From: an uncultured Rickettsiales bacterium
Lineage (GTDB): Bacteria; Myxococcota_A; UBA796; UBA9615; CAYRNR01
Assembly (NCBI GenBank): GCA_964504165.1
Contig: CAZDDH010000012.1
Coordinates: 3,213-67,212 of the forward strand
Direction: 5' to 3'
Length of the DNA: 64,000 bases
In this document: one piece after another, positions 1 to 64,000 of the stretch
How positions within the stretch are numbered: the stretch's first letter is position 1
How the letters are laid out: every line of letters begins with the position of its first letter
The notes under the pieces: generated by a model
What the model saw: the letters and a program-made list of their open reading frames with translations, nothing else
Database searches by the model: none
What the model was told of the DNA's origin: nothing
Position numbers and translations under genes: made by a program

Positions 1-1026
1 CGGGCATGGCCCCCAGGGGGAAATCGAGCACCCTGTCCGTTCCCGCCGCGTCGATGACCGTGGGGATGGGGCCGGCCACGCCCAGCAGGTGGAGATCCAG
101 CGTGCCCATGTCCAGGGTCTCTACGTAGGTCCCCGGCTGGACGCACAGCACGTCGTTTTCGTCCGCGCCGTCGAGGGCGGCCTGTACCGTGGGGTAGTCG
201 CCGGGAATCCAGTCGTCACAGACGATGCAATCGTTGTCGGCGTGCCTGTCACAGTCGTTGTCGAGCCCGTCTCCGCAGATGTCCGTGGCGGCGGGGCTGA
301 TCAGGATGTCCGAATCGTCGCAGTCCCCCTGGCAGGGGGTGTACCCGTCCTGATCCTGGTCCATCGTCAGCTCGGGATCCTCGTCCACGTCGCCGTCGCA
401 GTCATTGTCCACCACGTCGCACAACTCTGGTGCCCCCGGATAGGTCGTCGCTGCCCCGTCGTCGCAGTCGTCGTCGCAGGTCGAATAGCCATCGCCGTCC
501 AGATCGACCTGGTTCAGCGACGCGTCCTCGTCGTCACAGTCCGGGGGATCGTCGCAGGTCGTGGCGCCGTCCCCGTCGGCGTCGTCGAGGTTCAGCGCCG
601 GGTTGTCGTCGTCGCAGTCGTTCTCCACGCAGACGCCGTCCCCGTCCTCGTCGATGCAGTTGTCGTCCTCGCAGTTGTTCTGTGACTCCTCGGCGCCGGG
701 GTGCACGTCCGGATCGTCGTCGTTGCAGTCCCAGTCCTCGAACTCCCCCTCGTACTCCTCGTCCTCCAGCGGGTAGCCGTCACAGTCCTTGTCGATGCCG
801 TCGCCGGCGCCGGCCGGTGTGCCCGGGCCGCAGTCGTCGCAATCCTGGTCGATGCCGTCCCCGTAGGGGTCATAGTTGCCTGGGTAGATGCTGGCGTCTT
901 CCGGCTCGCAGTCGTCCCGGTCGTCGGCGCCGTCGCCGTCGAAATCGAACCGCTCGTCCGTCAGTCGGCAGCCGGCCAGGGCGAACATCCCCACGGCGAA
1001 GAGCAACAGCAGATGATGGTTTCTCA
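1..1026 (-). CDS. Lipoprotein with Asp/Cys-rich MopE-like putative metal-binding repeats followed by the onset of a beta-helix region. The N-terminus is in the window and the gene runs off the left edge.
   Basis: Absent from the ORF track because it is open at the edge. My reverse-complement translation from GTG at 1026 gives MRNHHLLLLLFAVGMFALAGC (signal plus lipobox), then repeated DGDG-x-DCDD-x-PGA-x-E-x-CD-x-DNDCD units. Same architecture as CDS 8056..9834. Confidence 0.6.
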
Positions 1027-1061
1027 CGACGCGGTGACCCCCGAACCTCGTCGACAGAATA

Positions 1062-1949
1062 TCACGGGGGAGGGGCCACGGCTCCTGCGGCGCGCCCCGG
1101 ATGGGGGGTAAACGGCCCCAGGCGGATGGAGGCGCGTAGATCCACGGCGACCATCGCCCGCTCCACACCCGCGAAGGGCACGACGGCCCCCAGGGAGAAG
1201 CCGAAGCGTTTGCCGTCGCTGAAGCGCAGGGCCAGGGCCCCGGCCAGGGTGTCCAGCGGGGCGCGGTAGCCGAAGTTTCCGTGCAAGTCGATGGCCAGGG
1301 CGAAGGCCTTGCCCGGGCGCAACTCCGTACCGGCGGTGAGCACGCCGCCGATGCGCGGATTGGCGGCGCCCTTGGAGATGGCGAAGGAGGTCAGCCCTCC
1401 CAGCTGCACGTGGAAGTGCACCTTGCTCGAAGCCTTGAACTGGGCGGCCAGGCCCAGGTCGAACCCCACCGGCCAGGCGTTGCGGTAGATCCCCGCCGCC
1501 GTGGGCAGCACGATCTTCCCGTTGAGCCCGAGCCCCCATTTGTCGCGGACCAACAGCTGCCCGGCCGCACCGACGTTGGAGACCCCCAGCCCGACGGCGT
1601 CGGCCGCGATGGGTGTGATGACGCTCTCGTAGCGCAGGAACTCGAAGCTGCCGAACACCTCGAAGCGTTCGCTGACGGCGTAACTGCCGTCCAGCTTGCC
1701 GCCCACGGCCAGGTGCCCGTAGAAGTTGGGCATGTCCACCAGCAGCAGGGCGTCGACGCCGAGCCCCACCTCGCTGCGGCCGCAGAATCGGTGGGCATTA
1801 CCCAGGTTGCCGTCCAGGGTGCTGGAGATGATCGGGCCGGCGGGTAGGCCGTCGCCCATGTCGGCGCACAGCTGAGCCGTGGCCGGGCGCGGGTGCAGGG
1901 ACACCAGCAGGGCCGCGGCCAGCAACAGGGCCAGGTGGAAGCGACTCAT
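1062..1949 (-). CDS. Exported hypothetical protein, probable outer-membrane beta-barrel
   Basis: Signal peptide MSRFHLALLLAAALLVSLHPRPATAQ. Gly/aromatic-rich alternating strands. Its ATG overlaps the stop of the upstream gene (ATGA at 1946-1949). Confidence 0.45.
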   Translation of the reverse strand: MSRFHLALLLAAALLVSLHPRPATAQLCADMGDGLPAGPIISSTLDGNLGNAHRFCGRSEVGLGVDALLLVDMPNFYGHLAVGGKLDGSYAVSERFEVFGSFEFLRYESVITPIAADAVGLGVSNVGAAGQLLVRDKWGLGLNGKIVLPTAAGIYRNAWPVGFDLGLAAQFKASSKVHFHVQLGGLTSFAISKGAANPRIGGVLTAGTELRPGKAFALAIDLHGNFGYRAPLDTLAGALALRFSDGKRFGFSLGAVVPFAGVERAMVAVDLRASIRLGPFTPHPGRAAGAVAPPP

Positions 1950-4930
1950 CGGTCCACCCCCTCGAAGCCGCCCCCATCCCGGTCGAAGACCAGGGGGTTG
2001 GTGTAGGCGTAGGGGTACCCGCCGGGGGTCACCGCGCGGAAGATGTAGTCGGTGCTCTCCCGGTCCTCGGGGGGCGGGGGATTGGCCAGGGGGCCCGTCG
2101 AGGTCAGGCAGCTCTCCCCCGGGTCCTCCTCCAGCCCTTCCACGTCCCGCCAGTCGATGGCGCCGTCGCCGTTGTTGTCCCCCGTGTCCTCGAAGCCGTT
2201 GCAGTCCAGATCGGCGTTGGGCTCCAGGGCGTGGCCCGCCTCCACCACCAGCCAGCTGTCGCCGCTGGCGGGGAGCAGATCGTCCAGGGGGATCTCCAGG
2301 TCCAGGCGTTGCAAGCCGTCCAGCCCGATGGGATCGTCCGGGTGGTCCAGCTCGTCGGTGAGGGTGCGGACCACCTCGCCGTTGACCACGATGCGCACCT
2401 CGTCCACCGGGACCCAGGGGGCCGCGTGGACCACGATGCGCAAATCGGCGCCGGAGGCCAGCCCGTCGATGGGCGTCATGCTCGGCGTCCGCACCGCGCC
2501 GTCGCTGTCCTCGGTGCTGATCTCGATGACCGGGCCGTTGGTCCCCACCATGCGTCCGTCCCGCACCGCCTCGTTGAAGGCGTCCTCGTCAAAGGCGACC
2601 ACGTCCGTGTCGGCCCACACCAGCGTCCGCGGCGTGCCCACCACGCTGTCGGAGAGGGTGTGGGAATCGGAGTTGGCCGTGCCGGCCCGCAGCAGGCCCT
2701 GATTGAACAGGTAGAACCACAAGGTCCGGTACTGCAGTACCCGGTCGTTCTCGGTGCCGTTCATCACCTCCTGGACGTGGTAGTCCGAGTTGGCGAAATC
2801 GGCGCCTTCCGGCTGGTACGCGAACAGGCTGGGCAGGGTGCCGTCGAACGCCAGCGGCAGATCGCCGGTGGCGTCCAGGCCGATGGCGGTGATCCAGCCC
2901 AGATCCCGGCCGAACTCCAGGTAGCTCAGCGGGTGGTTGAGCTGGATGACGCCGGTCTCCTCGTCCCAGCCGGCGTCCCGCATGCGGGTGAACACCTCGC
3001 CTGGGAGGGCCATCTCTTCCCAGGCGGCACCCAGGTAGGGGTCGTCCGCGTCGTAGGGCATCGGCCACAGGTTCCAGTGGCCCATCACCTGGGGATATTC
3101 GGAGTCGGGGAGGAACTTGAACAGGATGTCGCCGGTGGCCTCGGTGCCGTTCATCACCGCCACCCGGTCCTCCACGCCCATCATCCCGATCATCTCCGAG
3201 TAATCCCCGGTCACCTCGTGGTCCGTGGCGGCGATGACGTCCAGGCGGGCCGCCAGGAAGGCCTGCACCCGGGTGTCGTCGGGGATGGTGGAGTCGCGGG
3301 AGGTCCCCCCGTGCACGTGCAGGTCGGCGGACAGCACGCCCGCGGGCAGCACGGGCAGCGTCTCCAGCTCCAGCTCGATGGTCTCCTCGCTGCCCGCGGT
3401 CACCTGGATCCCCCGCACGATGTCCATGGAGGCGAAGGGGCCAGCGGTGGCGAAGACGTCATAGGTGCCCGGCAGCACCTCCACCGTCACCGTGCCGTCC
3501 AGCAGCACCCGGTTGCACGCCGGGGACTCGCCGTGGGGGGCGCCCAGCAGCGGGGCGCAGTCGTAGAAGTGGCCGAACATCTGGCCGGTCACCGCCTCCT
3601 CGGTGGCGTCATCCGACGGGTGGACGAAGACCTGGACGTGGTCCTGGGCGCCGTCGAGGATGGCGTCCAGGGTGATGGTGCCGGTCAGGGGGATGTCCAG
3701 GATGCCGAAATCCGTGTCTGCGGAGCCCACGCTCACGTCCATCTCCGCCACCGTGATCCCGTAGGACTCGACGGACAGCACGTAGTCCCGATCCGTCGGG
3801 ACGCGGGCGGCGATCTGCCCGTCCACGTTGGGGCGGGCGTGGGACCAGGGAATGCGCTCCTCCAGCGGCGTGTCCGTGGTGCCCTCCGAGAGGGTCACCG
3901 CAGCGCGCAGCCCTTCGCTGAGTCCGTCTCCGTAGCCGTCGGCCTGCAGACGGCCGGTGAGTTCGACCCAGGGCTCCTCGAAGAGCTGCTCCCGGACCTC
4001 CAGGGCCAGGTCCACCGCCGGCGCCACGGACGAGCCGTCGCTGACAGCGATGAAGCGCTCGAAGATGCCGTAGTCCGAGGGCATCAGCACCCTCGGTTCC
4101 AGGCCGACGACGGTCACCATCTCGCTGTGGAAGCCGAAGATCGACTCCTCGTTGCAGGCCACCTCGGCGTAGGAGACGGCCGGCTCCGTGTGGGCCGCCG
4201 TGATCAGGTACGGGGACTCGGTGATGCCGTCGCCCAGGGTGGAGAGGCCGAACTCCGGGTGATCGAAGCCCAGGCCCGGGCCCGGCGAGAACGGCAGGAT
4301 GCCCTTGCCGCCGTAGAAGTAGCCGTCCGCCAGGAACAGGGAGATGGGGTCGGGCTCCAGGTTGACCACCTCGGTGCGGATGCGCACCCCCGGCTCGCAC
4401 GAGCGCACCTCGTAGCGCGTGGCGACGATGGTGTCCGGCCGGTCCTCCAGGTGGCCCATCACCTGGACCGCGGCGAAGCCATCGCCCTCGAAGGTGCGCA
4501 GGTCGGTGAAGTGTGGGGCCTCGACGGGCAGCACGCCGGTGGCTTGCTGAATGCTGCGGATGGAGTCGGGCCCGCCGACGGTGGCCAGATCCAGGATCGT
4601 GCCGCCGGTGGGGGACAGGAAGTGGGGGTGGTCCAGGGCGTCGATGACCACCGCCACCTGGTCGTTTTGCAGCAGGAAATCGCCGGGGCTGGAGAGGGCA
4701 TCCAGGGACTCCGGGACGACGTCCCCCACCGCGATCTCGGCCACGGTCGCAGACCCGTCGGAGCAGATGAAATCCAGGTCCAGGCAAGGGGACGGCACGA
4801 TGCACTCGGGATCGTCGCCGGTGAGGCATCCTTCCTTCTGGCAACCCGTGGAACCCCACGAGGTCAGCGCTGCCAGAAAGAGGGCCAAGGCCGGCGGCAG
4901 GGGCATGGGGAAGTGGATGATTTTTTTCAT
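1946..4930 (-). CDS. Large secreted PHP-domain (CehA/McbA-like) metallohydrolase, possible lipoprotein
   Basis: N-terminal signal ending GSTGC. PHP-type metal ligand motifs LHVHGGTSRDS, ATDHE and NSDSHT. C-terminal Ca-binding-like DTGDNNGDGAIDWRD. Confidence 0.5.
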   Translation of the reverse strand: MKKIIHFPMPLPPALALFLAALTSWGSTGCQKEGCLTGDDPECIVPSPCLDLDFICSDGSATVAEIAVGDVVPESLDALSSPGDFLLQNDQVAVVIDALDHPHFLSPTGGTILDLATVGGPDSIRSIQQATGVLPVEAPHFTDLRTFEGDGFAAVQVMGHLEDRPDTIVATRYEVRSCEPGVRIRTEVVNLEPDPISLFLADGYFYGGKGILPFSPGPGLGFDHPEFGLSTLGDGITESPYLITAAHTEPAVSYAEVACNEESIFGFHSEMVTVVGLEPRVLMPSDYGIFERFIAVSDGSSVAPAVDLALEVREQLFEEPWVELTGRLQADGYGDGLSEGLRAAVTLSEGTTDTPLEERIPWSHARPNVDGQIAARVPTDRDYVLSVESYGITVAEMDVSVGSADTDFGILDIPLTGTITLDAILDGAQDHVQVFVHPSDDATEEAVTGQMFGHFYDCAPLLGAPHGESPACNRVLLDGTVTVEVLPGTYDVFATAGPFASMDIVRGIQVTAGSEETIELELETLPVLPAGVLSADLHVHGGTSRDSTIPDDTRVQAFLAARLDVIAATDHEVTGDYSEMIGMMGVEDRVAVMNGTEATGDILFKFLPDSEYPQVMGHWNLWPMPYDADDPYLGAAWEEMALPGEVFTRMRDAGWDEETGVIQLNHPLSYLEFGRDLGWITAIGLDATGDLPLAFDGTLPSLFAYQPEGADFANSDYHVQEVMNGTENDRVLQYRTLWFYLFNQGLLRAGTANSDSHTLSDSVVGTPRTLVWADTDVVAFDEDAFNEAVRDGRMVGTNGPVIEISTEDSDGAVRTPSMTPIDGLASGADLRIVVHAAPWVPVDEVRIVVNGEVVRTLTDELDHPDDPIGLDGLQRLDLEIPLDDLLPASGDSWLVVEAGHALEPNADLDCNGFEDTGDNNGDGAIDWRDVEGLEEDPGESCLTSTGPLANPPPPEDRESTDYIFRAVTPGGYPYAYTNPLVFDRDGGGFEGVDR

Positions 4931-5030
4931 GTAGGCTTGCCTCCCGGAGGGGGGAACTATAACAACGATCTAGATCGATGGAACCGATATCCGTCTTTCC
5001 CAGGAACGGAATCACTGGAACGATATCAAG

Positions 5031-6125
5031 ATGTTTTGCCGCCGCAAGCTCATACAACGATGCGCCATCGTCTGGATGCTGGCCGTGGCCTCCGGCCCCG
5101 GTGAGTGCCTGGCGGTGGACGTGGTGTTCTATGTGCCCCACGAGGGCGATGCGGTGCTGTGGGACGAGGTCGTGGCAGCCGTCTGGCTGGGTGAGGGTGT
5201 GGAGACGGCCCTGTGGCCCGGCGAATGGCCGCCCGATATCGGGAGTGCCGGAGCGGTGGCCGGTGTAACCCTGCCCGACGACCGGTGTCTATGTTGGTTG
5301 GACGAAGGGCCGGCGACCCCATCCCTCGTGGCCTACATGACCGACTGGGACCGGCCCGTCACCCAGGGTGTGGATGCCACGGGTCTCTCCCACGAAGAGC
5401 TCGTCAAGGTCGCGGTGATCCTGACGATGAGCTTGAAGCGAGGCATCGCCATCTCGGACAGCGGGTGGGTCCCGCCACCCGTCGCCGAGGCCCCAGCGGA
5501 AGAAGGAGCCTCCGTATCTGCCACCAGCGAGCCGGTCATCCCCCCCGACGAGGAGGCGGTCACCGTCGACGAGACGGTCGTCCCACCCGTGGCCATGGCC
5601 CCCCCGCGGACCACCGTGGAGGTGGGGCTCGGGGGCGGCGTCGGCTTGCGCACAGAGTCCATGGAGCAGGCCGGGGCCGCGAGCGTCCGGCTGGCCATCT
5701 TGCGGGGGGGATGGTTCGGCCCCGGTATCCAGGTGAGCGGGGAGTTCGGCCGCCAGATCGGCACGTCGGACTATTCGATCCGCGTCCAGCGGGTCACCGT
5801 CGCCGCCCGCTGGCAATTCACACCGAGGGTGCGGCAGGTGGAGATCCCGATGGCCGTGGGTGTCGGGTTCACTCCGATCGCCGTGCGCCTGATCGACGAG
5901 ACCGACGGGGGATGGATGACGGCCGTTCTTCCCACGGCATCGGCCGAGGCCGGCTTGCGGTTCGCGATCCAGCCCGGGGTCCAGCTGGGATTGAGGCTGG
6001 AGGCAACCTTCGATCTGCAGAACTATCAGATCGAAATCCAGCGGGATGGTGCCGTGGTGGACAACGACGGATTGCACTGGTTCGCATTCATCCCGAAACT
6101 GGAGATCGTGTTCGGATCCAGATAA
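5031..6125 (+). CDS. Exported hypothetical protein with a Pro/Glu linker and a C-terminal beta-barrel-like domain
   Basis: Hydrophobic N-terminus (IVWMLAVASG), PPVAEAPAEE linker, and alternating-hydrophobic strands up to the C-terminus (KLEIVFGSR). Confidence 0.4.
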   Translation: MFCRRKLIQRCAIVWMLAVASGPGECLAVDVVFYVPHEGDAVLWDEVVAAVWLGEGVETALWPGEWPPDIGSAGAVAGVTLPDDRCLCWLDEGPATPSLVAYMTDWDRPVTQGVDATGLSHEELVKVAVILTMSLKRGIAISDSGWVPPPVAEAPAEEGASVSATSEPVIPPDEEAVTVDETVVPPVAMAPPRTTVEVGLGGGVGLRTESMEQAGAASVRLAILRGGWFGPGIQVSGEFGRQIGTSDYSIRVQRVTVAARWQFTPRVRQVEIPMAVGVGFTPIAVRLIDETDGGWMTAVLPTASAEAGLRFAIQPGVQLGLRLEATFDLQNYQIEIQRDGAVVDNDGLHWFAFIPKLEIVFGSR

Positions 6126-6171
6126 TCACAATAAAAACCGTCATGGATCCGGTGGTGGGTACATCAGCTCG

Positions 6172-6762
6172 ATGAGACAGGGAGCGAACAGTGGCGTAGG
6201 TGAGCCTGCCTGGCTGGCCGGCCTGCGTGAGGGGCGACCCCAGGACAGGGAAGCCTTCGTCGCTGCCACGCTTCCGCAAGTGGTCGGCTGGTGCAACCGG
6301 CTTTCCGGACCGGGGGTAGATGGTGAAGACGTGGCCCACGAAGTGATGCTCATCGCCCTGGACAAGGCGCACGCCTTGGGTCCGGAGCCGAACATCCAGG
6401 GCTGGCTGTTTGCCATCACCCGGCGGGTACTGGCCAACTACAGGCGCCGAGCATGGGTCAAACGTATCCGGGACACGTTTGGTGGACCGGATGCGTTCGT
6501 GGACAAGACGTCCAACCCGGAGCAAGCGCTGGGTGCCAGGCAACGTGCCGATCTGGCCCGTGCGTGCCTGGACCAGCTGTCTCGCCGGCATCGCGAGGTG
6601 CTCGTGCTGTACGACCTGGAGGAGCGGAGCGCCCGCGAAGTGGGCGAACTGCTGGACATCCGGGAAGACGCTGTGCGGGCCCTGGTGATGCGGGCACGGC
6701 GGAATCTCAAGCGAGCGGCCCGCAAGGCGGGCTATCGCCCAGACGGGAAGGGACTCGAGTGA
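6172..6762 (+). CDS. ECF-family RNA polymerase sigma-70 factor
   Basis: Region 2 (EDVAHEVMLIAL, WLFAITRRVLANYRRR) and region 4 HTH (LSRRHREVLVLYDLEERSAREVGELLDIREDAVRALVMRARRNL). Start trimmed from track ORF 6046 to the in-frame ATG at 6172. Confidence 0.85.
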   Translation: MRQGANSGVGEPAWLAGLREGRPQDREAFVAATLPQVVGWCNRLSGPGVDGEDVAHEVMLIALDKAHALGPEPNIQGWLFAITRRVLANYRRRAWVKRIRDTFGGPDAFVDKTSNPEQALGARQRADLARACLDQLSRRHREVLVLYDLEERSAREVGELLDIREDAVRALVMRARRNLKRAARKAGYRPDGKGLE

Positions 6763-8063
6763 CCCCGGTCGACCCCAAGCCTCACCAGCCGCCGGAGGAC
6801 CTGCAGGTCCGGGAGCTGGTGGATTCCCTGCGAAGGGATCTGGTCACGGATGAGTCCCTTACGATCCACCGCGTGGAGCAGCGCCTGCAAACGCCCTCTC
6901 CGGTCCCGAGGCGCCCGCTGTGGATCCCCGTCGGTGCGGCAACGGCCGCGCTGGCGGCGCTGCTCGTCCTGGCCGTCCTCCTCATCCGGCCGCCCGTTTC
7001 CGACGGGCCTCCGGTGGAGCTGGCCGACGTCCCCGAGGCGGCACCAGGCCCGCTGGTCCTGGCCGCGGCTGGGGATGTGGTGTCCGCCGTCACCGACGAG
7101 AAAACAGCCCTGGTCGAGGGCGGCGCCGCCCGGGCCACCTTGGCCCCGGACAGCGTGCTGCGCCGGCTGGAAGACGTCGGCCAGGCCCCGGCCCTGATGC
7201 TGGAACACGGGACCGTGACCGTGAACGCGGAAAAGGCGTCCCTGAGGCGCCTGGTGGTGGAGGCGGACGACGTGAGCCTGGTGGCCATCGGTTCGTCCTT
7301 CCAGCTGGAACGCGTGGATGACCGTATCGCCGTGGAGGTCCTGTCCGGGCGCGTGGAGGTCCATCACGGCGACGAACGGATCGAGATCGGTGCGGGGGAG
7401 CGGTGGCAACGGCCATCCCTGTCGGTGGGCCGCGGAGACAGCAAACCGGCGTCCGAGAATGCGTACGACGAGGGCCTGGGTGACGCCCGGGACGGCGCCG
7501 GCCGGCTGGTCGCATCCCCGCCGCCGCCGCGGGTGAACGTCAACGACGCCGACGTGGCTTTCCTGGCGCTCCTGGACGCCCGGGATAGCGGCGCCACCCC
7601 CGACGAATTGATCGTGCGGGCCGACGCCTACCTGTCGGCCCACCCGGACGGCCACTTCGTCGAGGAGGCCGAGGCGACCCGGCTGGAGGCCCTGGCAGAC
7701 GCGGGCCGGTATGCCGAGGCGTTCGTCAAGGCGGGTGAGTTCTGCCGTGCGCATCCGGCGAGCCCCCGCCGGACGCAGATCCTGTGGCTGCAGGCCACGG
7801 TGGCCCGGGACCGCCTCAAGGACTGCGAGCTGGCCCTACCCGTCTACCGCGAGCTGGTCGCCCTGGAAGGGGAGACCGCTGCCGGGGCCGAGGCCAACTA
7901 CTTCTTGGCTGTTTGCGCCCTGGAGAGGGGGCTGCGCACGGAGGCTGCCCAGGCCCTGAACCGTTCCCTTGCCGCGTCCCCGGATGGCCCCTATGGTGGT
8001 CCAGCGAGGGAGATGCTGGATGGGATCGAAGACAACGGGGGCTCCGGGACACCCGGTGAGTAG
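6759..8063 (+). CDS. Membrane anti-sigma factor, FecR-like, with a C-terminal TPR-like region
   Basis: GTG at 6759 overlaps the sigma-factor stop (GTGA). Single TM helix LWIPVGAATAALAALLVLAVLLI. FecR-like beta segment (VTVNAEKASLRRLVVEADDVSLVAIGSSFQLERVDD...GRVEVHHGDE). Confidence 0.7.
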   Translation: MTPVDPKPHQPPEDLQVRELVDSLRRDLVTDESLTIHRVEQRLQTPSPVPRRPLWIPVGAATAALAALLVLAVLLIRPPVSDGPPVELADVPEAAPGPLVLAAAGDVVSAVTDEKTALVEGGAARATLAPDSVLRRLEDVGQAPALMLEHGTVTVNAEKASLRRLVVEADDVSLVAIGSSFQLERVDDRIAVEVLSGRVEVHHGDERIEIGAGERWQRPSLSVGRGDSKPASENAYDEGLGDARDGAGRLVASPPPPRVNVNDADVAFLALLDARDSGATPDELIVRADAYLSAHPDGHFVEEAEATRLEALADAGRYAEAFVKAGEFCRAHPASPRRTQILWLQATVARDRLKDCELALPVYRELVALEGETAAGAEANYFLAVCALERGLRTEAAQALNRSLAASPDGPYGGPAREMLDGIEDNGGSGTPGE

Positions 8064-9834
8064 ACGCCGCCCGTTCGGGCCGCTGCACATCGCCGTAGTT
8101 GCGACCTTGACCACGGCCCTCCTGGGATCCGGCTGCCAGGACCTCGTCGTCACCCTGACGGACGATACGATCGGCGACGCGGATGGTGACGGTTGGCTGG
8201 CGGACGAGGACTGCGACGATACCTCTCCCTACGCCAATCTCGACGACGTGGATGGCGACGGCTGGTCCACCTGTGACGAGGACTGTGACGACAACGACGC
8301 TGCCCGGAATCCCGGGGATCTGGACGGCGACGGCTACTCCTCCTGCCACGGGGACTGCGACGACGACAACTGGAACCACAATCCGGGCGCCACCGAGCTC
8401 TGCGATGGCCTGGACAACGATTGCAACGGCCAGACGGACGAGGGCCCCTGCGTGGATTGCGACCACACGCTGGGCCCGGGAGGATTCATCGGCATCCAGC
8501 AGGCGGTGATGAGTCCGTCCGTCGAGGATGACGACGCCATCTGCGTGCCGCCGGGGCAGTACTACGAGAAGATCGATCTGGGGCCCAAGAAGGTCCGCAT
8601 CTACGGGTTGGCCGGGCCGTACCTCACCGTCGTCGATGCGGGCGGTGAGGGTTCCGTGGCCCGCATCATCACTCAGCAAAACGGGGACAGCTGGTTGCAG
8701 GGGCTGACCCTGCAGAACGGGGAGGGCAACGACGGCGGCGGCCTGTTCGTCGAGCAGTCGTCACCCATGTTGAAGCGGCTGGTCGTCCAGGACAACCACG
8801 TGACGGGCAAGGGTGGGGGGGTATACATCCATGACGGCGAGCCGACGCTGGACTCGGTCCTGATCACCCACAACACGTCGGGCAGCGACGGAGGTGGCCT
8901 GGCAGCCCTGGCCGCCGGGGTGACGATGGTTTCCGTCCAGGTGAGCCACAACACGGCCACAGGCCCCGGGGGAGGCATCCACCTGTTCGACTCGGAGACG
9001 GCGCACCTGAGTCATGTGAGCGTTACCGGCAACAATACGGGGCAGGATGGCGGGGGACTGGCGCTGCTGGATACCGCGGTCCAGTTCGACCAGCTGGTGG
9101 TGCGCGGAAACAAAGCCCAAGGCCGGGGTGGTGGCCTGTTCCTGGCTGTGGACGACTCGAGCTATGGCAACGGCATCGTGGCGGAGAACACGGCCCACGG
9201 CTCGGGGGGCGGGGTGTCCACCGTGGACGCCACCACGGCCCTCACGAACCTGTTCGTGGTGGGTAACCGCGCGGCCAGCGGCGGGGGGATCCACCTGGTC
9301 GATTCGTCCCCGACGATGCGCAATTTGGATGTCGTGGGCAACGAAGCGGACGACTCCGTCGGCGGCGGCCTGTTGGTCAGCGGCGATTCCGAGCCGCAGA
9401 TGGTCAACCTGGCCATCGTGGGCAATCGGGCATCCTCGGGGGGTGGGGGTGTGGATGGGGCCAGTACGCCGAGCATCTCCCACACCAATTGCTGGGGCAA
9501 CCAGCCCGCCGACTATCACAACATGTCCGATCCCACCGGAGAGCTGGGGAACATCTCCTTGGATCCCGGGTACGGGATCTCGGATACCCTGGCGGCCTTC
9601 CACTGGAACCTGCACCTACCGGAGGGGTCACCCCAGCACAACGGCGGCGATCCGGCGCTGAGTGACCCCGATGGGGCCCGCAGCTCCATCGGCGCCTACG
9701 GCGGCGAGTTGGGGGACGACCATGACCTCGACAACGACGGCGCCCTCGACTGGTGGACGCCGGGGCCCTATCCGGGCGGGGCGCTCGACTGCGACGATCG
9801 GCGGCCGTACATCAACCCCGTTTCGGGGTGCTGA
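8056..9834 (+). CDS. Lipoprotein with MopE-like metal-binding repeats plus right-handed parallel beta-helix repeats
   Basis: GTG at 8056 gives VSRRRPFGPLHIAVVATLTTALLGSGC (signal/lipobox) and overlaps the anti-sigma stop by 8 nt. DGDG/DCDD/DNDC repeats are followed by about 10 GGG[LIV] beta-helix coils. Confidence 0.75.
   Translation: MSRRRPFGPLHIAVVATLTTALLGSGCQDLVVTLTDDTIGDADGDGWLADEDCDDTSPYANLDDVDGDGWSTCDEDCDDNDAARNPGDLDGDGYSSCHGDCDDDNWNHNPGATELCDGLDNDCNGQTDEGPCVDCDHTLGPGGFIGIQQAVMSPSVEDDDAICVPPGQYYEKIDLGPKKVRIYGLAGPYLTVVDAGGEGSVARIITQQNGDSWLQGLTLQNGEGNDGGGLFVEQSSPMLKRLVVQDNHVTGKGGGVYIHDGEPTLDSVLITHNTSGSDGGGLAALAAGVTMVSVQVSHNTATGPGGGIHLFDSETAHLSHVSVTGNNTGQDGGGLALLDTAVQFDQLVVRGNKAQGRGGGLFLAVDDSSYGNGIVAENTAHGSGGGVSTVDATTALTNLFVVGNRAASGGGIHLVDSSPTMRNLDVVGNEADDSVGGGLLVSGDSEPQMVNLAIVGNRASSGGGGVDGASTPSISHTNCWGNQPADYHNMSDPTGELGNISLDPGYGISDTLAAFHWNLHLPEGSPQHNGGDPALSDPDGARSSIGAYGGELGDDHDLDNDGALDWWTPGPYPGGALDCDDRRPYINPVSGC
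8177..8447 (+). repeat. Coding repeats: three to four MopE-like Asp/Cys motif units
   Basis: DADGDGWLADEDCDD / DVDGDGWSTCDEDCDDNDAARNPG / DLDGDGYSSCHGDCDDD..PGATELCDGLDNDCNGQTDEG. Confidence 0.7.
8734..9460 (+). repeat. Coding repeats: about 22-residue beta-helix coils (PbH1 / Pmp-like GGG[LIV]...N periodicity)
   Basis: GGGLFVEQ, GGGVYIHD, GGGLAALA, GGGIHLFD, GGGLALLD, GGGLFLAV, GGGVSTVD, GGGIHLVD, GGGLLVSG and GGGGVDGA recur at roughly constant spacing. Confidence 0.7.
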
Positions 9835-10702
9835 TCGAGGGGGCGGGCTGCTGGTAGATGATACAGGTCAGATCGTCGTTCCCCCCCGCGATGAGTGCCT
9901 CCCACAGCAGGGCGTCGCAGGTGAGGGTTGCGTTGTCGCCCGCCTGTAGGCGGTGGTCGAGCTGTTCGTGATCCAGCGGGGCCCACAGGCCATCGCTGCA
10001 TAGCATCAGTCGATCCCCGCCCATCAGCTCCAGCCGGTCGACGTCCACGAACGTCTTCCGGGCCGACCCCACGGCCTGCAGGAGGACATTGGCGTACTTG
10101 CGGCGCCGGACATCGTCCAGGGACTGCTCGCCGGCCCCCGCCAGCATACTGAGGTAGGTATGGTCCCGGGTCAGCTGGGTCAGCTCCCCGGCGCGCAGCA
10201 GGTAACAACGGCTGTCGCCGACGTTGGCGACCCAGGCCCTCTTGCCGCCGAGGATCAGCACGGCGCAGACGGTCGTGCCCATCTTGCAGTAGTGGTGGCG
10301 GGCCCGGGCGGCGATGGTGTGGTCGGCCTTGAGGATGGCCCCGCGGAACAGCGCCTCGACCTGGTCGTCGTCGCCGGCGTCTGTGCACTTCAAACCCTCG
10401 GAGAGGGAGCAGCTGATTTGCTCGATGGCCATGGAGCTGGCGACCTCGCCGTGTTCCATCCCCCCCAGCCCGTCCGCCACGGCCAGCAAGACGGCATCGT
10501 GGCCCAGGTGTTCGATGGTGAAGTTGTCCTGATTGCGCGTCCGCATGGTGCCCCGACAGGTGCGGCCGCACGTATCGGTGGTGGTCACCCCGGGCTCGTC
10601 GAGGCGGAGCCACAGGGTCTGGCGATGCGTGTCCGGATCCACGAAGGGAAGGATCCCGGGCAGGGGTTCGAACGGGGTCGGTTTGGCAGCGCTACGGGGC
10701 AC
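9812..10702 (-). CDS. PP2C-family Ser/Thr protein phosphatase
   Basis: RNQDNF, LLAVADGLGGMEHGEVAS, GTTVCAVL, ANVGDSRCYL, LMLCSDGLW. The 3' end overlaps the convergent CDS 8056..9834 by 23 nt. Confidence 0.85.
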   Translation of the reverse strand: MPRSAAKPTPFEPLPGILPFVDPDTHRQTLWLRLDEPGVTTTDTCGRTCRGTMRTRNQDNFTIEHLGHDAVLLAVADGLGGMEHGEVASSMAIEQISCSLSEGLKCTDAGDDDQVEALFRGAILKADHTIAARARHHYCKMGTTVCAVLILGGKRAWVANVGDSRCYLLRAGELTQLTRDHTYLSMLAGAGEQSLDDVRRRKYANVLLQAVGSARKTFVDVDRLELMGGDRLMLCSDGLWAPLDHEQLDHRLQAGDNATLTCDALLWEALIAGGNDDLTCIIYQQPAPSISTPKRG

Positions 10703-10906
10703 GGATCGTCCTCTCTTCGAAGCTACATGTGAAGGCGGTCGGATTTGTGATGAAAAAAGAGAATTGCATGTTCATTTTTACGAGATAGTCCGGGTGTGTC
10801 CCTTTTTTTGACAGATCCTTTTGTCTCGTTTTTGTGCCGGTTTTTGTCTTTGTTCATAGAGCGTGACGTTGAGAGCGCTGACGAAAGATTTGAATCGGGG
10901 AAAATC

Positions 10907-11128
10907 ATGAACCAGCCGATGCCTTACGATCCGATCTACGATGAGCTACCGACCCCCTCCAGAAGCGGTAAGTTACAGCTGAGCCTGGCCCTGGGCGGTT
11001 TTTTACTGCTGCTGGTCTGCCTCACCCTGGGATTCATCTGGTTGGACAGCCTCAAACAGGAGGTCCAGGTCAACAGCGCGCTCCCCGACCCCGAGGTGAC
11101 GGGTATCCAGTCGTCCTCCGGTTCGTAG
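10907..11128 (+). CDS. Small single-pass membrane protein (hypothetical)
   Basis: ATG at 10907 inside track ORF 10796..11128. TM helix LSLALGGFLLLLVCLTLGFIWL. Lies directly upstream of the two-component pair. Confidence 0.3.
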   Translation: MNQPMPYDPIYDELPTPSRSGKLQLSLALGGFLLLLVCLTLGFIWLDSLKQEVQVNSALPDPEVTGIQSSSGS

Positions 11129-11184
11129 CCCCTCCCGTACCGGCCCGGAATGTCCTACCCTGTTGAGGCATTGGATGGACATCT

Positions 11185-11883
11185 ATGGCCAACCTATTGA
11201 TCGTGGACGACGACGCCTCCCTGCTGGACATGCTCGCCATGGCCTTCGAGGACGAGGGGTACGACGTGCGCACCTGCGCCGACGGCAACGAGGGCATCCG
11301 CTCCGTCCGTGACACCACACCCGACCTGGTCATCAGCGACGTCAACATGCCTGGGCTGGACGGCTTCAGCCTGTGCCGCCAGTTGCGCGAAGAGGGCAAC
11401 CGCGTCCCGCTGATCCTGCTGACGTCGCGGGACCACGAGGTGGACGAGGCCATCGGCCTGGACCTGGGGGCGGACGACTATGTCACCAAGCCGTTCAGCA
11501 CGCGGGTGCTGCAGGCGCGCGTCAAGGCACTACTGCGGCGGGAGGCGTTGCGGCGCGGGCCCGTCGAGGAGCCCAGCACCGTCACGGTGGGGGACCTGGA
11601 GCTGGACCCGGACCGGCTGGCGGTGCGCTACCGGGGTGAGGAGATCACCGTCACAGTCAGCGAGTTCCGGCTGGTGGAGGCGCTGGCCGGGCGACCGGGC
11701 GTGGTCTTCTCTCGCGACCAGTTGCTCAACGTGGTGCGGGGCTCGGATTCGGTGGTGGTGGACCGCATCATCGACACCTGGGTGCGGCGACTGCGGCGCA
11801 AATTCGAGGAGGTGGCCCCCGGCTTCGAGGGCATCGAGACTGTGGTGGGGGCCGGCTACCGATGGCGAGATATCCACTCCTAG
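11185..11883 (+). CDS. OmpR/PhoB-family response regulator (REC plus winged helix)
   Basis: LLIVDDD, DLVISDVNMPGLDG, LTSR, ADDYVTKPF. C-terminal trans_reg_C (RLVEALAGRPGVVFSRDQLL...VDRIIDTWVRRLRRK...GAGYRW). Confidence 0.9.
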   Translation: MANLLIVDDDASLLDMLAMAFEDEGYDVRTCADGNEGIRSVRDTTPDLVISDVNMPGLDGFSLCRQLREEGNRVPLILLTSRDHEVDEAIGLDLGADDYVTKPFSTRVLQARVKALLRREALRRGPVEEPSTVTVGDLELDPDRLAVRYRGEEITVTVSEFRLVEALAGRPGVVFSRDQLLNVVRGSDSVVVDRIIDTWVRRLRRKFEEVAPGFEGIETVVGAGYRWRDIHS

Positions 11884-13328
11884 AAAACCTGCTCCCTCAC
11901 CCTCGCTCGCTGCGCCTGCGGGCGCTGGCGGTGGTGCTGGTGGTGGCGCTGCTGCCGCTGCTGGTGGTGGCGGTAGCCGGATGGTTGCGGCTGGGCAAGG
12001 GGGCCCGCATCTCCGGGCGGGTGCAGGAGGTCACGGCCCGCTGCGCGGCGGTGGTGGCCGACGGGGACGCGGCCCAGTGGCAGGGGCCCCTGGACGACAT
12101 CGCCCGCAGGGAGAAGATGCGCATCCGCGTGCTCGACGGCAGCGACCGGGTGGTGGTGGATATCGACCACCTGGACCGGGGCATCGAGTTCATCCCCGAG
12201 CAGGTGAAGATCCCGCCCTCCGAGGACCCGGGGGAGTTCGACCGCTCCCTGGGGGCCCTCCACGAGCGCCCTGAAACCCTGACGGCGTTGGAACCCGGCA
12301 ACGCCGATGGCAATGCAGAGGGCTGCCGCACCACCAGGGGCGCCGACGAGCTGTTCTGCCACGGCGTGCAACGCCTGGACGGGGGTGGGGCCCGCCTGGT
12401 CTACGTGCAGGGCAACGCCCCATGGAGCATCAACATCCTCTACGAGTCCCGGTACCAGCTGGCCCGGCTGACCTTGCTGGTGATGCCCCTGGCGCTGCTG
12501 CTGGCGTTCTGGCTGGGCTGGCGGCTGCTGCAACCCATCCGGGAGCTGCGGCAACAGCTGCTGGACCAGGCCATGCAAGCCGCGCCGGGCTCCCGGCTGG
12601 AGTTCGAACGGGGGGACGAATTCGGCGATCTGGCTACCGCGTTCAACACCATGGCCGGGCGGCTGGAGGAGCGCACGGCCGCCAACGAGGCGTTCATGGC
12701 GGACCTGGCCCACGAGTTCAAGAATCCGGTCAGCGCCATCCGCGCCGCGGCGGAGAGCCTGGAGAAGGGGGCCACCGACCCCCGGCGGATGGAGCGCATC
12801 GTGCGTGTGCTCAATGATTCCAGCCACCGGCTGGACACCCTGCTCGACCAGTTCCTGGCCCTGGCCCGCGCCGAGGCCGGCCTCCCCAGTGAGCAGCGGG
12901 CCGAGGTCCCCCTCGACGGGCTCGTCGGTGGCCTGGTGGAGGCCCACGCGGCCCGCTTCCCCGACATCACCTTCCGCCCCGACATCGCGTCCCCGGCCCG
13001 CGTCTTCGGTGTGGCTCACGAACTCGAGACCGTGCTGCGCAACCTGCTGGACAACGCCGTGGCCTTCGCCGAAGGCACCGTCGATGTGGAGCTGCGCCGC
13101 CACGACGGCTGGGTGGAGATCACCGTCTCCGATGATGGCCCGGGCATTCCACGAGAGGACCGCCCCCGGGTCTTCGACCGCTTCTTCTCCACCCGTCACG
13201 GCAAGAAGGGCACCGGCCTGGGGCTGGCGCTGGTACGGGCCGTCATCGAGGCCCACGGCGGCACCGTGGCCGTGGATTCTCCGGAGGGGGCGGGTGCGGT
13301 TTTCCGGTTGCGGTTGCCCGCGGGCTAG
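11862..13328 (+). CDS. Sensor histidine kinase (2 TM, periplasmic loop, HAMP, HisKA, HATPase_c)
   Basis: H-box FMADLAHEFKNPVSAI, N-box NLLDNAVAF, G-boxes DDGPGIP and GTGLGLALV. Overlaps the regulator gene by 22 nt. Confidence 0.85.
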   Translation: MARYPLLENLLPHPRSLRLRALAVVLVVALLPLLVVAVAGWLRLGKGARISGRVQEVTARCAAVVADGDAAQWQGPLDDIARREKMRIRVLDGSDRVVVDIDHLDRGIEFIPEQVKIPPSEDPGEFDRSLGALHERPETLTALEPGNADGNAEGCRTTRGADELFCHGVQRLDGGGARLVYVQGNAPWSINILYESRYQLARLTLLVMPLALLLAFWLGWRLLQPIRELRQQLLDQAMQAAPGSRLEFERGDEFGDLATAFNTMAGRLEERTAANEAFMADLAHEFKNPVSAIRAAAESLEKGATDPRRMERIVRVLNDSSHRLDTLLDQFLALARAEAGLPSEQRAEVPLDGLVGGLVEAHAARFPDITFRPDIASPARVFGVAHELETVLRNLLDNAVAFAEGTVDVELRRHDGWVEITVSDDGPGIPREDRPRVFDRFFSTRHGKKGTGLGLALVRAVIEAHGGTVAVDSPEGAGAVFRLRLPAG

Positions 13329-14233
13329 ATCCGCTCACCCCGCTCGACCAGATCCCAGACAGTGGCCGGATCCGCCGGAATACCCGTCCGCCCCCCCGGC
13401 GCCGTGCACTTGATCGCGGCGGCGGCGCTGGCGAAATCCAGGCTCGCCTCCAGGGGGTGGCCGGCCAGGTGGGCGTGGGTGAAGCCAGCGTGGAAGACGT
13501 CGCCGGCGCCGGTGGTGTCGACGACCTGGGTGCGGAAGGCGGGGCGGTGGACGAGGGTGCCCCCGGAGAGGGCCAGGCTGCCCCGCTCGCCCAGGGTCAT
13601 GCCGACGATGGCCGCGCCGTGAGCCGCCAGGCTCTCCAGCTGGCGTTCATGGGTCGGCTCACCGGTGAACTCCCCGGGGAAGGTGGCGCTGCATAGCACC
13701 ACGTCGCACAGGGGCAGCAGGCGTTCGGAGAGGGGGAGCAGCCGTTCGGCGTCCAGGACCACGCACACCCCCAGCTCCCTCGCCCGGCGCGCGGCGGCCA
13801 GCCCCAGCTCCTCATGGCCGTCGAGGAACAGGCAACGGCAACCCTCCAGTAGCCCCAGATCCAGGTCGCCGGGCTGCAGGTTGATGGCCAGATCCCGGTG
13901 GTAGACGATGGTCCGTTCGCCGCTGCCTTGCTCCACGAAGATCATCGAGGTCTGGGTGGAGCGGCCACCGCGGGTCACCATGTGTGCCGTGTCGACCCCG
14001 TCGGCCGCCAGCTCGGCCACAGCGCCGCGCCCCAGATCGTCGTCGCCCACCGCGCACACGGCCGCTACCCGCAGGCCCCAGCGTGCCAGGGCGGTCATCG
14101 CCGTGGCGGTCTGTCCGCCCCCCTGCCGCAGATAACGGGTGACCGGGTTCTTCGTGCCCGGCCGGGGAAAGGACGGCAGCTGGCAGAGCTGGTCCACCCC
14201 TGCGTAACCGATGCCGATGACGTCGTGACCCAT
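13325..14233 (-). CDS. PfkB-family carbohydrate kinase (ribokinase-like)
   Basis: MGHDVIGIGYAGVDQL..., GGGQTATAM, and C-terminal DTTGAGDVFHAGF anion-hole/catalytic motif. Trimmed from the 903-aa track ORF to the ATG at 14233. Confidence 0.8.
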   Translation of the reverse strand: MGHDVIGIGYAGVDQLCQLPSFPRPGTKNPVTRYLRQGGGQTATAMTALARWGLRVAAVCAVGDDDLGRGAVAELAADGVDTAHMVTRGGRSTQTSMIFVEQGSGERTIVYHRDLAINLQPGDLDLGLLEGCRCLFLDGHEELGLAAARRARELGVCVVLDAERLLPLSERLLPLCDVVLCSATFPGEFTGEPTHERQLESLAAHGAAIVGMTLGERGSLALSGGTLVHRPAFRTQVVDTTGAGDVFHAGFTHAHLAGHPLEASLDFASAAAAIKCTAPGGRTGIPADPATVWDLVERGERI

Positions 14234-14422
14234 GCTCACCTCGCTGCTGTGGGCGACATTACAAGAACTCGACAACCCCTGCGATCTCTTGACATCTGAA
14301 TACTTGTTTGTGTGATTTGGCAATGTAACAATACTTGTAGGTATTAATGCTACAGCAAGGGAGAGCAGCCGCTCCCCCTGTCCATCCGTGTCTCCACGGG
14401 TGGCGTCCCAACAGTTGGCCGT

Positions 14423-17068
14423 TTGGTCGCGGGCCCGTGGGCCCGTCTTTCGGGGAGGTGTGTCGTGGATCAAGCCTCGGTACGCAATGGCATGCTCGTG
14501 ATCGGGATCATCGTCTGTCTGATGGCCCTGTTTCTGTGGACGACCAGGCGGCAGCCGCCCGCGCTGGAACCCGTGGAGTCCAGTGGCCCACCGGTGGAGG
14601 TCGAGGAACCTGACCAGGGTGCCGAGGTGCCCCCGGCGGACAGAGCCATCCACGCCCCGCCCTGCATGCAGTCGGTCACCGTACCGCCGGATGATCTGGA
14701 GACGGGGGAGCCCCAGGAGAGGTACTTCGAGAACATCGGTGAGGAGACCTGCTCCAACCTGGTGGCTGCCGCCTTGAGATCGGTACCTACCGGGGAACAA
14801 AAAACCCTGTCGCCCTACTTCTTCGTGCCCACCGGTGGGGGCGTGGAGGATCTGCCCCTCAAGAGCACCCGCGCTGATGTGCAGATCGCCGGCGTGATGG
14901 CCGACGTCACCGTGACCCAGGAATACCGCAACGAAGGGGAGGGGGCCATCGAGGCGGTGTACCTGTTCCCGGCATCGACGCGAGCGGCGGTGCACGCGCT
15001 GAAGATGACCATCGGCACACGGGTGGTCGAGGCCCAGATCCGGGAGCGGGAGCAGGCCAAGCAGGAGTACGAAAAGGCGGTGGCCAAGGGCAAGACGGCG
15101 TCGCTGCTCACCCAGCAACGGCCCAACGTGTTCCAGATGGTGGTGGGCAACATCCTGCCCGGCGACGAGATCCGTGTGGAGCTGACCTACGCCGAGCTGC
15201 TGGTCCCCACCGACCGCCAGTACGAGTTCGTCTATCCCACCGTGGTGGGGCCACGTTACTCCAACATCTCCGTCGAGGAAGCCTCCGAGGAGGACCAGTG
15301 GGTGGCCGCGCCCTACATGCACGAAGCCGTGGAGCCCACCTATACCTTTGGCCTGGACGCGACCCTGAACAGCGGTGTGGCCATCGCCAAGGTCGACTGC
15401 CCTAGCCACGAGGTGGCGGTGAACTTCGAAGGCCCGCGCACGGCGCAGGTGCACCTGGCCGAGGGCAAGGGGGAGGGTAATCGGGATTTCGTGCTGCGCT
15501 ACCGGCTGGCCGGTGACCGTATCCAGAGCGGGCTGATGCTCTACCCCGGCGAGAAGGAGAACTTCTTCTTGTTGATGATGGAGCCCCCCGAACGGGTGAC
15601 CGAGGCGCAGATCGTGCCCCGGGAGTACCTGTTCATCGTGGACGTCAGCGGGTCGATGGGTGGGTTCCCGCTGGATGTCAGCAAGGAGCTGATGGGGGAT
15701 CTGCTGGGCAGCCTGCGCCCGGAGGACCACTTCAACGTGCTGCTGTTTGCCGGGGGCAGCGCCCTGCTGGCGGACCGGTCCATGCCTGCGACGCCCGGCA
15801 ACATCGCCACGGCGATGACGCTGGTGGACCAGCAACGCGGGGGTGGCGGCACCGAGTTGTTGCCGGCCCTGCAGCGGGCGCTGGCGCTGCCCACCACCGA
15901 CGGCATGTCCCGCATCGTGGTGGTGGCCACGGACGGCTACGTGACCGTGGAAGATGAGGCCTACGAGCTGGTGCGGCAGATGCCGGGCAAGGCCAACCTG
16001 TTCTCCTTCGGGATCGGCTCGGCGGTGAACCGGCACCTGGTGGAGATGCTGGCGCGGGCCGGGCAGGGCGAGCCGGTTGTGGTGCTGGACCAGGAGGAGG
16101 CGGCGGACAAGGCGGCGTCCTTCCGCAAGCAGATCTCGTCACCGTTGCTGCAAGGTATCGACGTGCAGTTCGACGGCTTCGATGCGTACGACGTGCAGTC
16201 CAGCCGCTGGCCGGACCTGTTTGCCGACCGGCCGCTGGTGATGTTCGGCAAGTACAAGGGCGCGGCCACGGGCAATGTGGTGATCACGGGCAAGGTCCCG
16301 GGGGCGGACTACCGCAAGGTGATCCCCGCTCACCGCGGCGTGGCTTCGGACAAGAACCAGGCGCTGCAGTACCTGTGGGCTCGGGATCGCATCCACCAGC
16401 TGGACGAGGTGCGGGACCACGAGCGCTACCCGGACCGGGCGGCGGAGATCACCCGCATCGGGCTGGATTACGGCCTGCTCACCGAATACACGTCCTTCAT
16501 CGCCGTGGACAAGGTGAAGCGGATCGTCGCGGATCCCCGCCGGGTGAAGCAGCCTCTGCCCATGCCGCAGGGGGTCCCCGATTCGGCCGTCGGCGGTGTC
16601 TGCCGTGCGGCGGGATCGAGCGGCCGAGGAAGCGGCGGATTCGGTCAGGGCCTGGGGAGCCTGGGAACCAAGGGTCGCGGCCGGGGCGCCAGCGGCTACG
16701 GCTCGGGCGGCGGCTACTTTGGCAAGAAGAGTTCGGGCACGCCGGGCATGGTGACGGGGGACGCCATCATCCTGGGTGCCCTGAGCCGTGACGACATCGA
16801 CCGGGTCGTCAAGGCGCACCTGGCCCAGATCCGTTACTGCTATCAAAAGGAGCTGCAGAAGAACCCGGAGCTGGCGGGCAAGGTGGTGATCAAGTTCGTC
16901 ATCGCCCCCGACGGCAGCGTATCTTCCGCCAAGGTCCAGAGCACGACGCTGAACAACGTCATCGTCGAGAACTGTATCTGCCAGCGGTTCCTGAGGTTCA
17001 CGTTCGACGAGACGAAGGGGGGCGGGATCGTGATCGTGACCTACCCGTTCGTGTTCAACTCCGTCTAA
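14423..17068 (+). CDS. Membrane-anchored VIT plus von Willebrand A protein with an AgmX/PglI (TonB_C-like) C-terminal domain
   Basis: TM helix MLVIGIIVCLMALFLW. VIT block (LKSTRADVQIAGVMADVTVTQEYRN...). vWA MIDAS motif FIVDVSGSMGG. Gly-rich linker, then RDDIDRVVKAHLAQIRYCYQKEL...VTYPFVFN. Start uncertain (TTG 14423 or ATG 14492). Confidence 0.75.
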   Translation: MVAGPWARLSGRCVVDQASVRNGMLVIGIIVCLMALFLWTTRRQPPALEPVESSGPPVEVEEPDQGAEVPPADRAIHAPPCMQSVTVPPDDLETGEPQERYFENIGEETCSNLVAAALRSVPTGEQKTLSPYFFVPTGGGVEDLPLKSTRADVQIAGVMADVTVTQEYRNEGEGAIEAVYLFPASTRAAVHALKMTIGTRVVEAQIREREQAKQEYEKAVAKGKTASLLTQQRPNVFQMVVGNILPGDEIRVELTYAELLVPTDRQYEFVYPTVVGPRYSNISVEEASEEDQWVAAPYMHEAVEPTYTFGLDATLNSGVAIAKVDCPSHEVAVNFEGPRTAQVHLAEGKGEGNRDFVLRYRLAGDRIQSGLMLYPGEKENFFLLMMEPPERVTEAQIVPREYLFIVDVSGSMGGFPLDVSKELMGDLLGSLRPEDHFNVLLFAGGSALLADRSMPATPGNIATAMTLVDQQRGGGGTELLPALQRALALPTTDGMSRIVVVATDGYVTVEDEAYELVRQMPGKANLFSFGIGSAVNRHLVEMLARAGQGEPVVVLDQEEAADKAASFRKQISSPLLQGIDVQFDGFDAYDVQSSRWPDLFADRPLVMFGKYKGAATGNVVITGKVPGADYRKVIPAHRGVASDKNQALQYLWARDRIHQLDEVRDHERYPDRAAEITRIGLDYGLLTEYTSFIAVDKVKRIVADPRRVKQPLPMPQGVPDSAVGGVCRAAGSSGRGSGGFGQGLGSLGTKGRGRGASGYGSGGGYFGKKSSGTPGMVTGDAIILGALSRDDIDRVVKAHLAQIRYCYQKELQKNPELAGKVVIKFVIAPDGSVSSAKVQSTTLNNVIVENCICQRFLRFTFDETKGGGIVIVTYPFVFNSV

Positions 17069-17077
17069 CCCGAACCG

Positions 17078-18160
17078 TCACAGCTCATAGCTGTACACCA
17101 CCGGCGTGCCGTCCTCCGCCAGCTCCACTTCCACGGTCTCCTCGACCACACCTCTGGTGATCTCACCGTCAAAACTGAAGGCCTGCACCACGCCGGCAAA
17201 TTCATAGTCGAAACCGGACAGCTGGGTGCCGGGGGAGTAGTTCGTCGCATGCCCCGAAGCGGTCTGCCCCGCGGCGTCCGCCACGAAGGACAGGGAACGC
17301 AGATAGGCGCCGCGGCCTTCGGCGTCGCCCACGTGGAATCGGTAGTCCAGCGCCCTCCAGCCAAAGGCGGCATCTTCGAGCGGCACCGGGACCGCGCGCG
17401 CCGCCAGGTCCGGATCCGGTTGATCGTCGTCGAGGCCGTAGTTTTTGCCGTGGGATACCTCGAAGGCCTCGGCCTCCATCGGGCCCAGCATGGCGACGAG
17501 GTCCACGAGAACAGGGACCTGGGCCTGGTCCACCACGTCGTCGACGCAGACGCGGTTGTGTTCCAGGGAGTTGCCCGCCTCGAACACGGCGGCCACCTCG
17601 ACGGAGAGCTGGGTGCCGTCCTGCGTCACCGAGAGGATCTCCAGCGCGATGCGGCGGGGGTGCCAGCCGAAGCGGGGGTTGTAGCAGTTCTCGCCGCCGG
17701 ACAGCTCGTGGTCCGTGTCGATGGAGAACCCGGAGATGACGGCGTGGGCATCGCCCCGCACCTCGCGGGGGAGATCGATGGTGACGGTGACGGTGTCCCC
17801 GTCCGCGGTGGCCAGCAGGGAGGCCTGGCCGGTGCCGAAGGCCGCCTTGGCGGTGGAGACCCGGACCCAGTGGATCTGGATCGGCGCGGTGTCGAGGAAG
17901 GGGAATTCGGAGCAGGTGTCCCCGTCACACTCGTCGGGTAGATCGGCGGGCTCACCGGTGGTGGAGGTGCCCCCCACGATACTGGCCCGGGCGCCGTCGT
18001 CGTCGACGGCCAGCTCCACGTGGGAGACCCGGTGGTTGAACAGCTCCCACCGGTAGCCGGCCCCCTCGAGCCAGATGGCCTCGGTGGGGTCGTGACAGCC
18101 CAGGGAGATCGCCAGGGAGCACAGACCGAGCAGCGCCGCCGCTTTATGAGAGATCGTCAT
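17078..18160 (-). CDS. Hypothetical lipoprotein
   Basis: MTISHKAAALLGLCSLAISLGC signal/lipobox. High coding GC3. No motif I recognise. Confidence 0.5.
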   Translation of the reverse strand: MTISHKAAALLGLCSLAISLGCHDPTEAIWLEGAGYRWELFNHRVSHVELAVDDDGARASIVGGTSTTGEPADLPDECDGDTCSEFPFLDTAPIQIHWVRVSTAKAAFGTGQASLLATADGDTVTVTIDLPREVRGDAHAVISGFSIDTDHELSGGENCYNPRFGWHPRRIALEILSVTQDGTQLSVEVAAVFEAGNSLEHNRVCVDDVVDQAQVPVLVDLVAMLGPMEAEAFEVSHGKNYGLDDDQPDPDLAARAVPVPLEDAAFGWRALDYRFHVGDAEGRGAYLRSLSFVADAAGQTASGHATNYSPGTQLSGFDYEFAGVVQAFSFDGEITRGVVEETVEVELAEDGTPVVYSYEL

Positions 18161-18174
18161 GGCTTGATTCTAAA

Positions 18175-19374
18175 TCACTCGGCGGTAAGCCGCTCGGGGC
18201 AGCGATATTCCACGATCAACCGGACGGGGTGTTCGTAGGCCTCCGCCAGCTCCGGTAGGGGGCGTTCGCCGGCGCAGATCTGGTCTGCAGCTTCGCTGTA
18301 GTAGGTATATCGCTGGGGCTGGCCGTCCATGGGCCAGGCCAGCAAGATGATCACCTGGATCCCCACGGCGGCGCCGTAGATAGCGGTGGCCGCAATGCGT
18401 TCCAGGGTATTGCGCGGTCTGGCCAGCAGGGCCACGCCCAGTACCCCGAACAGGAAATAGTGCGGGAACAGGTGCTGGGGCAGCACCGTCAGGGCGAGGA
18501 TCGGCACCGCACCCAGGGCAGTCAGGCACCACACCGGGTGGAGCCACGGCGTCGGCAGCAGGGGAGGGCGACCCGAGCGCCAGCGGACCAACAGCACCAG
18601 CAGCACCACGGGGGCCAGGCCGCCCAGCACTGCGTTGAGGAGGTGCGTGGTGGGCATGGTGATGGACAGCTCGAAGGGCATCTCCACCCAGCCCTCTCCG
18701 TCGGCACCCCGGAAGACGGGCGCCAGCAGCGGCAGGCACAGCAGGGCGTGCACCGCCGGGCCGGCCACGAAGCGGATCGAGCCACGGTGGGGCCAGGCGG
18801 CCGCCAGCAAGACAGGAGCCAGGAAGATCCCCGAGGCGTGGCAGCCTGCGGACAACCCGAAGCAGAGCCCCGCCAGCATCAGCGCCCTGGGCTCACCGGT
18901 GCGGTACCCCCGCAGCAGCGGCCCGATGCCGGCGGCCACGAACAGGGGCAGGAATCCCGGCGAGTTGAAGTTCCGTACGCCGATGGTGAGGGCCGGCGAA
19001 GCGGCCAGCGCCAGCGCCAGCGGCAGGGCAGCCAGGGGGGCCTCCCGCCGCAGGCCAGCCCACAGGAGCGCGGGCGCCAACCCCAGCAGGGCCGCCCACA
19101 CCATGAGGTGCACCAGCGGCGGACCCGGCAGCCGGACGACCGGCACGAGCAGCAGCTGGTTGAGGGGGCCGTGGTAGATCCACTCGGAGCTGGAGGGGCG
19201 GAAGAAATCCATGAACCCCACGGTGGCGGGGAAGCCCAGGGCGTCCTCCAGGTAGAACGTGGAGCCAAAAAAGTAGGACTCGGGGCGGAGCAGCAGCAGG
19301 GCCCAGGCCGCCCCCAGCACGATCCACAGTTCGGACAGTTTGGCCGGCTTTCCCACGGCCGTAGAGTACACCAC
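18175..19374 (-). CDS. Polytopic integral membrane protein (hypothetical, about 9-10 TM helices)
   Basis: Successive hydrophobic helices (LWIVLGAAWALLLL, LVHLMVWAALLGLAPALLWAGL, LMLAGLCFGLSAG, APVVLLVLLV, and others). No catalytic motif recognised. Confidence 0.5.
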   Translation of the reverse strand: MVYSTAVGKPAKLSELWIVLGAAWALLLLRPESYFFGSTFYLEDALGFPATVGFMDFFRPSSSEWIYHGPLNQLLLVPVVRLPGPPLVHLMVWAALLGLAPALLWAGLRREAPLAALPLALALAASPALTIGVRNFNSPGFLPLFVAAGIGPLLRGYRTGEPRALMLAGLCFGLSAGCHASGIFLAPVLLAAAWPHRGSIRFVAGPAVHALLCLPLLAPVFRGADGEGWVEMPFELSITMPTTHLLNAVLGGLAPVVLLVLLVRWRSGRPPLLPTPWLHPVWCLTALGAVPILALTVLPQHLFPHYFLFGVLGVALLARPRNTLERIAATAIYGAAVGIQVIILLAWPMDGQPQRYTYYSEAADQICAGERPLPELAEAYEHPVRLIVEYRCPERLTAE

Positions 19375-19400
19375 CCGCCGGCCCGGAATGTGCCGGTGCC

Positions 19401-20744
19401 GTGGTGTGTTGGCGTGATGAATCCCGACGCGCCCCTGTCGAGCTTCCCATGGGCCAGGCCAGCACGCCGATCTCCCCCCTCACCGACGACTGGTTCGTCG
19501 ATCCGGATGCGTCGCTCCCCCTGCCGTTCGCGGCCGTCCCGTGCGAAGACGACCAGACGCAGGAGTCGGCGGGACGCTTGCACCTGTGGACGATGCGTGT
19601 GGTCGCTGGGTTGGCCCTGCTGTGCCTGCCGTTCGCGGCGGTGGTGGTGCACGGCCGGCTCCTGGACGCCTTTTGGTGCTGGGGTTTCGCCTCGGTGTTG
19701 ACCTACCTGTTCTGCGTGCAGGGTTTCGTGCTGGCGCTCGTGGCCGGCTCTGCCCTGTGCCATCGCGGCGAGAGGGCTACCCGGCTGGTGGCATCTGGCC
19801 AGCGGCTGACGATGCGGCGGCTACGCAACAACCGGCGCCTGTTGCAGGAGCTGGACGGGCGCTATCGGGCGGTGGGCATGGTGCGCTCGCTGGTCCTCTC
19901 GTCCCCGCTGAGCGCGGCGGGGGCCTCGGCGCCCCGGGTAGACCTGTTCCTCATCGATCACGATGGGCAGACGGTGGACCTGGACGAGAGCACGGACGAG
20001 CTGCGCATCGAAAAAGACGGGGAATGGCTGGCCTTCATGCTGGACCTGCCGCTGGTGGACGGCCGGCACGGGCAGGCGATGCCGCTGCTCACCGGGACGC
20101 CGGCCCGGGGGGCGGAGTGCTGCGCTGAACCGGAGCCCGCCCCTCCGCCACCCCAGGTGTTCGAGTGGGACGCGGAGGCGTTGGCGATGTACGAGGAGGC
20201 CAGCGTGCCGTTGGCTCCGGCGCCGGTGGGCTGGGCGGGCAGCCTCCTGATCCACGGAGTGCTGGTGGTCATCGCGGCGGTGGCGGGCGGCTGCCTGGCC
20301 GACGCCCTGGCGAGCGTCCAGACGAAGGGCATCGCCTGGGGTACCGGTTACCTGGCGGCCCTGGCCCTCGTCGCCGCCGGCCACTGGCAATGGCGGCGCG
20401 TGCGTCACCACGATCGCCAGGCCGAAGCGGTCCGCATATTCGGGGAGCCGGTGGACATGTGGCGCCTACGGAGGGATGCCGGTCTGCGGCGGCAGCTCGC
20501 GACCGCGGTGCGCGAGATCGGGGTGGAACCGTCGATGGATCGCCCGGTGGCGTACACCTTCGGCGAACGTTTCGACCCCCGCTGCACCACCTCCTATCTG
20601 ATCACCCGCGACGGTGTGAGCTGCGATCTGGAGTCGGGGCGGGAGGGCGACGCCGTGGCGGGCCGGGCCCGCTGGCTGGCAGACAAGCTGGGCGTGCCGC
20701 TGACGGACCACCGGGTGCTGGAACCCGCCGACATAGAGTGGTGA
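19401..20744 (+). CDS. Membrane protein made of two tandem (2 TM plus soluble domain) modules, hypothetical
   Basis: Two hydrophobic hairpins (VVAGLALLCLPFAAVVV/GFASVLTYLFCVQGFVLALVAG and LLIHGVLVVIAAVAGGCL/LAALALVAAGHW), each followed by a related soluble segment. The start may instead be the ATG at 19449. Confidence 0.45.
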   Translation: MVCWRDESRRAPVELPMGQASTPISPLTDDWFVDPDASLPLPFAAVPCEDDQTQESAGRLHLWTMRVVAGLALLCLPFAAVVVHGRLLDAFWCWGFASVLTYLFCVQGFVLALVAGSALCHRGERATRLVASGQRLTMRRLRNNRRLLQELDGRYRAVGMVRSLVLSSPLSAAGASAPRVDLFLIDHDGQTVDLDESTDELRIEKDGEWLAFMLDLPLVDGRHGQAMPLLTGTPARGAECCAEPEPAPPPPQVFEWDAEALAMYEEASVPLAPAPVGWAGSLLIHGVLVVIAAVAGGCLADALASVQTKGIAWGTGYLAALALVAAGHWQWRRVRHHDRQAEAVRIFGEPVDMWRLRRDAGLRRQLATAVREIGVEPSMDRPVAYTFGERFDPRCTTSYLITRDGVSCDLESGREGDAVAGRARWLADKLGVPLTDHRVLEPADIEW

Positions 20745-20753
20745 AATCCCGCC

Positions 20754-21881
20754 TCAGCGGTCCCGCAGCAGCCCCCACCAGAATGCCGTCAGCAAGATGT
20801 CCTCGCGGGTCCGTACGCCGTATCCCGGAGACGTAGTTTTCTCCCTTTGTGGGCGCATTCGTGCAGCGTGCCGGTAGGCCTCACGGTACCGCTGCTGGTC
20901 GACGTAGAGGCGCGCCAGCTCTGCTTCGGCCTGATTGCTCCAGGCCAGCGAGCAGGTGCACTGGATCGGTTCGGCCGTTGCGGCCAGCAGCTGCTCCTCG
21001 GCGGCCTCGAAGGATTCGGTCTTGCGCAGTAGACGCGCGAGCTTGACCCTTCGCCGGGCCATCTGGAATCCGGGGGGCTTGTCCAGGTTGGCCGCGAGGA
21101 ACACCTGCGCGGCGGCCACCTCGTCGTTGTAGAAGTATTTGTCCGCGATCACCTCCTGAACATCGATGGCTGCTCGTGGTGGGATGGGAAGGGCGTCGAG
21201 GAGGCGCTTCAGCTCGGCGGGTGGCCGGCTCTGACCGTAGCTGACGAGTTGATCGCGCACGGCTCGCTCCGAAGGAGGCAGGGCGCAGGGATAGAAATGC
21301 TGGTGCGGACCGTAGGCCCGGTAGCCGTTGGCGCGTGCCCATCCCTGGACGAAGGGCAGCTGCGTGGGGACGGCCGCGTAATGGGGGACGAGCAGGACTA
21401 TCGCCAGGCCGCCGCCCAGGACCAGGCAAAGCAACGCGATCCCCGCCGCCGCCCTGGGACGGACGGACTTGAGCCCCCACAGCAGGGACGCCACGGCGGG
21501 AAGGCCCAGCATCAACAGCGGTAGGGCCGCGCACACCGCCCGGGACAGAGGCAAGCTGTTGTGGAGGCTGTCCCCAAGGGAGCCCGCGACCCGGCACATC
21601 ACCCACAGCGCACCCACAGGGAAGATCCAGTGCAGCAGGTAGAGCCCCCAGCTCCGCGGCATGGCGCTCATGGAGAACAGGGCGATCCACACCGTCGCCA
21701 GCGACCACACGGGCAGCGCGAGGGCGGACAGGACGTACAGCTCGTAGGCCAGCGGGGAGACGGTGAGGTGGATCTGGTGGGCGGAGGCGATCAGCCACCA
21801 CAGCATCCCGATCGTCAGCAGCATCATCCCCGCCTGGGCGGCGAAGAACCATCGTCCCCGGTACAGGGTTCGCAGGATCAT
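20754..21881 (-). CDS. Membrane protein with a C-terminal helical-repeat (TPR-like) domain, hypothetical
   Basis: ATG at 21881 (MILRTLYRGRWFF...). 6-7 TM helices, then a helical soluble tail. Trimmed from the 669-aa track ORF, whose 5' part is antisense to CDS 22035..22820. Confidence 0.5.
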   Translation of the reverse strand: MILRTLYRGRWFFAAQAGMMLLTIGMLWWLIASAHQIHLTVSPLAYELYVLSALALPVWSLATVWIALFSMSAMPRSWGLYLLHWIFPVGALWVMCRVAGSLGDSLHNSLPLSRAVCAALPLLMLGLPAVASLLWGLKSVRPRAAAGIALLCLVLGGGLAIVLLVPHYAAVPTQLPFVQGWARANGYRAYGPHQHFYPCALPPSERAVRDQLVSYGQSRPPAELKRLLDALPIPPRAAIDVQEVIADKYFYNDEVAAAQVFLAANLDKPPGFQMARRRVKLARLLRKTESFEAAEEQLLAATAEPIQCTCSLAWSNQAEAELARLYVDQQRYREAYRHAARMRPQREKTTSPGYGVRTREDILLTAFWWGLLRDR

Positions 21882-22034
21882 CGGGGCTCTCTGACCGGGC
21901 GCTGGGGAGACAACGTGTGAACACCGCGGGTCCGGTGGGCCTTCCATGTGACGATTCTGTCCGGGGACATTGTCTTCCGTTGCCCTCGCCTGAACTCCGT
22001 TCAAGCTGGTCCCAGCTGGAAAGAATGAGGAGGA

Positions 22035-22820
22035 GTGATGGGACGCCTGTTCCTTATGACGATGATCTCGATGGCGCTGCTGATGGGTTGTCCGGGCCCC
22101 ACCGACGACGATGATGTGGCCACCGACGACGACGATGACGTGGGCGACGACGACACCACGCCCTTCGAGCCCCCCGAGTGGTGCACAGAAGCCGAGGCGG
22201 GCATCTGGCAGCAGATCGACGACCACCCGGCGTCGCCGTACTTCGTACACCACCCGGACACGGACGCGCTGGACGTGCCCACGGTGTTGTTCCTCAGCGG
22301 CGGGCCGGGGGATGAGGGGACGGCGTCTGCCACGTTCCAGGCATGGCTTGCCGGCGGCGACGGCCTGGACCAGGTCAGGGCTGTGGCGCCCTTCGCCGAG
22401 GACGGCGACCTGCTGGACGAGTACGACCGTTCCATCGAGATCATCGACGAGATCCTGGCCTGCTATGGCGGCGACCCGGCCAGTGTCCATCTGGGTGGGA
22501 CGTCCAACGGGGGCCGGGGAGCCTTCGAGCTGATGCTGGACCACCCCGAACCCTTCGCCACCTTGCTCGGTGCACCGGGGATCTTCCCCACCTACCCGTC
22601 TTTCGACGACGATGCGATCCTGGCTGCGCTGGAGGGCAAGGCGGTGTTCAACGGCGTCGGCGAGACGGACACCCAGTGGCAGGGCGCCGTGGAGCAGACC
22701 CACGAGCATTTCGAGGAGCTGGGTATCGACTCGGTCTACGTGGAGTTCGCCGGCGAGGGCCACATCCTCACGGCGGGATTCGACGAGACGGTGTTCTTCG
22801 ACTTCTGGCTAGCCCACTGA
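22035..22820 (+). CDS. Lipoprotein alpha/beta-hydrolase (carboxylesterase/dienelactone-hydrolase-like)
   Basis: Signal/lipobox MISMALLMGC. Poly-Asp linker. Nucleophile elbow GGTSNGG. Distal GETD and GEGH fit a Ser-Asp-His triad. Confidence 0.6.
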   Translation: MMGRLFLMTMISMALLMGCPGPTDDDDVATDDDDDVGDDDTTPFEPPEWCTEAEAGIWQQIDDHPASPYFVHHPDTDALDVPTVLFLSGGPGDEGTASATFQAWLAGGDGLDQVRAVAPFAEDGDLLDEYDRSIEIIDEILACYGGDPASVHLGGTSNGGRGAFELMLDHPEPFATLLGAPGIFPTYPSFDDDAILAALEGKAVFNGVGETDTQWQGAVEQTHEHFEELGIDSVYVEFAGEGHILTAGFDETVFFDFWLAH

Positions 22821-22907
22821 CGCGAGAATCCAGTCTTCCCTCGCTGCCTCGGCTTTAACTCGAGGACGCCCTGCAGTATAAGAAACCGGTCTTTTGCAGG
22901 GGTTTTC

Positions 22908-24878
22908 ATGAGCAAATTCCGTGTGTGTTTTGTCGTTTTCGTGCTGTTGTGCGCCGGGACGGTCCTGCCGGCACAGGCCGGGAAGAAACGGGCTGTGGAG
23001 CTGGAGCCGGGTTTCTTCAACTGGGACCAGTTCAGCTACTCGGAACAGCCTCAGATCGTCAAGACGCTGCTCGCCGGCCGCTACCTCGTCAAGCTGGGGG
23101 GCGGGATCATCGACTACTCGGACGAGGTGATCACCTATGACGGCGACAGCACGCTGACGACCGAGTTCACGCTCCGGGCCATCTTGGGCGAAGACTCGAT
23201 ACCCGAGCGGCTCTATGTCGCCGCCGTCGACCCGACCCTGGGCGAAGCGTTGGAAGTGGATCGCATCTCCATCCAACGCAAGGCTCACCCCGAAGTGCGT
23301 TTCAAGCGGGAGGACCTGCTCGAAGAGGTACCGGAGTGGTCCGAGGGGTACTACGACAGCCGGCGGCTCTACTACATCCCGATGCCCGAGGATTCGGACT
23401 CGGCGACCGTGGAGATCTCCGTCCGGGTGATTACCCGAAGCCAGCCGGGCTTCGAGGGGCTTGTCCAGACCGTCTCCTTCCTGCAGACCGGTGGTGCCTG
23501 CCGGGAGCGGGTGTTGACCATCCGGTATCCCAAGGAGCACCCGCTGTATCTCAAGCAGCATGGATTCACTGCCAAGATCAAACCGAAGCGAGATGGGGAC
23601 TGGGAGGAGGTAACCCTGGCGCTCAAGCAGCTGATGCCGCTGTACGACGAGCGCTGGTCCGCCCACATGGTGGCCAACTTCCCCTCGTTCCTGATCTCGT
23701 CGGTGCCCAGCTGGGACGACTTCCACGAACGGGCGGTGCGGGTCTACGAGCAGAAGATCGTGGCCGACGATGCCATCCGAGCCGAGGTGGCGCGTCTCAC
23801 CGAAGGCCTCACTGACGATCGGGCCAAGGCCGAGGCGCTCTATCGCTTCATCACCATGGAGTTCCACTACCTGGGTGTCTACTTCGGCGAAGCGGGCTGG
23901 GTGCCCCACCCGGCGCCGGAGGTCTTCTCCAACCGGTACGGTGACTGCAAGGACCACACGATCCTGCTCGTGACGATGCTGCGGGAGGCGGGTATCGAGG
24001 CCTATCCGGCCTTGATCAACGCCGGCGAGATGGGGCTCGTGGACCAGGAGTTCCCGTTCTTCCTGGGGAACCACGCCATCGTCTACGCGGTGCTCGACGG
24101 ACAGGGGATGTTCCTCGATGGCGTGTCCAACCCGTATCTGTTCGGCACGCCGCGCAACGCCATCCGCAATCGCCAGGCCGTCGTCCTGAAGCTGGAGGGC
24201 CACGAGTTCGTCGATACCCCGGGCGGTGAGGCTCAGATGTGGTCGACGCGGGAGGAGACCCAACTCACCATCTCCCATGACGGAGCGCTGGTGGGTCGCA
24301 CCGTGCTCACCTACGAGGGCTCGGAGGCGGCGGAGCTGAGGGACGATTTCAGGACGCGACGTCCCGCCCACATCGAGCGGGACGATCACCAGCGGGTGGC
24401 TCGTCACTACATGCTGGCCGAGGACGTGGTGTTCAGCCAGGAGGCCGATCCGGCGGCCGGCGGAGGGCCGCTGGAGCGGACCGTCGAGCTCCGTAGCGAT
24501 GAACATGTGCGCACCTGTGGGCCGTTGATGTTCCTGGAACTGCCGTTCCTGGATCCCCCGTCTGCCATCGAGGCCGAGACCGACGCCCACGATTTCCCGG
24601 TCTGGGTCACGCCGTTCTCCTACCAGGCGGTGCTCACCGTCGAGTTGCCGCTGGGGTACCAGATCATCGATCCACCGGAGGACCACAAGACGATACGCCC
24701 CGGGGGGGTCTTGAAGGTCGACTACACGACGCGGCCGGGGTCGCTGGTCGTGGAAGTGGATGCGGTGTGGAAGAGCGCTCGCCTGGCTGCTGCCGCCGCC
24801 GAGAGCTACGCCATGTTCAGGACCCTGCTGGCGGATAACCTCGACCAGCAGATCGTGCTGCAGGAGGTGGGACGATGA
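22908..24878 (+). CDS. Secreted DUF3857-type protein with a transglutaminase-like cysteine-protease core
   Basis: Signal peptide FVVFVLLCAGTVLPAQA. Core NRYGDCKDHTILLVTMLREAGIEAYPALIN with downstream GNHAIVY and FLDG (Cys-His-Asp). Confidence 0.65.
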   Translation: MSKFRVCFVVFVLLCAGTVLPAQAGKKRAVELEPGFFNWDQFSYSEQPQIVKTLLAGRYLVKLGGGIIDYSDEVITYDGDSTLTTEFTLRAILGEDSIPERLYVAAVDPTLGEALEVDRISIQRKAHPEVRFKREDLLEEVPEWSEGYYDSRRLYYIPMPEDSDSATVEISVRVITRSQPGFEGLVQTVSFLQTGGACRERVLTIRYPKEHPLYLKQHGFTAKIKPKRDGDWEEVTLALKQLMPLYDERWSAHMVANFPSFLISSVPSWDDFHERAVRVYEQKIVADDAIRAEVARLTEGLTDDRAKAEALYRFITMEFHYLGVYFGEAGWVPHPAPEVFSNRYGDCKDHTILLVTMLREAGIEAYPALINAGEMGLVDQEFPFFLGNHAIVYAVLDGQGMFLDGVSNPYLFGTPRNAIRNRQAVVLKLEGHEFVDTPGGEAQMWSTREETQLTISHDGALVGRTVLTYEGSEAAELRDDFRTRRPAHIERDDHQRVARHYMLAEDVVFSQEADPAAGGGPLERTVELRSDEHVRTCGPLMFLELPFLDPPSAIEAETDAHDFPVWVTPFSYQAVLTVELPLGYQIIDPPEDHKTIRPGGVLKVDYTTRPGSLVVEVDAVWKSARLAAAAAESYAMFRTLLADNLDQQIVLQEVGR

Positions 24879-26914
24879 GCGGTTTCACGCGAATCCTCGT
24901 GGGCTTCACCGTGGCTTGCCTGTCGCTTCAGTCCGCCGTCGCGCAAGAGCAGACGGCCGTGGAACGGTTCCCGGACGACGACGTCCTCCGGTTGGATATG
25001 TCCATCGAGATCACCAAGCAGCCGGACGGCGGCGTCGTGGTGATCAAGCGCATGTCCCACATGGCGCTCACCGAGGCGGGGCGGGAGAAGCTGCAGGACT
25101 ACGAATTCCAGTTCAACAAGGCCTACGAGGAGTTGCATGTCGAGCGGGCCTGCACCTTGGGCATGGACGGCCGGGAGGCCTGTGCCACCCCAGAACAGAT
25201 CTTCGTCGAGCCCGAGGAGGACGCTGAGGTCATCGAAGGAGTCTGGGAGCCGCACCGGGTCACCGTGCTGCTCACCGAGATGATGATCGGATCGATCACC
25301 GAGCTGGAGCTGCGGACGGAGATCAAGCAGCATCGCTGGTTCTCCAAGATCAATGCCATGAGTGACTGGGGGCCTTCCGAGCGCGTCGAGGTCGTCGTGC
25401 GGCATCCACAGAACCAGCCCTTCTGTGGCCGCGCGGTCGGGGCCGAGGCGGCCTATGAACGCAGCGAGGTGGACGGGATGGAGGAGCAGAGCTGGACCTT
25501 CGGGCCGCAGCCGGCGCCCCCCAAGGACACCAAAAGGCCTTCCAACGGCGAGCTGTCTCCGTCGCTCTTCCTGTCCGAGTTCGAGACCTGGCAGCAGTTC
25601 GTGGACTGGTACGAGCCGCACATCGCCGAGGCGCGCGATCGTTTCAGCGGTGGACCGGCCAGGGAGGTGCTCGCCCTCGCCGACGCGGACGTCAAGGCCA
25701 TGGATCCGGTGCTGCGGATGGCCTTCTTGGTCGAGGACCGTACCGAGCACTCGGATGTGTGGATCAAGCGCTGTACGCTGATCCCCGGCAAACTGAAGAC
25801 CATCGTCAAGGAGACGGGTACCTTGGTCGAGCGCGCGGTTGCGCTGCAGACTCTGCTCCTCGACGCGGGGGTCGAGGGGGTCCATCTGGCCCTCTCCACG
25901 AACACCAGGAACGGTGTCCCTGGAGACTTCCCGTGTCCCATGGCGTTCCAGAAAATGGGCGTCTACGTGGACGGACGCGGGTTCATCGATCCGGACACCC
26001 ACGCCGACTACGTGGACACCATCCCGTCCTATCTACACGGTGGAACGCTGGTGATCCTGGATCCGGCGGGCCCGCGCTCGCTGGTGGGGGAGGAACTGAC
26101 CGATCCCGAGGCCATCAACGGGTACCACCGCACGGGACAGCTCTTCATCGAAAACGGCAACCTGCGCGTGGACGAGGACATCCAGCTGACCGGGGCCGAG
26201 GGGGCCGAAGCGCGCTCCTATTGGCGCCGATATCAGGAGGACATCGAGAAGGACGAAAAGAGTGATCGCAAGACCAATCGTCTGTATCAGCGGTACTTCG
26301 TGGAGCGTGAAGGCGCCAACTACGTGGAGCGGGGGATCTGGGATCACGTCAAGGACCACGGCTACGCCCAGGGGCACGTGAGCATGGTGGCCATGTTCGA
26401 TCCGTGGGACCTGGAGGCGGAGACTGCGATCCACGTCCGCTACACCCCGGAGGACGCGGTCGAGACCAAGGGCAACCTGATGCTGGTCAGGCTGCCGTTC
26501 GTGCTCGGTGGCGTCTCCACCGCCTGTGCCAAGGCGTCTTCCCTACGGGACGCGCCGGTGGAGATCATGCCGACCCACTACACCTACCGCTGGGAGCTGA
26601 TCATCCCCGAGGGATTCCAGGTGCTGGGCTTGCCCAAGGACCGGACCATTGAGAGCGAATACGCCTCGTTGTCGATCCAGTTCCGGGAAGAGACGGTGGA
26701 GATCCGGCCGCTACTGGAAGCGGACGGGGCGGACGACGGGGAGGAGCCGGAGGCGCCGGCGGAGCCCGTTCAGGGCCGCGCTGTCATCATCGAAGCGGAG
26801 CTGCTCACCCCCCACAATCGCATCCCGGTGGAGGCCTTCGACGAGTTCCGCGCGGTGAAAGCTCAGCAGCTCTTCACCGCCACCGACCCCATCGTGTTCT
26901 CTCGCTCCAGGTAG
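24875..26914 (+). CDS. Secreted paralogue of the preceding protein lacking the catalytic Cys/His (pseudo-transglutaminase)
   Basis: ATGA overlap with the upstream stop. Signal peptide ILVGFTVACLSLQSAVAQ. The segment equivalent to the core reads ETGTLVERAVALQTLLLDAGVEG ... QKMGVYVDG. Confidence 0.5.
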   Translation: MSGFTRILVGFTVACLSLQSAVAQEQTAVERFPDDDVLRLDMSIEITKQPDGGVVVIKRMSHMALTEAGREKLQDYEFQFNKAYEELHVERACTLGMDGREACATPEQIFVEPEEDAEVIEGVWEPHRVTVLLTEMMIGSITELELRTEIKQHRWFSKINAMSDWGPSERVEVVVRHPQNQPFCGRAVGAEAAYERSEVDGMEEQSWTFGPQPAPPKDTKRPSNGELSPSLFLSEFETWQQFVDWYEPHIAEARDRFSGGPAREVLALADADVKAMDPVLRMAFLVEDRTEHSDVWIKRCTLIPGKLKTIVKETGTLVERAVALQTLLLDAGVEGVHLALSTNTRNGVPGDFPCPMAFQKMGVYVDGRGFIDPDTHADYVDTIPSYLHGGTLVILDPAGPRSLVGEELTDPEAINGYHRTGQLFIENGNLRVDEDIQLTGAEGAEARSYWRRYQEDIEKDEKSDRKTNRLYQRYFVEREGANYVERGIWDHVKDHGYAQGHVSMVAMFDPWDLEAETAIHVRYTPEDAVETKGNLMLVRLPFVLGGVSTACAKASSLRDAPVEIMPTHYTYRWELIIPEGFQVLGLPKDRTIESEYASLSIQFREETVEIRPLLEADGADDGEEPEAPAEPVQGRAVIIEAELLTPHNRIPVEAFDEFRAVKAQQLFTATDPIVFSRSR

Positions 26915-26921
26915 TCCCTTC

Positions 26922-27779
26922 CTAGCCGATCTCCATCATCTCCCGCGCCTCGGCCGGTGTGGCGATGGGGCGCCCCACGTCCCGGGCCATGGCGACGGCT
27001 TTGTCCACCAGCGGGCCGTTGCCTTCGGCCATGGTGCCGTCGGGCAGGTAGAAGTTGTCCTCCAGCCCGACGCGGATGTGGCCGCCCAGGGCCAGGGCGC
27101 CGGCGATGAGGCGCCACTGGGGGCGGCCGATGCCGACGATCTGCCAGCTGCTGCCGCCGGGGAGTACCTCTGACATGTGCTGCAGCGTCTTGACGGTGGG
27201 GTGGGCGCCGCCCAGCACGCCGAGGATCAGCGAGAAGTCCGCGGGCACCTGCAGCAGCCCCATGTCGATGAGCGGCTCGGCGTTGCGGATGTGGCCGGTG
27301 TCAAAGCACTCCAGCTCCGGGCGCACGCCGTGCTCGTTCATCGCGGTGAGGAAGGTGATGATGTCGGCGAAGGGGTTCTGGAACACGTGGTCGTGGTAGA
27401 AGCGCTTGGCCTTGCGGCTGTAGATGGCGTAGTTCATCGAGCCCATGTTCAGGGCCGCCACCTCGGGCTTGGCGCTGCCGATGTGCTTGGCCCGGTCCTC
27501 CGCCGGCACGCCGATGCCCCCGGTGGAGAAGTTGACGATGACGTCGCTGCGCTCGCGCACCTTTTGGGCGATCTCGATGAAGATCTCCTCGCGCCAGCTG
27601 AACATGCCATCCGGCTCCCGGCCGTGGATGTGCACCATGGCGGCACCGGCCTCGCCGGCCCGGCGGGCTTCCTCGGCGATCTCCTCGGGGCTGTAGGGGA
27701 TGTGGGGGCATTGGTCCCGGGTGGCGAGCACACCGGTGAGCGCCGCGGTGACGATGACGCGGTCGTCGGCCATGGTCAT
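26922..27779 (-). CDS. BKACE-family (DUF849) beta-keto acid cleavage enzyme, 3-keto-5-aminohexanoate cleavage-like
   Basis: IVTAALTGV...PHIPYSPEEIAEEARRAGEAGAAMVHIHGR...NFSTGG...H..RVGLED, typical of BKACE TIM barrels. ATGA overlap with the crotonase stop. Confidence 0.75.
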   Translation of the reverse strand: MTMADDRVIVTAALTGVLATRDQCPHIPYSPEEIAEEARRAGEAGAAMVHIHGREPDGMFSWREEIFIEIAQKVRERSDVIVNFSTGGIGVPAEDRAKHIGSAKPEVAALNMGSMNYAIYSRKAKRFYHDHVFQNPFADIITFLTAMNEHGVRPELECFDTGHIRNAEPLIDMGLLQVPADFSLILGVLGGAHPTVKTLQHMSEVLPGGSSWQIVGIGRPQWRLIAGALALGGHIRVGLEDNFYLPDGTMAEGNGPLVDKAVAMARDVGRPIATPAEAREMMEIG

Positions 27780-28558
27780 TCCTCCTCTTTCATCCAGGCG
27801 GGGGGCCGCCCTTCCATGAACGCGGTGACACCCTCGGCAAATTCCTTGGACTGCAGGCCGCGGGTGAAGAACTTGGCCATGCGGTCAATGCGGTCGTGCA
27901 GCTCCTGGTCCAGCACGTCGCTCACCGCCTCTTTGCCCAGCATCTGGGCCATAGGCCCGCCGGCGGCCAGGGCCTGGCCGATGAGGGCCACCTCGGCGTC
28001 CAGCTCGCCCCGCGGCACGGCCCGGTTGATCAGGCCCAGCTCCACCGCCTCGGGGGCCGGGACCTTGCGGCCGGTGAGGGCCAGGTCGGCGGCCTTCTTG
28101 GGGCCCACGTGCCGCGACAGCAGCGGCAGCACCATGAACGGGAACAGGCCGATGTGCACCTCCGGGGTGCCCAGCTTGACGTCCTCGGCGGCCAGGGCCA
28201 CGTCGCAGGCCAGCAGCACACCAATGCCTCCGCCGAGGGCGTGGCCGTTGACCCGGGCCACCAGCGGCTTGGGGAAGCGCAGCAGGGTGTGCAGCAGGTC
28301 GGTGTAGGGGTTGCCACCCTCGGCGGCGATCTGGGGCCAGCTGGAGATGAGCGATAGATCGGCGCCGGCGCAGAACGCCTTGTCTCCCTGGCCGGTGAGC
28401 ACCACCACCCGCACGGTGCTGTCCTCGGCCAGCTCACCCAGGAATCCCTGGATCCCGTCCAGGGTGTCCAGATCCAGGGTGTTGCGGCGCTTCTCGCGCT
28501 CGATGGTGATGGTCGCGATGCCGTGATCCACGGCGCACGATACAGGCTTGTCAGCCAT
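27776..28558 (-). CDS. liuC: Enoyl-CoA hydratase/isomerase (probable methylglutaconyl-CoA hydratase)
   Basis: Crotonase fold motifs (VVVLTGQGDKAFCAGADL, ARVNGHALGGGIGVLLACD). Start trimmed to the ATG at 28558, which overlaps the BCCP stop by 8 nt. The operon context gives the substrate assignment. Confidence 0.7.
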   Translation of the reverse strand: MADKPVSCAVDHGIATITIEREKRRNTLDLDTLDGIQGFLGELAEDSTVRVVVLTGQGDKAFCAGADLSLISSWPQIAAEGGNPYTDLLHTLLRFPKPLVARVNGHALGGGIGVLLACDVALAAEDVKLGTPEVHIGLFPFMVLPLLSRHVGPKKAADLALTGRKVPAPEAVELGLINRAVPRGELDAEVALIGQALAAGGPMAQMLGKEAVSDVLDQELHDRIDRMAKFFTRGLQSKEFAEGVTAFMEGRPPAWMKEEE

Positions 28559-29078
28559 CGGACTCCTCCTCCTTGGCTTCGATGTCCACCAGCAGGTCAC
28601 CGGCGGCCACCTGGTCCCCTTCGGTGCAATGCACGGCCGACACAGTGCCGTCGGCGTTGGCGGTCAGGGAATTGCGCAGCTTCATCGCCTCGACGACCAC
28701 CACGGTGTCGCCGCACGAGACGGCATCTCCGGCAGCCACGGGCAGCTCGACGATCTTGCCGGGCATGGGGGAGCGCAGCGGGCCCCCCTTGCCGGCGACC
28801 GCTCCGGCCGGTAGCGGCGCGGCAGGGGACAGCAAGAACCGCTCACCGTCCACGGCCACCTCCACGTCGCGACCCACCCGGGCCACCACGACCCGTCGCC
28901 GCCGGTCGCCCCAGTCGAGGGTGTAGCGGGTGGCGCCGTGGTGGGGGAGGGCGGTGGGCACGGCGTCGCCGCCGTCCACGCGGACCTGCCCCTCTCGGTC
29001 CGGTCCGTCTCCCGCGATCTCCACGGTCACCTGGTGCACGTCATTGCCCAGCCGTAGGGTCCGGTCCACGGTGCTCAT
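28551..29078 (-). CDS. Stand-alone biotinyl/lipoyl carrier domain protein (C-terminal part of a normal MCCase alpha subunit)
   Basis: ATG at 29078 (MSTVDRTLRLG...). Biotin attachment motif VVVVEAMKLRN near the C-terminus. ATGA overlap with the stop of the biotin carboxylase ORF. Confidence 0.7.
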   Translation of the reverse strand: MSTVDRTLRLGNDVHQVTVEIAGDGPDREGQVRVDGGDAVPTALPHHGATRYTLDWGDRRRRVVVARVGRDVEVAVDGERFLLSPAAPLPAGAVAGKGGPLRSPMPGKIVELPVAAGDAVSCGDTVVVVEAMKLRNSLTANADGTVSAVHCTEGDQVAAGDLLVDIEAKEEESDG

Positions 29079-30601
29079 GGCTGGCCTCCTTCCGGGAACC
29101 GGCGCGCGCCGATGGTCTCCCAGGGGCCGGGGATGGTTGCAGCCACTGGGCCGCCGGCGGGCGTTGCCGCACCCCCTGCTGGGAGCTCGTCCAGGGCGAT
29201 GGCCGCCGCGATGAGCGCCAGCTCGCTCGCCCCTTCCTCGGGGGCCGCCAGTTCCGCCACAAGCGTGTCCTCGAGGGTGTGGGTGTAGGTCTCGCCAGCG
29301 ATGAAATCCGGATGCTCCAGCAGCCTGCGCAGGAACGCCGTATTGGTGGCCACCCCCAGCACGACCGTCTCCTCCAGCGCCCTGCGCAACCGCAGCCGGC
29401 AGGCCTCCCGGTCCGGGCCCCAGGCGATGATCTTGGCCAGCACCGGGTCGTACTCCATGGGCACCACCGAGCGGGCATCGACGCCGGAGTCCACCCGGAT
29501 CCCCGGCCCCCCCGGGAGCTCCAGGTGGACCAGCGGGCCGGCCGACGGCATGAAGCCGCTGGCCGGATCTTCGGCGTAGAGCCGGGCCTCCATGGCCCAC
29601 CCCCGTGGCCGGGCGGTCCGCACCGCTTCGTCCAGCGGTTCCCCTGCGGCCACCCGCAGCTGCCAGGCCACCAGGTCCACGCCGAAGCGGGCCTCGGTGA
29701 TGGGGTGCTCCACCTGGATGCGGGCGTTGACCTCCAGGAAGTAGAACGTGCCGTCGTCCAGCAGCAGGAACTCCACCGTGCCGGCGCCCACGTAGCTGGC
29801 CGCCGCCGCCGCCTTGCAGGCCGCGTCGCACATGCGGCCCCGCAGCGCCTCGCCCACGGTGTTGCCCGGGGACTCCTCCAGCACCTTCTGGTGGCGCCGC
29901 TGCAGGGAACACTCCCGTTCCCCCAGGGCGATGACCGAACCGTGGCGGTCCGCCAGCACCTGGATCTCCACGTGCCGCGCCTTGGTCACCAGCTGCTCCA
30001 GATACAGGGCCGGATTGCCAAAGGCAGCCAGCGCCTCGGCGGTGGCCTCCTCCAGGGTGGGCCGCAGGTCGTCGGGCCTGTCTACCCGCCGCATGCCCGT
30101 GCCCCCACCACCGCCCGTGGCCTTCACCAGCAGCGGGAAGGGCATGCCGCCGGACGCGGCGACCAGGGCGTCCAGATCGTCCGTGGCGTCGAAGGTGCCT
30201 GGCACGACCGGGACCCCCGCGTCCCTCATGGTGATGCGGGCGGCGACCTTGTCCCCCAGTAGCGCAGACACATCCGCCGGTGGCCCGATGTAGGTGATCC
30301 CTGCGGCTTCGCAGGCTTCCGCCACCGCCGGGTTCTCTGCCAGGAAGCCGTAGCCCGGGTGCAGGGCGTCGGCCCCTGCAGCCACCGCGGCCCCCACCAC
30401 CTTGCCCACGTCCAGGTAGCTGGCCGCCGGCTCCGCTGGCCCCAGCAGCACCGCCTCGTCCGCCGCGTGTACGTGGGCCGCCCCGGTGTCGGCCTCCGAG
30501 TACCCGGCCACCGTGGCCACCCCCAGCTGGCGGCAAGCCCGGGCCACCCGCACGGCAATCTCTCCGCGATTCGCGATGAAGACCTTGTTGAACATGGTCA
30601 C
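29075..30601 (-). CDS. liuD: Biotin carboxylase (MCCase alpha subunit, BC plus BT part, without the BCCP domain)
   Basis: MFNKVFIANRGEIAVRVARACRQLG, ATP-grasp GGGGTGMR, EVNARIQVEHPITE. Confidence 0.85.
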   Translation of the reverse strand: MTMFNKVFIANRGEIAVRVARACRQLGVATVAGYSEADTGAAHVHAADEAVLLGPAEPAASYLDVGKVVGAAVAAGADALHPGYGFLAENPAVAEACEAAGITYIGPPADVSALLGDKVAARITMRDAGVPVVPGTFDATDDLDALVAASGGMPFPLLVKATGGGGGTGMRRVDRPDDLRPTLEEATAEALAAFGNPALYLEQLVTKARHVEIQVLADRHGSVIALGERECSLQRRHQKVLEESPGNTVGEALRGRMCDAACKAAAAASYVGAGTVEFLLLDDGTFYFLEVNARIQVEHPITEARFGVDLVAWQLRVAAGEPLDEAVRTARPRGWAMEARLYAEDPASGFMPSAGPLVHLELPGGPGIRVDSGVDARSVVPMEYDPVLAKIIAWGPDREACRLRLRRALEETVVLGVATNTAFLRRLLEHPDFIAGETYTHTLEDTLVAELAAPEEGASELALIAAAIALDELPAGGAATPAGGPVAATIPGPWETIGARRFPEGGQP

Positions 30602-30605
30602 CCCT

Positions 30606-32207
30606 TCACATCCTGAAGATGCCGTATTCGTGTGGCCGGTCCTCGGGCTCGAAGGCCACCGCCAGGGCCAGCCCCAGCACCTCGCGGGTGCGGGCTGGAT
30701 CGACGATGCCGTCGTCCCACAGCCGGGCGGTGGAGTAGGTGGCGCAGCTTTCCTTGTCGTAGACCGCCATCACCTGCTGCTCCACCATGTTCAGGGCGTC
30801 GTCGTTGACCTCCATGCCCATGCGCTCCAGCTTGGCCTTCTGCACGGATTTGAGCACCCCGGCCGCCTGCTCGCCCCCCATCACCGAGATGCGCGCGTGG
30901 GGCCACATCCACAGGAAGCGTGGGCTGTAGGCCCGGCCGCACATGGCGTAGTTGCCGGCGCCGAAGGAGCCACCGACGATGACCGTGAACTTGGGCACCC
31001 GGGCGTTGGAGACGGCGTTGACCATCTTGTGGCCGTCCTTGGTGATGCCCCTGCGCTCGTACTCCTTGCCGATCATGAAGCCGGGGATGTTCTGGAGGAA
31101 CAGCAGGGGGATGTTGCGCCGGTCGCACAGCTGGATGAACTGCGTGCCCTTGAGCGCGCTCTCGGAAAAAAGCGCCCCGTTGTTGCCCAGGATGCCCACG
31201 GTCTGGCCGTAGATGCGGGCGAAGCCGGTCACCAGCGTCGGCCCGTACAGCGGCTTGAACTCGGAGAACCGGCTGCCGTCCACCATGCGGGCGATGATCT
31301 CCCGCACGTCGTAGGGGATGGTCAGGTCCTGGGGCACGATGCCGTAGATCTCCTTGGGGTCGTACAGCGGCTCCTCGATGGGCTCGCGGTCCGGAGTGGG
31401 GGAGGGGGGCAGGGTCTCCATCAGCCGCCGGGCGATGGCCAGGGCTTCGGTCTCGTCTTCCGCCATGTGGTCGGCGACCCCGGACTGGGAACAGTGCACG
31501 TCGGCGCCGCCGAGCTCGTCGGCGGTGACCACCTCACCGGTGGCGGCCTTCACCAGGGGCGGGCCCCCCAGGAAGATGGAGCCCGTGCCCCGCACGATGA
31601 CCACTTCGTCGCTCATGGCCGGGATGTACGCCGCGCCCGCCGTGCACAACCCCAGCACCACCGCCAGCTGGGGGATGCCCATGCGGCTCATCACCGCCTG
31701 GTTGTAGAAGATGCGCCCGCCGTGCTCCTTGTCCGGGAAGATCTCGGACTGGAGCGGCAGGAACGCCCCCCCCGAGTCCACCAGCGAGATGCAGGGGATG
31801 CGGTTCGCGATGGCGATCTCCTGGGCCCGCAGCGCCTTCTTGACCCCCATGGGGAACATGGTCCCCCCCTTGATGGTGGAGTCGTTGGCGTTGATCATCA
31901 CGGTGCGGCCGGCCACCCGCCCGATGCCGATGACGGTGCAGGCCCCGGGGGCCTGGCCCTCGTACATGCCGTGGGCCGCCATCGGGCACAACTCGAGGAA
32001 CGGCGAGCCCGGGTCCAGCAGCAGCTCCAGCCGTTTGGCCACGGTGAACTTGCCCTGTTTTTCGATGTAGGCCAGGGACTTGGGGTCCCGCTTGTTGCGG
32101 ACCTGGTCCAGCTGCTCTTCGAGCTCCTGGACCTTGGCCAGCATCTGCTCGCGGTTGGCCTGGAATTCGGCACTGGAGGTGTCGATCTTGGATTGGATGG
32201 GTTCCAT
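30606..32207 (-). CDS. liuB: Methylcrotonyl-CoA carboxylase beta subunit (carboxyltransferase)
   Basis: 533 aa from the ATG at 32207. [27 protein letters not shown] and [16 protein letters not shown] are typical of acyl-CoA carboxyltransferases. Trimmed from the 958-aa track ORF. Confidence 0.85.
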
Positions 32208-32236
32208 CGGATCCCTCGGCTCGGGTTGGGGGTGGT

Positions 32237-33394
32237 TCAGCGGGCCAGCAGCTCGCGGGCGATGACGAGCTTGCGGACCTCGGTGGTGCCGGCGCCGATG
32301 GTGAACAGCCGCACGTCGCGGTACAGCCGGCTGATCTCGTACTCGTCCATGTAGCCGTAGCCGCCGTGGATCTGCAGCGACTCGTACACCACGAACTCCG
32401 CCGTCTCGGCGGCGAACAGCAGCGCAGACGCGGCGATCTTGTGGATGTCGGTGCCCTTGCCGCCCCGCTCCATGTCCTGGGCGATCTCCACCGCACGGTA
32501 GGCCAGCCCGCGGGAGGCCTCGATGCGGGTGTACATGTCCGCGAGCTTGGCCTGGATCAGCTGGAACTTGGACAGGGGGCGGCCGAACTGCTCGCGCTCC
32601 TTGGCGTACTTCAGCGCCAGCTCGAAGGCCCGCTCGCTCATGGCGATGGCGGCGCCGGCGAAGAACGCCCGCTCCACGTCCAGCCCGGCCATCATCACGG
32701 CGATGCCCATGTTGGGCGCGCCGATGACGTTCTCGACGGGGACCCGGCAGTCTTCCAGCACGATCTCGCCGGTGGGGGAGCCGTGGTGGCCCATCTTCTT
32801 GAGCTTCTTGGGCACGGTGAAGCCGGGGGTGTCGCACTCGATGATGAAGGCGGTGATGCCCATCGCCCCGGCCTCGGGGTTGGTCTTGGCGTACAGCACG
32901 CAGACGTCGGCGATGGGGGCATTGGTGATGAAGGTCTTGGCCCCGTTGAGCACATAGTGGTCGCCGTCGAGCACGGCCGTGGTCCGCAGGGAGGTCGCGT
33001 CGGAACCCGCCTCGGGCTCGGTGAGAGCCATGGCCCCCATCCACTCGCCGGAAGCCAGCTTGGGCAGGTACTTGAGCCGCTGCTGCTCGCTGCCGGTGCG
33101 CAGCAGGTTGTGGGCGCACAAGTTGAGGTGGGCGCCGTAGGACAGGGCCAGCCCCGAGCACCCCTGCAGGTTCTGGATCGCCAGCACCGCCGTCATCAGG
33201 TCGCCGCCCACGCCGCCGTACTTCTCGGGGATGGCGATGCCCATCAGTCCCAGCTCGCCCATTTTTTTCCAGATACCGTCCGGGAGTTTGTCCTCGGCGT
33301 CGATCTGTTCGGAGAAGGGCAGCACCTCCTTGGCCGAGAATTTCCGTACGGTTTCGATGATCATCCGCTGTTCTTCGGTGAATTCGTGGGTCAT
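32237..33394 (-). CDS. liuA: Isovaleryl-CoA dehydrogenase (acyl-CoA dehydrogenase family)
   Basis: ATG at 33394 with AGGAGAG upstream. [44 protein letters not shown]. Substrate inferred from the operon context. Confidence 0.8.
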
Positions 33395-33688
33395 GTCGCT
33401 GCTCTCCTGGAGTGCGGGCTTGGTGAAAGGTAGGACCAGTGAACCACGCCCGCATCTCGAAGACAAATCCAAAATCTACCATGCGGTAGGTAAAACGACG
33501 CCCGAAAACCGTTTGGGTGCCGTAGAACTGTGCAGAATGCAGGTTTGGGGCGGATCGGTGGTTCGGGGAGATTCATCCTAGGTGAGCCCAATTCAGTGGA
33601 CTATGGTGCTTAACCGGCCCTGGACTTCGGGTTCCATAGCGGAGAAACTGGCCGCTCGGCCAGCACCAGGTTAGGAAACGGAGAGCGC

Positions 33689-34651
33689 ATGAGAGTCAAG
33701 ATCGTCGGTACGGGAAGGTACCTGCCTCCGCGCGTGGAGACGTCGGCCGAGTTGGCCCCACGCATCGGCAAGACGGAGGACTGGATCGTCTCCCGGACGG
33801 GCGTTCAGCGGCGGCATGTCTCGGACATTCCCATGGCTCAGATGGGGGCGCGCGCCGCCGAGGATGCGCTTGGGGACGGCCCCAAGCCGGATCTGGTCAT
33901 CAACGCGTCGGGCGTGCCCAACCAGGTCATCCCCGACAGCTCGGTCTTCATCCAGGAGGAGCTTGGGTACACGGGGATCCCCTCGTTCAGCGTACACGCC
34001 ACATGCATGTCCTTCGCGGTGGGGCTACACACAGCGGCAAACCTGGTGCACAGCGGCGCGTACGGTCGCGTACTGATCGTTTCGGCGGACCAGGGCACCA
34101 TTGGCCGGAACTTCGAGGAGCCGGAGAGCGCCTCGCTGTTTGGCGACGGCGCCGCAGCGGCGGTGTTGGAGCCCACCCCCGAGGGGGAGGCCAGCGAGCT
34201 GCTGGCGTTCCAGATGACCACCTTCCCGGCCAAGGCCTGCCTGACGGAGGTACGCGGAGGCGGCGTGCGTTGCCATCCCAACGATCCCGCCACGACCACC
34301 GCGGACAACCTGTTCCACATGGATGGCCCGGGCGTGTTCAAGAATGCGATACGCCGGGGAGCGGTGGTCATCCGGCGGGCCATCCGGGCCGCAGGGCTGG
34401 AGTACACGGATGTGGACCTGGTCGTCCCGCATCAGTCGTCCGGGCCGGGCGTCACAGCCATCGCACGGTTTGGCTTCCCCCTGGAGACTATTGTCAGCAC
34501 GGTCGAAGAGGAGGGGAATTGCGTCGCGGCGTCCCTCCCCCTGGCCCTATCGATGGCGAACCAGCAGGGGCGGATCCAGCGCGGGGACCGGGTGATGCTG
34601 TGCGGTTCGGGGGCGGGCCTGTCCGTGATTGCGATGATCTTGCGGTGGTGA
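33689..34651 (+). CDS. 3-oxoacyl-ACP synthase III family (KAS III / FabH-like)
   Basis: MRVKIVGTGRYLPPRVETSAEL. Cys-His-Asn triad contexts HATCMSF, VPHQSS, EEGNCVAASLP. Confidence 0.8.
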   Translation: MRVKIVGTGRYLPPRVETSAELAPRIGKTEDWIVSRTGVQRRHVSDIPMAQMGARAAEDALGDGPKPDLVINASGVPNQVIPDSSVFIQEELGYTGIPSFSVHATCMSFAVGLHTAANLVHSGAYGRVLIVSADQGTIGRNFEEPESASLFGDGAAAAVLEPTPEGEASELLAFQMTTFPAKACLTEVRGGGVRCHPNDPATTTADNLFHMDGPGVFKNAIRRGAVVIRRAIRAAGLEYTDVDLVVPHQSSGPGVTAIARFGFPLETIVSTVEEEGNCVAASLPLALSMANQQGRIQRGDRVMLCGSGAGLSVIAMILRW

Positions 34652-34670
34652 TCCCCGGGGTGAACCCGGA

Positions 34671-35123
34671 TCAGACAGACATCTCACCCGCCACATCGCC
34701 GACCCCGGCCACCCTCTGGAGTTCCTGGCTTTGCTGTTCCAGGAGCGTGAAGAGGGTGTCGCGGACCTGGATCTCGGTAAACGGCGACACCATGAAGGCA
34801 TGGGCTCCCCGGCGGACGGAACCCAGCACCATCAGACGGGTCGGATGGCCCGATACGCAAGTCACCTTGACCGGGTGCTCCAGTAGCTGGATCTGGCGCA
34901 ACAGTCGCCAGGCGTTTTTCGGGCCGTCGAGCCCGAGCACCAGCAGCCGGATCGGCTGGAATCGGATCAAGGCCAGCGTCTCCTCGAAGCTGTGCGCCTG
35001 CAGAACCCTCAGGCCCGTGATCTTGAGCGCCTCGGTGACCTCCGCCGCCCGCATACCCGCGAACGTGCCGGCGACGGCCACGAAGTGCTCACCGTTGTCG
35101 TTTGGGAGGGTAGGCGGTCCCAA
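34671..35123 (-). CDS. Stand-alone degenerate receiver (pseudo-REC) domain protein
   Basis: REC-like topology (HFVAVAG..., LLVLGLDGP, KVTCVSGH, GAHAFMVSPF), but the acidic pair and conserved Lys are missing. Start uncertain (TTG 35123, or ATG 35054; the track gives 35192). Confidence 0.45.
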   Translation of the reverse strand: MGPPTLPNDNGEHFVAVAGTFAGMRAAEVTEALKITGLRVLQAHSFEETLALIRFQPIRLLVLGLDGPKNAWRLLRQIQLLEHPVKVTCVSGHPTRLMVLGSVRRGAHAFMVSPFTEIQVRDTLFTLLEQQSQELQRVAGVGDVAGEMSV

Positions 35124-35124
35124 A

Positions 35125-36315
35125 TCAGGCCTCCTTGACGACTGGCGTCTTCGAGAGCGCCTTGCGCAGGGACCGGGCGCGCTTTCCCGCACGCCGATAG
35201 CGGGCGATCTCCAGCTCGTGAATCCGGCGGGTGATCTCCTCGCTGGATAGCGGCTCGGGTTGGTGTTGCTCGGCGACCTCGATGAACCGATCCTTCAGCT
35301 CCTCGAAGGCCTCGAAGACGCAGGGGTCGAACTGGGTTCCCACCCCCTCGGTGATGATGGCCGTCGCCTTCTCGTGACTGAAGGGCTCTTTGTACGGCCT
35401 ACGAGACGTCAGCGCGTCGTACACGTCGGCTAGCGCCACGATGCGGGCCGACAGGGGGATCTCGTCCTTGACCAGGCCAAAGGGATAGCCGTTGCCATCC
35501 CAGCGTTCATGATGGCAGTAGGCGATGTCGCGGCCCATCTGAAGGAACGACCGGTAGTGCAAGCGTCGTTCGATCTCACGCAGCGTGTCGCCGCCCACGG
35601 AGGAATGGGTCTTCATGGTCTCCCACTCCTCGGCGTTCAGCTTGCCGGGCTTGAGCAAGATACTGTCTGGCACGCCGACCTTACCGATGTCGTGGAGCGG
35701 CGCCGAACGCCAGATGTCGATGACATAGTTGTCGTCGATGTACCCCGCGAAGACGGGATTGGACCGGAGCTTGAACGCAAGCAGGCGGGAATACTCGGCC
35801 ATACGTTCCAGGTGCAAGCCCGTGTCCTGGTCGCGGGATTCCACCATCTTGGCCAAACCGAAGATCGCCACGTCCTGGGTTTCGCGGACCTGGGCGCCCG
35901 AGTTGTGGGAGACCTGGGAAAAGCGGCTCTCCAGGAATCGCGATCGCCTCAGCAGGGCGGTGCGTTCCACCCCCAAGAAGGCGGTCTGGGCCAGGCTCAG
36001 ATCCTGCTGCACCAGGCCCTGTTGGAGAGGTTCGTGGTGCGGGCTGTCCGGGGTTGGTGTGCCACCGGCGAGGATGACCGTGAGTTCTTGATCGGCTGTG
36101 GCGAGAGTGCTCCGGACGCGCTCCAGTTCGTCGGCCGTGAGGCCCCACGCAATGATGCTATCCACCGGTGGCTCGGTCTGGACGATGACCCGGTATAGGC
36201 CTCGGTCTAGACCCACGACGGTCACGTGGAATCCCGCGTCCTCGAGTTCCGCTCTGGCCCCGTCCGCGGCGGTGTTTGCCGACCGGACAAGGGCAACGTG
36301 ATGCAACGCATCCAT
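35125..36315 (-). CDS. HD-GYP domain c-di-GMP phosphodiesterase with a non-canonical receiver-like N-terminal domain
   Basis: HDIGKVGVPDSILLKPGKL, HHERWDGNGYPFGL, ADVYDALTSRRPYK. ATG at 36315 preceded by AAGGAAGGA (the track start 36363 is less likely). Confidence 0.85.
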   Translation of the reverse strand: MDALHHVALVRSANTAADGARAELEDAGFHVTVVGLDRGLYRVIVQTEPPVDSIIAWGLTADELERVRSTLATADQELTVILAGGTPTPDSPHHEPLQQGLVQQDLSLAQTAFLGVERTALLRRSRFLESRFSQVSHNSGAQVRETQDVAIFGLAKMVESRDQDTGLHLERMAEYSRLLAFKLRSNPVFAGYIDDNYVIDIWRSAPLHDIGKVGVPDSILLKPGKLNAEEWETMKTHSSVGGDTLREIERRLHYRSFLQMGRDIAYCHHERWDGNGYPFGLVKDEIPLSARIVALADVYDALTSRRPYKEPFSHEKATAIITEGVGTQFDPCVFEAFEELKDRFIEVAEQHQPEPLSSEEITRRIHELEIARYRRAGKRARSLRKALSKTPVVKEA

Positions 36316-36408
36316 GCGTAGTCCTTCCTTGGACGAGCCGATGCGACTCTCCAATATTGTCATCGGATGGGTTTGTTAGAACTTGAGGACTAGGAACGTG
36401 AAGGCGAA

Positions 36409-37776
36409 CTAAGGCTGGTTGGCCACGATGAAGGCCACGGTCGAACGGTCGATGCGGCGGTTGCGGGTCGCCAGCAGGTCGTCCGGCTCACCCTCGGGGG
36501 GAAGGGCGAGCCGCGTGGGATGGAGGCCCCCCTCCTCGATGAGATAGGACCGCGTGGCTACCGCTCGCCGCCGGCATAGCTGGACGTTGTACTTGGCGCC
36601 GCCTCCCTCGTCACCGTGGCCGAGTACGACCACCGGGGTCAGCTCTGGATGGATGGACAGATAGGCTGCCACCGTCTCCAGCGCCTGCCGGGCTTCGTCG
36701 GAGAGTTCGGTTTCACCTTCGGCAAATTGGACCGGGGACGCGATGAGCAGTTCGGTGGACCCGCGGGGCACCGGGTGGGTCGAGGCCTGCTCCACGGTGA
36801 CCGGGTTGGAATAACCATGGGGAAGGACGCCCGGCTCTGCCGGCTCGCCCGTGGTCTTCAGAGTCACCTGTGGTTTGCGTATCCAGCGGTCCAGGGTCAA
36901 TCCCACCTGGAAGCCCGCGCGGAAATCGGGCGAGCCGACACCGGGCGCCAGACCACGTCCCAGGAATACCGTGGCGCGGAAGCGGTCGTGGTTGAACGCG
37001 CCGGCCACCAGGAGTTCCATCGGGCGTTCGGCCACGGATCCGCTCACCTCGCCGGACCAGGATGTGGCGGCGGTCCAGTTGCGGTGGAGGCGAACCTCGG
37101 CTCCCAGCCCGTACCGGAATGCCGAATGGCTCTGCACCCCACTCCAGTCTGCAGACGGCCTCAGGCGTCCACCCACCAGCGCCGTCACCCGTACGGGCCC
37201 TGGCCGTACCTCCATGGCGACGTCCGGGTGGAATTCCATGACCCCCGATGAGGAAAACGCGCTCTGCATCCCTGTGGGGATCTGGATGGCGGGCCGGATG
37301 GCCAGCCCGAACGGGCTCTTGCCGATCTTGAGCAGGGGGAACAATCCGCCGATCCGCAGATCACCGGGGCCCACCGCCTGGAGATCGTCGTCCGGCTGGG
37401 GCCACCATCCGGCCTGGTAGGCCACCAGGGGGAAATCCGCCCAGACGGCGAAACCCCGGCCCACGCCCATGGCGGCGCCGACTTCGGTGATCAGCCGGTC
37501 GCGAATGACCGGCATCGTGCGTACACCATCCTCCACGAGGTAGATGGGGCGGTGTTCACCCTGCATCAGCAGCGAACCGGTGATCTGGAGCGGCTCCATG
37601 CCCTTCGTCCCAGGAGCGGCGAGGATATCCCCCGCAAATGGCTGCAGCCGGAACCGCAGCGAGTCGACCGTGGTGGCTTCCAGCTCGGCTGCCCACGCGC
37701 GGGGTAGGGGGGCGAGCAGCCACGGGATCGCCAGGAGGAACACGGCCAGGCCCGGCCAACGATAGGTGTGTTTCAT
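36409..37776 (-). CDS. Outer-membrane protein with an N-terminal barrel-like domain and a C-terminal OmpA-family peptidoglycan-binding domain
   Basis: Signal peptide AVFLLAIPWLLAPLPRAWA. C-terminal domain VQFAEGETELSDEARQALETVAAYL...VVVLGHGDEGGGAKYNVQLCRRRAVATRSYL. Confidence 0.75.
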   Translation of the reverse strand: MKHTYRWPGLAVFLLAIPWLLAPLPRAWAAELEATTVDSLRFRLQPFAGDILAAPGTKGMEPLQITGSLLMQGEHRPIYLVEDGVRTMPVIRDRLITEVGAAMGVGRGFAVWADFPLVAYQAGWWPQPDDDLQAVGPGDLRIGGLFPLLKIGKSPFGLAIRPAIQIPTGMQSAFSSSGVMEFHPDVAMEVRPGPVRVTALVGGRLRPSADWSGVQSHSAFRYGLGAEVRLHRNWTAATSWSGEVSGSVAERPMELLVAGAFNHDRFRATVFLGRGLAPGVGSPDFRAGFQVGLTLDRWIRKPQVTLKTTGEPAEPGVLPHGYSNPVTVEQASTHPVPRGSTELLIASPVQFAEGETELSDEARQALETVAAYLSIHPELTPVVVLGHGDEGGGAKYNVQLCRRRAVATRSYLIEEGGLHPTRLALPPEGEPDDLLATRNRRIDRSTVAFIVANQP

Positions 37777-38696
37777 GAGCCTTCCCCCGTCCGCTCGGCG
37801 ATGGGACCGTCAGCGGGGTTCTCCTCGGGCCTGAGTTCCAGGCGAGCGCTGGCGTCCATCAACATCAAGGAGATCATGCCTGGCTCCCTCTGCTCCGAGC
37901 CAGGCCAGCTGACCGTCGCCAGGACGGTGCCTGGATCCCGGCCGAGCATCTGTTCAACAGCTTCGGCGACGGCGGCAGCCCGTCGCCGGGCGGCGGCCTC
38001 CGCGTTCTCGATACGTTCCACGTTTGCCATCACGCCGATGCCATCGGCCATCGGATGAAGGTGCTCGTTGATTGTCGTCGATACCGCCTCGGACAGGGCC
38101 TCCCCGTCCACGACGACGGAAATCCGGACGGGGCCGCGGATATCGAAACGGGAGATCCACAAGGCCAGGAGCTGCCGGCCGTCGTCACTCAGCCGGCTGC
38201 CTCCCTCGTGGAACAGCAAAATCGATTCGAACTGGCCCGTGATCGTCTCGGTGCGTAGGCCCTCCTCACCCGTCTCCACGAGGCGGTCGCCGATGCAGAC
38301 GAGATCCTGGGGTAGGCCGTCGTCGTCCAGGGCTGGGAGAGGGGTCGGCGGTCCAGAGACCAGCCGAGCGGTGGCCCACTGTGTGCCCAGGCCCACTACC
38401 TGTAGTCGTCCGGACTCCATCCACACCGGGTGGCTACGGAATTCGGCATCGCCTCGCCGGGCAGGAACGCGCCGGTACGCGACGAGGATGGTGCCCGGCT
38501 CCACCGCTTCTAGACCGCCGATGTCCAGGTGATAGTGGCGTGTGGTGGGGTTCGAATCGCCCGCGGGGTAGTCCCGCCCATCGCTGCCCTGTTCTTCGAC
38601 GGTATAGGAGCCCACCACATGCGGCTCGGCACCCGCCAACCCGCAGGTTGCCAGCGTGATCCAAACGACGGCCGCCCATCCAGCTAGATTCCTCAT
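37773..38696 (-). CDS. Exported (possibly lipo-) protein with a beta-rich N-domain and an eroded OmpA-like C-domain
   Basis: ATG at 38696 (MRNLAGWAAVVWITLATCGLAGA). C-terminal half ILLFHEGGSRLSDDGRQLL...ISVVVDGEA...AEAAARRRAAAVAEAV resembles OmpA_C without the canonical GHTD..N core. ATGA overlaps at both ends. Confidence 0.5.
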   Translation of the reverse strand: MRNLAGWAAVVWITLATCGLAGAEPHVVGSYTVEEQGSDGRDYPAGDSNPTTRHYHLDIGGLEAVEPGTILVAYRRVPARRGDAEFRSHPVWMESGRLQVVGLGTQWATARLVSGPPTPLPALDDDGLPQDLVCIGDRLVETGEEGLRTETITGQFESILLFHEGGSRLSDDGRQLLALWISRFDIRGPVRISVVVDGEALSEAVSTTINEHLHPMADGIGVMANVERIENAEAAARRRAAAVAEAVEQMLGRDPGTVLATVSWPGSEQREPGMISLMLMDASARLELRPEENPADGPIAERTGEGS

Positions 38697-39265
38697 CGGA
38701 CCATCACCTCCACACCTCCGTGGAGCTGCCAGCCACCCAGATCCATTCCCCTGCCGGATGCCCAGCGAGCCCAGCGGTGGCCGCCCTCCACGACGAGATA
38801 CACCCCTTCGAGACCGGGCCCGGTATGGATCGAATAGGACGTCTCGGGGGTCAACAACAGCGCCGCACCCATGCCCACCATGGCGCCGGGTTTCATGCCG
38901 TTGATGACGTCGGTTTCGACCTGTTCGCGGTACCAGGTGACCATCGGGCCCCCGACGATATAGGGCACCAGTGGCTGATGTTGGACCATCTCCAGGCGCC
39001 CCTCGAATCGGATCCCCACGTTGCCCATGTGCAGCCGCGTTTCCAGATCCGTAGTCTCCATCGTCTCCGTCAACACGGCCGTGCCCCGGCGGCCGCCATA
39101 ACTGAACTGCATTCCCACGCCGAGCTGAGGAAAAGGCCGCATCACGAAGCCGGCCTGGATGTTCACCGCGGCGGCCTTCTGGTAGACCACGAGCACTTCG
39201 GGGCTGCGTACCCCGGCGGCACCGACGGTGAACCAGATGGCCATCGCCAGGACGCTGGCGCTCAC
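38693..39265 (-). CDS. Small exported beta-barrel-like protein (hypothetical, about 8 strands)
   Basis: GTG start overlapping the PilZ stop (GTGA). Signal-like MSASVLAMAIWFTVGAAG. Alternating-hydrophobic strands rich in Gly/aromatics. Confidence 0.45.
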   Translation of the reverse strand: MSASVLAMAIWFTVGAAGVRSPEVLVVYQKAAAVNIQAGFVMRPFPQLGVGMQFSYGGRRGTAVLTETMETTDLETRLHMGNVGIRFEGRLEMVQHQPLVPYIVGGPMVTWYREQVETDVINGMKPGAMVGMGAALLLTPETSYSIHTGPGLEGVYLVVEGGHRWARWASGRGMDLGGWQLHGGVEVMVR

Positions 39266-39810
39266 TTGTCTTCCCCGCGCAGAGCCTTACGATGGCTCTT
39301 GAACACCAGATCCACGATCTGTCGCCGGGTGTCCTCTTCCAGGTCGACGAACTCGAATCCCAGGTACGTCTGACCCTCGACATCCTGAGCACGGACCAGG
39401 TTGGCATCCACGACCAGTGGGACATGCCCCGGATCATCGTCGCGTAGGATCAACATCGGGACCTGTTCGCCGACGTCACACGGTGGCTCCCCCCGGAACC
39501 CGATCCCGCTCTCGGACAGATTGATGCTCTGCTCTTCGGCTCGCGCGACTTCGTTGGCCAGCGTGAGGCATTGGAGTACCGCAGCCATGTATTCGATGGT
39601 GTTGTCGATGATGCCCGCCGTGACCGCGTCGGCGCCGGGTTTGATGGACCGCAGGCGCCCCACCAAGGTGGCCTGCTGCCTGCGTAGGGCGAGCAACTGC
39701 TCGTCCACGAGGCCGTCCAGCTCACCGAATTCGAGCTTGGCCTTCGTCACTCGCTGGCGGAAGTGCCGCCGCCGTTCGTCATCACCCTTGTTTGCGGTGT
39801 CGTCTGTCAT
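39262..39810 (-). CDS. PilZ-domain protein (putative c-di-GMP receptor)
   Basis: RxxxR motif (RRHFR), N-x-S-x-x-G motif (NLSESG) and terminal barrel strands (YLGFEFVDLEEDTRRQIVDLV). ATG at 39810 preceded by GGAGGAG. Confidence 0.65.
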   Translation of the reverse strand: MTDDTANKGDDERRRHFRQRVTKAKLEFGELDGLVDEQLLALRRQQATLVGRLRSIKPGADAVTAGIIDNTIEYMAAVLQCLTLANEVARAEEQSINLSESGIGFRGEPPCDVGEQVPMLILRDDDPGHVPLVVDANLVRAQDVEGQTYLGFEFVDLEEDTRRQIVDLVFKSHRKALRGEDK

Positions 39811-39833
39811 CGAACTCCTCCACGACCTGGTCA

Positions 39834-39849
39834 TGCAGGAAACGGACCA
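39834..39849 (-). promoter_or_regulatory. Weak sigma-54-like -24/-12 element upstream of the PilZ operon
   Basis: Minus strand reads TGGTCCGTTTCCTGCA, with correct GG-N10-GC spacing and 4 mismatches to TGGCACG-N4-TTGCW. Lies about 25 nt upstream of the ATG. Confidence 0.2.
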
Positions 39850-39923
39850 GGTGCTGTGCACGGTATTTTGCGGAAAAGGAAGGGAGGTGGGACCGTCTGA
39901 CCGTCAGCTCGTTGACGCCCTCG

Positions 39924-40295
39924 TCAGAGCTTCTGCTGGAGTCGCTGGGCACGGTGATGGGGCTCAAGACCTCCAAATGCTTTGAAGGCTCGATTGCACT
40001 GGCGCAGGGACTGGATCTTCTCGTCCAGATCTTCGAGGTGCCGGTGGGCCTCGACGCGGAACATGTCCGCGGCCTCGATCCAGGCGGCGAAGGCGGCTTG
40101 CTCTTCCGGTGTGGGCTCGCCGGTGCGTGCTTCCACGGCCGCCTGGATGGCGCGCTGGCTCATGTGGAGCTCGGGAGCCAGATTCTCGAAGGCGCTGTCC
40201 CCGTCCTCGGCCATGCTTTGGCAAAACCGGCGGAGTTTTTCTGCCGTGGCGCGGAGCTGCTCGGTCAGGACCCTATCAGGGGCTGGCAATGGCAC
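39924..40295 (-). CDS. Small helical protein in the FliT position (possible flagellar export chaperone)
   Basis: 123 aa, helical and charged. Overlaps the fliS 3' end by 20 nt. The assignment rests on position only. Confidence 0.3.
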   Translation of the reverse strand: MPLPAPDRVLTEQLRATAEKLRRFCQSMAEDGDSAFENLAPELHMSQRAIQAAVEARTGEPTPEEQAAFAAWIEAADMFRVEAHRHLEDLDEKIQSLRQCNRAFKAFGGLEPHHRAQRLQQKL

Positions 40296-40674
40296 TATAT
40301 TCCTCCTCGAAGACGTCCACCGCCTCAGTCCAGGTGTCTCGAAGATCGGTCAATTTTTCGAGAAGGGTGGCGAACTGCGCCGCTGCTGGGTCCTGTTCGG
40401 CTTCCAGCAACAGCCGGGTGAGGTACGTGTAGTGGCGGAACAGGTTGACAGCCATCGTGCCGCCGATTTCGAAGCTCAAGGCCTCCTGTAGTGCTGCGAT
40501 GATGCGCCGAGCTCGATTGAGTTCGGCCTTGCATACGCTGGGGCGATCCGTGTTCTGGGCAATCTCTACTGCTCGTACGGCTCCGTCGCACAGGTCCACA
40601 AGCAGTTCGGGGCCACTGCGTGCTTCGACGTCTGCTCGACGGTAGGTCTGGATCATGGCATTTGTGGCGGTCAT
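40276..40674 (-). CDS. fliS: Flagellar export chaperone FliS
   Basis: YRRADVEARSGPELLVDLCDGAVRAV...AELNRARRIIAALQEAL...GGTMAVNLFRHYTYL. Confidence 0.85.
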   Translation of the reverse strand: MTATNAMIQTYRRADVEARSGPELLVDLCDGAVRAVEIAQNTDRPSVCKAELNRARRIIAALQEALSFEIGGTMAVNLFRHYTYLTRLLLEAEQDPAAAQFATLLEKLTDLRDTWTEAVDVFEEEYSAIASP

Positions 40675-40684
40675 TTTCGTATCC

Positions 40685-42016
40685 TCAGCTGCTCGAGTTA
40701 CCCACGAACAGCATGGTCAGGTAGTTTCCCATGGTCTGAAGCTCGGCCATGGCCATCTCGAGGTTGGTGAACTGTTGACGCAGCGCACCCTCGTAGATTT
40801 CCAACCGGTCCTCTTCGGCTGCGATTCGGTCCTGGAAATCTTCGATCTGATCGTCCAGGCTGTCGGTCCGCAGCGTAATGGAGCCGTTGTCCGAATCGAC
40901 CACGATGTCGATACGTTCGGTCAACGACGCGAACAGGCCGTCTGCACCAGCCAGCATCTCCAGCACGTCCTCGGGGGAAGACTCGAGTAGCGATTCCAGC
41001 TCGTCGGTATCCAGGCTTAGACTGCCGTCCTGTTCGGTAGACAGGCCCAGTGAGGACATACCGCGCAGATCGCCCGATTCGTACAACCCGCTGACTGCCG
41101 ACTGTAGCGAACTCTCGACCGTACGCAACACGGACTCACCGGCGATCAAACTGGTCGACCCGTCCTCGTCGACGCCCGTTTCATCATCGATGAACGACAT
41201 CACGTCGTTGTAGGCGTCCACCACAGACTGGATCGACTCGACCGTGGCCTCATTGTCGCGGATCACCGCGATGTCAGCGGCGCCTTCGCTAGCCACGTCG
41301 AGGGTCACACCCGGCAGCACATCCTCGAAGGTGTTCGTCGCCGAGTTGATGGTCAGCCCGCCGGCCAACTCGATCTCAGCATCGGCTGCCGCGACCTCCT
41401 GCGTGAAGGTGGGAGCCGTGCCTCCGCTCAGCGTATCGCTGACGCTGATGGTATTGGCTGCCCCGGTCTCATCCGACATGATCACGAGCCGGTAGGGATT
41501 GGCTGCATCTCCGTCGTTGAGGATGAACGCCGAAACGCCTTCTACCTCGTTGTTGATCGCGGAGACCAGTCCGGTGAGCGTGTTGTTTTCGTTGGCTGCT
41601 GAAACCGTGATGTCGGTCTGCTCGCCGGCCACTGTCACCGAAAAGGTGCCTTCGCCGACCTCATCCGTGGTTGCCGCGTATCCCTGGGACCGTTCCATCT
41701 CGGCCACGGCCATCGAGTTGACGGTCACGGCGAAGGACCCGACCTGCGCGCCATCTTCGGCACTAACGGTCAGGACGTCCTCGTCGGAAGTGGACGTGGA
41801 GACAGACTGGAGATCGCCGGCCGTCTCGTAGGCCGCCATCGCCGTGTCCAGGTCATCGAGCAAGCCTTTGAAATCCTGCAGTAGCGACAGCTTGGTTTCC
41901 AGCCGCCCCTGTTGGGTCCGGCGCGCCTCGGTGGCGGCGCTCGCCGACGACATGTACGCATCGATGATTGCCGAGGTGTCTAGCCCGCTGACCAACCCGT
42001 CTACTGTGATTCCCAT
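40685..42016 (-). CDS. fliD: Flagellar filament cap protein FliD
   Basis: N-terminal GLVSGLDTSAIIDAYM, C-terminal RLEIYEGALRQQFTNLEMAMAELQ. Confidence 0.85.
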   Translation of the reverse strand: MGITVDGLVSGLDTSAIIDAYMSSASAATEARRTQQGRLETKLSLLQDFKGLLDDLDTAMAAYETAGDLQSVSTSTSDEDVLTVSAEDGAQVGSFAVTVNSMAVAEMERSQGYAATTDEVGEGTFSVTVAGEQTDITVSAANENNTLTGLVSAINNEVEGVSAFILNDGDAANPYRLVIMSDETGAANTISVSDTLSGGTAPTFTQEVAAADAEIELAGGLTINSATNTFEDVLPGVTLDVASEGAADIAVIRDNEATVESIQSVVDAYNDVMSFIDDETGVDEDGSTSLIAGESVLRTVESSLQSAVSGLYESGDLRGMSSLGLSTEQDGSLSLDTDELESLLESSPEDVLEMLAGADGLFASLTERIDIVVDSDNGSITLRTDSLDDQIEDFQDRIAAEEDRLEIYEGALRQQFTNLEMAMAELQTMGNYLTMLFVGNSSS

Positions 42017-42023
42017 CGGCTCC

Positions 42024-42506
42024 TCACATCCACTCTTCCAGCATCAAGCCGTCCAGCTCTTCGAGCTGGGCGACCACGTCCAGGTACTCTCCCGGTGGGA
42101 ATTCACGGATGACCTTGCCGGTATCCGCTTCGGTCACCTGGAGCATGTAGCGGCCTGTGGCCTCATGGAGCTTTGCGCTCACGCGCAATCCGCTCTGGTC
42201 CTCGTTCTCGGTCGCTTCCTCGATGATCTCCCCGATGGCTTCACGGACAGATTGTCGATTGGATTCGACGAGTTTCTGGCGGACCTTCTGATCGGCCTGA
42301 CGTTCTTGCTGGGTTTCAACGGTCGGGGATTCCGGCCGTTCGAGTCGGAGTTGACGCGCCTTGGGTTTCGCCTTCGCTTCGGGTTGTTCGGCAGTCGTAT
42401 CCCCGGGGCTTTGGAGCTGGCGAGTGCGGTCGGAGGACGAGTGCCCTGGAGCCGATCGAGCCGTCGCTGAATGCGGCGGGGATATTCTCAGGGTCGATTC
42501 ACTCAT
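42024..42506 (-). CDS. flaG: FlaG-family protein
   Basis: C-terminal LRVSAKLHEATGRYMLQVTEADTGKVIREFPP. Confidence 0.7.
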   Translation of the reverse strand: MSESTLRISPPHSATARSAPGHSSSDRTRQLQSPGDTTAEQPEAKAKPKARQLRLERPESPTVETQQERQADQKVRQKLVESNRQSVREAIGEIIEEATENEDQSGLRVSAKLHEATGRYMLQVTEADTGKVIREFPPGEYLDVVAQLEELDGLMLEEWM

Positions 42507-42572
42507 CGTCTTCCCCCGTCAGAATCGCCCCCCGGGACCTGTCACCAGGCCCCGCGGGGGACTCCTCGAGGA

Positions 42573-43400
42573 TTAGCCAAGCAGCGAAAGTGCCGCCTGT
42601 GGCGCGAAGTTGGCCTGAGCAAGTACGGAAATACCCGCTTGCGTCAGGATCTGGTTTCTTGTCAAGTGCGCGGATTCGCTTGCGAAGTCCACGTCCCGGA
42701 CCTGGCTTTCGGCTGCCGTGAGGTTCTCCGCGGTCACCTCGAGGTTGCCGAAGGCATGGTAGAGCCGGTTCTGCGTCGCACCGAGGGTGGCGCGGGAATC
42801 ACTGATCGTCTCGATGGCCGAGTCGATCAGGGCCAGCGACGTGTTGGCGTCGGCGACCGTGTCCACCGATGCGGAACCGGTGTCCACACCCAGCGCCGCC
42901 GAGTCGGTGTCGACCATGGTGATGTCGATGGTGTCACCTGAGTCGAAGCCCACCTGCACGGACATACCACCCGAGAAGGTGCCGTCCAGCAGGATGTTCC
43001 CGTTGAACTCGGTGTCCGAAGCGAGGCGGTCGATTTCTGACTGCAGCTCGGCAAACTCTGTCTGGAGGTAACCACGCTCGGTGCCGCCCAGAACCTCGTT
43101 GGCGCTGGTCATTGACAGCTCGCGCATACGATTGAGGATGGAGTGGACCTCGCCGAGAGCACCCTCAGCGGTGCTCACCACGCTGACGCCGTCGTTGACG
43201 TTGCGCATGGCGACTCCGGCAGACGTGATGTCTGCGCGCAGGTTCTCACTCACACCCAAACCGGCGGCGTCGTCGGCGGCGCGGGTGATGCGCAGACCGG
43301 ATGACAACCGGTTGTAGTTCTGTGACAGCGCTGAACTTGAACGGCCCAAGTTCTTTTGCGCCATCAAGGCTGACACGTTGTTGTTGATGCGAAGAGCCAT
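42573..43400 (-). CDS. fliC: Flagellin (short, 275 aa, D0/D1 only)
   Basis: MALRINNNVSALMAQKNL...LSSGLRITRAADDAAGL and C-terminal ILTQAGISVLAQANFAPQAALSLLG. Confidence 0.95.
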   Translation of the reverse strand: MALRINNNVSALMAQKNLGRSSSALSQNYNRLSSGLRITRAADDAAGLGVSENLRADITSAGVAMRNVNDGVSVVSTAEGALGEVHSILNRMRELSMTSANEVLGGTERGYLQTEFAELQSEIDRLASDTEFNGNILLDGTFSGGMSVQVGFDSGDTIDITMVDTDSAALGVDTGSASVDTVADANTSLALIDSAIETISDSRATLGATQNRLYHAFGNLEVTAENLTAAESQVRDVDFASESAHLTRNQILTQAGISVLAQANFAPQAALSLLG

Positions 43401-43449
43401 CTTCCAAAACTCCCATTGCAGGCCGGGGTTTTTTTGTGTCTAAGGTTGG

Positions 43450-43476
43450 TTATCGGTCAGGAACGCCACAGCTTTA
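43450..43476 (-). promoter_or_regulatory. Sigma-28 (FliA) promoter of fliC
   Basis: Minus strand reads TAAAGCTG-N11-ACCGATAA against consensus TAAAGTTT-N11-GCCGATAA. The -10 element ends 50 nt before the fliC ATG. Confidence 0.65.
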
Positions 43477-43596
43477 GAAAAAATGAGGTCGAAGAGAGGA
43501 AGAAAAGGGGGGGGGATTTGCTAGCTCAGAGTGTTCAGGTTCGAAACACCAATCAAAAAAATACCAGTTATTGCAGTTGTTTAGCGTATATGTTTG

Positions 43597-44475
43597 CTAC
43601 ATATACTTGAAGATGCTGGTTTGCAGCGTCTGGACCAGCGTGGCCGCCGAAGCCTCGTAGGATGTCTGGGCCTGTGCCAGCGCGGAGAAGGCTTCGCCCG
43701 CGTCCAACTCCTCGAGCGTCCCCAGGACACTCTGGATGGCCGTGTTGGCGTCCTGACTGGCCGTGGTGAGATCCTCGATGCGGGACAGGGCGGCACCGTA
43801 GGACACCCGGGCTTCAACCATCTGAGCCCGCGCAGCGTCGATCTCGTCGATGGAAATCTGCACCGCGGTGGCGTCATTGTTTTGCAGGGCGGTCAGTAAG
43901 TTTTCCAGCGCCACGAACGGATCCTCGCCCGGCTGGTTGAAGACCGTGTCGCCCGTGCGACCGATGACCAGCGTATCGGCGCCGAACAGGGGGATGGAGC
44001 GTTCGATGGCCGAACCCACATAGGTCCCGTCAGCCAGGAACGGGTCGGTGTCGATGGCGGTGCCTGCAAAGATGTGGACACCGCCATAGGTAGCGTTGGC
44101 CGCCCCGAGAATCGAGTCTTGAAGCACCGACACCTCGGCGGCGGCGATGGACCGGTCCTCCGCGCTCCAGTACTCCGACGCCATGCTGATGGCGATCTCC
44201 GAGGCGCGCACCAGCACGTCCTCGGCCTGATCCAGGACGGAGTCCGCCACGGACAACTCCCTCGCAGCGCTGGAGAGGCGGTCCTCGAGGCCTCGGTACT
44301 GTTCGAGCTCGTCGCGCAGCTCCACCACCTCGGCCGCATCCGCCGGGTGGCTGGATGGCCGCCGGAGCCTATCCAGCGAGCTGGCGTCCAGGGACGCGTT
44401 GGTCAGCCGGTCGGTCGCATTCACCATCAGCTGCTGGACTTGCTTGAAGCTCCCAAATGTCGCTCGGTAAATCAC
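43597..44475 (-). CDS. flgL: Flagellar hook-associated protein 3, FlgL
   Basis: Flagellin-like N and C termini. GTG start overlapping the flgK stop (GTGA). Confidence 0.8.
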   Translation of the reverse strand: MIYRATFGSFKQVQQLMVNATDRLTNASLDASSLDRLRRPSSHPADAAEVVELRDELEQYRGLEDRLSSAARELSVADSVLDQAEDVLVRASEIAISMASEYWSAEDRSIAAAEVSVLQDSILGAANATYGGVHIFAGTAIDTDPFLADGTYVGSAIERSIPLFGADTLVIGRTGDTVFNQPGEDPFVALENLLTALQNNDATAVQISIDEIDAARAQMVEARVSYGAALSRIEDLTTASQDANTAIQSVLGTLEELDAGEAFSALAQAQTSYEASAATLVQTLQTSIFKYM

Positions 44476-45869
44476 ACGATCTCCAGGAGGGTATCTAGCA
44501 TCTGTTGGGTGATTTGCATCACGTTGGCCATGGCGTCATAGCTGTCCTGGAAACGGATCAGGTTGGCGGCCTCTTCCTCCAGGCTCACGCCGGATCGCTG
44601 CGCCCACATGCCGTCGATGGCGGTGGAGACCTCCAGCTGAAGAGAGTGGGCGGCATCGGCCGTGGCGACATCCGCCGCCAGGTTGCCCGTGAAATCGGAT
44701 AGCCCCTCGGTGAGGGTGCGTGTGCCGCCGGCGGTGAGTAGCGCACCGGCCAGGTCGCCCAGCGCGATGGCGTTGTTCCCGTCGCCGGGGAGGCCCAGGG
44801 GATCGGCCGCAGCTGCCAGAGCGTCCGGATCGCCGTCCACTGCCGCATCCACCTCCATGGCGATGGCGGCGCCGGAGACAGCGGCCGGCGGGGCGAACAG
44901 GTCGCGCCCGGTGACGCCGTCCAGGCCCCACCCCGCAGAGTGAACCGCGTTGATGCCGGTCATCAGGTCGTAGGCCAGCTGGTCCAGTTCGTCCGACAGG
45001 CCCGGGGAGACCTCGTCGCGGACCTGCAGGTGCGCGGCGATCTCGCCGGAGCGGATCTGGGGGGTGATATTGGTGGTGACGCCGTCCCGATCCAGAACCA
45101 CGCGGTGCCAGCCCGTGATGGGATCCACATCGGTGCTGAGCTGGCGGGATTCGCCACCCTGAACGGCGGCGTGGCCGCCCAGCATCACGGTCAGGGATCC
45201 ATCGTCCGCTTCGTCCAGCTGCACATCCAGCTGGGCCGCCACCAGGTCCACCAACCGGCCGCGCTCATCCCGCAAATCGTTGGCCGAACCACCGGCGGCC
45301 TCGCGGGCGACGATGGTCTCGTTGAGGGAAGCGATGTTGGCCAGGTAACCGTTGATGGACTCGACCCCCATCACGATGGACTCATCCGCGGTCTGGGCCA
45401 GGCCCATGATGTCCTCTGCCTGCGAGCGGAACTCCCGGGCGAGGTTGCTTGCGTCGTTGAGGATGACCTGCCGAATCGTGGTGTCCGAGGGGGACACCGC
45501 CATGGCGTCGAAGTTGGTGAACAGGCTGGTTAGATGGTCGGACAGGGATCCGTCGCCCACTCCGCCCAGCAGGGTCTCCAGCGCTTCGTAGGCGTGGCCT
45601 AGCTGCTCCGAGTAACCCAGGTTGCTGTGCTCGTCGAGCATGCGCTCCTCGGTGAACCGGTCGTAGGCGGAGGTGACGTCGGCCGCATCGACACCCTGGC
45701 CCAGGAGCAGGCCCCCGGACCAGTAGCTGCCGACCGTACGGAAATCCATCTCCTGGCGGTGATAGCCATCCGTGGCGGCGTTGGCCACGTTGTTGGCCGT
45801 CGTCTGAAGGCCCGCTTGACTACTCTGTAGGGCGCGGCTGCCGAGATGAAGGACGTGGAATAGGGACAT
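44472..45869 (-). CDS. flgK: Flagellar hook-associated protein 1, FlgK
   Basis: LQTTANNVANAATDGYHRQ and C-terminal VSLEEEAANLIRFQDSYDA. Confidence 0.9.
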   Translation of the reverse strand: MSLFHVLHLGSRALQSSQAGLQTTANNVANAATDGYHRQEMDFRTVGSYWSGGLLLGQGVDAADVTSAYDRFTEERMLDEHSNLGYSEQLGHAYEALETLLGGVGDGSLSDHLTSLFTNFDAMAVSPSDTTIRQVILNDASNLAREFRSQAEDIMGLAQTADESIVMGVESINGYLANIASLNETIVAREAAGGSANDLRDERGRLVDLVAAQLDVQLDEADDGSLTVMLGGHAAVQGGESRQLSTDVDPITGWHRVVLDRDGVTTNITPQIRSGEIAAHLQVRDEVSPGLSDELDQLAYDLMTGINAVHSAGWGLDGVTGRDLFAPPAAVSGAAIAMEVDAAVDGDPDALAAAADPLGLPGDGNNAIALGDLAGALLTAGGTRTLTEGLSDFTGNLAADVATADAAHSLQLEVSTAIDGMWAQRSGVSLEEEAANLIRFQDSYDAMANVMQITQQMLDTLLEIV

Positions 45870-45883
45870 GGCCTTCCTCCCCG

Positions 45884-46270
45884 CTAGTACGACGTGCGCA
45901 GCAAAAGGTTGGTCTTGTCAGCGGTGCTCTTTTCCTGGCCGTCCTGGGAGTACCCGGGCAGATTGTCCTGCCCCACTCGTTCGCGGAGCTTGGATGTGAA
46001 ATCGAGCACGTGCGCCACCATCAGCTGGTTGCGCAGTAGCTTGCGGCGCACCTCGGTGACCATCTTGGTGTTGGGTGTGTCACCGTGCTGTGGGTCCGCC
46101 AGCACCGTGGATAGCTCGCGGGTGAGCTCCTCCTGCTGGACCCGGAATTCCTCGATGTGGCGTCCGTCCAGCTTCTGGAGGGGCACCGCTGCTCGATCCA
46201 GCAGCTTCGAGAGACGACTCAGCAGGGTTTCGATGCGAGCGGGATCGTCAGTAGGGAAGGGGGGTGACAT
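45884..46270 (-). CDS. flgN: FlgN-like export chaperone
   Basis: 128-aa helical protein between flgM and flgK. Assignment from position and weak similarity. Confidence 0.5.
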   Translation of the reverse strand: MSPPFPTDDPARIETLLSRLSKLLDRAAVPLQKLDGRHIEEFRVQQEELTRELSTVLADPQHGDTPNTKMVTEVRRKLLRNQLMVAHVLDFTSKLRERVGQDNLPGYSQDGQEKSTADKTNLLLRTSY

Positions 46271-46276
46271 GGGGCG

Positions 46277-46606
46277 TCATTCTTCGTCCCCCGGGATGCC
46301 GGTCAGGTCCTGGAGCATACGGCCCGCCAGGAGATCCAGGTCGATCTCCATCTCGCCGGCGTCGAGCTCAGCGCGGATCTTGTCCACCAGTTCCTGCCTC
46401 ACCTCGGGAGTCGCTTTCGCTTGTTCCGCGATCTGTCCCACCTCTTCCAACTCAGTGGAGAGGGTGACCTTGGAGCCGGTGGCCTGGGCCTCGGAACGCG
46501 ATGCGGATGAACGTATGGGGTCTACGCCGGACGTTTCGTTCGCCTGATCGACGGGGCGCTTGGCTCCGGCGGTCACGTTCGGCGCTGTTTTGTCCGTTAC
46601 TTTCAT
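46277..46606 (-). CDS. flgM: Anti-sigma-28 factor FlgM
   Basis: Disordered N-terminus. C-terminal EVRQELVDKIRAELDAGEMEIDLDLLAGRML. Confidence 0.8.
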   Translation of the reverse strand: MKVTDKTAPNVTAGAKRPVDQANETSGVDPIRSSASRSEAQATGSKVTLSTELEEVGQIAEQAKATPEVRQELVDKIRAELDAGEMEIDLDLLAGRMLQDLTGIPGDEE

Positions 46607-46735
46607 CGTTCTAACTCCACGGGACGGCGGCAGCCTCTTGCCACCAGCACGTCCTCGTCAAGCCAAATCTGGCTCGGACCATCTTGGCCCGGGGCCTGCA
46701 TCCTCGTCGAGGCTTTTTCCTGTCTGCTTTTACCT

Positions 46736-46762
46736 TCATCGGATGCCCTCCCAGAAACTTGA
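46736..46762 (-). promoter_or_regulatory. Sigma-28-type promoter candidate for flgM-flgN-flgK-flgL
   Basis: Minus strand reads TCAAGTTT-N11-TCCGATGA, with the same spacing as the fliC promoter. About 130 nt upstream of the flgM ATG. Confidence 0.4.
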
Positions 46763-46781
46763 GAGTTTTGTTGTTTTAGGA

Positions 46782-47504
46782 TCATCGCGTCCCCCCGAGA
46801 AAACCCTGCGGATCCACGGCTTCACCATTGCGGCGAACCTCGAGGTGCAGGTGCGGGGCCGTCGAACGCCCGGTTGAACCCACCGATCCCAGGGCGACGT
46901 CGCCCTCCAGCCAATCCCCTTCGGTGACGCTGACCCGAGCCAGGTGTGCGTACCGACTCTCGACGCCTTGACCGTGGTCCACGATCACCAGGTTGCCGTA
47001 GCCACCACTCTCCCCGGCATAGGTGACACGGCCACCCAAGACGGGATAGACCGCCGTGCCCTGCGGGGCGCCGACATCGATGCCGTTGTGCATGCGGGTC
47101 GCGCCGCTGAACGGATCGATGCGCTCACCAAAGCCGCTACCCACCCCCTCGGCCCGATGGCCGGGAACGGGCCAGGCCGGCTGCTGCGACTGCTGCTCGT
47201 AGGCGTTGCAGGCCACCGCGCCCATGTTGCGCAACAACACGTCCTTGATGCCGATGCCGCCCCCCTCGGCCACCCGCTGCAGGATGGCGTCGTGGAACAT
47301 GTCGGACGCGAACTTGGAACCCATCGAGTTGCCCAGCATGCCGCCGTGCTCGCGCAGGGGCCGCAGCAGCTCCCCCAGCACCATCGCCTCGAACTGCTCC
47401 GCCGCCTTCAGCAGCTTCACCGGATCGTCCTTGAGCCGATGCAGGCGGTCGGCCAGATCGGATGGATCGGAGCGGGGAGTGTCGATGGGCACCATCGGGT
47501 TCAT
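46782..47504 (-). CDS. flgJ: FlgJ-type rod-binding domain fused to an M23 metallopeptidase domain
   Basis: Rod-binding segment LLKAAEQFEAMVLGELLRPL. M23 motifs HNGIDV (HxxxD) and APHLHLEV (HxH). Confidence 0.8.
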   Translation of the reverse strand: MNPMVPIDTPRSDPSDLADRLHRLKDDPVKLLKAAEQFEAMVLGELLRPLREHGGMLGNSMGSKFASDMFHDAILQRVAEGGGIGIKDVLLRNMGAVACNAYEQQSQQPAWPVPGHRAEGVGSGFGERIDPFSGATRMHNGIDVGAPQGTAVYPVLGGRVTYAGESGGYGNLVIVDHGQGVESRYAHLARVSVTEGDWLEGDVALGSVGSTGRSTAPHLHLEVRRNGEAVDPQGFLGGTR

Positions 47505-48625
47505 CAGATGACCTCCAGCTCCGCGTCCAGCGCGCCGGCGGCCTGGATCGCTTGCAGGATGGAGATCAGGTCCCGAGGCGAGACACCCAACGCGTTGAGG
47601 GCGGACACCACCTCGGCGATGCTGACCCCGCCGACCACCTTCATCGGCCGGTATTCCTCGCTGGCCTCGATGTCGCTGTCCGGCACCACCGCCGTATCCC
47701 CTCCGCCGAAAGGCTCGGGCTGGCTGACGCCCCAGGAGGTGTCCACCTGGATCGTCAGGCCGCCGTGGGCGATGGCGACGGTGTCGATGCGCACGTCGTT
47801 GCCCATCACCACCGTGCCGGTGCGTTCGTTGAGGATCACCTTGGCGCGCCGGGAGACCTGCACCTCGAGGTTCTCCAGCACGGCCAGCATCTCCGGCACG
47901 CGGCCGGTGTACTGGTCCGGGACCCGGATGGTGACCGTGCGGGCATCGACGGCAGCGGCGAAATCACCCAGCAGCGAATGGTTGATGGCCTTGCTGACCG
48001 TCACCGCGGTGCGGAAGTCCGCGTTGCGGAGCGACAGCTCGAGCTCCTTGCGGTGGAGCATGTCCACCGCCACCTGCTGCTCGACGATGGCCCCTTCGGG
48101 GATGCGCCCCACGTTGAGTTGGTTCTTGACGGCCGAGGAGCCACCGGCGGCGGCACCAAAGCCGCCGAGGGTCAACGCTCCCTGGGCCACGGCGTAGATC
48201 TGGCCGTTGCCCGCACGCATGGGGGTCATCAGCAGGGTGCCGCCCTTGAGGCTCTTGGCGTCGCCAATGGAGGAAACCAGCACCGGCAACCGCTGGCCGG
48301 GGCGAGCGAAGGGTTCCAGCGTGGAGGTGACGACCACCGCCGCCACGTTCTTGCTCTTGATGTCCCGCTCGTCCACGGTCAAACCCAGCCCGCTGAGCAG
48401 GGTCATCACCGACTGCACGGTCATGCCCGAGCTGGAGCTATCGCCGGTGCCGTCCAGGCCCACCACCAGCCCGTAGCCGATGAGCGGGTTGTCGCGCACA
48501 CCCTGGACGTCGCCGATGTCGGCCAGCCGGGCGGCTCGTGCCGGTACGCACAGCGCCAGGGCCAGCAGCACCGCGGCGACCCCGGACCCGGCGCGGGTCC
48601 ACGTTTTGAGCCCTAGAATGGCCAT
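47504..48625 (-). CDS. flgI: Flagellar P-ring protein FlgI
   Basis: RLADIGDVQGVRDNPLIGYGLVVGLDGTGD. Start trimmed to the ATG at 48625 (track 48652), which gives a signal peptide. Confidence 0.9.
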   Translation of the reverse strand: MAILGLKTWTRAGSGVAAVLLALALCVPARAARLADIGDVQGVRDNPLIGYGLVVGLDGTGDSSSSGMTVQSVMTLLSGLGLTVDERDIKSKNVAAVVVTSTLEPFARPGQRLPVLVSSIGDAKSLKGGTLLMTPMRAGNGQIYAVAQGALTLGGFGAAAGGSSAVKNQLNVGRIPEGAIVEQQVAVDMLHRKELELSLRNADFRTAVTVSKAINHSLLGDFAAAVDARTVTIRVPDQYTGRVPEMLAVLENLEVQVSRRAKVILNERTGTVVMGNDVRIDTVAIAHGGLTIQVDTSWGVSQPEPFGGGDTAVVPDSDIEASEEYRPMKVVGGVSIAEVVSALNALGVSPRDLISILQAIQAAGALDAELEVI

Positions 48626-49305
48626 AACCAGTCCATTCCCCGCTGCAGCCAACCCGGGTGTTGCTTGTCGCCCAGGACCCCCTGGCCGAAGAACTCGATC
48701 TGGGCCTCGGCGATCTTGGTGGAGACGATGGTGTTGTCCACGGAGATGTCCCGGGGGTCCACGACGCCGCGGAGCCCGAGGAGCTGCACCTCGTTGTTGA
48801 CCTTCAACGTGCGGCTTCCGGAGATGACCAGGTGGCCGTTGGGCAGCACCTGCATGACGCGCACGGTGAGCGTGGTGGTCAGGGTGCCCTCGCGTAGCGT
48901 CTCGCCTTCGCCGGTGAAGTCGTTCTTGGTCTCGGCGCCCACGGCGATCTCCGAGCCCATGTTGGGGTTGGATTGAAGGATGGAGGTCCCCAGCCCCAGC
49001 ATCGCCCCCAGCTTGGCGTCCGTGCCCGACTCACGTTTGGTGCTCGTCGATGCGGTCTTCTTGGCCTTGGCCTCCTCCACCACCTGGACCGTCAGCACGT
49101 CCCCGGGGACGCTGGCCCGCCGGTCGGCGAACAGGTGGGTCGTGGTGCCCGCACCCACCCACAGGGAACCGTCCGCCGTCTGCCGCGGGGCGGAGGGCAT
49201 GGCCTCCACCTGGGTCATCCAATCCGCAGGCATCGGAGAAGGGGAGGTGTGGGCGCAGCCGACGAGCATCATCAGTGCCGCCATCATCAGGATGGATCGT
49301 TTCAT
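48613..49305 (-). CDS. flgH: Flagellar L-ring lipoprotein FlgH
   Basis: Lipobox MMLVGC. VLPNGHLVISGSRTLKVNNEVQLLGLRGVVDPRDI. Confidence 0.9.
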   Translation of the reverse strand: MKRSILMMAALMMLVGCAHTSPSPMPADWMTQVEAMPSAPRQTADGSLWVGAGTTTHLFADRRASVPGDVLTVQVVEEAKAKKTASTSTKRESGTDAKLGAMLGLGTSILQSNPNMGSEIAVGAETKNDFTGEGETLREGTLTTTLTVRVMQVLPNGHLVISGSRTLKVNNEVQLLGLRGVVDPRDISVDNTIVSTKIAEAQIEFFGQGVLGDKQHPGWLQRGMDWLWPF

Positions 49306-50057
49306 GGGGTACCTCCTTGGGCCGCGATCGGCGTGCTGACAGCCGGGAGCGCCATCACCAGCCGTCCACCCTCTTCCATCCAGCCGCTCACCACGGTGCC
49401 GGTCTCGTTGCAGCGGGCCTTGGCCTGCTCACCGACATAGGCGTCGGCCTGGAGTTCGGCGGTGCAGGACACGACCATGGGGCCGGTGCGGATCTCCACC
49501 AGCACGGCGGCGCCGCGCTTGAGGTACGGCACCCGCCGAACCATGGAGCGGCACAGCACCGTGCCGGCCGTCAGATTCCGCGCCGCGGCGTAGGAGCCGT
49601 CCACCGCGTCGGCGGCGAACAGGGCGTCGTGGGGGAGGGTGCTCAGGTCACGTAGATCGGTGGTGAGGATGGTCTCCGTCACCGATTCGCCACGGGAGAC
49701 CGAGGTGGCCAGGGTGCGGACCGGTACGGCGCCCCGCACGGTGAAGCTGATGTTGCGGGTGTCCAGCACGTCGCTGTCCTGCAGTACGTCCATCACCAGC
49801 ACGGTGCGCCCGATGAAATCCTCGCCCGGGCGGGGGCGGAAGCGCAGGCCGACTCCGTCGCCGTCGTAGGAGCGGTCCTCGCGGAGGCTCAGCTCCTCCA
49901 CCACCACCTGCTCGATGTTCTGCGGTAGCCGCTCGCGCACGAACTGCTGGAGTTCCTGGCGGACCTGGTCCGGCGTCACGGTGGACGCCAGGGCCGGCAG
50001 GCTCGTCCAGCCGAGCGCCAGGGCTAAAAACACGGTTGCAGTCCGTAGAGCGTTCAC
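49302..50057 (-). CDS. flgA: Flagellar P-ring assembly chaperone FlgA
   Basis: Signal peptide, SAF-like middle region and C-terminal FlgA barrel (GAAVLVEIRTGPMVVSCTAELQADAYVGE). Confidence 0.75.
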   Translation of the reverse strand: MNALRTATVFLALALGWTSLPALASTVTPDQVRQELQQFVRERLPQNIEQVVVEELSLREDRSYDGDGVGLRFRPRPGEDFIGRTVLVMDVLQDSDVLDTRNISFTVRGAVPVRTLATSVSRGESVTETILTTDLRDLSTLPHDALFAADAVDGSYAAARNLTAGTVLCRSMVRRVPYLKRGAAVLVEIRTGPMVVSCTAELQADAYVGEQAKARCNETGTVVSGWMEEGGRLVMALPAVSTPIAAQGGTP

Positions 50058-50061
50058 GATG

Positions 50062-50844
50062 TCACCGCTTGATCTGGTTGGTGTTCTGCAGCACCTCGTC
50101 GCTGGTCTCGATGACCTTGCCGACCAGCTCGTAGGACCGCTGGGCGCGGATCAGGTTGACCAGCTCCTCGGCCACGTCCACGTTGCTGGCTTCGAGGGCG
50201 TACTGGATGATGTTGCCGATACCCGGATCGCCGGGCATCCCGGTCAGCGGGTCACCGCTGGCCTCGTTGACCTTGAAGACGTTCCCACCTTCAGCGACCA
50301 GCCCGGAGGGGTTGGTGAAGGTGGCCAGCTCGATCTGGCCCAGCTGCGTGCCGGTCTCCTCCCCCTCCACGTAGGCCATCACGATGCCGTCGTTGCCCAC
50401 GGTGATCGTGGCTCCCTCGGGGACGGTGCCTCCCGGTATCAGGCGGTGCCCGTCCACGTTGACCAGGTTGCCTTCGCTATCCAGCCGGAACGACCCGTCG
50501 CGGGTGTACCCGATGGTTCCGTCCGGCATCTCCACCTGGAAGAATCCGGGGCCGTCGATCATCAGATCCGTTGCGTTGCCGGTGGTCTCGGCGCTCCCTT
50601 GCTGGAAGGAACGGCGCAGGGATGCCAGCTCGACGCCGTGGCCCATCTGGACACCGGTGGTGTCCTGGGTGCCGGCCACCGAGTTCTGGCCCGGGCTGCG
50701 CATCTTCTGGTAGGCCAGATCCTGGAAGTTCTCGCGAACCTTCTTGAACCCCGTGGTGGTCACGTTGGCCAGGTTGTTGGCGATGTTGTCCATCTTCACC
50801 TGCTGGGCCGACATGCCCGTTGCTGCTGTGTACAGGGCTCTCAT
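50062..50844 (-). CDS. flgG: Flagellar distal rod protein FlgG
   Basis: ATG at 50844 preceded by GGAGG. MRALYTAATGMSAQQVKMDNIANNLANVTTTGFK. C-terminal EASNVDVAEELVNLIRAQRSYE. Confidence 0.9.
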   Translation of the reverse strand: MRALYTAATGMSAQQVKMDNIANNLANVTTTGFKKVRENFQDLAYQKMRSPGQNSVAGTQDTTGVQMGHGVELASLRRSFQQGSAETTGNATDLMIDGPGFFQVEMPDGTIGYTRDGSFRLDSEGNLVNVDGHRLIPGGTVPEGATITVGNDGIVMAYVEGEETGTQLGQIELATFTNPSGLVAEGGNVFKVNEASGDPLTGMPGDPGIGNIIQYALEASNVDVAEELVNLIRAQRSYELVGKVIETSDEVLQNTNQIKR

Positions 50845-50857
50845 GGTTCCTCCTAGT

Positions 50858-51595
50858 TCATCCCTTGGCGTTGCCAACCTTGTTGTTGAGCTGGCCACGC
50901 GTCGAATCGAGGGCACTTAACGTCTTGACGTAAGCCTCGTGAAAGCGGCTGAGGCGGATGAGTTCCACCAGCTGCTCGATGGGTTCCACGTTGGAGCCTT
51001 CCAGGGCTCCTTGGATGAATTGCACGTCTTCGGCGGGGGCCGCCTGGGCCGCATCACCGGCGAACAGGTTGTTCCCCTCACGGTCCAGGGCCTCTGCGTT
51101 TTCGAATACGGTTGCCCCCAGGCGTGCTACCTGGACCCCCTCCTGGGTGATGGAGCCGTCCCTGGCGATGATGAAGGCGCCGGGCTGGAGCAGGATCGGC
51201 TTGCCTTCGTCGGAGAGCACCTTGGCTCCGGACTGATGGAGCAGCACGCCATCCACGCCCACCCGCAGGGTGCCGTCGCGGGTGTACTGTTCGCCATTTT
51301 CTGTCTCCAGCCGCAAAAAACCTTCGCCGTCCAGGGCCACGTGGCACGCCTCGCCAGTCTCCATGATCGCGCCGAAGCGCTGGTCGTTCTGGATGCCTTC
51401 GAGGTGCACCAGGCGTTCGGCGATGCGGCCGGTGGCGCCCTGAGGGCTGTCCTTGGCCGGTGTCACCACCTTGAAGACGGCCCGCTGAGCGCGGTAGCCC
51501 GGCGTGTTGGAGTTGGCCAGGTTGTTGGCGACGAGTTCCAGCGACTCGAAAGCGCGAGACCCGGCGGCCAGGGAGGTATAGATGCCGTGGCTCAT
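50858..51595 (-). CDS. flgF: Flagellar proximal rod protein FlgF
   Basis: LELVANNLANSNTPGYR and C-terminal LEGSNVEPIEQLVELIRLSRFHE. Confidence 0.85.
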   Translation of the reverse strand: MSHGIYTSLAAGSRAFESLELVANNLANSNTPGYRAQRAVFKVVTPAKDSPQGATGRIAERLVHLEGIQNDQRFGAIMETGEACHVALDGEGFLRLETENGEQYTRDGTLRVGVDGVLLHQSGAKVLSDEGKPILLQPGAFIIARDGSITQEGVQVARLGATVFENAEALDREGNNLFAGDAAQAAPAEDVQFIQGALEGSNVEPIEQLVELIRLSRFHEAYVKTLSALDSTRGQLNNKVGNAKG

Positions 51596-52398
51596 CGTTT
51601 CGCCTTTCGTTTCTTGCCCGCCGGGCGGTTGGCCAGCTCGGGCGTCATATGGGCCCGCAAGCGCATGCAGGCCTCCGTGTGGATCTGGGAGATGCGCGAT
51701 TCCGTCACGCCGAGCACGCCGCCGATCTCCTTGAGCGTGAGGTTCTTGAGGTAGTACAGGGCCACGACCGTCTTTTGCCGTTTGGTCAGGTGGTTCTCGA
51801 TGGCATCCTTCATGGCGGCCAGCGCCTGGCGTAGCGCGACGCTCTCCTCCACGGTGGCGGCAGAGGGATCGCTGAGCAGGTCGCTGAGGGAACGGGATTG
51901 CTGATTGGCGCGGCCCTCGAACGAGATGAGCATCACGGAGCGGCAGTCGTTGACCGTGCGCCAGTACTCCTCGAGGCTGATCTCCATCGCGTCCGCGACC
52001 TCGTGGGCCTCGGGCGGCCGCCCCAGTTTTTGCTCCAGGACGGAGACCGCGGACTGCACGCGGTTGGCGGTCGCGCGTGCCTGACGGGAGATGGGGTCGA
52101 CCCGGCGGAGCACGTCCAGCATCGCCCCCCGGATGCGGAAGTCGGCGAAGGTCGAGAACTGGACGTCCCGTTCCGGGTCGTAGCGGTTCATCGCGTCGAG
52201 CAGCCCCAGGGCGCCCGAGTTGAACAGGTCGTCCAGCTCCACGGCGGCGTCCCGGGGGAGCCGCGCCATCAGCCGGCGGGCCATGGCAGAAATCCGGGGA
52301 GTGAACTCCGCCACCAGCTCGTCACGATTCTTGCCGTCGATGAGCGTCTGGTCCTGGTAACCACGGGCCCCTGGTGGTTGCTGGGAGTAGCAGTTCAC
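51592..52398 (-). CDS. fliA: Flagellar sigma factor FliA (sigma-28)
   Basis: GTG at 52398 overlaps the flhF stop (GTGA). Region 2 FSTFADFRIRGAMLDVLRR. Region 4.2 LTLKEIGGVLGVTESRISQIHTEA. Confidence 0.85.
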   Translation of the reverse strand: MNCYSQQPPGARGYQDQTLIDGKNRDELVAEFTPRISAMARRLMARLPRDAAVELDDLFNSGALGLLDAMNRYDPERDVQFSTFADFRIRGAMLDVLRRVDPISRQARATANRVQSAVSVLEQKLGRPPEAHEVADAMEISLEEYWRTVNDCRSVMLISFEGRANQQSRSLSDLLSDPSAATVEESVALRQALAAMKDAIENHLTKRQKTVVALYYLKNLTLKEIGGVLGVTESRISQIHTEACMRLRAHMTPELANRPAGKKRKAKR

Positions 52399-53414
52399 GG
52401 TGCGTCCCCCCCGGTGCTCCCGTCGTCCGGGCCGTCCACTGCCGTGACGTGATTTTCCATCCGGTTCACGACCGAATCCCAGCGCGCCAGTTCCAGCTGG
52501 GGATCGTCTTCCTCGTTGAACTTGCCAACGAATCCAAAGGGGCCGTTGGAAGCCAGTGCCAGGGACAGCAGGGCTCCCATGTGGTCGACCCCATCGACGA
52601 ACGTCATGATCCATCCCAGGCTCTCGAACTCGGCCACGGCATTGACCATCGCGATGCCTTCGGTCAGCTCATCCGCGGTGACGACTGGAACCAGAGACAT
52701 GGAGTCGAATGCATTGAGCCAGGGAATGGTGAGCAGGCCAGCACGGGACGGGCCCATGGCTGGCATGTCGATGACGATCAGATGGAGCGATTCGTCCTGC
52801 GCGATCAGTTTTGCGGCCCGCTCCGGGGCTCCCTCTTGCAGGGACTTGACGCCTTCTATCTCCATTTCCGGGCGAGGGCCGGTGGACAGCAGGGCCACCT
52901 TGCCGGGCAGCAGCTCGGCTGCCATCCGGCACAACTCGACGGCGACCGTGGTGCGGCCCGTGCGATGGGCGCCCGCCAGCCCCAGCACGTACTTGTTCGA
53001 TAGATCCAGCGCCAGGGAGCAGGGCGTGTCTCGCTCCAGGACGGCGCGGATGCGGTCCCAGGGGGGGGTATCCAGCGACGGGTCACCCATCCACGCCTCT
53101 CGGCACAGGATCGTGGCCTGATCTTGCCGCGTGTTCATGGACACCAGCTCTTGCCACAGTTTCCGGTACCGGGCCGGCAGGGCGCCCATCCCTGCGGCGT
53201 TGCCGGCATCGCTGGGGCCGTTTTGTAAAAACTCAATCAGGGTCGGGATGCCCATCCGCTCCGCCTGGGCGACGGCGATCTCGACCCCTGGTTTGTCACT
53301 GCCCTTGCCCACGGAGACGATAGCGGTGTCATTCCCGAGTGCCTTGCGCGCCCGTCGGGAGGCGTCTGCCACCGTCCTGCCCCTGAAACGGAATGTCTTC
53401 CTACGATCGTTCAT
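52395..53414 (-). CDS. flhF: FlhF-like protein with degenerate SRP-GTPase motifs
   Basis: FlhF-type N-terminus (FRFRGRTVADASRRARKALGNDTAIVSV) and the position between flhA and fliA. The G-motif equivalents read GAHRTGRTT, VIDMPAMG and TFVDG. Confidence 0.5.
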   Translation of the reverse strand: MNDRRKTFRFRGRTVADASRRARKALGNDTAIVSVGKGSDKPGVEIAVAQAERMGIPTLIEFLQNGPSDAGNAAGMGALPARYRKLWQELVSMNTRQDQATILCREAWMGDPSLDTPPWDRIRAVLERDTPCSLALDLSNKYVLGLAGAHRTGRTTVAVELCRMAAELLPGKVALLSTGPRPEMEIEGVKSLQEGAPERAAKLIAQDESLHLIVIDMPAMGPSRAGLLTIPWLNAFDSMSLVPVVTADELTEGIAMVNAVAEFESLGWIMTFVDGVDHMGALLSLALASNGPFGFVGKFNEEDDPQLELARWDSVVNRMENHVTAVDGPDDGSTGGDAP

Positions 53415-53418
53415 CGAC

Positions 53419-55512
53419 TTATGCTCCCACCGTGCCGAGGTTCTCGACCTTCGCCGAGCTGGAGATTTCCTGGCTGCTCAGCACACCTACAGTGGGTAAG
53501 ACACGCTCGAGGAGCCGGCGCAACGGGCGCCGGATAGCGGACGAGGTCAACAGAACCGGGAAGTGGTCACCGCGAGCGTGACGTTCCACCGCGGCGCCGA
53601 TCTTCTTGACCAGCTCGCGGACCTGGTTCGGTTCGAGTGCCACGAGAGTTCCCTCTTCATCCGACCGCAGATTCTCCTTGATGCGAGCCTCCACACCTGG
53701 GTGTAGAACCAAGCACCTTAGTTTACCGCGGTCGTCTTCGTATTGCCTCGTCAGCTGGCGTGCCAGTCGTCGTCGAACGGCTTCCGTCAGTTCGGCGGTC
53801 TCTTTGGTGCGCTCACCTTCGTCTGCCAACGTCTCGAGGATCGTCAGCATGTCGCGCACCGATACGTTCTCGGTGAGTAGATTGCGGATGACACGTAGCA
53901 CCACACCCAGCGAGAGTGTGGTGGGGATCAGGTCGTCGATGACCTTCGGATGGGTTTTGGCGATGGAGTCGAGGATACGCTGCAGCTCCTGGCGGTTGAT
54001 CAGCTCGGGAGCGTGGGTCTTGATCAGCTCGGAGAGGTGCGTACTGATCACGGTGGGTAGATCCACCACCGTGTAGCCTGCGCGGCGCGCCTCGTCCTGT
54101 TTCTCGGGTTTGATCCACACCGCGTCGAGCCCGAAGGCCGGCTCTCTGCCCGGTGTGCCGTGGATGCGGCGCCGTGCGTTGCCAGGATCGATGGCCATCA
54201 CGTGGCGGGGCAGCAGCTCTCCAGATGCGATCTCGATGCCCCGCAGCAGCACCCGGTATTCGCCCGGTTTGAGCTGGACGTTGTCGCGGATATGGATGGG
54301 GGGCACGACGATCCCCATGGAACGCGCCAGCTGCCGTCGCAGCCGCTGCACGCGCTCCATCAGCTCGCCACCCTTGCGCGGATCGACCAGCGGCACCAGG
54401 TCGAATCCGACCTCCATCTCCAGTGTGTCCAGGCTGAGCAGGTCCGACAGCGGCTCCGTATCCGGTACCTCTAGCTCATCGACCTCGACCGCCTTTGTGG
54501 CTTCGACGACCTCCTTGGCAGCGCGGCTCGCGCGCCAGAGGAGGAACAGCACGCCCATGGCGAGGAACGCAAACGGTACGCGGAATCCGGGAATCAACAA
54601 CAACAGTCCAAAGAGCAACGCCAGCGACGTCAACACCTTGGGATTGGACAGGAACTGCTTGCCGATCTGCTGGTCGAGCCGGAGTTCGCCGCCGACCCGT
54701 GTGACGATGATGCCGGCGGAGACGCTGATGACCAGGGCCGGGATCTGGCTGACGAGCCCGTCGCCGACCGTCAGGATGGTGTAGCTGGTGGTCGCCTCAC
54801 CCAGGGTCAGGTCGTGCCGGGCGACGCCGACGATGAGCCCGCCGATGATGTTGATGCCGGTGATCAACATGCCGGCGATGGCGTCACCGCGGATGAACTT
54901 GCTCGCACCGTCCATGGCGCCGTAGAATTCGCTCTCCAGGGCGATTTCCTTGCGGCGCGTGCGCGCTTCTTCTTCGGTGAGGATACCCGACGAGAGATCG
55001 GCATCGATGGCCATCTGCTTGCCGGGCAGGGCGTCCAACGTGAACCGGGCGGCCACCTCGGCGATGCGGCCGGCGCCCTTCGTGATCACGAAGAAATTGA
55101 TGATGATCAGCAGGATGAAGATCACCAGACCGACGACAAAATCGCCGGACACCATCAGGTGCCCGAAGGTCTCGATCAGGTGCCCCGCCGCGTCGCTGCC
55201 CTCGTGCCCGTGGAGCAGGATCAGCCGGGTCGAGGCCACGTTGAGGCTGAGCCGGAACAGCGTCGAGAACAACAACACTGTCGGGAAGACGCTGAACTCC
55301 AGCGGTTGGGTCACGTAGAAGGTGAGCAGGAAGACCAGCAGACTGATGCCCACCGAGAACGCCAGCAGCCCGTCCATCGTCCAGGCCTGGAGAGGTATGA
55401 CGATGGGGACCAGGATCAGGATAAAAGCGGCCGGCCAGAGCGTGCCAAGCTTGGCGGCAACTCCCGTGGCGGGCTGATTATTATCCGGTCCGGCCATCTT
55501 CGATCGTCCCAA
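53419..55512 (-). CDS. flhA: Flagellar type III export gate protein FlhA
   Basis: AEVAARFTLDALPGKQMAIDADL, GDGLVSQIPALVISVSAGIIVTR. 697 aa. Confidence 0.95.
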   Translation of the reverse strand: MGRSKMAGPDNNQPATGVAAKLGTLWPAAFILILVPIVIPLQAWTMDGLLAFSVGISLLVFLLTFYVTQPLEFSVFPTVLLFSTLFRLSLNVASTRLILLHGHEGSDAAGHLIETFGHLMVSGDFVVGLVIFILLIIINFFVITKGAGRIAEVAARFTLDALPGKQMAIDADLSSGILTEEEARTRRKEIALESEFYGAMDGASKFIRGDAIAGMLITGINIIGGLIVGVARHDLTLGEATTSYTILTVGDGLVSQIPALVISVSAGIIVTRVGGELRLDQQIGKQFLSNPKVLTSLALLFGLLLLIPGFRVPFAFLAMGVLFLLWRASRAAKEVVEATKAVEVDELEVPDTEPLSDLLSLDTLEMEVGFDLVPLVDPRKGGELMERVQRLRRQLARSMGIVVPPIHIRDNVQLKPGEYRVLLRGIEIASGELLPRHVMAIDPGNARRRIHGTPGREPAFGLDAVWIKPEKQDEARRAGYTVVDLPTVISTHLSELIKTHAPELINRQELQRILDSIAKTHPKVIDDLIPTTLSLGVVLRVIRNLLTENVSVRDMLTILETLADEGERTKETAELTEAVRRRLARQLTRQYEDDRGKLRCLVLHPGVEARIKENLRSDEEGTLVALEPNQVRELVKKIGAAVERHARGDHFPVLLTSSAIRRPLRRLLERVLPTVGVLSSQEISSSAKVENLGTVGA

Positions 55513-55526
55513 TCCCTGACGCTGTG

Positions 55527-56636
55527 TCAGGCGCTTGACGCTCTGTCGTTCTCCGACTCCATGCCTCTAAGGCCTCGTATCCTGTGGACAAAGCTGAGAA
55601 CTTCGGCCACAGGTCCGAAGGTCTCATCGGGGATCGGTTGTCCCACTTCACACAGTTGATACAAGGTCCGTGCCAGGGTTCGGTTTTCGAGCTGGGGAAT
55701 CGAATGACGGCGCGCTTCTGCCCGGATCCGTAGTGCGATCTGATCGGCTCCCATGGCCATCACGATGGGGACGTCGGTCTCGCCGTGGATGTACTTGAGG
55801 GCCACGGCGATGTGGGTGGGGTTGTTGATGACCACATCTGCGTCGGCGACATTGCCGATCATGCGGTTGGCGGACAGCTGGTGGGCGATCCGTTTTCTTC
55901 GTGAGCGCAGGTGGGGATCACCTTCCTGATCCTTGAGGTCCCGTTTGAGTTCGTCGCGGGTCATCCGCATCTTCTTGTTGATGCGGTAGACCTGGATGCC
56001 GTAATCCAACGCGGCGGTCGCCATCAGCGCCACGGTGGCCGCGGCACACAGGCGGACGATGGCGTTGCCGAGGGTGCGCATCCCGCTGTGCAGGTCGGCC
56101 CGGTCGAGGGCCATGACCCGGAACGCGTCGGTCCGGAACACGATGTAGCAGGCGATGCCGATGGCCACCAGCTTGAGGATGGATTTGAGGAGCTCCTGGA
56201 GTGAGTCGGGGCTGGCCAGCTTCTTGAGGCCCTGGAGCGGGTTCAGCTTTTCGAACTTGGGCTGGAGCACCTTGAAGGTCAGGTTGCCCTTGGTCTGGAC
56301 AATCCCGACCAGCAGGGAGGCGAGCCACATCACGATGAACGCCGGCGCCATGGCTATCAGGGCGTGATTGAGCAGGTCCGGGGCCCAGGTCAGCACCGAT
56401 TCGACGGCCGCGGTGGGTTCGACCATCATGGCAAAAGGAGCCTTGAAGGACTGTGCGACGGCCGTCGCCGCTGCGCCGCCACCGATCGCGATGATGGGAA
56501 CGGTCACCATCATGCCCACGGTAGAGATCAGGTCCCGGGAGACGGGAACCTGCCCGTCGTCCCGGAACTGCTTGCGACGTTGGTCGGTCGGCTCCTCCGT
56601 GCGTTCTTGGTTGTCCTGGTCTCCTCCTTCCGGCAT
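55527..56636 (-). CDS. flhB: Flagellar export switch protein FlhB
   Basis: EEPTDQRRKQFRDDGQVPVSRD and the NPTH autocleavage site (VVINNPTHIAVAL). Confidence 0.95.
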   Translation of the reverse strand: MPEGGDQDNQERTEEPTDQRRKQFRDDGQVPVSRDLISTVGMMVTVPIIAIGGGAAATAVAQSFKAPFAMMVEPTAAVESVLTWAPDLLNHALIAMAPAFIVMWLASLLVGIVQTKGNLTFKVLQPKFEKLNPLQGLKKLASPDSLQELLKSILKLVAIGIACYIVFRTDAFRVMALDRADLHSGMRTLGNAIVRLCAAATVALMATAALDYGIQVYRINKKMRMTRDELKRDLKDQEGDPHLRSRRKRIAHQLSANRMIGNVADADVVINNPTHIAVALKYIHGETDVPIVMAMGADQIALRIRAEARRHSIPQLENRTLARTLYQLCEVGQPIPDETFGPVAEVLSFVHRIRGLRGMESENDRASSA

Positions 56637-56639
56637 GGC

Positions 56640-57407
56640 TCAGATCCCCAGCGGCAGCATCAGCGCTCGGTACAGGCTGCCCAGCAGGTGATCGATGCCT
56701 CCCATGGGATCGCGCAGCACGACGAGGAGGGCCACCAGTCCGAGGACCAGGTTGAGCAGGATGCCGATGGCGAAGTAGACGTTGAGCTGGGGCGCGGCCT
56801 TGGTGGCCAGGGCGATGGCCAGGGTGCTGAGCATGGTCGCTCCCACCACCGGCAAGGCCATCTCGCAGCCGGCTAGTAACACGCCGTTGAGCATGTTGGA
56901 GGCGAGGATGCTCAGCTGCGGATCCATCCAGTCACCACCCACGGGAACGTGGCCGAATGAGGTCAGCAGGCCGCGTATCAGCAGGTTGTGACCACCCGCT
57001 ACCACCACGGCCAGCCCGATGAAACTGGTCATCAGGCGGGCGATCTCGCTGGACTGGGATCCGGTCTGGGGATCGAACAGTGCGGAGATGCCCGTGCCGA
57101 TCTGGAATCCCATGATCGTGCCGGCCAGGTTGACCGCCGAGAAGACCATCAGCGCCATCCAGCCCATCGCCAGCCCCAGCGCTGCCTCGCTGACGACCAT
57201 CGCGCTGAAGCCCCACCAGTCCGTCGGTACCACTGTGTTCTCGGCGGCCAGAGGAGCCACGACGAATGCCAAGATCAGGGAGAAGGCCAACCGGAAGCGG
57301 GCGGGGATCTGACGGGAAATCACCGGTGCGGTCGCGAAGAAACCGTAGCAGCGAAGCCCCGCGGCCAACCAGGTGACCATCAGTGCGGGATCCGTCAGTA
57401 AGTTCAT
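56640..57407 (-). CDS. fliR: Flagellar export apparatus protein FliR
   Basis: ATG at 57407 overlapping the fliQ stop (ATGA). Polytopic protein of 255 aa. Trimmed from the 354-aa track ORF. Confidence 0.85.
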   Translation of the reverse strand: MNLLTDPALMVTWLAAGLRCYGFFATAPVISRQIPARFRLAFSLILAFVVAPLAAENTVVPTDWWGFSAMVVSEAALGLAMGWMALMVFSAVNLAGTIMGFQIGTGISALFDPQTGSQSSEIARLMTSFIGLAVVVAGGHNLLIRGLLTSFGHVPVGGDWMDPQLSILASNMLNGVLLAGCEMALPVVGATMLSTLAIALATKAAPQLNVYFAIGILLNLVLGLVALLVVLRDPMGGIDHLLGSLYRALMLPLGI

Positions 57408-57676
57408 GGGATCGGACCGCGGGCGACGAGAGCGAAGATCCCTTCGGTGAAATCCATCACGTTGGACAACATGAACGATCCGAAGATCAACAAGCCCAGC
57501 AGCACCGCACAGATCTTGGGCACGAAGACCAAGGTCATCTCGTGCACCTGCGTCGCGGCCTGGAACACGGCGATGAACAGTCCAACGGACATGGAGACCA
57601 GCAGCAAGGGGCCGGCGGTCATCAACACCGTGAACACGGCCAGCCGGCCGATTTCTAAAGCGTAGGCCGGATCCAT
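57404..57676 (-). CDS. fliQ: Flagellar export apparatus protein FliQ
   Basis: 90 aa, two TM helices, VFQAATQVHEMTLVFVPK. Confidence 0.9.
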   Translation of the reverse strand: MDPAYALEIGRLAVFTVLMTAGPLLLVSMSVGLFIAVFQAATQVHEMTLVFVPKICAVLLGLLIFGSFMLSNVMDFTEGIFALVARGPIP

Positions 57677-59121
57677 TAGCCAAACCCCTGCAGGAGGGAC
57701 GCAATCAGTAGATTCCAGCCATCCACCAGCACGAACACCAGGATCTTGAACGGCAAAGAGATCACCACGGGGGGCAGGACCATCATGCCCATGGCCAGCA
57801 ACACGGTGCTGACAATGAGGTCGACGAGCAAGAACGGCACATAGATCAGGAAGCCGATCTCGAACGCCGTACGCAATTCCGAGAGCATGAATGCCGGCAC
57901 GAGCACGGTGAACGGCACATCATTGCGGGATTCAGGGCGCGGAGTGGAGCTGTACTGGACCATCAGCTCCAGGTCCTTCATCCGCGTCTGCCGGAACATG
58001 AAATCCCGCAATGGAGGCGCGCCCTTTTCGAGGGCTTCCGCGAAGGTGATGTCCCCCGCCCTGTACGGATCGAAGGCGTTGGTCTTCATCTCGCTGAACA
58101 CCGGCGCCATGATGAAGAACGTCAGGAACAAGGCCAGGCCGATCATGACCTGGTTGGGCGGGCTATTTTGCGTCCCCATCGCCTGGCGCAAGAACGAGAA
58201 CACGATGATCAAGCGGGTGAAGCTGGTCAGCGTGATCAGCAGCGAGGGCGCCAGCGCCGCGATGGTGAGGATCCCCAGTGCCGTTAGCGCGGTCCCCATC
58301 CATGTGGGGTCGTCCGACGGCGTGAGCAGCCCTACCAGGGTAGGAGCCTGCTCCTGGGCCAGCGCCACGGCCGGCGCAGTCAACGCGGCGGCTCCGAGGA
58401 ACAGCACCAATCCCTTGATCCCGCGGCTCTTCTTGACGCGGCGCACCTGCTCCAGGACTCGATCGGCGAGCTCCTGGTGGGTCGGCTCGTCCAGCGAGTC
58501 GGGCGATTCACTGAGCCGGAACATGCCGCTGTCGGTGAGCTCTTCGCTCAACTCCTGGGGTATCAGGTCCCCGGCTCCCGCGGCGTCTAAATCCAATTGT
58601 ATCCGGGATTGGTTTTCGTCTTGAGCCGGTGGCTCCGACTCATCGATGACCACGTCCGCGACCATCGGGGGCGCAGATCCGACGCCGCCCGTGGCGGGGA
58701 GCTGGCCCAGGGAGACCATGCCGCCTTGCCAGCTGCCTACCAGAAGTTGGTGGCCGTCGGCCCGGACCAGGTGGATCGTCTGCCCGTTGGCCAGCGCGGT
58801 ACTCTCGACCACCGCCAACCGGTTGGGTTTCTTGCTCGATCGCCGGACTCCCTTGAGCCAGCTGGATAATTTGCCCTTCTTGGTGGCCCAGAACAGGACC
58901 CCGAGCATGGCCATCAGCAGCAAGTTGGCGATCAGCCAACGCCCCCACTTGATGGATGAGCCGGGGAGTTCGGGCTCGGCTTCGGTCGGAGCAGCGGCCG
59001 CCTCCACGGTCGCCTCGCCGGCAAAATATTGATCCCAGGTCGAGTCCTCTTCGGCCCACGCGGGAGCACCGGGGGCGAACAACGCAGCGATCAGCAGCGG
59101 TATCGTGAGGAGACGGGTCAT
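57676..59121 (-). CDS. fliP: FliO-like and FliP encoded in one continuous reading frame (fusion or nested genes)
   Basis: ATG at 59121. FliO-like TM helix plus RLAVVESTALANGQTIHLVRADGHQLLVG. Acidic linker. FliP signal peptide and core TSFTRLIIVFSFLRQAMGTQNSPPNQV. Possible internal GTG at 58446 preceded by GGAG. Confidence 0.8.
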   Translation of the reverse strand: MTRLLTIPLLIAALFAPGAPAWAEEDSTWDQYFAGEATVEAAAAPTEAEPELPGSSIKWGRWLIANLLLMAMLGVLFWATKKGKLSSWLKGVRRSSKKPNRLAVVESTALANGQTIHLVRADGHQLLVGSWQGGMVSLGQLPATGGVGSAPPMVADVVIDESEPPAQDENQSRIQLDLDAAGAGDLIPQELSEELTDSGMFRLSESPDSLDEPTHQELADRVLEQVRRVKKSRGIKGLVLFLGAAALTAPAVALAQEQAPTLVGLLTPSDDPTWMGTALTALGILTIAALAPSLLITLTSFTRLIIVFSFLRQAMGTQNSPPNQVMIGLALFLTFFIMAPVFSEMKTNAFDPYRAGDITFAEALEKGAPPLRDFMFRQTRMKDLELMVQYSSTPRPESRNDVPFTVLVPAFMLSELRTAFEIGFLIYVPFLLVDLIVSTVLLAMGMMVLPPVVISLPFKILVFVLVDGWNLLIASLLQGFG

Positions 59122-59125
59122 GAGT

Positions 59126-59419
59126 TCACGCCAGGGACTGCAGCCGGTCGGCCGTGGCGACGATATCGAGGATCCGGATCGCCAGGCGGTCCTGGTCAAC
59201 AAGGACCTCGCCGCGGGCGATGACCTGGCCATTGACCACGAGCTCCATCGGGTCATCGACCCGCCGGTCTAGCTCGAGGATGGAGTTGGGCTCCAGGCGC
59301 AGCAGATCGCGAATACGCATCCGTCGCTGACCCAGGCGGATGGTCATCTCCAGGGGAATGTCGATGATGCGTTGCCATTGTTCATCCCCCGAGGGGTTGC
59401 CAGAAGTCGTGGCACTCAT
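59126..59419 (-). CDS. fliN: Flagellar motor switch protein FliN
   Basis: ATG at 59419 overlapping the fliM stop (ATGA). IPLEMTIRLGQRRMRIRDLLRLEPNSILELDRRVDDPMELVVNG. Confidence 0.9.
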   Translation of the reverse strand: MSATTSGNPSGDEQWQRIIDIPLEMTIRLGQRRMRIRDLLRLEPNSILELDRRVDDPMELVVNGQVIARGEVLVDQDRLAIRILDIVATADRLQSLA

Positions 59420-60360
59420 TTGACGCTCTCCTCTACTGATTTCACTGAGATAGCCCAATGCTCTTCTATGATCCCTGGGATACCGTGAACGGTGTCCACG
59501 TCCCCCGCGCGAAGCGTGGCGGTGGGATTGGTGGGTAACATCAGCTCGTCCCCGACCTGCAAGGACAAGATCTCGTCGAGGGTGAATTCACCCACCGAGA
59601 CGAAGGCCTCCAGATCGACGTTGAGCCAGCTCAAGCTGTCCTTCATCTCCTGGCTGCCGTCGGCGACCGGGTCTCCCTGCTCGGTATGGCTTCGCAGCAG
59701 CTTGGCCACCCAGCCGGGCATCCGGAACTCGATCCCGCCCAGCACGTCCGGCCCCAGGAACACCTCGAAACGCGCTGCCATCGAGGGCCGGGCAGAGTGG
59801 TCCCCGGGTAGGGACGCCACATCTGAAGACGCCGCCAGGACCGTGAAACTGGTGTCGTGGTTGCGGGGCCAGCCGTAGGTGAGGGCGTCGGACAATCCGT
59901 TTGCGGCGCGGCGCACCAGCCTCAGGTCGATCTCGGTCAGTTTCCGTTCCTCGTCGCCGGCGATTGGCACCTGGGCCGTGAAATCAAAACCGAGCATGCC
60001 GGAAATCAGTGCGTCCACGAGGGGCATGTCCCAAACGGACAGGAAGGGCTCCCGGTCGTCCTCCGTCCCGATGAGCGCCAGGCCCGCCGTTTCGTTTCCG
60101 GTGAAGCCGCTCCGTGGGACCATGCCGCGGAGCGTGCAGCGGAACTGGTCGCTGACGTGCACGATGAGCCAGTTTTCCAGCATGCGGGCCGTTTCCTGCA
60201 GCCACCACTCCAGCTCGCCCTGGATCGGGCCGAGATCCAGCTGCTGCGGTGGATAGGACTCGGTCTGGCCGCCGTCCAGATCGATCTGGCCCTCTGCCAG
60301 TGCTTCCAGCAGATTTTCGACTTGATCGCGGCTGAGGGATGGTTCGGCCATTGGATTCAC
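59416..60360 (-). CDS. fliM: Flagellar motor switch protein FliM
   Basis: N-terminal CheY-P-binding-like LSRDQVENLLEAL. C-terminal SpoA-like domain. Confidence 0.85.
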   Translation of the reverse strand: MNPMAEPSLSRDQVENLLEALAEGQIDLDGGQTESYPPQQLDLGPIQGELEWWLQETARMLENWLIVHVSDQFRCTLRGMVPRSGFTGNETAGLALIGTEDDREPFLSVWDMPLVDALISGMLGFDFTAQVPIAGDEERKLTEIDLRLVRRAANGLSDALTYGWPRNHDTSFTVLAASSDVASLPGDHSARPSMAARFEVFLGPDVLGGIEFRMPGWVAKLLRSHTEQGDPVADGSQEMKDSLSWLNVDLEAFVSVGEFTLDEILSLQVGDELMLPTNPTATLRAGDVDTVHGIPGIIEEHWAISVKSVEESVK

Positions 60361-60860
60361 TGCACCAGGAACTCGGTGAAGTAGATGCGGGTGACGGTCC
60401 CCGTGGTCAGCGACTGGTTCATCCGACGGAGCAGCTCCTCGCGGACCTGCGTCTTGCCGCGCACGCCGAGCAGCTCGGCGTAGGTGCGGTTGGACAGTAC
60501 GGAGATGACCATGTCCTGGAGTTGCGGCTTCCGTTCGTCCAGCTCGGCTATCATGTCCGTCGAACTGAGCTCCAGCTCCAGCTGGACCTTGACGAAGCGG
60601 ATGTTGGCGCTATCCATCAAATTGACCACGAACGGATCGAAGGTATACGTACCGGCTGCTGCCGTGGGTAGATCGACGTTGGCGGCGGTCTCGGTGACCT
60701 GGGCCGAGGAGACGGCGGCCTCCGGCTTCTTGAGCATGTTCATCACGCTCAGGCCGCCGACGACCAGGATCAGTACCGTATTGGAGATACCCAGGATGAT
60801 GGGCAGCTTGGACGGGCCGCCGCCCTCCGCCGGTTCATCCTTTTTTTTATCTTTAGCCAT
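60357..60860 (-). CDS. fliL: Flagellar basal-body-associated protein FliL
   Basis: Single TM helix, then FDPFVVNLMDSANIRFVKVQLELE...TRIYFTEFLVQ. Confidence 0.85.
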   Translation of the reverse strand: MAKDKKKDEPAEGGGPSKLPIILGISNTVLILVVGGLSVMNMLKKPEAAVSSAQVTETAANVDLPTAAAGTYTFDPFVVNLMDSANIRFVKVQLELELSSTDMIAELDERKPQLQDMVISVLSNRTYAELLGVRGKTQVREELLRRMNQSLTTGTVTRIYFTEFLVQ

Positions 60861-60884
60861 GTCTTATCTCCTTGCCGCGATGGG

Positions 60885-61634
60885 CTACCAGCCGGCCGAC
60901 TCGGCGGAGTCGCGCGTCGAACTACTCGATGTGATCAGCACGATCTCCACCCGCCGATTCCTGGAACGGTTGGCGGCAGAGTTGTTGGGGGAAAGTGGCT
61001 GTGCGTCGCCCTGGCTGACCACCCGCAATCGATCGCGATCGATCGGTTCGCGCCCCTCCACATAGGTCAACACCGACACCGCCCTCCGGGCGCCGACTTC
61101 CCAGTTGGTCCGTGGATCGGTGCCTCCCGTGTTGTCCGTGTGGCCCACGAATTCCACCATGCAGTCGTTGTCCTCGATCACCTTGGCCACGTCAGACAGG
61201 AAGGCGTAGGCCCCTGGTTGCAGTTCGTCCGATCCCTCGGAGAACAGCAGCGTCTCGTCCACGGAGATGGTCACGGAGTCGTTGGCGTGGCCGATCTGGA
61301 GGAACTTGTCGCTGTGGTACTTGGCCAGCGCCTCGGCCACCTGGGTATTGAGATTGGAGGCCGTGTCCTCGGTGCTGCGGTTGACGGTCTTGATGGACAT
61401 CAGCTCCTTGCGCCCCTTGGCAGAGGTGGGGCCACCATCCAGGACACCGAGGGCGCCGCGTAAGCTCCCCAGGGCAATCTTGATCTGGTCATCTTGCAGG
61501 GTGGACATGGCCACCAGCAGGATGAAGAAGGTCAGCAGCAGGGTCATGAGGTCGGCGAAGGTCACCATCCAAGCCGGCGCGCCGCCGCCGTCGCCGTCGT
61601 CTGCGCTAACCTTTTTTTTGGTTTGCTGTGCCAT
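60885..61634 (-). CDS. motB: Flagellar stator protein MotB (OmpA-like C-terminus)
   Basis: WMVTFADLMTLLLTFFILL with the conserved Asp. C-terminal GHTDNTGG...NWEVGARRAVSV. Confidence 0.9.
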   Translation of the reverse strand: MAQQTKKKVSADDGDGGGAPAWMVTFADLMTLLLTFFILLVAMSTLQDDQIKIALGSLRGALGVLDGGPTSAKGRKELMSIKTVNRSTEDTASNLNTQVAEALAKYHSDKFLQIGHANDSVTISVDETLLFSEGSDELQPGAYAFLSDVAKVIEDNDCMVEFVGHTDNTGGTDPRTNWEVGARRAVSVLTYVEGREPIDRDRLRVVSQGDAQPLSPNNSAANRSRNRRVEIVLITSSSSTRDSAESAGW

Positions 61635-61636
61635 GG

Positions 61637-62401
61637 TCAGGCCGTCTCAACTTCGCGGTCCTGGGGGCGGAGCATCGCCTGGAGCCTTGCCTTGAGTACG
61701 TGGGGATCGTCCCCCGAAAGCAGGCCGAGGAACCCGGCGAGCAGGATCTCCATGTAAAAGGCCTCTTCGCTGGCACGGATGCGCAGCTTTCCGGCCAGTG
61801 GGATGAACACCACGTTGGCAATCAACGAGCCGTAGAAGGTGGTGACCAGAGCGGTGGCCATGGCGGGGCCGATGGTGGACGGGTCGTCCATCGTCTGCAG
61901 CATCTGGATCAGGCCGATGATGGTCCCGAGCATGCCGAAGGCCGGGGCGTAGACCCCCATCTTGTCGATGAGCTGCGCACCCAACTTGTGGCGGGATTCC
62001 ATGGCCGCGACTTCCGCCTCGAGGATACCCTGCACAACATCGGCCTCGCGACCGTCGACCACCAGCCGTAGGCCCTTTTGGAAGAATTCGCTCTTCAGGT
62101 CGCCTTCGTGGGACTGCAGGCTGAGCAGGCCCTCCCGGCGAGCCTTGCGGGCCAGCTCCGCAAAGATCGCGACGATCTCGGCGTTGTCGGGGGTCTTGCC
62201 GAAGAAGGCCTTGGAGGTCACCTTGACCACCCCGATGACCATCCCGGCCGGGTAGGTGATGAGCGTTGCACCCATGGTGCCGCCGAAGACGATCATGATG
62301 GAGGGGATGTTGACGAACATCGACGCCCCCTCCCTGGTCAAGATGGCCAGGACAATCAGGGCGGCGCAAGCGACAATTCCTATCAGCGTGGTGAGGTCCA
62401 C
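61637..62401 (-). CDS. motA: Flagellar stator protein MotA
   Basis: GTG start at 62401 preceded by GGAGAAG. MotA/TolQ/ExbB channel motif PAFGMLGTIIGLIQML. Confidence 0.9.
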   Translation of the reverse strand: MDLTTLIGIVACAALIVLAILTREGASMFVNIPSIMIVFGGTMGATLITYPAGMVIGVVKVTSKAFFGKTPDNAEIVAIFAELARKARREGLLSLQSHEGDLKSEFFQKGLRLVVDGREADVVQGILEAEVAAMESRHKLGAQLIDKMGVYAPAFGMLGTIIGLIQMLQTMDDPSTIGPAMATALVTTFYGSLIANVVFIPLAGKLRIRASEEAFYMEILLAGFLGLLSGDDPHVLKARLQAMLRPQDREVETA

Positions 62402-62428
62402 AGCTACTTCTCCGTGGTTGGTGATGAC

Positions 62429-62444
62429 AGCAATGATTGTGCCA
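62429..62444 (-). promoter_or_regulatory. Sigma-54 (-24/-12) promoter in front of motA
   Basis: Minus strand reads TGGCAC-AATCA-TTGCT, which matches the TGGCAC-N5-TTGCW core at every fixed position. The -12 element lies 28 nt upstream of the motA GTG. Confidence 0.65.
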
Positions 62445-62543
62445 GGTGGCGCGAGAGGACGGTAAATGGCGGCGAGGCCTTGTGGCGGCCGGTATTCGTG
62501 GGATCGGGAGGCAGTAACAAACGCCGAGGATGAACGCCGAATC

Positions 62544-62581
62544 CGTCAGCGCCCTGTCTTGCCGTCAATCGTTTGACGTCA
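62544..62581 (-). promoter_or_regulatory. Candidate enhancer (UAS) of overlapping palindromes with three TGACG half-sites
   Basis: Minus strand reads TGACGTCA overlapping CGTCAA-ACGA-TTGACG, with another TGACG about 20 nt further on. Lies about 100-135 nt upstream of the sigma-54 promoter. Confidence 0.25.
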
Positions 62582-62613
62582 CGGATATGAGCCGACCACC
62601 TTTCGTGGACCGC

Positions 62614-63456
62614 TCACGCCTCGGCCTCCCCATAGCGGGCTGGCGATGCCACCAGCACCTCGCGGATGGCGGCGCTGTTCCCACCGCTCAGGTCATGCTG
62701 GTTGATGCCGGTCTGCACGGCCACCTCGGCCAGGTGGACGGTCCGGGCGACAGGGCCGAGCTGCTGGTCCCCACGGCACTGGATGCCGATGGATTCTTCG
62801 AGTTCGGGTGCCAGCAACCAGCCACGGGCCAGATCCTGCCCCAGTGCGGTCGCCCGGGGGTGGTCCAGCAGCGGTTCGACGCCGGTGGTCACGAGCCCCG
62901 AGTAGACCGCGGGGAGCTTGCACATCTGCACCATCGCGTGCAGCAGCAGGGCGCGCCCCACGTCGTGTAGCAGGCCCGCGGTGAACGCCTGGTCTTGTGG
63001 GATCCCTTTGCGCTTGGCCAGGCGACGTGACCTGCTGGCCACGGCCAGGCTGTGGGCCGCCAGCCGCTCGGCGCTCTCGCTGAGCAAGGCCGGTACCGGC
63101 GTTATGGCCGTGGCGGTGGCCTGTAGCACGGTCCGGCACCGGTCGGGCCCCAGCACCTCGATCGCCTCGTTGAGGCAGCTGACGGGACCGTTGCCCGTGT
63201 GCCGGCGAAGGGAGTTGGCAGCCGCCAACGTCTGCCCGGCGAGCATGGGATCGGAGCGGATCGCGCCCCGCACCAGGTGATCGCCGGTCATCATCTCGGC
63301 CGGTGACGTCATGGAGTTGGCCAGCGACGGGCACAGCGGCGGTAGGAAACCAAACGCTGCCTTGCGGGCGTACTGCTCGATGAGTGATTGGGTAAGGTCA
63401 GCCAGCGGTGGTGATCCGCTGGTCGTGTTGGGTTCGGGCGGCCGGTGTTCGGTCAT
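62614..63456 (-). CDS. HDOD-domain signalling protein
   Basis: DPMLAGQTLAAANSL...AIEVLGPDR...AHSLAVASRSRRLAKRKG...AGLLHDVGRALLLH. Start uncertain: the track ORF begins at 63612, and I prefer the ATG at 63456 because a sigma-28-like promoter lies inside the extension. Confidence 0.7.
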   Translation of the reverse strand: MTEHRPPEPNTTSGSPPLADLTQSLIEQYARKAAFGFLPPLCPSLANSMTSPAEMMTGDHLVRGAIRSDPMLAGQTLAAANSLRRHTGNGPVSCLNEAIEVLGPDRCRTVLQATATAITPVPALLSESAERLAAHSLAVASRSRRLAKRKGIPQDQAFTAGLLHDVGRALLLHAMVQMCKLPAVYSGLVTTGVEPLLDHPRATALGQDLARGWLLAPELEESIGIQCRGDQQLGPVARTVHLAEVAVQTGINQHDLSGGNSAAIREVLVASPARYGEAEA

Positions 63457-63543
63457 GGAATTCCCGGAGGTCCCCTTCATGGGATCTGGGCAAACCGCTC
63501 TTGCAGCCTGCGGTCCTCCGTCGCCTGACTTTGGACTGCGTGT

Positions 63544-63570
63544 GATATCGGTTACTACAGCCATTCCTTT
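63544..63570 (-). promoter_or_regulatory. Sigma-28-type promoter candidate for the HDOD gene
   Basis: Minus strand reads TAAAGGAA-N11-ACCGATAT, with spacing identical to the fliC promoter. Confidence 0.4.
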
Positions 63571-63612
63571 AGCCTTTTTCTTATTGCAGCTTCTTTTTTG
63601 CCGGGTCCCCAT

Positions 63613-63650
63613 GGTCTTCCGGGGGGTGGCCGTCCATCCCCCGGAAGACC
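63613..63650. promoter_or_regulatory. Perfect 13-bp-stem hairpin immediately 3' of flgE
   Basis: GGTCTTCCGGGGG-(12 nt loop)-CCCCCGGAAGACC. No U-tract follows it on the transcribed (minus) strand. Confidence 0.6.
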
Positions 63651-63656
63651 GAAGGG

Positions 63657-64000
63657 TTACACGATGTTGACCAACTCCTGGAGCAGGTCGTCCGAGGCGC
63701 CGATCACTCGCGACGAGGCCTGGTAGCCGCGCTGCGCCGTGATCATGCTGACGAACTCGCTCTCGATGTCCACGTTGGACGTTTCAAGGGAGTACTGGTA
63801 GACGGACCCGCGTCCGCCGGTACCCGTCCCACCGATCAGCGCCTGGCCGCTGGACTCGGTGGCCATGTACATGTTGTTGCCGGCCCGCTCCAGCCCGTCG
63901 GTGCTGGCGAACAGGGCCAGGGCGACCTGACCCATGGTCAGGGTCTCACCGTTGGAGTACACGCCCAGCAGGATGCCGTCGTCGTCGAGCTGCCAGTCCA
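63657..64000 (-). CDS. flgE: Flagellar hook protein FlgE, C-terminal part (the gene continues beyond the right edge)
   Basis: C-terminus LETSNVDIESEFVSMITAQRGYQASSRVIGASDDLLQELVNIV. The reading frame stays open to position 64000. Confidence 0.8.
   Translation of the reverse strand, partial: DWQLDDDGILLGVYSNGETLTMGQVALALFASTDGLERAGNNMYMATESSGQALIGGTGTGGRGSVYQYSLETSNVDIESEFVSMITAQRGYQASSRVIGASDDLLQELVNIV

Follow-up and report, generated by a model that had tools for sequence, protein, structure and literature searches.

What is a set of six closely packed genes, for c-di-GMP proteins and envelope proteins together, doing directly behind the flagellar genes of an uncultured, Myxococcota-like bacterium? 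A preliminary description of the stretch of DNA concerned (64 kb in length, hereafter the window) read the six as one module, encoding a c-di-GMP-gated periplasmic or outer-membrane attachment to the flagellar motor. Profile searches, structure prediction and comparison with related loci suggest that the conserved operon is probably a lineage-specific flagellar accessory, and lend no support to direct gating of its periplasmic and outer-membrane parts.

Organization and conservation of the locus

The six ORFs were confirmed on the minus strand, downstream of fliS-orf123, in the order PilZ, bb190 (small outer-membrane beta-barrel), p307, OmpA455 (beta-barrel and OmpA domain), HD-GYP and degenerate receiver, with overlaps of GTGA at 39262-39265 and ATGA at 38693-38696 and 37773-37776. 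Identical 4-nt start-stop overlaps occur in loci L007-L010. The features of the locus are as follows.

39924..40295, minus strand: orf123, conserved helical 123-aa protein between fliS and PilZ, in a FliT-like position
39903..39916, minus strand: palindrome GTCA-N6-TGAC, GTCAACGAGCTGAC within CTGACGAGGGCGTCAACGAGCTGACGG, overlapping the orf123 stop codon
39834..39849, minus strand: sigma54-type -24/-12 element TGGTCCGTTTCCTGCA, 24 nt before the PilZ ATG
39262..39810, minus strand: PilZ protein, 182 aa, with a Pfam PilZ match
38693..39265, minus strand: bb190, 190 aa, candidate small outer-membrane beta-barrel; GTG start overlaps the PilZ stop
37773..38696, minus strand: p307, exported, 307 aa, new family; signal peptide, AlphaFold2 model
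36409..37776, minus strand: OmpA455, 455 aa; signal peptide, TraB-like outer-membrane beta-barrel and OmpA_C domain
36360..36386, minus strand: sigma28-type promoter TCAAG-N15-CCGATGA upstream of HD-GYP, read directly
35125..36315, minus strand: HD-GYP phosphodiesterase, 396 aa (HD_5, HD, motifs)
34671..35123, minus strand: stand-alone degenerate receiver-like protein, 150 aa, sub-threshold Response_reg
62429..62577, minus strand: motA upstream region, as comparator; palindrome GTCAAACGATTGAC at 62564-62577 and sigma54 promoter TGGCACAATCATTGCT at 62444-62429

Judging from L023 and L005, HD-GYP most likely starts at ATG 36315 and not at 36363. For the receiver, TTG 35123 is the most likely start, giving 150 aa, with an AAGGAGG ribosome-binding site; it lies 1 nt past the HD-GYP stop. 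PilZ does follow the flagellar genes, as had been described, but it does not adjoin fliS, orf123 intervening. The orf123 protein has no match in Pfam or NCBIfam, and the gene keeps its position in every locus of the two groups described next.

The conserved core of the block is PilZ-bb190-p307. It comes directly after fliS-orf123 at each of the 15 distinct loci whose flanks are long enough, eight in the window's close group (the window, L023, L001, L004/L007, L005, L008, L009 and L010) and seven in a sister group (L011-L014 and L017-L019). Identity between the two groups is only 25-33%. Homologues of bb190 and p307 were found only beside fliS at these loci, which upholds the flagellar linkage first proposed. 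Chance does not explain the arrangement, which was present again at each related locus that was recovered. As these loci represent two uncultured lineages that are related to each other, some of the shared gene order could reflect descent and not selection.

The core is fixed and the genes downstream of it vary, so that the module of six does not hold as a unit. The receiver has an orthologue, 75% identical, only in the nearest relative (L023) and is absent from the other loci; L008 and L010 have no HD-GYP gene next to the block; and in the sister group the position of HD-GYP is taken by a convergent GGDEF gene. The bracketing of envelope proteins by a receptor and a degrading enzyme for the same messenger is thus not a conserved design, the c-di-GMP enzyme differing in kind between loci (HD-GYP, GGDEF or none adjacent).

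Promoter elements

All promoter calls are consensus matches, from which promoter function is presumed. A GG-N10-GC element occurs at the same place before PilZ in 17 of 17 loci of both groups (for example, TGGCACGCTTGCTGCT in L013), and the palindrome lies 65-67 nt upstream of this sigma54-like element in all nine close-group loci. The palindrome is a candidate enhancer-binding-protein site; its half-sites and spacing agree with those of the Pseudomonas FleQ box GTCaNTAAAtTGAC (PMC6120874, PMC8125075). The window holds three copies of GTCA-N6-TGAC (0.7 expected), one of which precedes the motA sigma54 promoter. The motA and PilZ upstream regions have a common architecture, with palindrome-to-promoter distances of 133 nt and 67 nt, respectively. 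In the sister group, sigma54-type elements are also found upstream of flgN-flgK. In myxobacteria, sigma54 promoters serve many non-flagellar genes, and sigma54 alone is therefore not specific to the flagellum.

A sigma28-type promoter precedes HD-GYP in eight of eight loci, the window and seven others (L001, L004, L005, L006, L007, L009 and L023), in which it reads TCAAG/TAAAG-N15-(A/C)CGATA(A/C). The fliC promoter, for comparison, is TAAAGCTGTGGCGTTCCTGACCGATA at 43476. With this promoter, HD-GYP would be wired into the late flagellar class. The likenesses to motA and fliC agree with the co-regulation anticipated in the preliminary description, and, taken with the linkage, make membership of the PilZ module in the flagellar regulon well supported at the level of sequence.

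The c-di-GMP proteins

The first assignments of PilZ, OmpA and HD-GYP hold, with profile matches above the cut-offs. Those of bb190 and the receiver gain sub-threshold matches only, and the OmpA-like C-terminal half of p307 is seen through an AlphaFold2 model and Foldseek.

PilZ matches PF07238 at 44.7 bits (cut-off 22.5; 1.8e-11) and contains RxxxR (R14-R18) and NxSxxG (N97-G102) motifs, in which R14, R18, S99 and G102 do not vary among 10 sequences from both groups, suggesting that the protein binds c-di-GMP. About 65 aa, forming two helices, are inserted between beta1 and beta2, which corresponds to the topology of tetrameric PilZ proteins. No hydrophobic segment was found in its sequence, by which PilZ is predicted to be soluble and cytoplasmic; it cannot, for that reason, directly gate periplasmic or outer-membrane proteins, and the gating first proposed is not supported.

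Which known PilZ proteins does it resemble? Like YcgR, MotI (DgrA, YpfA) and FlgZ, it is encoded with flagellar genes and keeps the RxxxR and (D/N)xSxxG motifs of its PilZ domain intact, and MotI/YpfA (5vx6, E 0.004) is its best sequence match in the PDB, with XCC6012 (3ph1) at 0.16. Unlike them, it has no N-terminal YcgR/PilZN domain, only PF07238 being found, and its PilZ domain is split by the insertion. In XCC6012, a helical insertion is likewise placed between beta1 and beta2 (PMC3131395), and hhalign against an XCC6012 fragment gave a probability of 75% (E 2.6e-5) over helix, barrel and C-terminal helix. Other tetrameric PilZ proteins are PA2989, which binds c-di-GMP, and Campylobacter FlgX, a motor component beneath the stator (PMC11725899). 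FlgX and XCC6012 are without the c-di-GMP-binding motifs that the window's PilZ carries, and sequence similarity to the family is marginal; a tetramer and a stator contact are putative.

HD-GYP matches HD_5 (94.9 bits, cut-off 27.2, 5.8e-27) and HD (1.8e-17) and has the motifs HDIGK and HHERWDGNGYP; its catalytic half is highly conserved in L001, L004 and L005. An N-terminal receiver-like region gives it an RpfG-like layout. It differs from RpfG-type REC-HD-GYP proteins in that Pfam does not recognise this degenerate region, and in the sigma28-type promoter of its gene. The stand-alone receiver scored 18.7 bits against Response_reg (cut-off 30.2, 0.002) and matched PDB receiver domains at about 2e-4. 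In L001, HD-GYP is followed by a MYXO-CTERM metalloprotease-family gene; L004 has a gene of the same size there.

The envelope proteins

bb190 has an N-terminal hydrophobic segment and matches the NCBIfam MXAN_2562-family outer-membrane beta-barrel model below cut-off (9e-11); its sister-group homologue reaches 58 bits against that model, and genes for 217-229 aa at the same position in L011-L013 are homologous to it.

p307 has a signal peptide (1-24, cleavage AGA|EP) and no sequence match in Pfam, NCBIfam or PDB. With only seven close homologues, 14 representatives among the 1.84 billion covered by an exhaustive profile search, and 24 further proteins in the sister group, it founds, by sequence, a rare, previously unannotated family of about 40 sequences, and the same search found no member outside this gene context. 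The AlphaFold2 model (pLDDT 79.3) has a beta-barrel N-domain (about 25-147) and a degenerate OmpA-like C-domain (about 148-285). Foldseek matched the C-half to OmpA-C, TssL, OprF, MotB, PomB and MotS, and the N-half to the F1-ATPase N-barrel, FlgT (3w1e) and a chain of a T4aP-machine model; the N-domain matches, at E about 0.02, are weak, and such a fold is generic. The model thus suggests a weakly FlgT/F1-like beta-barrel joined to a degenerate OmpA-like fold. In hhalign against the OmpA455 family, the RRA helix alone aligns.

OmpA455 matches PF00691 at 50.7 bits (cut-off 27.2; 2.3e-13; residues 351-433), with the GHGD...YNxxLxxRRA motif of the OmpA_C peptidoglycan-binding domain intact and D389, N397, R403 and R404 invariant in 10 homologues. 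Residues 38-249 form a TraB-like outer-membrane beta-barrel, which matches NCBIfam TraB at 4.8e-25, yet at 87.5 bits where the cut-off is 700. Signal peptide, outer-membrane barrel and OmpA domain are the architecture of Myxococcus TraB (PMC12045341), and on this sequence evidence OmpA455 is a distant TraB-family paralogue. The sister-group OmpA genes are 29% identical to it over the full length; they stand in a separate operon, translationally coupled to a Cys-rich, MYXO-CTERM, TraA-like surface protein and followed by a second PilZ (TIGR02266).

Function of the module

We give about an even chance to the reading that the module extends the flagellar gene set in a lineage-specific way. The translationally coupled operon PilZ-bb190-p307-OmpA455 would then be driven from a sigma54 promoter, with a palindromic activator site upstream of it, in the same promoter layout as motAB-fliL, and a sigma28 (FliA-type) promoter would drive HD-GYP and, in this genus only, the degenerate receiver. 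PilZ, as a tetrameric-PilZ-type c-di-GMP binder, would most likely target MotA or the C-ring on the cytoplasmic side of the motor, to brake it or to stabilise the stator after the manner of YcgR/MotI or FlgX. HD-GYP, expressed late, would hold c-di-GMP down after completion of the flagellum and so let the motor run. The envelope proteins, we infer, would most likely make up a scaffold between outer membrane and peptidoglycan, close to the base of the flagellum, comprising a small outer-membrane barrel (bb190), an outer-membrane barrel with an intact peptidoglycan-binding OmpA domain (OmpA455) and a periplasmic beta-barrel with a degenerate OmpA-like domain (p307).

Could the envelope trio instead be an adhesion or outer-membrane contact apparatus, no part of the motor? 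This is a less likely reading, in which the locus would be a motile-to-sessile switch, one messenger steering swimming and attachment reciprocally through PilZ and c-di-GMP enzymes beside flagellar genes. The TraB kinship of OmpA455 and the TraA-like partner in the sister group point to a surface or adhesion role, which OmpA455 may have; the GGDEF gene in place of HD-GYP and the MYXO-CTERM gene of L001 fit a switch as well. However, in the window's group no TraA-like gene stands beside OmpA455, the TraB score is far under the family cut-off, bb190 and p307 always accompany fliS-orf123-PilZ and never a TraA-like gene, and the promoter architecture of the PilZ operon is also that of motAB. The TraAB pair is a feature of gliding bacteria that lack flagella and is, to our knowledge, not linked to c-di-GMP genes.

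It is unlikely that PilZ, HD-GYP and receiver alone serve flagellar control while the envelope genes, as general outer-membrane-to-peptidoglycan tethers, merely share the transcript. Among housekeeping proteins of the envelope, small barrels and OmpA-type tethers are common, OmpA455 has a canonical peptidoglycan-binding motif, and none of the three envelope proteins is matched by a flagellar family model in Pfam or NCBIfam; but the p307 family is very rare and confined to this context, and general tethers would not remain translationally coupled to a flagellar-cluster PilZ gene across sequences diverged to the 25-33% level. Least probable, and very unlikely, is a gene order merely inherited, without functional meaning, by two related lineages from similar metagenomes, given that fliS-orf123-PilZ-bb-p307 is invariant beside a reshuffled flank (HD-GYP, GGDEF, others), that non-coding promoter elements keep their spacing, and that start-stop overlaps are maintained.

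A flagellar accessory scaffold would follow a logic like that of MotX/MotY, FlgT/FlgO/FlgP or TsaP. The Vibrio T-ring (MotX/MotY) and H-ring (FlgT/FlgO/FlgP) have a similar parts list of outer-membrane proteins and peptidoglycan anchoring; p307, like MotY, has an N-terminal beta domain and an OmpA-like C-domain, and FlgT is among its Foldseek matches. In contrast, no MotY, FlgT, FlgP or FlgO model in Pfam or NCBIfam was matched, and the peptidoglycan pocket of p307 is degenerate. We know of no coupling of the Vibrio genes to a PilZ gene. TsaP, which decorates an outer-membrane machine from the periplasm, likewise combines a peptidoglycan-binding domain with a FlgT-like beta domain (bioRxiv 10.1101/2020.05.29.123786), although its peptidoglycan-binding domain is LysM, and OmpA-like in p307. 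The T4aP-machine chain matched by p307 (3jc8; weak, E 0.016, 94 columns) is unconfirmed as TsaP. In the sister group, a separate LysM gene adjoins dprA, which we take to be the typical position of tsaP.

Origin and organization of the locus

The metagenome-assembled genomes among the related loci (L006–L010) carry the label Rickettsiales, which was rejected as a taxonomic guide because it is contradicted by the G+C content (about 65% in the loci and in the window) and by Myxococcota markers. The MYXO-CTERM sorting signal and the TIGR02266 PilZ family scored above cut-off in these loci, which also contain matches to TraB-like, MXAN_2562-like and MXAN_6640-like families and, in locus L005, a Pkinase-PilZ fusion. 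The MYXO-CTERM signal is described as universal in Myxococcota (PMC11980579). Since the gene content speaks for Myxococcota-like bacteria equipped with a full set of flagellar genes, the label is probably wrong, and the genomes probably represent an uncultured, Myxococcota-like lineage.

The right half of the window, from about 34.7 kb to the 64 kb end, is a single minus-strand flagellar supercluster. Its order is flgE-end, HDOD, motA, motB, fliL, fliM/N, fliOP, fliQ, flhB, flhA, a 339-aa ORF, fliA, flgF, flgG, flgA, flgH, flgI, flgJ, flgM, a 128-aa gene at the FlgN position, flgK, flgL, fliC, flaG, fliD and fliS; upstream of these genes, the source contig (L024) adds fliG-H-I-J, flgD and flgE to the cluster. 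After fliS come orf123, encoding 123 aa at 39924–40295, and then six ORFs, encoding PilZ (182 aa), a small outer-membrane beta-barrel (bb190), an exported protein of 307 aa (p307), a protein with barrel and OmpA domain (OmpA455), HD-GYP and a receiver-like protein. The block is closed by a convergent FabH-like gene. The preliminary description of six closely packed ORFs was confirmed as a whole, and the start/stop overlaps that it reported are exact (GTGA at 39262–39265, ATGA at 38693–38696 and ATGA at 37773–37776). HD-GYP most likely starts at ATG 36315, giving a predicted protein of 396 aa that matches the orthologue length; the alternative ATG at 36363 falls within a promoter-like element. 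The sixth gene most likely starts at TTG 35123, preceded by an AAGGAGG ribosome-binding site.

Three further genes of the supercluster deserve mention. The orf123 product is helical, about 120 aa long and encoded between fliS and PilZ at every locus; no family match was found in Pfam or NCBIfam, and, judging by where its gene lies, it may be a FliT-like chaperone or a PilZ partner. The 339-aa ORF (52395–53414; the same 339-aa call at 18988–20007 on the source contig) lies in the flhA-fliA interval, a slot usually occupied by FlhF or FlhG; neither it nor the 128-aa ORF matched anything in Pfam or NCBIfam. The gene for an HDOD-domain protein occupies 62614–63612 (called gene of 280 aa, 8946–9788 on the source contig), with flgE on one side and motA on the other.

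Distribution and gene context of the p307 family

Relatives of p307 were found to be rare. A word-indexed search returned 7 close homologues, and 14 emerged when 1.84 billion representatives were searched exhaustively with a profile. The latter fall into two groups, a close group with 42–76% identity and a sister group of proteins of 350–420 aa with 25–33% identity; a search seeded with the sister group gave 24 proteins. The sister-group proteins are homologous to p307 over the full length and carry an insertion of about 50 aa within the OmpA-like half. The close group comprises eight distinct loci (the window, its nearest relative L023, L001, L004/L007, L005, L008, L009 and L010), and the sister group seven (L011, L012, L013, L014, L017, L018 and L019).

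The order fliD-fliS-orf123-PilZ-barrel-p307 was observed at every locus with enough flanking sequence, with no exceptions, and for each of PilZ, the barrel, p307 and the OmpA protein, the two groups share homologues. In the close group, the OmpA455 gene overlaps the p307 stop codon by 4 nt and is followed by HD-GYP in the window and in L001, L004/L007, L005, L006, L009 and L023; L008 and L010 lack HD-GYP at this place. The sixth gene was found elsewhere in L023 only (75% identity). In the sister group, p307 is directly followed by a convergent GGDEF gene, and then by genes for a Cys-rich MYXO-CTERM TraA-like protein, the OmpA455 homologue and a second PilZ protein (TIGR02266), with a LysM gene beside dprA, a typical tsaP position. 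The downstream genes thus differ between the groups, so that what is conserved as a unit is PilZ-barrel-p307 following fliS-orf123. Genes for a TraB-like anchor and for a c-di-GMP enzyme of one kind or another invariably lie within about 3 kb. In the literature searched, neither this module nor the p307 family was found described; p307 represents a new protein family, and it is unusual for an anchor of TraB type to be recruited to such a module.

The sister-group genes include a conserved three-gene operon of their own (L011–L020, for example L013 12501–15460), encoding a MopE-motif MYXO-CTERM Cys-rich protein, a TraB-like barrel-plus-OmpA protein and the TIGR02266 PilZ. The operon is found past the convergent GGDEF gene, two genes beyond the end of the flagellar cluster, and may encode a surface system of TraAB type with a link to c-di-GMP.

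PilZ protein

PilZ matches Pfam PF07238 with 44.7 bits (cut-off 22.5) over residues 83–170. In an alignment of 10 sequences from the two divergent groups, R14 and R18 of the RxxxR motif and S99 and G102 of the (D/N)xSxxG motif are invariant, and position 97 is N or D. These intact motifs make PilZ a candidate c-di-GMP receptor. About 65 aa separate the RxxxR/beta1 segment from NxSxxG. The tetrameric PilZ protein XCC6012 has two extra helices between beta1 and beta2 (PMC3131395), and the insertion in PilZ, judged to be helical from the alignment, is placed in the same way. The PilZ family profile matched XCC6012 with an E-value of 0.16 in a PDB search, and pairwise hhalign aligned the family with XCC6012 residues 71–187 at 75% probability (E 2.6e-5), a span that includes helix alpha3 and covers the tetramerisation helix, the barrel and the C-terminal helix. 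By its insertion, PilZ resembles the tetrameric class (XCC6012/PA2989/FlgX), the tetramer being putative.

The best PDB sequence match of PilZ is the Bacillus subtilis clutch MotI/YpfA (E 0.004). Unlike members of the YcgR family, which have an N-terminal domain before PilZ, the protein has no YcgR/PilZN domain, PF07238 being its sole Pfam match at E ≤ 1; its N-terminal region consists of 13 residues plus the binding motif.

Envelope proteins

OmpA455 contains a signal peptide, an outer-membrane barrel region and a canonical OmpA_C domain (PF00691, 50.7 bits; cut-off 27.2), in which the pocket residues D389, N397, L400, R403, R404 and A405 (D...N-x2-L-x2-RRA) are invariant. This is the architecture of TraB, and the protein matches the TraB family of outer-membrane exchange proteins (NCBIfam NF033763) with an E-value of 4.8e-25 and 87.5 bits, below the curated cut-off of 700 bits, its barrel (residues 38–249) aligning with model positions 21–240. 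OmpA455 is probably a distant TraB paralogue. TraB of Myxococcus anchors the TraA adhesin to peptidoglycan (PMC12045341). A TraA-like gene is absent from the window and from the close group; in the sister group, the Cys-rich MYXO-CTERM gene stands immediately ahead of the OmpA455 homologue. OmpA455 also weakly matches NCBIfam MotY through its OmpA domain (E 0.016; 14.9 bits versus 400).

bb190 has an N-terminal hydrophobic segment and showed sub-threshold matches to the NCBIfam outer-membrane beta-barrel family MXAN_2562 (9e-11 for the window protein and 7.8e-16 for a sister-group homologue).

p307 has a signal peptide. It matched nothing in Pfam, including FlgT, or in NCBIfam, including MotY; no MotY-type N-terminal domain was found, and its profile drew no meaningful match from the PDB sequences. 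An AlphaFold2 model from an alignment of 7 sequences (pLDDT 58.9) was discarded, and a model from 35 sequences (pLDDT 79.3) was used for Foldseek searches. In this model, the C-terminal half (about residues 148–285) is predicted to adopt an OmpA-like fold. It matched the OmpA-C structures 4rha (E 6.5e-4; TM-score normalised to target length, 0.54) and 4erh (TM-score normalised likewise, 0.58), and further 5u1h, 3khn, 3wpw, 3s06 and 9ljl; the matched proteins include OprF, TssL, MotB, PomB and MotS. The half falls outside the OmpA sequence profiles and lacks an intact peptidoglycan-binding pocket. In hhalign comparisons with true OmpA domains, the RRA helix alone aligned (E 0.0025, probability 12%), and no conserved residue corresponds to the GHxD-loop aspartate. 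Because the fold matches but only this helix aligns and the aspartate is not conserved, the earlier characterization of this half as eroded OmpA-like is a fair description. The N-terminal half matched the beta-barrel of F1-ATPase alpha/beta subunits and, more weakly, FlgT (3w1e, E 0.018, 120 columns) and one chain in 3jc8, a model of the type IVa pilus machine.

HD-GYP and the sixth protein

HD-GYP matches HD_5 (94.9 bits) and HD (64.1 bits), and its signatures HDIGK and HHERWDGNGYP are intact and kept in L001, L004 and L005. Its N-terminal region is receiver-like but unrecognisable. The sixth protein scored 18.7 bits against the response-regulator receiver family, below the cut-off of 30.2; it has no acidic pair after beta1 and has SPF instead of KPF, so that the conserved lysine is missing. 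A fold-level relation to receivers is plausible (AdeR receiver, 2e-4).

Predicted regulatory signals

Promoters were called as matches to consensus motifs conserved across loci.

Predicted promoters in the window
Ahead of fliC: sigma28-type, TAAAGCTGTGGCGTTCCTGACCGATA
63571, ahead of the HDOD gene: sigma28-type, TAAAGGAATGGCTGTAGTAACCGATA
Ahead of HD-GYP: sigma28-type, TCAAG-N15-CCGATGA
24 nt before the PilZ start codon: sigma54-type, GG-N10-GC

The sigma54-type element ahead of PilZ was found at the same place in 17 of 17 loci of both groups, and is near consensus in the sister group (TGGCACGCTTGCTGCT); a sigma28 promoter was sought upstream of PilZ, and none was found. In 9 of 9 close-group loci, a GTCA-N6-TGAC palindrome lies 65–67 nt upstream of this element. 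The window contains three copies of the palindrome (0.7 expected). The motA copy is located 133 nt upstream of a near-perfect predicted sigma54 promoter, TGGCACAATCATTGCT. The FleQ box of Pseudomonas, GTCaNTAAAtTGAC, a string that occurs in PMC6120874 and PMC8125075, has the same half-sites and spacing. Elements equivalent to the sigma28-type element ahead of HD-GYP were detected in all seven other loci bearing this gene. Motifs are thus common to the module and to flagellar operons, sigma54 plus palindrome at PilZ and motA, and sigma28-type at HD-GYP and fliC. These conserved, predicted motifs speak for control of the PilZ operon in the manner of the stator operon, and of HD-GYP in the manner of the late flagellin class. 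The HDOD gene, a second gene of signalling type, would by its predicted promoter also belong to the late flagellar class.

In the sister group, elements of sigma54 type were also seen ahead of flgN-flgK, and sigma28-like ones ahead of fliS. Near the GGDEF and MopE-like genes of this group, sigma28-like elements occur in only 2 of 10 loci and are therefore not claimed. No Rfam family was matched in the window or region, and hence no c-di-GMP riboswitch; a simple scan gave no sigma70-type promoter. The terminator-like sites are both on the plus strand, opposite to the module.

Three other elements were observed. The third palindrome (55526–55539, plus strand, GTCAGGCGCTTGAC) lies at the flhB stop codon, 14 nt before flhA, and no sigma54-like element follows it. 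A sigma54-like element, CGGCACTTTCGCTGCT, at 42580–42595, in the 3' end of fliC and some 90 nt ahead of flaG, may serve flaG-fliD-fliS as an internal promoter. In L008 (12234) and L010 (7380), a sigma28-like TCAAG-N15-CCGATA follows the OmpA gene despite the missing HD-GYP; the ORFs tested past it have no recognisable domain.

Proposed function and alternatives

We interpret the module as a set of lineage-specific flagellar accessories plus a PilZ effector. A translationally coupled operon, encoding one cytoplasmic PilZ and three exported envelope proteins, is fixed at the 3' end of the flagellar cluster, and from its context and predicted promoters the module probably belongs to the flagellar regulon. 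With somewhat less confidence, PilZ is expected to regulate the motor, where it would act at the cytoplasmic face. YcgR and MotI, a c-di-GMP-dependent brake and clutch, serve as precedents. Another is FlgX, a tetrameric PilZ seated beneath each MotA pentamer (PMC11725899). The sigma28-driven HD-GYP would lower c-di-GMP once the filament genes are switched on. The three envelope proteins would form a scaffold from the outer membrane to peptidoglycan around the basal body, with the barrel and peptidoglycan-binding domain of OmpA455 joined by bb190 and p307, functionally analogous to MotX/MotY, FlgT/FlgO/FlgP or TsaP; such a structural role in the motor is put forward tentatively, as somewhat doubtful. 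The preliminary description had proposed a c-di-GMP-gated attachment to the motor in the periplasm and outer membrane, and this was partly supported: the link to flagella stood, and the gating did not. PilZ is soluble, with no hydrophobic or membrane segment, leaving no physical route to periplasmic parts, and direct gating of these proteins by PilZ was for this reason rejected.

The main rival is that the module serves a choice between swimming and sticking. OmpA455 is probably a paralogue of TraB, an adhesin anchor in Myxococcus (PMC12045341), and the sister group pairs its homologue with a surface protein of TraA type, along with another PilZ and a GGDEF enzyme. However, bb190 and p307 keep to fliS-PilZ rather than to the TraA-like gene, the group of the window has no TraA-like partner, and the promoter architecture is common to motAB. 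Two weaker rivals, that the envelope genes are generic tethers on a shared transcript or that the gene order is merely inherited, are disfavoured because the p307 family is exclusive to this position and the overlaps and non-coding elements are conserved.

A bolder version of the flagellar-accessory reading is unlikely on present evidence. The trio of envelope proteins would be a new periplasmic/outer-membrane motor ring or cage in flagellated Myxococcota-like bacteria, with parts recruited from the TraB-type outer-membrane anchor family and from a new FlgT-like/OmpA-like protein, made together with a c-di-GMP-binding tetrameric PilZ that would dock under stator units as FlgX does, but reversibly. 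If true, a stator scaffold and a second-messenger brake would be joined in one operon.

Significance

Flagellar motors vary by lineage chiefly in periplasmic and outer-membrane accessories and in throttling by c-di-GMP. Nearly all known examples are from cultured bacteria, a small number of Proteobacteria, Campylobacterota and spirochaetes. Here, p307 represents a rare, unannotated family occurring only beside fliS. A tetrameric-type PilZ in a flagellar cluster, c-di-GMP-competent by its motifs, would bridge YcgR-type brakes and the structural FlgX, itself described only recently, and an anchor of the TraB family, otherwise from myxobacterial cell-cell contact, appears in a flagellar setting. 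The predicted regulatory code combines sigma54 and a FleQ-box-like palindrome, common with motAB, with sigma28 on the phosphodiesterase. Myxococcota are known for gliding, not swimming, and complete flagellar gene sets are documented here in organisms with Myxococcota hallmarks such as MYXO-CTERM.

Other genes of the window and related loci

In the left half of the window lie genes for surface and signalling proteins of myxobacterial style, namely a MopE-motif/PMP-repeat/NosD-like protein (7969–9834), a VIT-VWA protein (14423–17068) and a PP2C phosphatase adjoining a histidine kinase (9812–10702). In one close-group sub-clade, a 564-aa glycosyltransferase (Glyco_trans_1_2), missing from the window, is encoded between two flagellin genes and in opposite orientation to them (L001 3538–5232, L004 3447–5141, L007 and L009), a position that suggests flagellin glycosylation.
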